DNA of 32,000 bases from Propionibacterium ruminifibrarum (lineage in GTDB: Bacteria > Actinomycetota > Actinomycetes > Propionibacteriales > Propionibacteriaceae): positions 236,697 through 268,696 of the forward strand of contig NZ_OMOH01000003.1 in the NCBI RefSeq assembly GCF_900289195.1. The letters are read 5' to 3'. A program made the position numbers and the translations under genes. Numbering within the stretch: position 1 is the first letter of the stretch; each line of letters begins with the position of its first letter. Shown one piece after another: positions 1 through 32,000 of the stretch. The notes beneath the pieces were generated by a model. That model ran no database searches and was not told the DNA's origin. It worked only from the letters and a program-made list of their open reading frames with translations.

Positions 1-2229
1 TACATCGGCACCGAGCACATCCTGCTGGGCCTGATCCGTGAGGGCGAGGGCGTGGCGGCCCAGGTGCTGATCAAGCTCGGCGCCGACCTCAACCGTGTCC
101 GCACCACGGTGCTGGCACTGCTGAGCGGCTACCAGGAGGAGAGCGGCGCACAGCCGGCCACCGCCGGTGCCCCGGAGGCCCCGAGTTCCAACCCGTCGAA
201 CAGCACGCTCGACCAGTTCGGCCGCAACCTGACCCAGGCCGCCCGTGAGGGCAAGCTCGACCCGGTCATCGGCCGCCAGAAGGAGATCGAGCGCGTGATG
301 ACGGTGCTGAGCCGTCGCACCAAGAACAACCCGGTGCTGATCGGCGAACCCGGCGTCGGCAAGACCGCCGTCGTCGAGGGCCTGGCCCAGGCGATCGTCC
401 GCGGCGATGTGCCCGAGACCCTGCGCAACCACCAGATCTACTCGCTCGACCTGGGCGCCCTCGTCGCCGGCTCGCGGTACCGCGGCGACTTCGAGGAGCG
501 TCTCAAGAAGGTGCTCAAGGAGATCAAGACCCGCGGCGACATCGTCCTGTTCATCGACGAGATCCACACCCTCGTCGGCGCCGGCGCCGCCGAGGGCGCG
601 ATCGACGCGGCCTCGATCCTCAAGCCCATGCTGGCCCGCGGCGAGCTGCAGACCATCGGCGCCACGACACTCGACGAGTACCGCAAGCACATCGAGAAGG
701 ACGCGGCCCTCGAACGCCGCTTCCAGCCGATCCAGGTGGACGAGCCGTCCATCGCGTTGACCATCGAGATCCTCAAGGGGCTGCGCGACCGCTACGAGGA
801 GCACCACAAGGTGACCATCACCGACGAGGCGCTCACCGCGGCGGCCAACCTCGGTGACCGCTACGTGCAGGACCGCTTCCTCCCCGACAAGGCCATCGAC
901 CTGATCGACGAGGCCGGTGCCCGCATGCGGATCGCGCGGATGACCGCTCCGCCGGACCTGCGCGAGTTCGACGAGAAACTCGCCGGGGTCCGTGCCGAGA
1001 AGGAGTCGGCCATAGACCACCAGGACTTCGAGGCCGCCGCGAAGCTGCGCGACGACGAACGCAAGATCCTCGCCGCACGCGCCGAGAAGGAGGCCGCCTG
1101 GAAGGAGGGCGCCTCCGACGTGCCCGCCATCATCGGTGAGGAGCAGATCGCCGAGGTCCTCTCCGGCTCCACCGGTGTGCCGGTGTCGCGCCTGACCGAG
1201 GCGGAGTCGCAGCGGCTGCTCCACATGGAGGACGAGCTGCACAAGCGCTACATCGGCCAGGACGAGGCGGTGAAGGCCATCTCCCGGTCGATCCGCCGCA
1301 CCCGTGCCGGCCTGAAGGACCCCAACCGCCCCTCGGGCTCGTTCATCTTCGCCGGCCCCTCCGGCGTCGGCAAGACCGAGCTGACGAAGGCGCTGACCGA
1401 GTTCCTGTTCGGCGACGAGGACGCCCTCATCACCCTCGACATGAGCGAGTACTCCGAAAAGCACACGGCCAGCCGCATGTTCGGCTCCCCGCCCGGCTAC
1501 GTCGGCTACGAGGAGGGCGGCCAGCTCACCGAGAAGGTGCGCCGCAAGCCGTTCAGCGTCATCCTCTTCGACGAGATCGAGAAGGCCCACCCGGACATCT
1601 TCAACTCGCTGCTGCAGATCCTCGACGAGGGGCGCCTGACCGACGCCCAGGGCCGTGTGGTCGACTTCAAGAACACCGTGATCGTCATGACCACGAACCT
1701 CGGCTCGCGGGACATCAGCCGTACCGTCAACCTCGGCTTCAGCCGCGCAGGCGACACCGAGAGCGGCTACGACTCGATGAAGGCCAAGGTGTCCGAGGAA
1801 CTCAAGACGCACTTCCGCCCCGAGTTCCTCAACCGCGTGGACGAGGTCGTCGTCTTCCACCAGCTCACCCAGGACGACATCCTGCGCATCGTCGACCTCA
1901 TGGTCGGCCAGATCGAGAAGCGCCTGTCCGAGCGCGACATGAGCATCGAGCTCACCGACGCGGCCAAGCAGCTCATCGGGCGGCGCGGCTTCGACCCGGT
2001 GCTCGGCGCCAGGCCGCTGCGCAGGGCCATCCAGCGCGACATCGAGGACCCGATCAGCGAGCGGATCCTCTACAACGAGCTGAAGCCCGGCGAGATCGTC
2101 GTCGTCGACGTGGCCGAGGGGGCCGACGAGAAGAGCTCCGAGCCCTTCACGTTCGCCGGCACCCCCAAGGCCGCCGTGGCCGACGCCGATCTGGCTCAGC
2201 TGACCGGCGGTGACGTCCCGCAGGAGTGA
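1..2229 (+). CDS. clpC: ATP-dependent Clp protease ATP-binding subunit ClpC (5' end outside window)
   Basis: Frame 1 is open from base 1 ([17 protein letters not shown], a Clp N-domain repeat). There are two AAA+ modules with Walker A GEPGVGKT and GPSGVGKT and Walker B LFIDEIH and ILFDEIE. Stop TGA at 2227-2229. Confidence 0.95.
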
Positions 2230-2247
2230 TCCGGACATGATCGGCCA

Positions 2248-2285
2248 GAGGCCGGTGCGCACCAGGCGCACCGGCCTCCTTGCTG
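2248..2285 (+). terminator. Putative intrinsic terminator of clpC
   Basis: Perfect 13-bp GC-rich inverted repeat GAGGCCGGTGCGC (2248-2260) / GCGCACCGGCCTC (2266-2278) with loop ACCAG, 19 nt after the clpC stop. It is followed by the T-containing CTTGCTGT. Confidence 0.5.
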
Positions 2286-2318
2286 TCCGGGCCCGACCAC
2301 GGCGGTAGCCTGAGAACC

Positions 2319-3074
2319 ATGTCGACGATCGAACTGGCCACCGTCGAGCTCGGCGGGCCGAGGCCCGCCATCATCGTCCCCCTCACCGGCCCCGACGACG
2401 AGCAGGTACTCGCCCAGGCCACCGGTGCCGCGGCGAGCCCGGCCGACATCGTCGAATGGCGCGTCGACCTGTTCGACGAGCCCACGCCCGCCCGCGCGGG
2501 GAAGCTGGCCACCGAGGTGGCGGCCCACGCCGCACGGCCGCTGCTGACAACCGTGCGGACCACTGCGGAGGGCGGCCGGTTCGGCCGCGGAACGGGCGCC
2601 TACGCCGATCTGGTGGCCGCCCTGGCCGCCTCAGCCGGCGTCGAACTGGTGGACGTCGAGTGCGCACGCCCCGGCGCGGCGGGTCTCGTCGCGGCGGTGC
2701 ACGAGGCGGGCGGGTACGTCGTCGGCTCCTTCCACGACGTCGCCGCGACGCCCGGCGTGGGCGAGATGCTCGATCGGCTGCGCGCCCAGGCCGCCGCGGG
2801 CGCGGATGTGTGCAAGATCGCCGTCATGCCGCAGGCCCCGGCCGACGTGGCCCGTCTGCTCGAGGCCTGCGCCCTGGCCGACGCCGAACTGGACCAGCCC
2901 GTCATCGCGATGGCCATGGGGCCGCTGGGGCTCGCCAGCCGCCTCATGGGCGGTGACTTCGGGTCCGCGGCGGGATTCGCCTCGCTCGGCGGGCACGCCT
3001 CCGCCCCCGGGCAGGTGCCGGTGGAGGACCTGGTGGCGGCCGTCGCTGTCATCGACCGGCTGCGGCGGGCCTGA
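2319..3074 (+). CDS. aroD: 3-dehydroquinate dehydratase, type I
   Basis: Type I DHQase hallmarks are present: VEWRVDLF, GSFHDVAATP (His) and CKIAVMP (Schiff-base Lys). I chose the ATG at 2319 (MSTIEL) over the TTG at 2280 that opens the ORF. Confidence 0.85.
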   Translation: MSTIELATVELGGPRPAIIVPLTGPDDEQVLAQATGAAASPADIVEWRVDLFDEPTPARAGKLATEVAAHAARPLLTTVRTTAEGGRFGRGTGAYADLVAALAASAGVELVDVECARPGAAGLVAAVHEAGGYVVGSFHDVAATPGVGEMLDRLRAQAAAGADVCKIAVMPQAPADVARLLEACALADAELDQPVIAMAMGPLGLASRLMGGDFGSAAGFASLGGHASAPGQVPVEDLVAAVAVIDRLRRA

Positions 3075-3100
3075 GCCGGGGCGGGGCCGTCGGCTCCTTC

Positions 3101-3652
3101 TCAGCACCAGCGCGCGCGGATGTCGGCCAGGCGCGCAGGACGGTTGGCGCGCCAGTGGGCGCGTTCCTGGTCCGCCCAGTCGTCCCAGTGCGGGGCGAAC
3201 AGTTCGCCGTCGCGGCCCAGCGCACGCGTCTTGCGGTCCTCGGGGCCCATCGTGAGCCACAGGCGCGTCGTCGCGAGCGGCGCCGAGTCGCGGGTGAGGG
3301 CCCCGCAGCCCTCGACGAGCAGGGGAGCGGCGGGATCGAGCACGACCCTGGTGGTGCGGTGGTGCTCCTGCCAGTCCCAGCGCCAGTAACCCGGGTCGGT
3401 GCCGGTGATCAGCGCCGGCACCTGGGCGGCCGCATCGGCGAGGCCCCGCCAGCCGGGATAGACGTCGTCCATCCGGACCAGTTGCAGGCCGGTGACGCCG
3501 CGTTCGGCAAGGGCGGCCGCGAGCTCATCGGCCAGCCGGCTCTTGCCGCTGCCGGAGCCGCCGTCCAGCAGGACGACCATGCGCCTGTCGGCCGCGTCCG
3601 CGATGACCCGGTCGGCCAGCGCGCCCAGCGCGGCCGGCAGGCGCATCGTCAT
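3101..3652 (-). CDS. P-loop nucleoside/nucleotide kinase-like protein (uridine kinase/PRK-like), substrate unknown
   Basis: Walker A VVLLDGGSGSGKSRLA, then RMDDVY and LLVEGCGAL, as in the PRK/uridine-kinase-type fold. The ATG (3652-3650) overlaps the stop of the upstream ECF T gene (ATGA), indicating co-translation with the ykoEDC-like operon. Confidence 0.6.
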   Translation of the reverse strand: MTMRLPAALGALADRVIADAADRRMVVLLDGGSGSGKSRLADELAAALAERGVTGLQLVRMDDVYPGWRGLADAAAQVPALITGTDPGYWRWDWQEHHRTTRVVLDPAAPLLVEGCGALTRDSAPLATTRLWLTMGPEDRKTRALGRDGELFAPHWDDWADQERAHWRANRPARLADIRARWC

Positions 3653-4476
3653 GAGGTCACCGGCGCGAAGGTTCCCGCCACGATCGCGGCGGTGAGGGAC
3701 ACGGCGACGAGCGTGAGGGCGATGGCCACCCCGACCGCATCGGCTCGACCCAGCCTGGACGGGCGCGCCCAGGTGCGGTTGCGGGCGTGCTGGGCGTCGA
3801 AACCGCGGGCCTCCATGGCCGTGGCCAGTCTCGTGCCACGCCGGATCGCGAAGACGAGCAGTGCGAAGGCCATCGTCGCCCAGCGTCTGAGCCGGCCGGT
3901 GTCACCCAGGCCACGCGCCCGGCGGGCCTGCCCCAGGGTGCGCCAGTCCTCGAGGAACAGGCTCAGCATGCGCATGCCGGCCAGCGCGCCGAGCACGAAA
4001 CGGGCCGGGAGCCTGAGCACCTGGGCCAGGCCGTCGGCCATCGCCGTCAGGTCGAGTCCGCCGAGCAGGACGACCGCCGACAGGCCGAGGACGAGGACCC
4101 GCAGGATGACGGCGCCGGCCATGGTCAGCGAGCGCTGCGTGATGACGACGAGCCACCAGTGCCAGTAGACGGTGCCGCCAGGTTTGCCGTAGAGGGCCAT
4201 CGTCACGGCTGCGAGCAGTGCGGCGACGGCGACCGGGATCATGCGGCGGGCCATCGTGGCCGTCCGGACACCGGCGGCGCGGAAGACGGCGAACAGGCCG
4301 ACGAGCATGATGCTCGCGCTCAGCCAGTCCAGGCTGATGAGCACCGGCAGTGCGACGAACACGGTCAGCAGGAGCCGCGAGACGGGGTTGAGGCGGTCGA
4401 GCGCTGGGGCGGCCGGTTTCGTGTCGCCGGCGGGCGGAGCGGCCCGCCCGGACCGCGTGGCGGCGGTGGCACTCAT
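3649..4476 (-). CDS. ykoC: ECF transporter transmembrane (T) component, YkoC/EcfT-like
   Basis: This is the C-terminal 275 aa of ORF 3649..5520 (MSATAATRS...). It is polytopic and hydrophobic, with the EcfT-type ARG motif (ATAMEARGF). The ATG at 4476 overlaps the ATPase stop (ATGA). The N-terminal Arg/Pro-rich extension of the ORF is non-coding-like. Confidence 0.85.
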   Translation of the reverse strand: MSATAATRSGRAAPPAGDTKPAAPALDRLNPVSRLLLTVFVALPVLISLDWLSASIMLVGLFAVFRAAGVRTATMARRMIPVAVAALLAAVTMALYGKPGGTVYWHWWLVVITQRSLTMAGAVILRVLVLGLSAVVLLGGLDLTAMADGLAQVLRLPARFVLGALAGMRMLSLFLEDWRTLGQARRARGLGDTGRLRRWATMAFALLVFAIRRGTRLATAMEARGFDAQHARNRTWARPSRLGRADAVGVAIALTLVAVSLTAAIVAGTFAPVTS

Positions 4477-5987
4477 GCCGCCTCCCGGCCGGTCGGCTCC
4501 AGGGCGAGGAGGTTCTCGCCCAGCAGCCGCACGTAGGTGTCGTCGTGGGTGACGGAGATGATCGTGCGGCCCTCGTCCAGGATGGCCTGCACCAGACGAA
4601 CCAGGTCGGTCCAGGTGACGCGGTCCTGCCCGAAGGTCGGTTCGTCCAGGACGATGAGCGAGGGGCCGGTGGCCAGGACGGTGCCGACCGACAGGCGGCG
4701 TTTCTCGCCGCCCGAGAGGGTGAAGGGATTCGCGTCGGCCACGCCGGTCAGGTGCAGGCGCTCCAGCAGGGCGTCGACCCGGCCGGTGATCTCGGTGCCC
4801 GGCCGGCCGAGCGCCCTCAGCCCGACACCGAGTTCTGCGCGCACGCTCGTCTCGACGAACTGGTGTTCCGGGTTCTGGAAGACGACCCCGAGCCGGGTCA
4901 GCAGGTCGCGGCTGGCCCAGGTGGCCGGTGAGGCCGGGTCGAAGCGTCGCCGCATGGCACGGGTGAGGAAGCCGGTGTGCCGCGGCCGCAGCTGCTCGGC
5001 GGCCTCGACCCGTCCGGCGAGCGGGGCGAGCAGACCGGCCAGGGTGAGGGCCAGCGTGGTCTTGCCCGTGCCGTTCGGTCCGACGACGACGGTCGAGCGG
5101 CCGGGCGGGATGGCCACCTCCAGTCCGCTCTGGACCGGCCGCCCGGTCTGGTAGCCGATCGTGAGCCGGTGACCGGTCAGGAGCGGGCGGCCGGCAGGGG
5201 GCGGGCTGTTTCGCGGTTCGATGTCGGGAGCGACCCCGGGTACCCATGCCCCGGCCGCCGCGAGTTCGGGGCCGCGTTCGGCGAAGACCTCGGCGGGCGC
5301 GCCGTCGGCGAGGACGCCCCCGCCGGGGGCCAGCACGATGACCCGGTCGACGAGGTCGGACCAGACCTCGACGCGGTGCTCGACGATGACGAGCGTCGTG
5401 CGGCGGTCGGCGACGACGTTCGCCACGGCCTCGCGCACCCGGTTCACACCGGCCGGGTCGAGATTGGCGGTCGGCTCGTCGAGGCAGAGCAGACGCGTGT
5501 CGGCTGGGCTGCCGGACCACATGGCCAGGGCGCCCGCGATCGCCAGGCGCTGCTTCTGCCCGCCGGACAGGGCGCTCGTCGGGTGCTCCAGCGGCAGGTG
5601 CAGGCTCACCGCGTCCAGGGCGGCGCGGACGGCCGGCCAGATGTGCTCGCGGGCCATGCCCAGGTTCTCGCAGCCGAAGGCCACGTCGTCGCCGATGCGC
5701 TGGCTGATGACCTGCGCGTCGGGGTCCTGCATGACCAGTCCCACGGCGCCGCGCATGCGGGTGGGGTGTTTGCCGCCCACCAGCACCGAGCCGGTCTGCT
5801 CTCCCTCGTCCTCGTCCCCGAGCACGCCGGCCAGCGCCGCGAGCAGCGTCGACTTGCCGGCGCCCGAGGCGCCGAGCAGGAGCACCCGTTCGCCCTCGCC
5901 GAGGGTGAACGAGATGTCGCGGGCGGCCCAGGCGCTGCGGCCGGCGTAGCGCCAGCCCCAGTCCCGAACCTCGACCGCATGCGTCAT
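4473..5987 (-). CDS. ykoD: ECF transporter duplicated ATPase (fused EcfA-EcfA'), YkoD-like
   Basis: Two ABC cassettes: Walker A GASGAGKST and GPNGTGKTT, signatures LSGGQKQRL and LSGGEKRRL, Walker B LCLDEPT and IVLDEPT. I prefer the ATG at 5987 (MTHAVEV); the alternative GTG at 5999 overlaps the S-component 3' end. Confidence 0.9.
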   Translation of the reverse strand: MTHAVEVRDWGWRYAGRSAWAARDISFTLGEGERVLLLGASGAGKSTLLAALAGVLGDEDEGEQTGSVLVGGKHPTRMRGAVGLVMQDPDAQVISQRIGDDVAFGCENLGMAREHIWPAVRAALDAVSLHLPLEHPTSALSGGQKQRLAIAGALAMWSGSPADTRLLCLDEPTANLDPAGVNRVREAVANVVADRRTTLVIVEHRVEVWSDLVDRVIVLAPGGGVLADGAPAEVFAERGPELAAAGAWVPGVAPDIEPRNSPPPAGRPLLTGHRLTIGYQTGRPVQSGLEVAIPPGRSTVVVGPNGTGKTTLALTLAGLLAPLAGRVEAAEQLRPRHTGFLTRAMRRRFDPASPATWASRDLLTRLGVVFQNPEHQFVETSVRAELGVGLRALGRPGTEITGRVDALLERLHLTGVADANPFTLSGGEKRRLSVGTVLATGPSLIVLDEPTFGQDRVTWTDLVRLVQAILDEGRTIISVTHDDTYVRLLGENLLALEPTGREAA

Positions 5988-5988
5988 C

Positions 5989-6615
5989 TCAGGCCGCACG
6001 TCCCGAGGCGAAACGGTTCAGCGCACCGGTGCGGGCCAGCGCCCGGGTGATGACCCAGGCGAGCAGGCCGGCCAGCAGGAGGCCGCTGATGATGTTGGTG
6101 ACCAGGTAGATCGCGTTGTACGCCAGTCCCAGCGTGATGTTCGGCGTGGTGCCGATGAACAGTTCGTTGAGCCAGGCTCCGACACCGGCGCCGGCCCCGG
6201 CGAGCATCGTGACGGGCAGCGACCAGACCCGGTATCGGAAGAGGGCGAAGACCAGCCCTGCGCCGAGGCCCTGGAACAGGCCCGAGGTGAGGGTCGTGAT
6301 GCCCCACTGGTTGCCGATGGCCGTGGAGACCAGGGCGGCGACGAGTTCGACGAAGACCGCGGCTCCCGGTTTGCGGATGACCTGGCCACCCAGGGGGCCG
6401 CCGAGGTACCAGATGCCGGTCGCCAGGCCCCCGAGGCCCGGGGTCAGCGCGCTCATCGCCCCGTACCAGGCGCCGCCGGCGGCATTCCAGAGCCAAAAGA
6501 TCAGGCCGACGGCGACCGCCAGGACGGCGGCGACGACGATGTCGACGACTCGCCAACCGTGGCGGCCGGTCCTGGCGGGGCGGGTCTGGTCGGCAGCGGA
6601 TGATGACGATGACAT
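5989..6615 (-). CDS. ykoE: ECF transporter substrate-specific (S) component, thiamine-precursor (HMP) type, YkoE-like
   Basis: 208-aa, roughly 6-TM, Gly-rich membrane protein. It is the first gene behind a TPP riboswitch and is followed by a fused ATPase and a T component, which is the ykoE-D-C order. SD GAGAGGG lies 5 nt upstream of the ATG at 6615. Confidence 0.75.
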   Translation of the reverse strand: MSSSSSAADQTRPARTGRHGWRVVDIVVAAVLAVAVGLIFWLWNAAGGAWYGAMSALTPGLGGLATGIWYLGGPLGGQVIRKPGAAVFVELVAALVSTAIGNQWGITTLTSGLFQGLGAGLVFALFRYRVWSLPVTMLAGAGAGVGAWLNELFIGTTPNITLGLAYNAIYLVTNIISGLLLAGLLAWVITRALARTGALNRFASGRAA

Positions 6616-6687
6616 GTGTGCCCTCTCGGTGACGGACCGCCGGTGCGGTCCTGGCTGGTGGGCACGGTGCGAAGCTGCTCCGCAAGA

Positions 6688-6778
6688 GGCCTCCCTGCGC
6701 CGGCATGACCCGGATCAGGTTCGACGGTCGAAGGCTCGTCGCCTTCCTCTCAGCCCGGTGCACCGGACTCCCGTGTTC
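6688..6778 (-). promoter_or_regulatory. TPP (THI-box) riboswitch
   Basis: The reverse complement of 6691-6775 reads CACGGGAGUCCGGUGCACCGGGCUGAGAGGAAGGCGACGAGCCUUCGACCGUCGAACCUGAUCCGGGUCAUGCCGGCGCAGGGAG. It carries the invariant CUGAGA and ACCUGAUC..GG.U.AUGCC.GCG.AGGGA blocks of the THI element and lies about 75 nt upstream of the ykoE-like start. Confidence 0.85.
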
Positions 6779-6899
6779 TGCGCCCAGTATAGGGCTGCGC
6801 CGGGCGGTGCACGAATGCCCCGGATGGGGCGACGGTCACCGCGGCTGCGGACAGGCGGTCGCCCGGTTCGTGCGTCCCGGCCCGCTCGGCCGGGGCCGG

Positions 6900-7250
6900 T
6901 CACACCGCCGAATCGGCGCTCGCCTCCGGCCCTTCCCCGGTGGCCCCCCTGATCACGGCGGGGAGGAAACCGGGGAATGCCGCCTCCACGTCGGCCGTCC
7001 TCAGGACGTTCATCCGGGACGTCCCGACCCAGTACTGGTGAATCAGGCCGGCCCTGCGCAGCGCCGCGAAATGGTGGGTGGCCGTGGAGGCCTTGACCGG
7101 GAGTTCGATCGCGCTGCAGCTCATCGGCCGATCGGACGCGGCGAGCTGCACGACGATGCTGAGCCTGATCGGATCCGCCACGGCCTCGAGGGCGCGTGAG
7201 AACTGCATCTCGTGCACCTCGGGCTCATCGCCGGGTTCGGTTCTCGCCAT
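6900..7250 (-). CDS. ArsR/SmtB-family winged-helix transcriptional regulator
   Basis: This is the C-terminal 116 aa of the 556-aa ORF. It contains ALEAVADPIRLSIVVQL, then the HTH CSAIELPVKASTATHHFAALRRAGLI, then the wing. The ATG at 7250 has SD GAGGAAGG upstream; an alternative ATG lies at 7265. Confidence 0.8.
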   Translation of the reverse strand: MARTEPGDEPEVHEMQFSRALEAVADPIRLSIVVQLAASDRPMSCSAIELPVKASTATHHFAALRRAGLIHQYWVGTSRMNVLRTADVEAAFPGFLPAVIRGATGEGPEASADSAV

Positions 7251-7514
7251 CTGGCCCTTCCTCATGATCGCCGACGAACCTTCGCATGACCGGCCGGGGG
7301 CCATGCCGAGACGATCGTCCCGGACGCTGCGCCGACCGGCCCGCGCGAGCACGGGCTCAGGGTCGCCCGGGTGAACGGGATCTGGTCGCGACGGTGACAA
7401 CCCTAGCTCCCCGCGCGTGCCGGGACCGATCGTGAGTCGCACCGGCCACGATGGTGCAGTGCAGGGGCTCTCGGCGCGAGCCGGGCGGGTCCGGGCTGGA
7501 ACGTCCCCAGTACT

Positions 7515-7528
7515 TTGATTATAATCAA
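7515..7528. promoter_or_regulatory. Perfect 14-bp palindrome TTGATTATAATCAA in an AT-rich island (candidate operator/promoter)
   Basis: The sequence is self-complementary and read directly. It sits in a short AT-rich island (about 7511-7550) between the divergent ArsR-family and flavin-oxidoreductase genes, and a further TTGAT half-site lies at 7531-7535. Confidence 0.4.
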
Positions 7529-7733
7529 AATTGATGTGGATCGAATTATCTGCGGTGTCCGGCCCCGGCACGTCATGACCGCCCACGGCCGGTTCTGGCC
7601 GGGAGTCGTCATGCTCCCGGCCCGCTCGTCCGGAGCGAAGTGCCGGACGCCGGCCCGCGCATCCCCTCCACGGAAACGAACAACCATCCGGACTCACTTC
7701 CTCCGGACTTACTTCACGAAAGACAGGACCCCC

Positions 7734-8876
7734 ATGGATCCCACGTACGCGCCCCTCTTCGAGCCCTACACCTTGAACAACGGCGTCGAGATCAAGAACC
7801 GCCTCACCGTCGCCCCACTGACGATCTACGACCAGGGGCCCGATGGTGAGATCACCGAGGCCAACCGCCGGTTCTGGAAGGACCGCATCCGTGGCTTCGG
7901 GCTGTACATCATGCCCTTCACGAATGTTCACCCCAGTGCCATCGGCTTCGAGTCCCCGCAGGCGATCAGCGAGTCCAATCTCCCTGCGCTCACCGAGTAC
8001 GCCGAGATCGCCCACGGGCAGGGGGTCAAGGCCGTCGTCCAGCTCGCCCACGCCGGCGCCCACGCCAATCGGGCAATGACCAAGGGCTACGACGTCATCG
8101 CCCCCACCGGGCATGTTCTCGACGCCTTCCGCACCATGACCGATGCCGAGGTGCGCGAACTGATCCACAGTTTCGCCAATGCCGCTGAACTCGCCCTGCG
8201 GGCCGGGTTCGACGGCGTCGAGATCCACGGTGCCAATGGCTTCCTCGTGCAGCAGTTCGTCTCCGCGGCCACCAATCTGCGCACGGACCACTGGGGTGGG
8301 GACTTGGCCAAGCGCATGAGATTCTCCCTGGAGATCATCGACGCGATCGACGCCGTGCGGCGCGAGCACGATCGGCCCGACTTCATCATCGGGTACCGGT
8401 TCTCGCCGGAGGAGCCGGGGGCGCGCGGCCTCACGATGGCCGACACCCTGAACCTCGTCGACGCGCTCGTGGACAAGCCCCTGCAGTACCTGCACGTCTC
8501 GCTGTGGGACTTCTACAAGCGGGTCCGTCGCGGTGCCAACCAGGAGCTGACCCGTATGCAGGTTCTTCATGACCGCATCGCCGGTCGCCTGCCACTCATC
8601 GGGGTCGGCAATCTCTACACCGCCGACCAGATCCTCGAGGCCTACCGGACGGGCTGGGCGGAGTTCATCGCCGTCGGCAAGAGCGTCCTGCTCAACCCCA
8701 ATCTCGCCGAACTCATCGAGACCGGCCGCCAGGATGAGATCCAGACCGTCTTCGACTGGGACAGGGCCGATGAGTACCGCTACACACCGGCCATGCTCGA
8801 GGGCACCAGGATGGGGGCCGACTTCTACCCGCCGTCGAAGCAGTACGGCGTGAGCTACGTGACCGAGAAGTTCTGA
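7734..8876 (+). CDS. NADH:flavin oxidoreductase, Old Yellow Enzyme family
   Basis: MDPTYAPLFEPYTLNNGVEIKNRLTVAPLT, QLAHAGAHAN and EIHGANGFLVQQFVS are typical OYE/NADH-oxidase TIM-barrel motifs. I used the in-frame ATG at 7734 because the upstream part of ORF 7515..8876 looks non-coding. Confidence 0.85.
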   Translation: MDPTYAPLFEPYTLNNGVEIKNRLTVAPLTIYDQGPDGEITEANRRFWKDRIRGFGLYIMPFTNVHPSAIGFESPQAISESNLPALTEYAEIAHGQGVKAVVQLAHAGAHANRAMTKGYDVIAPTGHVLDAFRTMTDAEVRELIHSFANAAELALRAGFDGVEIHGANGFLVQQFVSAATNLRTDHWGGDLAKRMRFSLEIIDAIDAVRREHDRPDFIIGYRFSPEEPGARGLTMADTLNLVDALVDKPLQYLHVSLWDFYKRVRRGANQELTRMQVLHDRIAGRLPLIGVGNLYTADQILEAYRTGWAEFIAVGKSVLLNPNLAELIETGRQDEIQTVFDWDRADEYRYTPAMLEGTRMGADFYPPSKQYGVSYVTEKF

Positions 8877-8957
8877 GCCCGCGCCGCGTGGGCCGGGCGC
8901 CGGGCCGCGTGGGGCACCCTCATGGTGGCGGTCCCGGGATGGTCTCCCGCCGCGGGA

Positions 8958-9863
8958 TCACAGGGTGATGAGTTCGCCGTGGCGGTGCGCCAGCCCGTCG
9001 GCCAGCAGGCCGTCCAGGGCGCGACGGGCCTGCGCCCGGTCCACGTCCCAGCAGCCGAGCAGCGTCTCGGTCTCGACGCCGGCCCGGTTGCGGCGCAGCT
9101 GGTCGAGCAGGCGGCCGCGGGCCTGACGGTCCGTGCCCGCGTACGCCTGCCCGCGCCGGGCCGGGCCCTCGTGGGCGGGCCGCCCTGCCGCCAGCCAGCG
9201 GCAGTGGCCGGCCACCGGGCAGTGGGCGCAGTCCGGGGCGGCCGCCGTGCACACCAGCGCCCCGAGTTCCATCGACGAGGCCGCCCAGCGGGCCGCGGTC
9301 GCGGCGTCCGCGGGCAGCCAGCGGGCCGCCAGCCGCCGTTCCGCGGCGGTCGTCGAGTTCGCCGGGTACTGCCTGCCCCGGTCGATGCGGGCCAGCACGC
9401 GCCGCACGTTCGTGTCCAGGACGACGGCCCGGGCGCCGAAGGCGAAACTGGCGATGGCGGCGGCGGTGTACTCGCCGACGCCCGGCAGCGCCCGCAACTG
9501 TTCGGGTTCGGCGGGCACCCGGCCGCCGTGGCGCGCGACGATTGCCACCGCCGCACCATGCAGGCGCAGGGCGCGGCGCGGGTAGCCGAGGCGCCCCCAC
9601 GCGGCGACGGCCTCACTCGACGGTTCGGCGGCCAGCGACGCCGGTTCGGGCCAGCGGCGCAGCCAGGCGCGCCAGGGCTCGATGACGCGGGCCACCGGTG
9701 TCTGCTGGGTCATGAACTCGCTGACCATCACCCCCCACGGGCCCACCGACGGGTCGCGCCACGGCAGCGGGCGCGCCGCGGTGGTGAACCACTGCGCGAC
9801 GGTCCCGACGATCCGGGCGCGCTCTGCGGGGCCTGGTGCGGCGGCGGGCTTGTCGGCGGGCAT
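8958..9863 (-). CDS. mutY: A/G-specific adenine DNA glycosylase MutY
   Basis: HhH-GPD motif LPGVGEYTAAAIASFAFG, catalytic VLDTNVRRVL, and 4Fe-4S ligands C-x6-C-x2-C-x5-C (CTAAAPDCAHCPVAGHC). Confidence 0.9.
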   Translation of the reverse strand: MPADKPAAAPGPAERARIVGTVAQWFTTAARPLPWRDPSVGPWGVMVSEFMTQQTPVARVIEPWRAWLRRWPEPASLAAEPSSEAVAAWGRLGYPRRALRLHGAAVAIVARHGGRVPAEPEQLRALPGVGEYTAAAIASFAFGARAVVLDTNVRRVLARIDRGRQYPANSTTAAERRLAARWLPADAATAARWAASSMELGALVCTAAAPDCAHCPVAGHCRWLAAGRPAHEGPARRGQAYAGTDRQARGRLLDQLRRNRAGVETETLLGCWDVDRAQARRALDGLLADGLAHRHGELITL

Positions 9864-10012
9864 GCCGGCAAGCCTATGCGAGACGGCCGGCTGCGACGGC
9901 TGGGCAGCTGCGGGTCGCGGCGGCCCTGGTTCGCCATCGGCCTGCTCCGAGGGGCGGATTGAGCGCGGCGACGAGGCGCGTCGCGTGCGACGCGGGCCGC
10001 GGCGCCCTTAGC

Positions 10013-10627
10013 ATGAGGGGCATGAACACACTCCTGCACCCGCAGGGGCCCGAGGGCGAGGCCGTGTACTGGCGCCGCCGCGCCGTGATCATGTTCATCG
10101 TCATCGCGATCATCGCGGCCATCAGTCTCATCGTGGGCCGCGTGCGAGGCGACGGAGACGGCGCCGAGGCCGTCGGCACCGCGAACCCGGGAACGACCGC
10201 ACAGGCGCAGGAGCCCGGCACGGTCCCCGAACCCACCGACGACGGCCAGTGCGTCCTGGACGACGTGGTCCTGGACGTCACCGCACCCGACGGCACCGAG
10301 GCCGGCCAGGCCGTTGAACTGACCGTGCACCTGGCCGCCAGCGCCGGGACCCCGTGCTCGCTCGACCTCGACGAGCACGCCCTGTCCGTCACGGTGAACT
10401 CGGGAACGGACGAGTACTGGAGCACCGCCACCTGCACCGACGCGGCACCGGCCGGGCAGCTCGCACTCATGGGCGCCGACCCGGTGCCGTTGACCATCAC
10501 CTGGCCGGGCACGCGCGTCGCTGAGGGCTGCTCCGACACCGGTGAGGCCGCTGCCGCGGGCAGCTACGCCGTGACCGTCGAGATCGACGGCGGCGGCTAC
10601 GCCACCTCGCAGTTCGCGCTGGTCTGA
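10013..10627 (+). CDS. Membrane-anchored conserved hypothetical protein (one N-terminal TM helix, Cys-containing extracytoplasmic domain)
   Basis: The ORF is in frame from the ATG at 10013 (alternative 10022). The TM segment is AVIMFIVIAIIAAISLIV, followed by a Pro/Thr/Gly linker and a beta-rich domain with 4 Cys. It occupies the same position (between mutY and radA) as the mycobacterial Rv3587c-type membrane protein. This assignment is positional only. Confidence 0.6.
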   Translation: MRGMNTLLHPQGPEGEAVYWRRRAVIMFIVIAIIAAISLIVGRVRGDGDGAEAVGTANPGTTAQAQEPGTVPEPTDDGQCVLDDVVLDVTAPDGTEAGQAVELTVHLAASAGTPCSLDLDEHALSVTVNSGTDEYWSTATCTDAAPAGQLALMGADPVPLTITWPGTRVAEGCSDTGEAAAAGSYAVTVEIDGGGYATSQFALV

Positions 10628-10664
10628 GAAACCGGCGGCCCCGGGCGTGGGGAGCGGGCGGCCG

Positions 10665-12065
10665 TCACTCCGGGTCGCCGGCGCCCCTGCGGTTCGGCCT
10701 GCGCAGGTCGAGCACGCCGAGGGCCTGGGCGACACTGGTGACCTCGACGACCTCGAGACGGCCGGGGAGCGGGGCCCTGCGGTCCCGACTGTTCGCCGGG
10801 ACGACGGCCAGTTCGAAACCGAGCCTGGCGGCCTCGGCGAGGCGACGTTCGAGGCCCGGCACGCGGCGCAGGTCACCTGCCAGGCCGACCTCGCCGAGGG
10901 CGAGCACCTTGTGCGGGAAGTTGCGGTCGACCAGTGCCGAGGCGACGGCGATCGCCACCGCCAGGTCGGCGCTCGGATCGGTGATGCGCGCACCACCGAC
11001 GGTGCTCACGTAGACGTCCCGGTCGAACAGACGCAGCCGCGCCTTCGACTGCAGGACGGCGAGCACCATCGAGACGCGGGAGAACTCGATGCCGCTGGTG
11101 ACCCGGCGCACCGGCACCTCCTTGCGCACCTTGGCGGCCAGGCCCTGCACCTCGGCGAGCAGCGGACGGCGCCCCTCCATCGTCACGGTGACGCAGGTGC
11201 CCGGCACCGGCTCGTCGTGGCGGGTGGTGAACAGGCCCGACGGATCGGGCACCTCGACGATGCCGTTCTCGGCCATCTCGAAGCAACCCACCTCGTCGGA
11301 GGGGCCGTAGCGGTTCTTGACGGCCCGCACCATGCGGAAACCAGAGTGCCGGTCGCCCTCGAAGTTGAGGACGACATCGACCAGGTGCTCGAGGGTGCGG
11401 GGCCCGGCGATCGCGCCGTCCTTCGTGACGTGCCCGACGATGATGACGGCCATGCCGCGGGCCTTCGCGACACGCACGAGGGCGGCGGTCACCTCGCGCA
11501 CCTGCGCCGAACCGCCCATGATGCCGTCGGTCTGGGCGGCGCCGACCGTCTGGATGGAGTCGAGCACCAGAAGGGTGGGTTCGGTCTGCTCGATGTGGCC
11601 GAGCACGGTGCCGAGGTCGTTCTCGGCCGCCAGGTACAGTTCGTCGGCCAGCGCGCCGGTGCGCTCGGCGCGCAGCCTCACCTGCGAGGCCGACTCCTCG
11701 CCAGTGATGTACAGCGTGCGGCTGCCGCCCCGCGCCCACTGCGCCGCGACCTCGAGCAGCAGCGTCGACTTGCCGACGCCCGGCTCACCGGCCAGCAGCG
11801 CGACGACACCGGGCACCAGGCCGCCCCCGAGAACACGGTCGAGCTCACCGATGCCCGTGAGGCGGCGGTTGACCGCCTGCGCGGAGACCTGCGCGATCGG
11901 CACCGCCTTCGACGCCGGTTCCTGCGAGGCGACCGATGCCGGCGCGGGGGCGTCGCGCTCGACGACGCTGCCCCAGGTCTGGCACCGCCCGCAACGCCCG
12001 ACCCACACCGGGCTCGTCCACCCGCACTCGCTGCACCGGTAGGCGTCTTGCTGTTTCCTGGCCAT
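10665..12065 (-). CDS. radA: DNA repair protein RadA/Sms
   Basis: N-terminal zinc finger CSECGWTSPVWVGRCGRC, Walker A LLAGEPGVGKSTL, the RadA-specific KNRYGP motif, and a Lon-protease-like C-terminal domain. Confidence 0.95.
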   Translation of the reverse strand: MARKQQDAYRCSECGWTSPVWVGRCGRCQTWGSVVERDAPAPASVASQEPASKAVPIAQVSAQAVNRRLTGIGELDRVLGGGLVPGVVALLAGEPGVGKSTLLLEVAAQWARGGSRTLYITGEESASQVRLRAERTGALADELYLAAENDLGTVLGHIEQTEPTLLVLDSIQTVGAAQTDGIMGGSAQVREVTAALVRVAKARGMAVIIVGHVTKDGAIAGPRTLEHLVDVVLNFEGDRHSGFRMVRAVKNRYGPSDEVGCFEMAENGIVEVPDPSGLFTTRHDEPVPGTCVTVTMEGRRPLLAEVQGLAAKVRKEVPVRRVTSGIEFSRVSMVLAVLQSKARLRLFDRDVYVSTVGGARITDPSADLAVAIAVASALVDRNFPHKVLALGEVGLAGDLRRVPGLERRLAEAARLGFELAVVPANSRDRRAPLPGRLEVVEVTSVAQALGVLDLRRPNRRGAGDPE

Positions 12066-12414
12066 GAGTCAAAGGTACGGGCCGGCACCGACATTCCCGG
12101 CCCGGCCCGGGGCGGGCCGCTCACCGCCGCACGTCGCCGGCCCATCCGCGCGCCGCGGCCGCCTCACCTGGGACCAGGTGTGCCTCAACACCCCCCGGGG
12201 CCTGTCCTCGCGCCCGCCGACGCCGCCACGCGAACCATCTCGACCACGAGCGGCGAGGACCCATCCGGTCGCGTGCCGGCGCACTGCTGCCATCGCCGGG
12301 CCGCCCGCCCGCGGGGTCCACTACCCTTGAGCGAGACCGGGCGGTGCGGGGCGGGCGCCGCGTGGTCGTTCGAGCCCAGTGGTGCCGCGGCACCCCGACA
12401 CGAGCGGAGCGGTG

Positions 12415-13332
12415 ATGCGACGGATGCTCATGCGCCTGTCACGGCTCGACGGTTTCCGCCGCCTGCTCGTCGAGGCTCCCGCGACCCGCGAACTGATCGG
12501 ACGCTACGTCGCCGGCGAGACGCTCGACGACCTCACCGAGGTGCTCGCCGACCAGCGGTACAAGGGCCTGGCGGTCAGCGTCGACGCGCTGCTGCCCGAG
12601 GCCGCCGGCGAAACCACGGCCGGCACCAATGAACGCTCCTACCTGGGCTGCCTCGACGCGCTCGCCGAGGCCGGGTTGAGCGCCGGCGCCGACATCAACG
12701 TCAAACCCTCCGCGCTCCTCGCCCCGGCGGGGGACCGCGAGGGGCTGTACGCCCGGCTGGCCCGCATCTGCGCCGCTGCGACCGGTGCGGGCGCCGACGT
12801 CACGGTCAACGTGGGCGGGCCGGACGAGGTCGAACCCGCCCTGGAGGTGACCGAGCGGCTGCGCGGGGACTTCCCGCGCACCGGCATCGTCCTGCTGGCC
12901 GGCCTGCGCCGCACCGAGTCCGACTGTCGGGCACTGGCCGCCGCCGGCGCCCGGGTCCGGCTGTGCAAGGGCGACAGGGGCGCCGGCCGCGACGTGTTCG
13001 GGAGCAGGCACGCCGTCGACCTGTCGTACGTGCGCTGCCTGCGCGTGCTCATGGCCTCCGGCGCCTACCCGGTCGTCGCCACCCACGATCCGCGGCTCGT
13101 CGAGATAGCCCTCGACCTGGCCGCACAGCACCACCGCGGACCGGCCGACCACGAGTTCCAGATGCTCTACGGGGTGCGCCCCCTCGAGCAGCGCCGCCTG
13201 GCCGACATCGGCCGGACGATGCGCACCTGCGTGCCCTTCGGCCCGGGCTGGTACGCCTACTTCCTGCAGCGCGTCGCCGACCACCCGGCCAACGGGGCGC
13301 TGTACGCCCGCAGCCTGCTGGGGCGGCGATGA
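12415..13332 (+). CDS. Proline dehydrogenase (monofunctional PutA-like)
   Basis: IGRYVAGETLDD, a TIM-barrel-like pattern through VATHDPRLV, and FQMLYGVRP are typical of proline dehydrogenases. The ATG at 12415 has GGAGCGG upstream. Confidence 0.85.
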   Translation: MRRMLMRLSRLDGFRRLLVEAPATRELIGRYVAGETLDDLTEVLADQRYKGLAVSVDALLPEAAGETTAGTNERSYLGCLDALAEAGLSAGADINVKPSALLAPAGDREGLYARLARICAAATGAGADVTVNVGGPDEVEPALEVTERLRGDFPRTGIVLLAGLRRTESDCRALAAAGARVRLCKGDRGAGRDVFGSRHAVDLSYVRCLRVLMASGAYPVVATHDPRLVEIALDLAAQHHRGPADHEFQMLYGVRPLEQRRLADIGRTMRTCVPFGPGWYAYFLQRVADHPANGALYARSLLGRR

Positions 13333-14156
13333 GCGTTCACGGAACGGCTGCGGAGCCGGCCGGCCGCGGCGCGGTGGTGGCCTCGGGTGCGACGGCCGCG
13401 CGGCGCCGCCCCCACCTGGGGCTGGAGACCCTCGGCGTGCTCGCCGTCTGCCTCGGCCAGTCGGCCGTCTACTCGGTGCTGTCGATCCTCAACAAGCTGA
13501 CACTGGGCCCGGCCCTCAACGAGCAGACGACCACCATCAACAACTCGGCGACCCCCGACCGGCCCTGGCTCGACCTCGCCTACAAACTGGCCGACTACCT
13601 CTTCCTCGCCGCGCCCGTGGTCATCGTCCTGTACCTGCTGGCCACCGTGTGGCGTCCCGGCCGTGACCCGTGGCGGGCCATCGGCCTGGACGCCGGGCGC
13701 CTGGGCCGCGACGCCACCATCGGCGCCGGACTGGCGGCGGCCATCGGCGTCCCCGGCCTGGGCTTCTACGTCCTCGCCCGATGGATCGGCATCAACACGA
13801 CCGTGGCGGCCGGCAACCTGTCGGAGCACGCCTGGACCGTCCCGCTCTACGTCCTGGCGGCCTTCGCGAACGGGCTGCTCGAGGAAACCGTCATGGTCGC
13901 CTATCTGCTCACCCGCTGGCGCCAGTGCGGCTGGCACCCGGGCGCCGCCATCGCGGTCAGCGCCCTGATCCGCGGCGCCTACCACCTGTACCAGGGCTTC
14001 GGCGGTTTCATCGGCAACGCCGTGATGGGCGTCGCCTGCTGCCTGTACTGGCGCCGAACGGGACGGCTGTGGCCGCTCGTCATCGCGCACACCCTGCTCG
14101 ACGTCGTCAGCTTCGTCGGATACGCCCTGCTGCACGACGCGGTGAGCTGGCTCTGA
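13329..14156 (+). CDS. CPBP-family intramembrane glutamic endopeptidase (CAAX protease-like)
   Basis: Polytopic membrane protein with the CPBP motifs LLEETVMVAYL (EExxx), RGAYHLY and AHTLLDV. Its ATG overlaps the proline dehydrogenase stop (ATGA at 13329-13332). Confidence 0.85.
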   Translation: MSVHGTAAEPAGRGAVVASGATAARRRPHLGLETLGVLAVCLGQSAVYSVLSILNKLTLGPALNEQTTTINNSATPDRPWLDLAYKLADYLFLAAPVVIVLYLLATVWRPGRDPWRAIGLDAGRLGRDATIGAGLAAAIGVPGLGFYVLARWIGINTTVAAGNLSEHAWTVPLYVLAAFANGLLEETVMVAYLLTRWRQCGWHPGAAIAVSALIRGAYHLYQGFGGFIGNAVMGVACCLYWRRTGRLWPLVIAHTLLDVVSFVGYALLHDAVSWL

Positions 14157-14210
14157 ACGGGACCGGCATCCACGGGGCGGCCCCAGCCCTCGGCACCGGG
14201 GGGCGCGTTT

Positions 14211-15260
<1,050 letters not shown>

Positions 15261-15262
15261 CG

Positions 15263-16102
15263 ATGACATCGGCACAGGAGACCCGGGCGGGAGAGGCCGC
15301 CGCCCCGCCCCGCCTGGGTTTCCTGGGTGCCGGCACCATGGGCGGCACCATCGTCGCCGGACTGGTCGCCTCGGGACACCCGGGTGAGCTGATCGGCGTC
15401 ACAAGCAGCACCCCGGCCACTCGCGAACGGCTCGCCGAGCAGCTGGGGGTGCGTCCCTTCGAGACCAACACCGGGGCCGCCGCCTGGGCCGACGTCGTCG
15501 TCCTCGGCGTCAAGCCCCATGCGGCCGGCGAACTCCTCGACGAGGTCCGCGCCCAGCTCGGCGACCAGAAACTCGTCATCAGCCTCTGCGCCGGACTGAC
15601 CACCGCGGCCCTCGAATCCCACCTCGATCCGGGGGCGCGCCTGGTGCGCGTCATGCCCAACACGCCCTCGGCCGTCGGAGCCGGCATGGCCGGCATCAGC
15701 GCCGGCTCCTGCGCCACCCGGGACGACCTCGACACCGCCGTCGCCCTGATGAGCGCCGTCGGCAGGGCCGTCGTGGTGCCCGAGTCGCAGCAGAACGCCC
15801 TCGCCGCCCTCAGCGGCTCCGGGCCGGCCTGGGTGTTCCACGGCATCGAGGCGCTCATCGAGGCGGGCGTCGCCCAAGGCCTGCCCAGGAGCCTCGCCAC
15901 CGAACTGGTCGTCCAGACCGTCAGGGGCTCGGCCCAACTGCTCGACGAGACCGGTCAGCACCCCTCCCTGGCCCGCGAGGCGGTCACCTCGCCCGGCGGC
16001 ACCACGGCGGCCGGGCTGCGCGTGCTCGACCAGCGGGCCGTGCGCGCGGCCGTCGTCGACGCGGTCGACGCCTGCGTCCGGCGCGCCGAGCAACTCGGCT
16101 GA
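15263..16102 (+). CDS. proC: Pyrroline-5-carboxylate reductase
   Basis: LGFLGAGTMGGTIVAGL NAD(P)-binding motif and VTSPGGTTAAGL C-terminal signature. It starts 2 nt after the asd stop. Confidence 0.95.
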   Translation: MTSAQETRAGEAAAPPRLGFLGAGTMGGTIVAGLVASGHPGELIGVTSSTPATRERLAEQLGVRPFETNTGAAAWADVVVLGVKPHAAGELLDEVRAQLGDQKLVISLCAGLTTAALESHLDPGARLVRVMPNTPSAVGAGMAGISAGSCATRDDLDTAVALMSAVGRAVVVPESQQNALAALSGSGPAWVFHGIEALIEAGVAQGLPRSLATELVVQTVRGSAQLLDETGQHPSLAREAVTSPGGTTAAGLRVLDQRAVRAAVVDAVDACVRRAEQLG

Positions 16103-16144
16103 GCCCCTCACACCGGAAAAATCCGACACGCAGGAAGCCGAATC

Positions 16145-16200
16145 GGAATTTTCCTACATGGAGTGTAGGAATTTTCCTACACTCCATGTAGGATTTTTCC
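16145..16200. repeat. Two 23-bp tandem units plus a partial third, equivalent to a perfect 17-bp inverted repeat. Probable proC terminator overlapping the promoter/operator of the next gene.
   Basis: Units: GGAATTTTCCTACATGGAGTGTA (16145-16167), GGAATTTTCCTACACTCCATGTA (16168-16190) and GGATTTTTCC (16191-16200). Arms CCTACATGGAGTGTAGG (16153-16169) and CCTACACTCCATGTAGG (16176-16192) are exact reverse complements with spacer AATTTT. The hairpin is followed by ATTTTTCC and then the ATG at 16201. A fourth GGAAAAATCC copy lies at 16115-16124. Confidence 0.85.
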
Positions 16201-18666
16201 ATGCCGGAGTACTCGTACCGCCCACGTGCCGTGGAGCAGGTCTTCGCCACGCGGGCCTCCCAGCAGGTGGCGATCCTCGAGGGGCGTCGTGCAGTGGGCA
16301 AGTCGAGCCTGGCCCGACACCTGGTCGAGGCGGGTACCTATGCGAGCTATCAGTCACTCACCGAACCCGATGTGCTCAGGAGCGCCGGAGCCGATCCCGG
16401 TCGGTGGGTCCGAACACTCGAACTCCCGGCGGTGATCGACGAGGCACAGCTCGTTCCCGGGGTGAGTCTTGCCGTGAAGGAGCTCGTCGACGAGTTGCCG
16501 CCGGGACACCACTTTCTCCTCACGGGTTCCGCCAGTGTGGGGCGCGGCACGATGGCGGGTTCGGATCCGCTCACCGGGAGGTCGGTACGGATCCGCTTGG
16601 ACCCGTTCGCCGCGCTGGAACTCGGCGCTCACCCGGATCAGGCAGTGCCGTCGATCGTCGACATCCTGTTCGACGCCGAGTTCCATGGCGAGAGCGTTGG
16701 CATGAGTGAGCAGGCCGAGCTGTGCGCCGTGCTGCGTACCGGTGGGATTCCCGCCTACTGCCTGCCCGCTGTGCGGCTCACGCGCAGCGCCCTCAACGCC
16801 AGGGTGGCATCGGACAACCTGGCGATCCTCGGTGAACAGCTGCTGCCGGGCGAACGTCTCGACCCCGGTATCGCCCTGCGCGTCCTCGACTCGGTGCTGA
16901 GAATCCCCGCAGGCCAGCTCAACCGCACCCGGCTTGCGCAGGAGCTCGGCGTGAACCACCAGACGATCAGCCGCTACCTGGGCATTCTCGAACGCAGATT
17001 CATGATCACCGAACTGCCCAACATCAGGGCCGGGGCCTCCAAGGCCGGCCGGGCCGCGCCCAAGGTGCACGGCGTTGACTCGTCCCTGGCCTGCGAGGCA
17101 CTGGGTCGCGCAGGACACGACGTCGAAACCAGTCCGGAACTGCTCGGCCAGACCTTGGAGACCTGGGTCTTCACCCAGATCAATGCGGCACGCGGCTGGT
17201 CGCGTCTACCCGCGGACATCTTCTACTGGCGTGACAACAAGACCCGGCGGGAAGTCGACATCGTCCTGGTCGATGGGCAAGGCCGAAGGGTCGGGGTCGA
17301 GGTGAAACTGGCCACCTCGGTCTCGTCCGCCGACCTGAAGGGGCTGCGTGCCATGGCCGATCCCAGTCATGGCGGCCTGCACCGCGGGTTCGTCGTGTAC
17401 ACGGGCAGTCGTTGTCACCGGCTCGACGAGACCACTTGGGCGCTTCCGCTGGCGGTGCTGCGCTCGCAGGACGCACTGCGCCGCATCGTGGCCACGGACG
17501 ATCCGGCTCAGGAGACGCAGCCGGTACGAGCGTCGATTCACCATCCGAGAGGTACGGCCATGGTCAATGATGGAGCGAACCGGGTACAGGCGGCGGGACA
17601 CGATGCCGCGGAGACGATCTTCCTCAGCTATGTGCACGCCGACGATGATGTCCTGGACGGCGGCATCACCGAGTTCGCCCGCCAGGTCAAGCAGGCGACC
17701 GAGTTCAACCTGGGGCGCCCGATCGAACTCGTCATCGACCGCGACGTGCTGGGCTGGGGCGCCGACTGGAAGAAGACCCTGCAGGAACAGGTGGCGCGCA
17801 CGACGTTCCTGCTCGCCATGGTGACACCCGGCTACGTCAGATCGCCGGCCTGCCAGGAGGAGTTCACCTTCTTCGCAGCGAGAGGCGCGGCCCAGGAGTA
17901 CGACGGGCTGCTCACCCTGCTGGTGAGGGACCCGCGATGGGACGCCCCGGACATCGTCGACAACCCGGTGTGTCAGGAGATTCACGAGACGATCGACAGC
18001 CGCCAGTGGCTCGAACAGCCTCTTGAGGACCTGGCGGTCGGCACGCCCGAGTTCAAGAAAGCAGCCAGGGCCGTAGCCGAGGCCCTGACCCAGCGCATCA
18101 TCGACCTTGAGCGGCGTGTCCCGAGAACCGAAGCACGCGGCCTGGCGGACAACGACGATGACGGTGACGGCCTGGTTGAGATCATGGACAGGCTGCAAGA
18201 CGAGTACTTCCCGGATCTGACCGCCCAGACAGACCGCTTCACTGCGGCGTTGAGTGATTTCGGCATCAGGTTCGCGCGGGAGATGAACCGGATTCCATCG
18301 GGGGGCCTACCCACCGCGAAGACCCTTGTCTTGGTGGCCCACAACTGCGAAGGGCCCCGTGAAGAACTCGATGCGGCGGCGGACGAGTTGAGTCGGGCCT
18401 GGAAACAGACCAGCGATGGGCTCTCCAGGGCTGTCTCGCGCCTTCGCGAGCTGGATCAGAAGGACCAGGTCGAACAGATGAAGCAGGAACTCACCAGTAT
18501 CACGTCGGGGCTCGATGCCGGTTCCCTGGACGAGATGCAGACGATGGTGAACCAGATGGGGCTGCTCTCGGCATCGCTGAAACCGACGGGCCGGACGCTG
18601 TCGAAGGCTCTCTCGATCATGACGTCGATCAGGGGCTCTGCGGAGGCCTGGGTCGAACAGCTGTGA
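16201..18666 (+). CDS. Fusion protein: COG1373-type ATPase (AAA_14 + DUF4143 wHTH + PD-(D/E)xK-like module), TIR domain and C-terminal helical domain
   Basis: A single 821-aa ORF. The N-terminus MPEYSYRPR, Walker A GRRAVGKSS (16282-16305) and Walker B VIDEAQ (D80 at 16438) fit the ATPase. The wHTH is NRTRLAQELGVNHQTISRYLGILERRFMI. The nuclease-like motif is YWRD..REVD(353)IVLV..VGVE(367)VK(369). The TIR-like block spans residues about 471-612: IFLSYVHADDD, GWGADWKKTLQEQVARTTFLLAMVTPGYVRSPACQEEF (matching the S-x-W-C-x-x-E catalytic helix pattern, Glu554 at 17860-17862). Residues about 613-821 are helical with no recognised motif. Confidence 0.8.
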   Translation: MPEYSYRPRAVEQVFATRASQQVAILEGRRAVGKSSLARHLVEAGTYASYQSLTEPDVLRSAGADPGRWVRTLELPAVIDEAQLVPGVSLAVKELVDELPPGHHFLLTGSASVGRGTMAGSDPLTGRSVRIRLDPFAALELGAHPDQAVPSIVDILFDAEFHGESVGMSEQAELCAVLRTGGIPAYCLPAVRLTRSALNARVASDNLAILGEQLLPGERLDPGIALRVLDSVLRIPAGQLNRTRLAQELGVNHQTISRYLGILERRFMITELPNIRAGASKAGRAAPKVHGVDSSLACEALGRAGHDVETSPELLGQTLETWVFTQINAARGWSRLPADIFYWRDNKTRREVDIVLVDGQGRRVGVEVKLATSVSSADLKGLRAMADPSHGGLHRGFVVYTGSRCHRLDETTWALPLAVLRSQDALRRIVATDDPAQETQPVRASIHHPRGTAMVNDGANRVQAAGHDAAETIFLSYVHADDDVLDGGITEFARQVKQATEFNLGRPIELVIDRDVLGWGADWKKTLQEQVARTTFLLAMVTPGYVRSPACQEEFTFFAARGAAQEYDGLLTLLVRDPRWDAPDIVDNPVCQEIHETIDSRQWLEQPLEDLAVGTPEFKKAARAVAEALTQRIIDLERRVPRTEARGLADNDDDGDGLVEIMDRLQDEYFPDLTAQTDRFTAALSDFGIRFAREMNRIPSGGLPTAKTLVLVAHNCEGPREELDAAADELSRAWKQTSDGLSRAVSRLRELDQKDQVEQMKQELTSITSGLDAGSLDEMQTMVNQMGLLSASLKPTGRTLSKALSIMTSIRGSAEAWVEQL

Positions 18667-20185
18667 CTCCCGGCTCGGGGATCCGGTCGACCGGGGCCGT
18701 TCGGTGCGACATGTCCTCGAACAGCTCCCGCACTCGGACGAAGTCGGCGCGCACGTCCACCTCCTCGCGGACGCCACCGTCGGCCAGGTGAATGAGCCTG
18801 TCGCAGGCCGCTGCGATCAGTTCCAGGTCGTGGGTGATGACCAGCACCACCCGGTCGGCCGCGAGACGGCGCAGCAGGGCCGCGACGCGCTGCACGGCGT
18901 CGCGGTCGAGGCCGCTCGTCGGCTCGTCGAGGACGACGAGCCGTTTGCCGCCGGCCATGGCCGTGGCCACCGCCAGTCGCTGCTTCTGGCCGCCGGACAG
19001 TGTCGCCGGGTGTCGAGGGCCCAGGCCGGCCAGGTCGAGCCCGTCCAGCAGCCCGGCCACGTCGACGTCCTGCGGCCGGGCCAGCCCGAAGGTCACCTCA
19101 GCGTCGACGGTCTCGGCGAACATCTGCTGTTCGACGTGCTGGAAGACCATCGCGGCGTGGCGCGGCAGGACGCGCCGCGAGACCGGGGCGCCCTCGACGA
19201 GGATCCGCCCGGCATCGGTGCGGACCAGCCCGCACAGCGCTCGGCCGAGCGTCGTCTTCCCCGCGCCGTTGGCTCCGGTGAGGGCGACCACCTCGCCCGG
19301 GCACAACCGAACGTCCACGCCGGCGAGCACCTGCCGTCCGCCGCGCCGCACCGACAGGCCGGCGGCCCGCAGCCATGGCCGCCCCGGACCGCCATGGCCG
19401 CGGGGCGGTGGGGGAGCGGGTCGGATACCGCCCGCCGAACGGGCCCGCAGGCCCATGGCCGTGACGTCCGCATCGCTGAGTTCCGCGAACTCGTCGGAGT
19501 CCAGGACCCGGTCGACCCGGCCGCCGGACAGGACGCAGTAGCGATCGGCCAGCCCGGCGAGCCAGGAGAGCCGGTGCTCGGCGACCAGGACCGCGCAGCC
19601 GGCGGCCTTGGCCCTGGCCACGCAGTCACGCAGGTCACGCACCGCTCCCGGATCGAGATTGCCCGTCGGCTCGTCGAGTACGAGGGTCCCCGGTCGCATC
19701 GCCCACGCCGAGGCGAAGACCACTCGCTGCAGCTGACCGCCCGAGAGTTCGAACAGACTGCGCCCCGCCAGCCCGCGCAGCCCCAGCTCGTCGATGACCT
19801 CACCGGCGCGTGCCCGCATCCGCTCGGCCGGCCATCCGGCGCTCTCCATGCCGAAGGCGATCTCGCTCGTCGTGTCGGTGGTGAAGAACTGGGTGGTCGG
19901 GTTCTGAAAGACCGAGCCGACCCGTTCGGCGAGCTGCCACGACGTCAGCTGCGCGACGTCCTGGCCGTCGAGGAGCACCCGGCCGCTCAGCGTCCCGGGG
20001 AAGAACGACGGGGCCAGCCCGTTCGCCAGACGGGTGATCGTCGTCTTCCCGCAGCCCGATCGCCCGCACACGACGAGCACCTCACCGGGGCCGACCGTCA
20101 GCGTGATGTCACGCACCCCTGCGCCACCCTCGTGGCCCGTGCCGTGGTGCGCATAGCTGAAACAGGCGTCGCGGAACTCGATCAT
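18629..20185 (-). CDS. ECF transporter duplicated ATPase (fused EcfA-EcfA')
   Basis: MIEFRDACFSY start. Walker A GRSGCGKTT and GANGAGKTT, signatures LSGGQLQRV and LSGGQKQRL, Walker B LVLDEPT and VVLDEPT. The ATG at 20185 overlaps the T-component stop (ATGA). The upstream part of ORF 18629..20800 is an artefact. Confidence 0.9.
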   Translation of the reverse strand: MIEFRDACFSYAHHGTGHEGGAGVRDITLTVGPGEVLVVCGRSGCGKTTITRLANGLAPSFFPGTLSGRVLLDGQDVAQLTSWQLAERVGSVFQNPTTQFFTTDTTSEIAFGMESAGWPAERMRARAGEVIDELGLRGLAGRSLFELSGGQLQRVVFASAWAMRPGTLVLDEPTGNLDPGAVRDLRDCVARAKAAGCAVLVAEHRLSWLAGLADRYCVLSGGRVDRVLDSDEFAELSDADVTAMGLRARSAGGIRPAPPPPRGHGGPGRPWLRAAGLSVRRGGRQVLAGVDVRLCPGEVVALTGANGAGKTTLGRALCGLVRTDAGRILVEGAPVSRRVLPRHAAMVFQHVEQQMFAETVDAEVTFGLARPQDVDVAGLLDGLDLAGLGPRHPATLSGGQKQRLAVATAMAGGKRLVVLDEPTSGLDRDAVQRVAALLRRLAADRVVLVITHDLELIAAACDRLIHLADGGVREEVDVRADFVRVRELFEDMSHRTAPVDRIPEPGVTAVRPRPPQSP

Positions 20186-20931
20186 GCGTTCACCCGCAGC
20201 ACGATGGCGAGCACGAGGACAACGATCCCCGGGGCCGTGGCGAGAACGTCGACCCTGCCGAAACCGATGGGCGTGCAGCAGGTACGGCGCGCCGGGTTCT
20301 CGATGCCACGCGCCACGGCCGCCATCGACAGCTCGTCGGCCGCCGTCGAGGCGCTCATCAGTAGCGGAACGTAGACGCACTCGATGGTCCGCACCGGATG
20401 GCGCACCAGGGTGATCGGGCCGGGGCCGATGCCCCGCAGTCGCATCGCGTCCCGGATCGACGCCCAGTCCGCACGCACCGTCGGCGCATAGCGCAGCATG
20501 ATGGCCAGTGGGACCACCACCTGACGGGGCAGCCGCAGCGCGTTCAGCGCGCTCATGAACTCGCCGACCGGTGTCGTCGACACGGTGACCGCGGCGACGA
20601 GGCCGCACGGCAGCACCGTGCGCATCAGGGCGCCGAAGGAACCGAGCATGGTCCGCAGCGCCACGTGGTCGAGGCGGGGTACGCCCTGCAACGCGGCCAT
20701 CATCGCCGCGTACCCTGCCAACCCGACCAGCCCCATCCTCGGGCGGCGCAGCACCAGTGCGAATACCGCTGCCGCGCCCATGACGACGAGATCGAACCAC
20801 ACCGCCGGGCTGAGTGCCGTCGCGGCGGCCACGGCCAGCAGGACGAACAGTTTGCTGCGCGGATCGGCCGACCCGGTGCGCCGTGCGCCCGGCCCGGGCG
20901 GCTCGTCCGCTCTCCCGGATCGGACGCTCAC
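20182..20931 (-). CDS. ECF transporter T component (EcfT/CbiQ-like)
   Basis: 249-aa polytopic protein (LFVLLAVAAATAL..., ...AAVARGIENP ARG-type motif). The GTG at 20931 overlaps the S-component stop (GTGA). Confidence 0.8.
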   Translation of the reverse strand: MSVRSGRADEPPGPGARRTGSADPRSKLFVLLAVAAATALSPAVWFDLVVMGAAAVFALVLRRPRMGLVGLAGYAAMMAALQGVPRLDHVALRTMLGSFGALMRTVLPCGLVAAVTVSTTPVGEFMSALNALRLPRQVVVPLAIMLRYAPTVRADWASIRDAMRLRGIGPGPITLVRHPVRTIECVYVPLLMSASTAADELSMAAVARGIENPARRTCCTPIGFGRVDVLATAPGIVVLVLAIVLRVNA

Positions 20932-21554
20932 CTGGCCGTCACTCCCGCCTTCTCGAACTGGCGTCGCAGGAGGCGGCGGCCGAGCAGGCCGCTGATGAGT
21001 GCGCAGCCGAGAATGCTCGCGATCATCGCCGGGAACATCCACCCGACCCCGGTGGCGAGCATCGTGTCCATGTAGGCCTGTTCGGTGCCCCTGCCGACGA
21101 GATAGGCGGCGTACGAGTCGGGGCTGAGCCACAGCATCGCGTACGAGCCGAGCGGGTTGAGGCTGAACAGCATGAAACTGAGCAGGTTCAGCCCCTGGCT
21201 GCGAAAGCCACCGGCCCCCGCGACGAGATCGCCGACGAACCCTGCGACGACGTAGGTGACGGCCCAGCCCCAGTACATGCCGGTGACGAACATGATCAGG
21301 CCGAGGACGGCGCCGACGATGACGACCGGCCCGTGCTTGGGCACCTTGGCGATGAGCAGCAGGTAGACCGGGCCCGTCAGCAGGGCCACGGCCGCGGGCA
21401 TGGCGAAGGTGAGCACGGGGTTGGGGGCGAGCAGGGCGCCGCCGGCCATGGTGAAGAACAGCATGAGGGCGGCGAAGACGCCACACGTGATGAGATCCCT
21501 GGCCGTGAGTCGTCCGGCGGTGCTCGCGGCGGGCGCAGTGCGGGAGGTCAACAT
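20928..21554 (-). CDS. ECF-type S component / integral membrane substrate-capture protein, specificity unknown
   Basis: 208-aa, roughly 6-TM protein. It is the first gene of an S-T-A operon joined by overlapping stops and starts. A strong SD AAGGAG lies 5 nt upstream of the ATG at 21554. Confidence 0.7.
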   Translation of the reverse strand: MLTSRTAPAASTAGRLTARDLITCGVFAALMLFFTMAGGALLAPNPVLTFAMPAAVALLTGPVYLLLIAKVPKHGPVVIVGAVLGLIMFVTGMYWGWAVTYVVAGFVGDLVAGAGGFRSQGLNLLSFMLFSLNPLGSYAMLWLSPDSYAAYLVGRGTEQAYMDTMLATGVGWMFPAMIASILGCALISGLLGRRLLRRQFEKAGVTAR

Positions 21555-21707
21555 GTCCGCTCCTTGATTGAGGTGAGGCTAAACTGATCCGGTCGGGTCA
21601 GCCTAGGAACGCCCCGCCCCGCCGGTCGGGTCGGGGCGGCGACCGGTGTCCGAACCGATCACGGGCGCGTCCCATCACCACAACGGGCAGGAACAGGAGG
21701 GGCGACG

Positions 21708-22667
21708 GTGGCGTTCTTCCAGCGCTCCCAGGTGGGTCAGAGCGGCTTCGTGCCCACCGGCGCACCCGGCTTCGGCCCGGGCTGGGAGAGCTTCACCGCC
21801 GACAACCGGCGCCTGCGGGGCCTGTTCCACTCCTTCGCCCCCGACGACGCCGAATGGGCGATCACCATCCATGACTTCGCCCTCACCCGAGACAGCAGAC
21901 TGCGGTTCGAGCTGCCCCACTATCTGACGGCGTGCTGGTTCGAGTCGATCGCGGGCCGTCAGCTCACCCCGCGCCGGCCGCTGCGCGCCAACAGCATCTG
22001 GGGTCACTGGACCGGCGACGGCCTGTGGGAGGGCATCGTCCGCGGCGCCGTCCCGATCCGCGCGGTGTCCATCGAGGTGAGTCCCACGTTCTCGGCCCGC
22101 TTCCTCGATGCCGAGTACCCCGGACAGTTCCGTGACGTGGCCGACGCCTTCCGCTGCCTGGGGCTGGAGGACGACTTCCCCGACCTGAAGAACCTGCTCG
22201 CCGAGCTGTGGCCACAGCCGCACGACGCCCCGCGCGGTCGCCTCCACTACGAGGCGAAGGTCCTCGAGGCGATGGGCATGATCGTCGAGCACACCCGCGG
22301 GGCCGCGCAGGGGACCCGGCTGCGCAGGGCGGACGTGGAGACCCTGCACGCCGTCGTCGCCTACATCGACGAACACCTCGACCGGCAGCTGCGCATCGAC
22401 GAGTTGTCCCGGATGGCCTGCATGAGCCCCACCAAGTTCAAGGCCGACTTCCGCGCCGCCAATGGGTGCACGGTGGGGCAGTACATCCAGGCGAGCCGGA
22501 TGAGCCGGGCCGAGGTGCTGCTCAGACATTCGGACATGACGATCGGACAGGTCGGACGTCAGGTCGGCTACCACTGCGCGAGCCGCTTCTCGCAGCTCTT
22601 CAAACGCGAGAAGGGCATGCTGCCGAGCGAGTTCCGGCGTGCCCGGACGCAACCAGGAGCCCCCTGA
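21708..22667 (+). CDS. AraC/XylS-family transcriptional regulator
   Basis: C-terminal double HTH: LRIDELSRMACMSPTKFKADFRAANGCTVGQYIQASRMSRAEVLL...IGQVGRQVGYHCASRFSQLFKREKGMLPSEFR. GTG start at 21708 with AGGAGG 7 nt upstream. It is divergent from the ECF operon. Confidence 0.9.
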   Translation: MAFFQRSQVGQSGFVPTGAPGFGPGWESFTADNRRLRGLFHSFAPDDAEWAITIHDFALTRDSRLRFELPHYLTACWFESIAGRQLTPRRPLRANSIWGHWTGDGLWEGIVRGAVPIRAVSIEVSPTFSARFLDAEYPGQFRDVADAFRCLGLEDDFPDLKNLLAELWPQPHDAPRGRLHYEAKVLEAMGMIVEHTRGAAQGTRLRRADVETLHAVVAYIDEHLDRQLRIDELSRMACMSPTKFKADFRAANGCTVGQYIQASRMSRAEVLLRHSDMTIGQVGRQVGYHCASRFSQLFKREKGMLPSEFRRARTQPGAP

Positions 22668-22836
22668 CAAGGAAGAACACTCGCCGAGAAGTGACCGGCG
22701 AGCCTGCGGCGAGGCGGCTCTGAGCGCTGCGGCCGCGGCCTGCGGCAGCTCTTGACCAGCGGTCTAGCGTCACGAGAAACCGTCCCGGCCCGGTGGGCCC
22801 CGGGAGGGTCCGTCAACAGGCTTGGAGCGTGGTCAG

Positions 22837-24600
22837 GTGGGGTTCTGGGAGCTGGTTCGCCCCGTGCGGGGGCAGGTGGTGGCGGGAACAGCCCTGCAGG
22901 GGCTCGGCGCACTCGCCGCCCTGGTGCCGATGGCCGCGATCGTCGAACTGTCCGGGGTGCTCATCGCCGGTGGTGCGGGGTCGACGGCCTGGCGCTGGCT
23001 GCTGGTGGCGGTCGGCGGCGTCATCGCCCGCATGGCGCTCACCGGCGCCGGCGCCGTCGTCCTGCATTTCGCCGACTCGGCGCTCGCCGCCGATCTGCGA
23101 CTGCGACTTTCGGCCCAGCTGTCCCGCATACCGGTGGGCCAGGCCCGCTCCGTCGGCTCGGGGCGGCTGCTGAAACTCGTCTCGGACGACGTGGCGGCGC
23201 TCCACACGCTCGTCGCCCACGCATCCGGAGACACGGTCGTCGCCGTCGTCACCGCCGTCGGCGCATTCGGCCTGCTGGCCCGATACGCCTGGCCGCTGGC
23301 CCTGGTGGCGCTCGTTCCGGTCCTCGGTTTCCTCGGGGTGTTCGGCGCCATGATGGGCAGGGCCGTGTCCCAGTTCGACCAGTACGACGAGGCCCGGGGC
23401 CGGTTGAACGCCGCGACCACCGAGTTCACCCGAGGCGTCTACGTGGTCAAGACCTTCGGGCGTGCCGGGCACGCCTCGGAGCAGTACGCCCGGGCGGTCG
23501 ACGACTACGCGAGGTTCTACGGTCGGTGGATGGGGCCGATGATCACGAGTTCGGCCCTGGGCCTGGCGATCGTCTCCGCCCCCAGCGTGCTCGCCGTCAT
23601 GGGCCTGAGCGCCCTGGCGATGGTCCGGGCCGGCCGTGTCGACGTCACCGGGGCGGTGGCGGGCCTGGTCCTCGGTATCGGCCTGGCCATCCCGCTGACC
23701 CAGATGGACGGCTACAGCGTCAAGCTCAGGGCGGCCCGCGAGGCCGCTGCGCGGATCGGGGCCTTCCTGGCGGCCGAACCCCTGCCCGTCGACACCGACC
23801 CGGTGCCTGCCGAGTGGGGCGAGGGGGGCGATGTGGAACTGCGCGAGGCGCGTCTTCGGTACGAGCCCGGTGCCCCCGAGGCGGTGTCCGGCGTCAGCCT
23901 GCACATCCTGCCCGGCACGGTGACGGCCCTCGTCGGCCCCTCCGGCGCCGGGAAATCGAGCTGCGCCGGTCTCATCCCCCGGTTCTGGGACCCCACCGGC
24001 GGCCGGGTGCTCCTCGCCGGCACCGACCTGAGGCGGTACCGCGTCGAGGACCTGCACCGCCACGTCGACTTCGTCCTGCAGGACGGGCGGCTCCTGCCGC
24101 TGAGCCTGGCCGAGAACATCTCTCTCGGCAGGCCCGGCGCCGGTCAGCAGCAGGTCGAGGACGCGGCCCGCCGCGCCGGGATCCACCAGCGAATCTGCGA
24201 GCTGCCCCGCGGTTATGACTCGGTGCCCGGCGTCGACGCCCTGCTGTCGGGCGGCGAGAGCCAGCGGGTGGCAGTCGCCAGGGTGCTGCTCGCCGGGGCG
24301 CCGGTCCTGCTGCTCGACGAGGCGACCTCGTACGCCGACCCGGAGAACGAGGTACTGCTGCAGCAGGCCCTCTCCACCGCCGCGCGGGGCCGCACCGTCC
24401 TCGTCATCGCCCACCGTCTGGCTGCCGTTCAGGACGTGGACAGCATCGTCGTCCTGGACGAGGGCCGGGTGGCCCAGCAGGGCACTCATGACGAACTGCT
24501 GGACCGGGACGGGCTCTACCGGCGGCTCTGGCGGATGCAGGGGGCCGGGTCTGCGGACCCGCTGTCCGGCCCCGGCGACGGGCAGGAGACGACACGATGA
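22837..24600 (+). CDS. ABC transporter fused permease/ATP-binding protein (type I exporter fold), heterodimer partner 1
   Basis: 6-TM N-terminal domain plus NBD (Walker A GPSGAGKSS, signature LSGGESQRVAVAR, Walker B LLLDEATS). The start is uncertain: GTG at 22837 (GGAGCG 7 nt upstream) or TTG at 22822. Confidence 0.85.
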   Translation: MGFWELVRPVRGQVVAGTALQGLGALAALVPMAAIVELSGVLIAGGAGSTAWRWLLVAVGGVIARMALTGAGAVVLHFADSALAADLRLRLSAQLSRIPVGQARSVGSGRLLKLVSDDVAALHTLVAHASGDTVVAVVTAVGAFGLLARYAWPLALVALVPVLGFLGVFGAMMGRAVSQFDQYDEARGRLNAATTEFTRGVYVVKTFGRAGHASEQYARAVDDYARFYGRWMGPMITSSALGLAIVSAPSVLAVMGLSALAMVRAGRVDVTGAVAGLVLGIGLAIPLTQMDGYSVKLRAAREAAARIGAFLAAEPLPVDTDPVPAEWGEGGDVELREARLRYEPGAPEAVSGVSLHILPGTVTALVGPSGAGKSSCAGLIPRFWDPTGGRVLLAGTDLRRYRVEDLHRHVDFVLQDGRLLPLSLAENISLGRPGAGQQQVEDAARRAGIHQRICELPRGYDSVPGVDALLSGGESQRVAVARVLLAGAPVLLLDEATSYADPENEVLLQQALSTAARGRTVLVIAHRLAAVQDVDSIVVLDEGRVAQQGTHDELLDRDGLYRRLWRMQGAGSADPLSGPGDGQETTR

Positions 24601-26342
24601 TCCGCACCATCAGCGCTCTCGTGCGCCTGGCCGGTACCGGGGCCCGTCCGCGCCGCTATCTCGTGCTCGTCATCGCCTACGGTCTCGCCCAGGGCCTGGC
24701 CCTCGTCTCGCTCGTGGCGTTCATCGACGCCCTCGTACGTTCCGACTGGGGACAGGCCCGGGTGAGGGCCGTCGTGCTGCTCGCCCTGGCCGTCGTCTCG
24801 GCCGTCCTGTGCTACCTGCAGGCACGCGCCGGGTATGCCATCTCGCTCGCCATCATGCGGGCTCTCCAGCACCGCATCGGCGACCACGCGGCACGCCTGC
24901 CGCTCGGCTGGTTCGGACGCTCGCGGCCGGGTGAACTCGTCCAGCTCGCGACGGCAGGCGCCGAGACGGTCGGATCCACCACCGCCCACCTCGTCGAGCC
25001 GATGCTCTCGGCGGTCATCGCCCCCGCGGTCGTCGTCGTGGGGCTGGTCTTCTGGGACTGGCGGGTGGCCCTGGCCGGCGCCGTGTTCGTTCCACTCGTC
25101 GGCGTCATCGGGCGTCTCGTGCCGCGACTGAACGCCCGCGCCGATGCGCTGCTCGACGAGGCGGCCTCCGAGGTCAACGGCGCGGTCATCGACTTCGCGC
25201 TCGACCAGCCGCTGCTTCGCTCGACCGGGCGAATGGTCGGTTCCTATCCGCCGCTGGACGAGGCGCTGGACGATTACGCGCGTGCCCACCGGAACAACCT
25301 GTGGCGCACCCTGCCGGGGCTGCTCGTCAACTCGGTCGCCGTCCAGGCCTGGCTCGTCCTGCTGCTGGCCGTGACACTCGCCCAGGCGCTCGGCGGGGCC
25401 CTGTCGGTGCCGGCGGCGATCGGCCTGCTCGTCGTCTCGGCCCGCTTCGTCGATCCCCTCGCCCAGCTGTCCGAGTACGCCACGGCGCTGCGAGCCTCGG
25501 CCGACGCGCTGGGCCGCAGCCAGTCGTTCCTGGCGACGCCGGTGCTGCCCGAACCGGTCGTTCCCGCCGCGCCCGACGCGTCGGCCGGGATGTCTGTCGT
25601 GCTCGACGACGTCGCCTTCGGTTACGCCGATGACGGCCCGCGCGTTCTGTCGGGCGTCGACCTGGTGGCCCGGCCCGGCACGATGACCGCTCTCGTGGGC
25701 CCCTCCGGCGCGGGGAAGACGACGATCCTGCGTCTGATCGCCCGCTTCTGGGACGTGACCGGCGGTTCGGTGCGCATCGGCGGCGTCGATGTCCGTGACC
25801 TCGGCTCGGAGACGGTGATCGACCAGGTGTCCATCGTCTTCCAGGACGTCTACCTGTTCGAGGGGTCGATCCGCGACAACGTGCGGCAGGGTCGCCCCGG
25901 GGCCGGCGACGAGGAGATCCGGCGGGCCATGGCCGCCGCGCGGGTCCTCGAGATCGGCGAGCGGCTGCCGGACGGTCTCGACACCCAGGTGGGGGAGGGC
26001 GGCGCCAGGCTGTCCGGTGGCGAACGCCAGCGGGTCTCCATCGCCCGAGCCCTGCTCAAGGACGCGCCGATCGTCCTGCTGGACGAGGCGACGGCCTCCG
26101 TCGACGCCGAGAACGAGGTGGCCCTGGTGGAGGCCTTCCGGGCGCTGGTCAGGGACCGCACCGTCATCGTCATCGCCCACCGGCTCGAGACCATCGCCGG
26201 AGCCGACCAGATCTGCTTCCTCGAGGCCGGGCGGGTCGTCGAGCGTGGCCGGCACGACGAACTACTCGCGGCAGAAGGCCGTTACGCGGCCTTCTGGCGG
26301 GCCAAGACCCGGGCGTCCTCGTGGCGGCTCGGGGCGCCGTGA
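24597..26342 (+). CDS. ABC transporter fused permease/ATP-binding protein, heterodimer partner 2
   Basis: The ATG overlaps the upstream stop (ATGA at 24597-24600). TMD plus NBD (GPSGAGKTT, LSGGERQRVSIAR, VLLDEATAS). Confidence 0.9.
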   Translation: MIRTISALVRLAGTGARPRRYLVLVIAYGLAQGLALVSLVAFIDALVRSDWGQARVRAVVLLALAVVSAVLCYLQARAGYAISLAIMRALQHRIGDHAARLPLGWFGRSRPGELVQLATAGAETVGSTTAHLVEPMLSAVIAPAVVVVGLVFWDWRVALAGAVFVPLVGVIGRLVPRLNARADALLDEAASEVNGAVIDFALDQPLLRSTGRMVGSYPPLDEALDDYARAHRNNLWRTLPGLLVNSVAVQAWLVLLLAVTLAQALGGALSVPAAIGLLVVSARFVDPLAQLSEYATALRASADALGRSQSFLATPVLPEPVVPAAPDASAGMSVVLDDVAFGYADDGPRVLSGVDLVARPGTMTALVGPSGAGKTTILRLIARFWDVTGGSVRIGGVDVRDLGSETVIDQVSIVFQDVYLFEGSIRDNVRQGRPGAGDEEIRRAMAAARVLEIGERLPDGLDTQVGEGGARLSGGERQRVSIARALLKDAPIVLLDEATASVDAENEVALVEAFRALVRDRTVIVIAHRLETIAGADQICFLEAGRVVERGRHDELLAAEGRYAAFWRAKTRASSWRLGAP

Positions 26343-26365
26343 CGCTCGCCGGCCGACGGCGAGCG
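26343..26365 (+). terminator. Hairpin immediately after the ABC operon stop (possible U-tail-less terminator)
   Basis: CGCTCGCCG (26343-26351), loop GCCGA, then CGGCGAGCG (26357-26365). This is a perfect 9-bp stem with no U tract. Confidence 0.35.
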
Positions 26366-26480
26366 CCGGCCACCATGGTGTGCCCGGCCCGTCCATGCAG
26401 CGGCCACGCGCCCGCTTTCAGGCGGGTCGCCGGGGGTGTCGCAGGGCCCGCCCGCGCGGTGTCCACGGCCGCCGAGGATT

Positions 26481-26509
26481 TTCGCCGACGGCCCGGGGAC
26501 GGGTAGACT
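26481..26509 (+). promoter_or_regulatory. Candidate promoter of the bS22 gene
   Basis: TTCGCC (26481-26486), a 17-nt spacer, then TAGACT (26504-26509), about 90 nt upstream of the bS22 GTG. Confidence 0.3.
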
Positions 26510-26600
26510 CATGCCGTTGCCGTCGGGGGCTCGGCCGTCGGGTCGCCGTCCCCGGTGAGGAAGACATCGGGTCAAGGCCCAAGACAACGAAAGGTCCACA

Positions 26601-26702
26601 GTGGGTTCGGTCATCAAGAAGCGTCGCAAGCGCATGGCTAAGAAGAAGCACCGCAAGCTTCTCAAGAAGACACGTATTCAGCGCCGCCGCGCCGGCAAGT
26701 AA
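26601..26702 (+). CDS. 30S ribosomal protein bS22 (33 aa, actinobacteria-specific)
   Basis: It is not in the ORF track because it is too short. GTG at 26601 with GAAAGG 8 nt upstream. Translation: [33 protein letters not shown], stop TAA at 26700-26702. It is near-identical in pattern to the mycobacterial Rv0500B/bS22 peptide. Confidence 0.9.
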
Positions 26703-26807
26703 GTGGTCTTCTGACTCCCACTGCACCGGGCCGGTCCCGCGTGACCAGCTCATCACATGCCTGCCGGGGCGTTGTTCGTGCGCCCGATTGCATGAGAGGG
26801 GCCCGCA

Positions 26808-28412
26808 ATGAGCCAGCCAATGAATCAGGACAGCAGAGGCACCGATGACGAGCCCGAGCGTGCAGGCATCGCCGGTCGCGTCATCTTCGCCGGCGCCCTG
26901 CCGAACGCGGTCCACCAGCTGACCCTGTCCTGCCTGCGTGCCGTCGAGCGCGCGGACGTGCTCATCACGAGCACGATTCTTCACGAGGCCCTCCAGGACG
27001 CCGACGTCGTCACCAAGCCCGGCTGCCGGCTCGTCCTCGACACGAACCGGCCGGTCGAACTGGAGCAGAGGCACGCCGCCGAGGGCCGCACCGTGGTGCG
27101 CCTGGTCGAGGGCGACCCCCTGTTCGAGGGCGGCATCGCCGACGAGGCCAGCGCCTGCTCCCTGGCGGGCCACGCCATCGAGATCCTGCCGGGCGTTCCG
27201 ACACTCACCGCCGCGGCCGGATTCGCCGGCGTGCAGCTGGGCAACTGCCCGGCCCGCCTGGTGCTCGTCAGCCCCGGCGACGAGCAGGTCCAGCTTCCCG
27301 CGCTCGGCGAACTCGCCGTGCGATGCGAGCTGCGCCAGGTTCCGGCCGTCGCCCGAGCCGCGCTCGATGCGGGCAGGAACGACCGTGAGCGGACCCTGCT
27401 GACCCTGGCAGGCGGCACCTTCCGCCAGGAGACCCGCTCCGGCGCCCTCAACGACTTCACCAAGGTGGCCGTTCCGGACGAGGACGGCGAGCAGCCGGTC
27501 TACCTGTTCATCGGTGACGGGCTGGCCGAGCGGAAACCGGGCCTGGACTGGTTCGAGACCCAGCCGCTGTTCGGATGGCGGGTCCTGGTGCCCAGGACGC
27601 GCCAGGACTGCAGCGAGCTCATCGAGCGGCTGGCGTCCTACGGGGCGACCGCCGAGGAGGTGGCGACCATCGCCGTCGAGCCGCCCCGCAACCCGGCCCA
27701 GCTCGACAAGGCCCTGCGTGGCCTGGTCGACGGGCGCTACGAGTGGATCATCTTCACCAGCCGCCACGCCGTCAACGCCGTCTTCGAGAAGATCAGCCAG
27801 TACGGCCTCGACTCGCGGGCCCTGTCCGGCCTGCGCATCGCGGCCGTCGGCCAGGACACCACCGAGGCGCTCACCAGCCACGGCGTCGTCCCCGACCTGC
27901 ACCCCACCGATGTGCGCACCGTCGCCGGCCTCGCCGCGGCCTTCCCCGCCTTCGACGACGTGCTCGACCCGATCAACAAGGTCTTCATCCCCCGCGCCGA
28001 CATCGCCACCGAACCGCTGTCGGCCGGCCTCACCGAGCTGGGCTGGGACGTCGACGACGTCATCGCCTACCGCACGGTGCGCGCCGCCCCGCCGCCGGCC
28101 CCGGTGCGGGAGGCCATCAAGACGGGCCACTTCGACGCCGTGGCCTTCACGTCCAGCACCACCGTGCGCAACATGGTCGGTATCGCCGGCAAACCGCACA
28201 ACCTCTCCGTCATCGGGGCCATCGGCCCGGCCACCGCGGACACCTGCGGCGAGCACGGCATCCGCGTCGACACCGTCGCCGCCTACCCGGGCCAGGTGCA
28301 GCTCGCCGACGCCCTGGCCGCCTTCGCCACCAGGCGCGCCGAGGAACTGCGGGCCGCCGGCAAACCGGTCGTGCGGCCCTCCCAGCGCCGCCGACGACGC
28401 AGCGCCCGCTGA
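26808..28412 (+). CDS. hemD: Uroporphyrinogen-III synthase (HemD) with an N-terminal tetrapyrrole-methylase-like domain
   Basis: The C-terminal half has the HemD pattern (GWRVLVPRTRQD..., YEWIIFTSRHAV, FDAVAFTSSTTV). The N-terminal roughly 250 aa resembles a TP-methylase fold (VRLVEGDPLFEGG, EILPGVPT), but the GxGPGD loop reads GALPNA. SD GAGAGGGG lies upstream of the ATG at 26808. Confidence 0.85.
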   Translation: MSQPMNQDSRGTDDEPERAGIAGRVIFAGALPNAVHQLTLSCLRAVERADVLITSTILHEALQDADVVTKPGCRLVLDTNRPVELEQRHAAEGRTVVRLVEGDPLFEGGIADEASACSLAGHAIEILPGVPTLTAAAGFAGVQLGNCPARLVLVSPGDEQVQLPALGELAVRCELRQVPAVARAALDAGRNDRERTLLTLAGGTFRQETRSGALNDFTKVAVPDEDGEQPVYLFIGDGLAERKPGLDWFETQPLFGWRVLVPRTRQDCSELIERLASYGATAEEVATIAVEPPRNPAQLDKALRGLVDGRYEWIIFTSRHAVNAVFEKISQYGLDSRALSGLRIAAVGQDTTEALTSHGVVPDLHPTDVRTVAGLAAAFPAFDDVLDPINKVFIPRADIATEPLSAGLTELGWDVDDVIAYRTVRAAPPPAPVREAIKTGHFDAVAFTSSTTVRNMVGIAGKPHNLSVIGAIGPATADTCGEHGIRVDTVAAYPGQVQLADALAAFATRRAEELRAAGKPVVRPSQRRRRRSAR

Positions 28413-28499
28413 ACGAACGTCCCAGCCCGGGCGCGCGTCCTCCGCGCAGAAGACCTGTGCCGGCCCGCGAGGCGGCCCGAGAAGACCCGAGGAGCAGCC

Positions 28500-29156
28500 A
28501 TGAGCGACCCGACCGTCGTCCACGTCATGCGGCACGGCGAGGTGCACAACCCCGACGGCATCCTGTACGAGCGCCTGCCGGGCTTCCGGCTGTCGGCCAA
28601 CGGCCTGGCCATGGCCGAGGCGGTCGCCGAGTCCTTCGCCGAGGTGCCGCTGACGCACCTGCGCACCAGCCCGCTGCAGCGCGCCGTGGAGACCATCGCC
28701 CCCTTCGCCGCGACCCGCCCCGAACTCGAGGTCGTCACCGACGAACGCCTCATCGAGGCCGGCAACCGCTTCGTCGGGCAGGTCTTCGGCAAGCACCACG
28801 CGGCCCTGAAGAAGCCCCGCAACTGGCCGATGATGCTCAACCCGTTCAAACCCAGCTGGGGCGAGCCGTTCACCGAGATCGCGGCCCGCATGCGGGCCGC
28901 CCTCGTCGACGCCGCCAGGGCGGCCGGCCCCGGCGGGCAGGCGCTCGTCGTCTCGCACCAGTCGCCGATCTGGACCGTCCGCCGCGCCCTCGAGGGCAAA
29001 CGGCCGGCGCACCTGCCGGGCACCCGCAGCTGCGCGCTGGCCTCGGTCACCAGCTTCAGCTTCGAGGGCGACCGTTGCGTCGCCATCACCTACTCCGAAC
29101 CCGCCGCCCACCTGTTCGGCGCCGACGCGAACGCCGCGTTCAGCTCCGGGGACTGA
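28500..29156 (+). CDS. Histidine phosphatase family protein (phosphoglycerate-mutase-like)
   Basis: VVHVMRHGEVHNP (RHG catalytic motif), TSPLQRAVET and VVSHQSPI (second His). SD GAGGAGC lies upstream. Confidence 0.85.
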   Translation: MSDPTVVHVMRHGEVHNPDGILYERLPGFRLSANGLAMAEAVAESFAEVPLTHLRTSPLQRAVETIAPFAATRPELEVVTDERLIEAGNRFVGQVFGKHHAALKKPRNWPMMLNPFKPSWGEPFTEIAARMRAALVDAARAAGPGGQALVVSHQSPIWTVRRALEGKRPAHLPGTRSCALASVTSFSFEGDRCVAITYSEPAAHLFGADANAAFSSGD

Positions 29157-29188
29157 GCGGCGCTCCGCGGGCCGAACCGCGCCCGCGC

Positions 29189-30106
29189 TCAGGCGTAGCG
29201 CCTCGCCACGGCAACCGTCTCGGCGCCGTACGGGCCGCCGAAGAGGAAGGCGTGGATGATGAGCATGTGGAGCTGGTGCAGCCCCACCCTTTCGCGCCAG
29301 CCGTCGGCGAGCGGGGAGACCTCGTCGTAGCCGGCGACGATCCGCTCCAGGTGCCGCTGACCGAAGACGCCGAGCGCCGCCAGGTCGGTCTCGGCGTGCG
29401 CCCCCTGGGCGAGCGGGTCGATGAGGACGCCGACGACGTCCCCGCGCAGCTGCTCCCCGGTGCCGCTGGCCGGCCCCAGCCCCGCCCGCGCGGGCGCCCA
29501 GTCGAGGCTCTCGGGGCGCGGCACCCACAGGACGTTGCCGGTCCACAGGTCCCCGTGGGTGCGGGCGACCGCGACCCGGTCGCCTCGCTCGCGGGCCGCC
29601 CGGGCCACCAGCTCCGGCTGGTCCGCGTCGAAGTCCCCGTCGCGCAGCCGCGCGCACACCCGCTCGATGACGGCGACGCCGGCGGCGCTCAGCGCCCCGC
29701 GGTCGCGGCAGGGCCGCAGGTAGGGGGCGAGGCGGTCGTCGGCGAAGAACTCGCCCCACCGGCGCGGCTCGGTGCCCTCCGGCTCGGGCTCGCAGGGCCG
29801 GATCCGTACGTCAGAGTTGCCCATCCGGGTGCGACCGTCCCAGCCGGGCGGGGCGACGCCGAAGGCCGGGGCGCCCGCGGCGTGGGTGACGGCGAGGGCA
29901 CGCCCGAAGGCCTCCGCGGCATCGGCGGTCACCGAGCCGGAGGGCAGGCGGGGCTCTTCGAGCCAGCCCGGGCCGCTGGTCACCGGGACCACATGGGCGC
30001 CGCCGCCGGCCATCGGCTCGGCGAGCCAGGCCAGGCCCAGCGCCTCCAGGCCAGTCGCGCCGGGGTAGTCGTCCTGCTTGCGGATCGTCGGGTTCGTCCT
30101 GCTCAT
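29189..30106 (-). CDS. Fructosamine/ketosamine kinase family protein
   Basis: The kinase-like catalytic loop THGDLWTGNVLW and IDPLAQGAHAETDLAAL match the fructosamine-kinase family pattern (HGDLWxGN, DPA..GHxExDLA). SD GGAAGGA lies upstream of the ATG at 30106. Confidence 0.8.
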   Translation of the reverse strand: MSRTNPTIRKQDDYPGATGLEALGLAWLAEPMAGGGAHVVPVTSGPGWLEEPRLPSGSVTADAAEAFGRALAVTHAAGAPAFGVAPPGWDGRTRMGNSDVRIRPCEPEPEGTEPRRWGEFFADDRLAPYLRPCRDRGALSAAGVAVIERVCARLRDGDFDADQPELVARAARERGDRVAVARTHGDLWTGNVLWVPRPESLDWAPARAGLGPASGTGEQLRGDVVGVLIDPLAQGAHAETDLAALGVFGQRHLERIVAGYDEVSPLADGWRERVGLHQLHMLIIHAFLFGGPYGAETVAVARRYA

Positions 30107-30284
30107 GACAGCATCCTTCCACGCGGCCGGCCCTCCGCCGGGTCACGGCAGCGCCGGGCAGGCCCCGCCGGACGCGGCCGGCCGGGGGAGCGGCGACCGG
30201 CGCCCCGATGATGGACGTCCCGGCGAGGACGGCCGCGCAGCTGTGCGACCATGGGGCCGAGAACCCACCCGGCAGGAGAGACAC

Positions 30285-30797
30285 GTGAGTACACCCCAGC
30301 AGCCGACTCCCGAGGAACGTTTCGAGCGGGCCGTCAAGGGCCTGAGTGAGCTGCCCCCGACCGGCGCCGTCACCTTCCGCGGCATCACGAGCCCCCAGGG
30401 CACCGCGTTCGGTGCCGTGGTGACCCGGGGCATCACCGCAACCAGCCGAGACCTCGTCGTCGCCACCGCCGGGCTGACCAGCCCGGGCCTCGCAGTCGTC
30501 ATCGGACACACCGGGCGGGACGTTGCGCCGGTGTCCGCGGTCCGGGAGGCCCAGGAGGTGGCGCTGCTGCCCGGCACGGTGCTGTCCGTGGGCCGGTTCA
30601 TCCAGGTCGCCGGGATCGACGTCGAGGTGATCGAGGAACTCACCCGCACCGAGGACGGCCGGTGGGCGACCAGCCTCGCCAACGAGGCGATCGAGGGCCT
30701 GGCGAGCGTGGTCGCCACCACCCTCGCCAACGCCCAGGGCGTCCCGTGCCCCGTCGATGTCGACTACTGCCGGCGGTTCGCCGCCCCGCTCGCCTGA
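30285..30797 (+). CDS. Hypothetical cytoplasmic protein (170 aa) with an R-S-E / ARTT-like motif set
   Basis: GTG at 30285 with AGGAGA 5 nt upstream, in frame inside ORF 30078..30797. There is no signal peptide or TM segment. Motifs: TFRG (R32), ITATS (52-54) and GHTGRDVAPVSAVREAQEVALLPGT (74-98). Confidence 0.6.
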   Translation: MSTPQQPTPEERFERAVKGLSELPPTGAVTFRGITSPQGTAFGAVVTRGITATSRDLVVATAGLTSPGLAVVIGHTGRDVAPVSAVREAQEVALLPGTVLSVGRFIQVAGIDVEVIEELTRTEDGRWATSLANEAIEGLASVVATTLANAQGVPCPVDVDYCRRFAAPLA

Positions 30798-30842
30798 TTC
30801 CTGGTGGGTGATGACCCGTCTGCCCTCAACGCGGGGCTCAAT

Positions 30843-30880
30843 CCTGCGGTTCTCGTGTGTCATTCCACGAGAGCCGCAGG
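30843..30880 (+). terminator. 15-bp stem hairpin downstream of the hypothetical gene (possible terminator)
   Basis: CCTGCGGTTCTCGTG (30843-30857), loop TGTCATTC, then CACGAGAGCCGCAGG (30866-30880). There is one U-G wobble and no U tract. Confidence 0.35.
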
Positions 30881-30971
30881 ACCAATCCGCTGGGCGGCCC
30901 AGGACGCCGGCCGTCTCCGAGGCGGGTCGTCCGCTCGGGTCTCACCGCTGGTCCGTGCAAGGATATGGGGC

Positions 30972-32000
30972 ATGGCCCAAGAGCACTTCGACATCTGCAT
31001 CATCGGTTCAGGGTCGGGCAACTCGATCATCGACGAACAGTTCGACGACAAGGCGATCGCCCTCGTCGACCGCGGTGTCGGCGAGGACCTGTGGTTCGGC
31101 GGAACCTGCCTGAACGCGGGGTGCATCCCCACGAAGATGATGGCGGCGCCCGCCACCATGGCCGCCACCGGCGAGCACGCCGGGCGGCTGAACGTGGACC
31201 TGCACGTGGACGGCGTCGACTTCGCCGCGCTCCAGCAGCGCGTCTTCGGCCGGACGAACGGCATCTCGCAGGCCGGGCTGGCCTGGCGCGAGTCCAACGA
31301 GAACGTCACCGTGCTGCGCGAGGCCGCCGCCTTCGTCGACGAGCACACCCTCCAGGTGGGCCGCCAGACGATCACCGCGGCCCAGTTCGTCATCGCCGCT
31401 GGGTCACGCACCCGGGTGCTGGACGTCCCGGGCCTGGACGACCCCGACCTGGCCGGCATGGTCCACACATCCGAGACGATCCTGCGCATCAAGCAACTGC
31501 CCGGGCGCCTGGTCATCGTCGGAGGCGGCGTCGAGGCCCTCGAGTTCGGCCACATCTTCACCTCCTTCGGATCCCGGGTCACGCTGGTCAACCGCTCCGA
31601 CCGGCTGCTGCGCAAGATCGACGAGGAACTCGCCCGGCGCGCCACCGAACTGGCCGCCCAGCGCTTCTCGGTGCGCCTCAACCAGGAACTCTCCTCCGTC
31701 GAGCCGGCCAAACGCGGCGGCCTGCTGCTGCGCTTCACCGACCCCTCCGGCACCGAGTACCGCTACAACGCCGACGCCCTGCTCCTCGTCCCCGGCAGGG
31801 TGCCCAACGGCGACCAGCTCAACGTGACGGCCGCCGGCGTCGACGTCGACGCGGCGGGTTTCGTCGTCACCGACGAGTACCAGCGCACCAGCCGGCCGCA
31901 CATCTGGGCCCTCGGCGACGTCTGCGACCCCCACATGCTCAAGCACGTGGCAAACGCCGAGGCCCGCACCGTGCAGCACAACCTGCTGCACCCCGACGAG
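30972..32000 (+). CDS. mtr: Mycothione reductase-like pyridine nucleotide-disulfide oxidoreductase (3' end outside window)
   Basis: It is absent from the ORF track because there is no stop within the window. ATG at 30972 (AAGGA 8 nt upstream). MAQEHFDICIIGSGSGNSI (FAD), the redox-active disulfide GGTCLNAGCIPTK, and LVIVGGGVEALEFG (NAD(P)H). The frame stays open to base 32000. Confidence 0.8.
   Translation, partial: MAQEHFDICIIGSGSGNSIIDEQFDDKAIALVDRGVGEDLWFGGTCLNAGCIPTKMMAAPATMAATGEHAGRLNVDLHVDGVDFAALQQRVFGRTNGISQAGLAWRESNENVTVLREAAAFVDEHTLQVGRQTITAAQFVIAAGSRTRVLDVPGLDDPDLAGMVHTSETILRIKQLPGRLVIVGGGVEALEFGHIFTSFGSRVTLVNRSDRLLRKIDEELARRATELAAQRFSVRLNQELSSVEPAKRGGLLLRFTDPSGTEYRYNADALLLVPGRVPNGDQLNVTAAGVDVDAAGFVVTDEYQRTSRPHIWALGDVCDPHMLKHVANAEARTVQHNLLHPDE

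Follow-up and report, generated by a model that had tools for sequence, protein, structure and literature searches.

PDC-S01 has been proposed as a defence candidate in which an ATPase is fused to a PD-(D/E)xK domain, and it ranked as the fourth commonest predicted defence across prokaryotes in one survey, with ~39,000 instances (PMC12988326). In a superfamily survey DUF4143 has been counted as a PD-(D/E)xK family (PMC3424549). PDC-S01 proteins are ~400 aa long and have no further domain. On the effector side, the TIR NADases of SARM1, plant TNLs, AbTir, SPARTA and Cat1 require oligomerisation for activity.

We analysed a 32,000-nt stretch of Propionibacterium ruminifibrarum DNA (the window), in which one gene combines these two elements. 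Like PDC-S01, it is a single gene whose product carries AAA+, winged helix-turn-helix (wHTH) and PD-(D/E)xK domains in the same order; however, this protein has 821 aa, and the extra 400 aa make up a TIR domain and a tail. Because these two parts are appended, we regard it as an extended variant and not as a typical PDC-S01 member. What is new here is the fusion of TIR and tail to PDC-S01, together with a conserved repeat array; the PDC-S01 scaffold was already known as a candidate. A reading of the DNA made from the letters alone (the sequence-only reading) knew of no described system built on this scaffold. That needs amending: COG1373/DUF4143 is catalogued as the PDC-S01 candidate. Our literature searches on DUF4143+TIR, COG1373 and AAA_14+TIR found no published description of the fusion.

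The TIR half shares its fold and the aligned Glu of the S-x-x-C-x-x-E motif with Cat1 (PDB 9mud), SPARTA TIR-APAZ, AbTir and L6/RPP1/Roq1. In Cat1 and the assembly-activated TIRs, the domain is tethered to a module able to oligomerise, as it appears to be here. Unlike Cat1, SPARTA and the plant TNLs, however, the protein has no CARF, pAgo/APAZ, NB-ARC or LRR, and it differs from the Cat1 group by an Ala in place of Trp, a family-specific tail and weak sequence similarity (E 1.8e-5 at best). APAZ and pAgo, the marks of SPARTA and short pAgo systems, are absent from the protein and from the neighbours inspected, and only the TIR resembles 8qlp. With TIR-STAND, Avs-like and bacterial NLR-like proteins it shares an NTPase switch and a TIR effector in one polypeptide encoded by a solitary gene, but its NTPase is an AAA_14 AAA+ with a nuclease fold and not NACHT or NB-ARC, it has no TPR, LRR or WD40 array, and its TIR is C-terminal instead of N-terminal. 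The earlier label ‘STAND-like’ does not hold: profile-HMM and Foldseek searches identified the ATPase as a classical AAA+ fold joined to a wHTH, with no repeat sensor, the only STAND NTPase match in the protein was to nSTAND3 (E 0.091, 34 residues near the P-loop), and repeat domains were not found. The catalytic Glu is likewise conserved in ThsB, the bacterial TIR of Thoeris; the ThsB HMM gave no match to the protein, and no ThsA-type partner (SIR2, TM or Macro with SLOG) was found in the window or in the homologous loci inspected.

Architecture and conservation of the fusion protein

The open reading frame is uninterrupted, as had been claimed, and translation placed each of the motifs quoted earlier (Walker A and B, wHTH, PD-(D/E)xK, the TIR strand and the Glu) at its named residue. 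The proposed three-module architecture is borne out by profile-HMM matches and by an AlphaFold2 model of the whole protein (mean pLDDT 84.9; Table 1). The model has disordered linkers at residues 433-468 and 640-654, the former with pLDDT <50 and unconserved and gappy in the family alignment.

Table 1. Features of the fusion gene and of the DNA upstream of it, in window coordinates
Feature	Position	Strand	Residues	Remarks
asd	14223-15260	+		directly upstream of proC
proC	15263-16102	+		directly upstream of the fusion gene
Candidate operator array	16145..16213	+		three 23-nt units: GGAATTTTCCTACATGGAGTGTA / GGAATTTTCCTACACTCCATGTA / GGATTTTTCCATG...
-10-like hexamer TAGGAT (TAnnnT)	16189..16194	+		6 nt before ATG
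Open reading frame	16201-18666	+	821 aa	without interruption
AAA+ ATPase core and helical lid	16201..16860	+	1-220
Winged helix-turn-helix	16864..17016	+	222-272
PD-(D/E)xK nuclease-fold domain	17080..17466	+	294-422	D353, E367, K369
Disordered linker, PDC-S01-like module to TIR	17497..17604	+	433-468	length varies
TIR domain and next helix	17611..18120	+	471-612 (TIR), 613-640 (helix)
C-terminal helical-bundle tail, then stop codon	18154..18666	+	652-821

Residues 6-422 match the PADLOC model PDLC04790 (PDC-S01) over positions 11-419 of 422 (E 6.9e-78, 260 bits), and five more PDC-S01 models among the PADLOC HMMs also match the protein. Since this match is full length, the scaffold is already catalogued in PADLOC as a candidate. 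The AAA_14 plus DUF4143 architecture of PDC-S01 is present with intact Walker and D-E-K motifs. Pfam AAA_14 covers residues 21-140 (E 3.9e-12), with Walker A GRRAVGKSS at residues 28-36 (K34, nt 16300-16302) and Walker B VIDEAQ at V78-Q83 (including D80/E81); LLTGSAS, R115 and R127 of the ATPase core are also conserved in the family alignment, and by Foldseek the core resembles RuvB, ORC/Cdc6 and the clamp-loader delta subunit. The wHTH sequence, LAQELGVNHQTISRYLGILERRF, was confirmed in the translation, and this region matches MarR_2, HTH_11 and Crp-type profiles. In the AlphaFold2 model it consists of two helices (242-249 and 253-265) and then a beta hairpin; the recognition helix reads N252-HQTISRY in this protein, against D-x-R-T-[VI]-x-R-Y family-wide. 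DUF4143 matches at residues 225-370 (E 1.1e-27). The modelled nuclease domain has the order alpha-beta-beta-beta-alpha-beta, in which strand 2 carries D353 and strand 3 carries E367 and K369; the residues and the model thus put the triad on a PD-(D/E)xK core, for which nuclease activity is predicted. Among 51 sequences D353 and E367 are invariant and K369 occurs in at least 90%. Because the D-E-K triad is invariant, the site is probably catalytic and not vestigial.

A TIR-like domain at about residues 471-612, as originally proposed, was recovered by Pfam TIR_2 (residues 473-601, E 3.4e-7, its 31.2 bits exceeding the gathering cutoff of 28), by the FxsC_Nterm TIR-like profile (E 4.7e-8) and by Foldseek, with a probability of ~1.0 to more than 20 TIR structures. 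These include L6, SNC1, RPP1, SPARTA TIR-APAZ (8qlp), AbTir and BtpA, and the PDB matches also comprise the L7 TIR-dsDNA complexes 7x5k and 7x5l and Cat1. The N-terminal strand IFLSYVHADDD is present, and the catalytic motif reads S548-P-A-C551-Q-E-E554 (E554 at nt 17860-17862, GAG). In agreement with its earlier assignment to the catalytic position of NADase TIRs, E554 aligns in the HMM alignment to the S-x-W-C-x-x-E Glu of Cat1, L6/L7, AtTIR and Roq1 (segments YLKSDWCWDE in Cat1, YADSKWCLME in L6, YAASSWCLDE in AtTIR and YASSTWCLEE in Roq1). The Trp of this motif is usual in NADase TIRs; the protein has Ala at that position. Across the 51 sequences F474, S476, Y477, D481, G505, D513, W523, S548 and E554 are invariant, and Cys551 beside the catalytic Glu is conserved in the family alignment. 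As in TIR NAD+ hydrolases, the protein has the fold and, on the helix that follows strand C, a catalytic Glu; NADase activity itself is predicted. Several lineages of the family have a degenerate TIR or have lost it.

The tail, modelled alone, gave five to six helices with pLDDT 90.8 and pTM 0.84; W734, W817 and a turn, S790-x-x-L-x-P795, are conserved in it. It had been described as helical and without a recognised motif over ~613-821, and our searches agree: Pfam, NCBIfam and PADLOC gave no family match and the best Foldseek match in PDB had E 0.14. On the model, the tail is an undescribed TIR-associated domain family that forms a confident helical bundle. Likenesses to a ClyA-type pore-former, the ZorA tail and apolipoprotein were rejected as generic or compositional (E at least 0.14, TM <0.5), and no hydrophobic segment is evident in the tail. 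A word-indexed search with the tail profile gave one fragment only; the exhaustive profile search found 489 proteins, comprising fusions and TIR-plus-tail proteins of ~330-400 aa. The standalone TIR-tail proteins (~365 aa) are encoded next to an integrase at the edges of integrative elements and have no nuclease partner beside them at the loci inspected; relatives of these proteins match ThsB HMMs weakly. We also considered a fusion of PDC-S01 with PDC-S66 and rejected it: the PDC-S66 HMM covers the TIR part of relatives only, and weakly, and does not match the C-terminal half of the present protein even at E 10.

The same architecture recurs in ~80 protein clusters (27-52% identity), and the more than 40 genome loci that hold it are spread across Actinomycetota. 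Over the whole span of 27-76% identity the domain order is fixed, and K34, D80/E81, D353/E367/K369 and E554 of the TIR are invariant or nearly so. The earlier caveat that the ORF might be an assembly or sequencing fusion of two genes was checked, and this recurrence in ~80 clusters and more than 40 genomes excludes it. The alignments show a genuine fusion on which purifying selection acts. A split two-gene version was not found among relatives, apart from one apparent case (P0088). That case comes from a metagenome contig of 2.8x coverage and most likely reflects a frameshift, and therefore we did not count it as Rosetta-stone evidence. The remark that the gene uses more A/T-ending codons than its neighbours holds modestly, since its GC3 of 0.81 lies just below the range of the other coding ORFs of the window that passed the filter (0.82-0.96, mostly 0.87-0.96).

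The upstream repeat array and the history of the locus

The gene had been credited with a repeat-rich control region of its own, and we found a 23-nt-period array upstream of it that is conserved across loci. The array forms a 27-nt inverted repeat (16145-16171 with 16174-16200), and units 1 and 2 each contain the family palindrome ACAT-N3-ATGT with one mismatch, a motif that matches the window three times where 0.02 matches would be expected. It is enriched ~60-fold over background upstream of N-module-only loci (32) as well as fusion loci (42), and 32 of the 34 adjacent motif pairs lie exactly 23 nt apart. The consensus from 85 instances is AttTTtgTACATnnnATGTAcaAtTtT (TACAT-N3-ATGTA palindromes). 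Each locus has just 2-3 repeats, sitting on the promoter region, and the array is kept across the clade with or without the TIR. The protein's wHTH probably binds it as an autorepression operator; recognition helix and array motif covary across loci (Fisher p 0.017, uncorrected for phylogeny).

The -10-like hexamer is made by the right arm of the last array palindrome. At ~18-20 homologous loci TAnnnT is likewise followed by mostly 6-7 nt (range 5-9) and then the start codon. There is no Shine-Dalgarno sequence before the ATG, and a generic sigma-70 scan upstream of the gene found no promoter. The position of the hexamer, 6 nt before the ATG, points to a probably leaderless mRNA with its promoter inside the array.

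Phased repeats lie over the promoter of a wHTH-protein gene at autorepressed defence loci (such as those with BrxR/CapW-type WYL regulators), in plasmid Rep systems and in archaeal Orc1/Cdc6-ORB pairs, as is predicted here. In contrast to BrxR/CapW, the effector would here carry its repressor as one of its own domains instead of relying on a separate regulator, and unlike initiator-iteron pairs the locus has no origin or replicon functions. The segment 16152-16193 plus a T-run scores terminator-like, so the repeat hairpin may also terminate asd-proC. A role as merely the proC terminator is insufficient, as the element travels with the gene into unrelated contexts.

Two statements on the setting of the gene had to be revised. 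It is not a singleton on its strand, since asd and proC lie directly upstream in the same orientation (Table 1). Nor does it lie inside an accessory insertion: in P. acidifaciens a frameshifted copy occupies the same site, with an identity like that of the flanks, and in P. australiense the gene is absent and the operator array is left behind, from which we conclude that the empty site is a deletion. This synteny and the orphan operator rule out a recent horizontal insertion at the site, and by comparison of the three species the gene is ancestral at the locus. Frameshifted copies occur within the family (loci L010, L039, L054 and L090). This presence/absence pattern of deletion, frameshifts and TIR loss is typical of costly accessory genes.

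Genomic contexts of the family

In every context inspected the gene is solitary and has no conserved partner, which agrees with the single-gene system first suggested; the flanks differ by genus. Some family loci lie beside defence genes or in defence islands: one (L005) has AbiEi, McrBC, AAA_21+RloB and AAA_15 as neighbours, and PADLOC on 242 flanking ORFs of 22 loci gave Gabija, Cas3, type I R-M, RmrA and IetA, as raw matches at carrier loci without a matched control. In the window, however, no other defence genes were found and the neighbours are housekeeping only; several homologous loci also have housekeeping neighbours, and where precomputed annotation was available (eight loci), five lacked a defence neighbour.

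N-module-only relatives with the same array are intact in many genomes and are nested within the fusion clade. On plasmids N-module relatives are common (217 records), and none of these records has a TIR or a tail. Relatives were not found in IMG/VR, which speaks neither for nor against a defence role but provides no link to phages. A BFVD fold search returned generic AAA+ or TIR-like folds only, and in phage GenBank records there were N-module matches only, at 22-27% identity on unannotated metagenomic contigs.

Proposed mode of action and its rivals

We put at about an even chance that the gene is a single-gene, self-regulated system against mobile elements, probably phages, of the abortive-infection type. 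Its autorepression, leaderless transcription, assembly-driven TIR activation, NAD+ substrate and defence role are inferred. The N-terminal 422-residue PDC-S01-type module would bind DNA, and in the resting state the wHTH would sit on the TACAT-N3-ATGTA array over its own promoter and keep expression low. Upon infection, a nucleic-acid or protein cue would trigger the ATPase module to form an ATP-dependent oligomer, in an assembly driven by ATP and DNA. The oligomer would bring the C-terminal TIR domains together for NAD+ hydrolysis via E554, with DNA cleavage at the nuclease site as a possible second effector activity. The tail would be a regulatory or assembly domain; we assign it to the TIR because the TIR-tail cassette also stands alone as integrative-element cargo.

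The standalone TIR-tail proteins could also fit another arrangement, in which two autonomous immune modules are fused. The ATPase-nuclease would then be a complete sensor with a DNA-cutting effector and no control over the TIR, the TIR would be triggered independently with the tail as its own sensor, and the fusion would only serve co-regulation and co-transfer. The intact N-module-only relatives that share the operator within the fusion clade, the long disordered linker between the halves and the invariant, probably catalytic nuclease triad are consistent with it. We nevertheless consider it rather unlikely: the fusion is stable from 27% to 76% identity in a fixed domain order, no split version was found beyond the apparent frameshift, and known TIR effectors generally need an assembly platform. 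Signalling in cis, as in Thoeris, would have the TIR make a cyclic-ADPR-type or other nucleotide for its own nuclease, or act on nucleic acid as a 2',3'-cNMP synthetase; the TIR would not deplete NAD+ and the tail could be a ligand-binding domain. Plant TIRs are reported to have a 2',3'-cNMP synthetase activity, in which the Cys has a role, and here the catalytic Glu and Cys551 are conserved, 7x5k, 7x5l and Cat1 are among the PDB matches, and a predicted DNA-binding module lies within the same chain. This appears quite improbable, however, given that profile searches detected no SLOG, Macro, CARF, SAVED or other known nucleotide sensor, that the tail has no pocket-forming structural relative, and that the standalone TIR-tail proteins have no adjoining nuclease partner.

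A non-immune role is very doubtful in our view, in which an autoregulated DNA-binding ATPase, for instance an initiator-like or partition-like protein on iteron-like repeats, would serve housekeeping or mobile-element maintenance with the TIR as an interaction domain only. A scaffold would not need an invariant TIR Glu and nuclease triad, the gene is patchily distributed, deleted or turned into a pseudogene even among sister species, and defence genes are neighbours in several genera. The iteron-like 23-nt-phased repeats next to an AAA+-wHTH gene do recall an initiator, but there are just 2-3 of them, on the promoter, and replication, partition and transfer genes are not alongside. The housekeeping neighbours in the window and at several homologous loci, the synteny of the gene in two species and the abundance of N-module relatives on plasmids fit such a role. 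The operator DNA might be an allosteric ‘off’ ligand besides a transcriptional brake, which we regard as a long shot. The protein would be parked via its wHTH on the array, possibly also on similar sites, until a phage displaced it by host-DNA degradation, a DNA mimic or transcription takeover; the AAA+ modules freed from DNA would then self-assemble and fire TIR and nuclease.

The fusion gene with its own conserved array is a candidate variant of TIR-based immunity. A stable in-frame TIR fusion with a catalytic Glu provides independent evidence for the PDC-S01 scaffold in immunity, and suggests that this scaffold is an assembly switch able to drive an effector. The phased palindromic operator is a concrete candidate DNA ligand for the wHTH of the family, and the TIR-tail cassette, also found alone on integrative elements, defines an undescribed TIR-associated domain. 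Three species offer natural controls, with the gene intact in P. ruminifibrarum, frameshifted in P. acidifaciens and deleted with an orphan operator in P. australiense. If operator DNA does act as an ‘off’ ligand, COG1373/PDC-S01 proteins would be DNA-anchored guard switches that accept plug-in effectors such as the TIR-tail cassette.

Domain content and predicted active sites of the fusion protein

The sequence-only reading described the 821-aa ORF as an AAA_14/DUF4143-type module fused in frame to a TIR domain and a helical tail. We found all the motifs that it quoted at the residues given (see the table). In Pfam searches, AAA_14 matched residues 21–140 (E 3.9e-12) and DUF4143 matched residues 225–370 (E 1.1e-27). 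The TIR assignment was also recovered by a TIR_2 match at residues 473–601 (E 3.4e-7; 31.2 bits against a gathering score of 28), while residues 640–821 gave no Pfam match. The FxsC N-terminal TIR-like model of NCBIfam matched below threshold, and an identical protein is on deposit for Propionibacterium ruminifibrarum under the label 'TIR domain'. The GC3 of the gene is 0.81, against 0.82–0.96 (mostly 0.87–0.96) in the other filter-passing ORFs of the window.

Features of the fusion gene, its surroundings and the compared loci
Feature	Position	Strand	Remarks
Operator, three 23-nt units	16145-16213		directly before the ATG of the fusion gene
27-nt inverted repeat	16145-16171 with 16174-16200		in the operator
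TAGGAT (TAnnnT hexamer)	16189-16194		right arm of last operator copy
Fusion ORF	16201-18666	+	821 aa, uninterrupted
Walker A	K34		GRRAVGKSS; N-terminal ATPase
Walker B	D80/E81		VIDEAQ; N-terminal ATPase
wHTH			LAQELGVNHQTISRYLGILERRF; N-terminal module
Nuclease-fold residues	D353, E367, K369
TIR first strand			IFLSYVHADDD
TIR motif	S548-P-A-C551-Q-E-E554		E554 at nt 17860-17862
3'-end overlap with ECF ATPase ORF	18629-18666		38 nt, convergent
ECF ATPase ORF	18629-20194	-
OYE-type NADH:flavin oxidoreductase ORF	7407-8876	+
Tandem ABC exporter genes	22768-24600 and 24492-26342	+
Closest homologue, P. acidifaciens DSM 21887	L010:10001-12472
Orphan operator, P. australiense LR134442	L097:10880-10935		two 23-nt units, GGAAAATTCCTACAGCGAGTGTAGG / GATTTTCCTACAGCGAGTGTCC
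Upstream repeat, Actinomyces radicidentis	L001:9960-10000		CTATCGAT twice
Region of second AAA_14/DUF4143 gene, Actinomyces massiliensis	L007:8686-10000		376 aa, without TIR and tail
Palindromic repeat array, A. massiliensis	L007:9923-9976		in a 185-nt intergenic region
Region of standalone TIR-tail gene, Rhodococcus erythropolis	L093:8001-10549
Region of standalone TIR-tail gene, Tsukamurella paurometabola	L096:6353-8913

The COG1373/DUF4143 scaffold had been taken as undescribed. We observed, however, that the N-terminal 422 residues match the whole length of the PADLOC model PDC-S01 (E 6.9e-78). This family was named a 'phage defence candidate' in a guilt-by-embedding study (bioRxiv 10.1101/2024.01.29.577857), and a 2026 survey described it as an ATPase joined to a PD-(D/E)xK domain and placed it fourth by frequency among prokaryote defence calls (PMC12988326). 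DUF4143/COG1373 is also listed among the PD-(D/E)xK families of unknown function (PMC3424549). The scaffold is therefore already catalogued, as a candidate; we found no mention of the DUF4143-TIR fusion in the literature searched.

An AlphaFold2 model built from a 51-sequence alignment had a mean pLDDT of 84.9, with disorder limited to the linkers 433–468 and 640–654. It contains an AAA+ core plus lid, a wHTH (helices 242–249 and 253–265, then a hairpin), an alpha-beta-beta-beta-alpha-beta domain in which strand 2 bears D353 and strand 3 bears E367/K369, a TIR-like alpha/beta domain (residues 472–612) and long C-terminal helices. In Foldseek searches of the PDB, the N-terminus was nearest to RuvB, ORC/Cdc6 and clamp-loader-type AAA+ proteins, and the TIR region (probability ~1.0) to L6, SNC1, RPS4, RPP1, Roq1, SPARTA TIR-APAZ, AbTir, BtpA and TLRs. 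In the sequences of the PDB, a TIR-only family profile matched Cat1 (E 1.8e-5), L7/L6, AtTIR and Roq1, and its Y-l-k-S-e-a-C-r-d-E stretch aligned with YLKSDWCWDE, YADSKWCLME, YAASSWCLDE and YASSTWCLEE. This motif ends in the Glu that is catalytic in NADase TIRs, and thus the alignment supports the earlier assignment of E554 as the catalytic Glu.

The fusion is genuine and conserved: a protein search returned ~80 clusters that share all three Pfam domains, at 27–52% identity, from Actinomyces, Arachnia and metagenomes. A scan of one genome per species placed the full-length fusion in many Actinomycetota, among them Propionibacteriales, Actinomycetales, Micrococcales, Bifidobacteriales and Coriobacteriia, and, outside this phylum, on single Chloroflexota and 'Oscillospiraceae' MAG contigs; there is also a Mesorhizobium entry. 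Columns that do not vary across the 51 aligned sequences include D80, E81, Q83, D353, E367, F474, S476, Y477, D481, G505, D513, W523, S548 and E554, and K34, K369 and C551 are kept in at least 90% of the sequences; the three predicted active sites are therefore under purifying selection.

A phased operator upstream of the ATPase–nuclease module

The 14-mer of the operator has no further copy in the window, but like elements precede homologues in other genera despite different neighbours. We counted ACAT-N3-ATGT, with at most one mismatch, between positions −150 and +30. Per 180 nt, the motif occurred 1.02 times upstream of the gene in 42 fusion loci, compared with 0.017 elsewhere in the same loci, and 1.41 times (0.022 elsewhere) in 32 relatives having the N-terminal module only. 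The operator goes with the ATPase–nuclease module, not with the TIR domain. Adjacent copies are spaced by exactly 23 nt in 32/34 cases, and the consensus of 85 instances is AttTTtgTACAT-nnn-ATGTAcaAtTtT. This conserved, phased operator is a new feature.

At ~18–20 loci the last copy has the hexamer TAnnnT as its right arm, mostly 6–7 nt (range 5–9) before the start codon, and no Shine-Dalgarno sequence is present ahead of the gene. We infer that this placement corresponds to the geometry of leaderless actinobacterial promoters. The recognition helix of the wHTH, D-x-R-T-[VI]-x-R-Y, is kept at loci with the operator motif; at L001 (A. radicidentis), L044, L062 and L064 the helix differs and the motif is lacking (odds ratio 9.8, Fisher p 0.017, without phylogenetic correction). 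Other upstream repeats were seen at L001, L064 and L046, the last having TACAGAATTATTT twice at 23-nt spacing while its helix keeps the canonical R-T residues. The L001 and L046 repeats could be respecified operators. Most simply, the protein would bind the array through its wHTH and so repress its own promoter. The operator hairpin in the window also scores as terminator-like, and may in addition end the asd-proC transcript.

At L007 of A. massiliensis (likewise L008 and L009), the second AAA_14/DUF4143 gene is transcribed divergently from the fusion gene, the repeat array lies in the intergenic region common to both, and a YoeB/Phd toxin-antitoxin pair follows directly downstream.

Ancestry, loss and the TIR-tail cassette

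The neighbours in the window are all housekeeping genes: clpC, aroD, an ECF transporter, mutY/nth-like, radA, putA-like, a CAAX protease, asd and proC before the fusion gene, and an ECF transporter, AraC, ABC exporters and cobA-hemD after it. The gene is not a singleton on its strand, as proC precedes it in the same direction. Nor does it lie in an accessory insertion, as had been proposed. P. acidifaciens is collinear with window 12304–18679 at 83% identity, equal to that of the flanks, and carries the closest homologue (76% identity). This copy has a frameshift near residues 215–266, which could reflect a pseudogene or a draft-assembly error; upstream of it the ACAT motif is gone and a perfect 25-nt hairpin still abuts the ATG. 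In P. australiense, the ECF ATPase comes straight after proC (91% identical); nucleotide homology extends across the operator to window 16227 and returns at 18707, so that ~2.48 kb is absent and an orphan operator is left in this interval. The comparison of the sister species points to a gene ancestral to the three Propionibacterium species and in course of loss, and not to a recent insertion.

The C-terminus of the ECF ATPase departs from the P. australiense version exactly at the deletion boundary. The low-GC (0.65) block 6806–8958, holding the oxidoreductase ORF, is absent from both sister species; 22769–26114, with the ABC exporter genes, is absent from P. australiense, and the entire stretch 18680–26406 is absent from P. 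acidifaciens at the same locus.

In every other locus inspected the fusion gene is solitary, with neighbours differing by genus. They include AbiEi, McrBC, AAA_21+RloB and AAA_15 at L005, a second AAA_14/DUF4143 gene, YoeB/Phd and an SLFN-type ATPase in A. massiliensis, and a strong PADLOC MTase_I match (type I R-M) in the flank of the Rothia locus L033. Among 242 flanking ORFs of 22 loci, PADLOC called Gabija, Cas3, type I R-M, RmrA, IetA, PDC-S08 and PDC-S28, a qualitative result having no control set. Some of these neighbourhoods are defence islands or accessory regions. An uncultured Atopobiaceae MAG (OZ006999) carries the fusion gene twice on one chromosome, at ~611012 and ~624258 (L023 and L024), a distance of ~13.2 kb; the match statistics of the two copies are identical.

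Pseudogenes are frequent (L010, L039, L054 and L090). Rothia nasimurium/nasisuis and a Micrococcaceae MAG (L073, L079, L085) encode ~600-aa proteins that have no tail and whose TIR-like domain is degenerate, without S-x-x-C-x-x-E, and the Mobiluncus mulieris protein (L022) has an intact, catalytic-looking TIR and ends short of the tail. In a rough neighbour-joining tree of the N-terminal module (no bootstrap), lineages without TIR and tail nest within fusion lineages at at least four places and the basal branches are fusions, which suggests that the fusion is old and that its TIR-tail part was lost repeatedly. Plasmids often carry relatives of the N-terminal module (217 records), none of them with the TIR domain, and no relatives were found in IMG/VR.

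Modelled separately, the tail (residues 652–821) is confidently predicted as a five- to six-helix bundle (pLDDT 90.8, pTM 0.84). It has no significant PDB neighbour in structure searches (best E 0.14), the insignificant matches being generic bundles, for example designed proteins and soluble toxins of the ClyA family. When 1.84 billion representatives were searched exhaustively with a profile of the tail, 489 proteins matched, of which 111 scored below 1e-10; they fall into ~800-aa fusions and ~330–400-aa proteins with the tail at ~185–365. TIR_2 was present in 38/46 sampled proteins of ~330–660 aa, and their consensus has the same TIR motifs. Some short proteins are pieces of fusions or the halves of frameshifted ones; others are genuine standalone forms, among them those of R. 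erythropolis (WP_019744624) and T. paurometabola (WP_212554975) and two Actinomadura proteins. The Rhodococcus and Tsukamurella genes occupy the integrase-proximal edge of integrative elements: a tyrosine integrase and resolvase are encoded in the convergent direction, and a Prim-Pol/DUF3987 or AAA_25 replicase is nearby. Hence TIR-tail is a portable cassette travelling as mobile-element cargo. Its TIR-associated helical domain is a new feature. Assignment of TIR-tail to PDC-S66 was rejected: weak matches were limited to the TIR part, and the P. ruminifibrarum protein itself gave none.

A model for control of the TIR domain

The best-supported model has four steps, of operator, ATPase, TIR and tail. 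The wHTH, bound to the promoter-embedded operator, would keep expression low. An infection cue would then make the AAA+ module assemble in an ATP-dependent manner, probably on DNA, bringing the TIR domains together and switching on E554-dependent NAD+ hydrolysis. The tail would regulate or nucleate TIR assembly, and the PD-(D/E)xK site may serve as a second effector. Its rivals are that two autonomous modules are merely joined; that the TIR domain makes a signal, or performs nucleic-acid chemistry, in cis; and that the protein has a non-immune role in DNA maintenance.

As to the first reading overall, its observation stood and its interpretation is partly supported: judged from sequence and predicted structure, the protein would be an NTPase-controlled TIR immune protein on the catalogued candidate PDC-S01 scaffold. 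It offers a way into the mechanism of a family that is very abundant and of unknown function.
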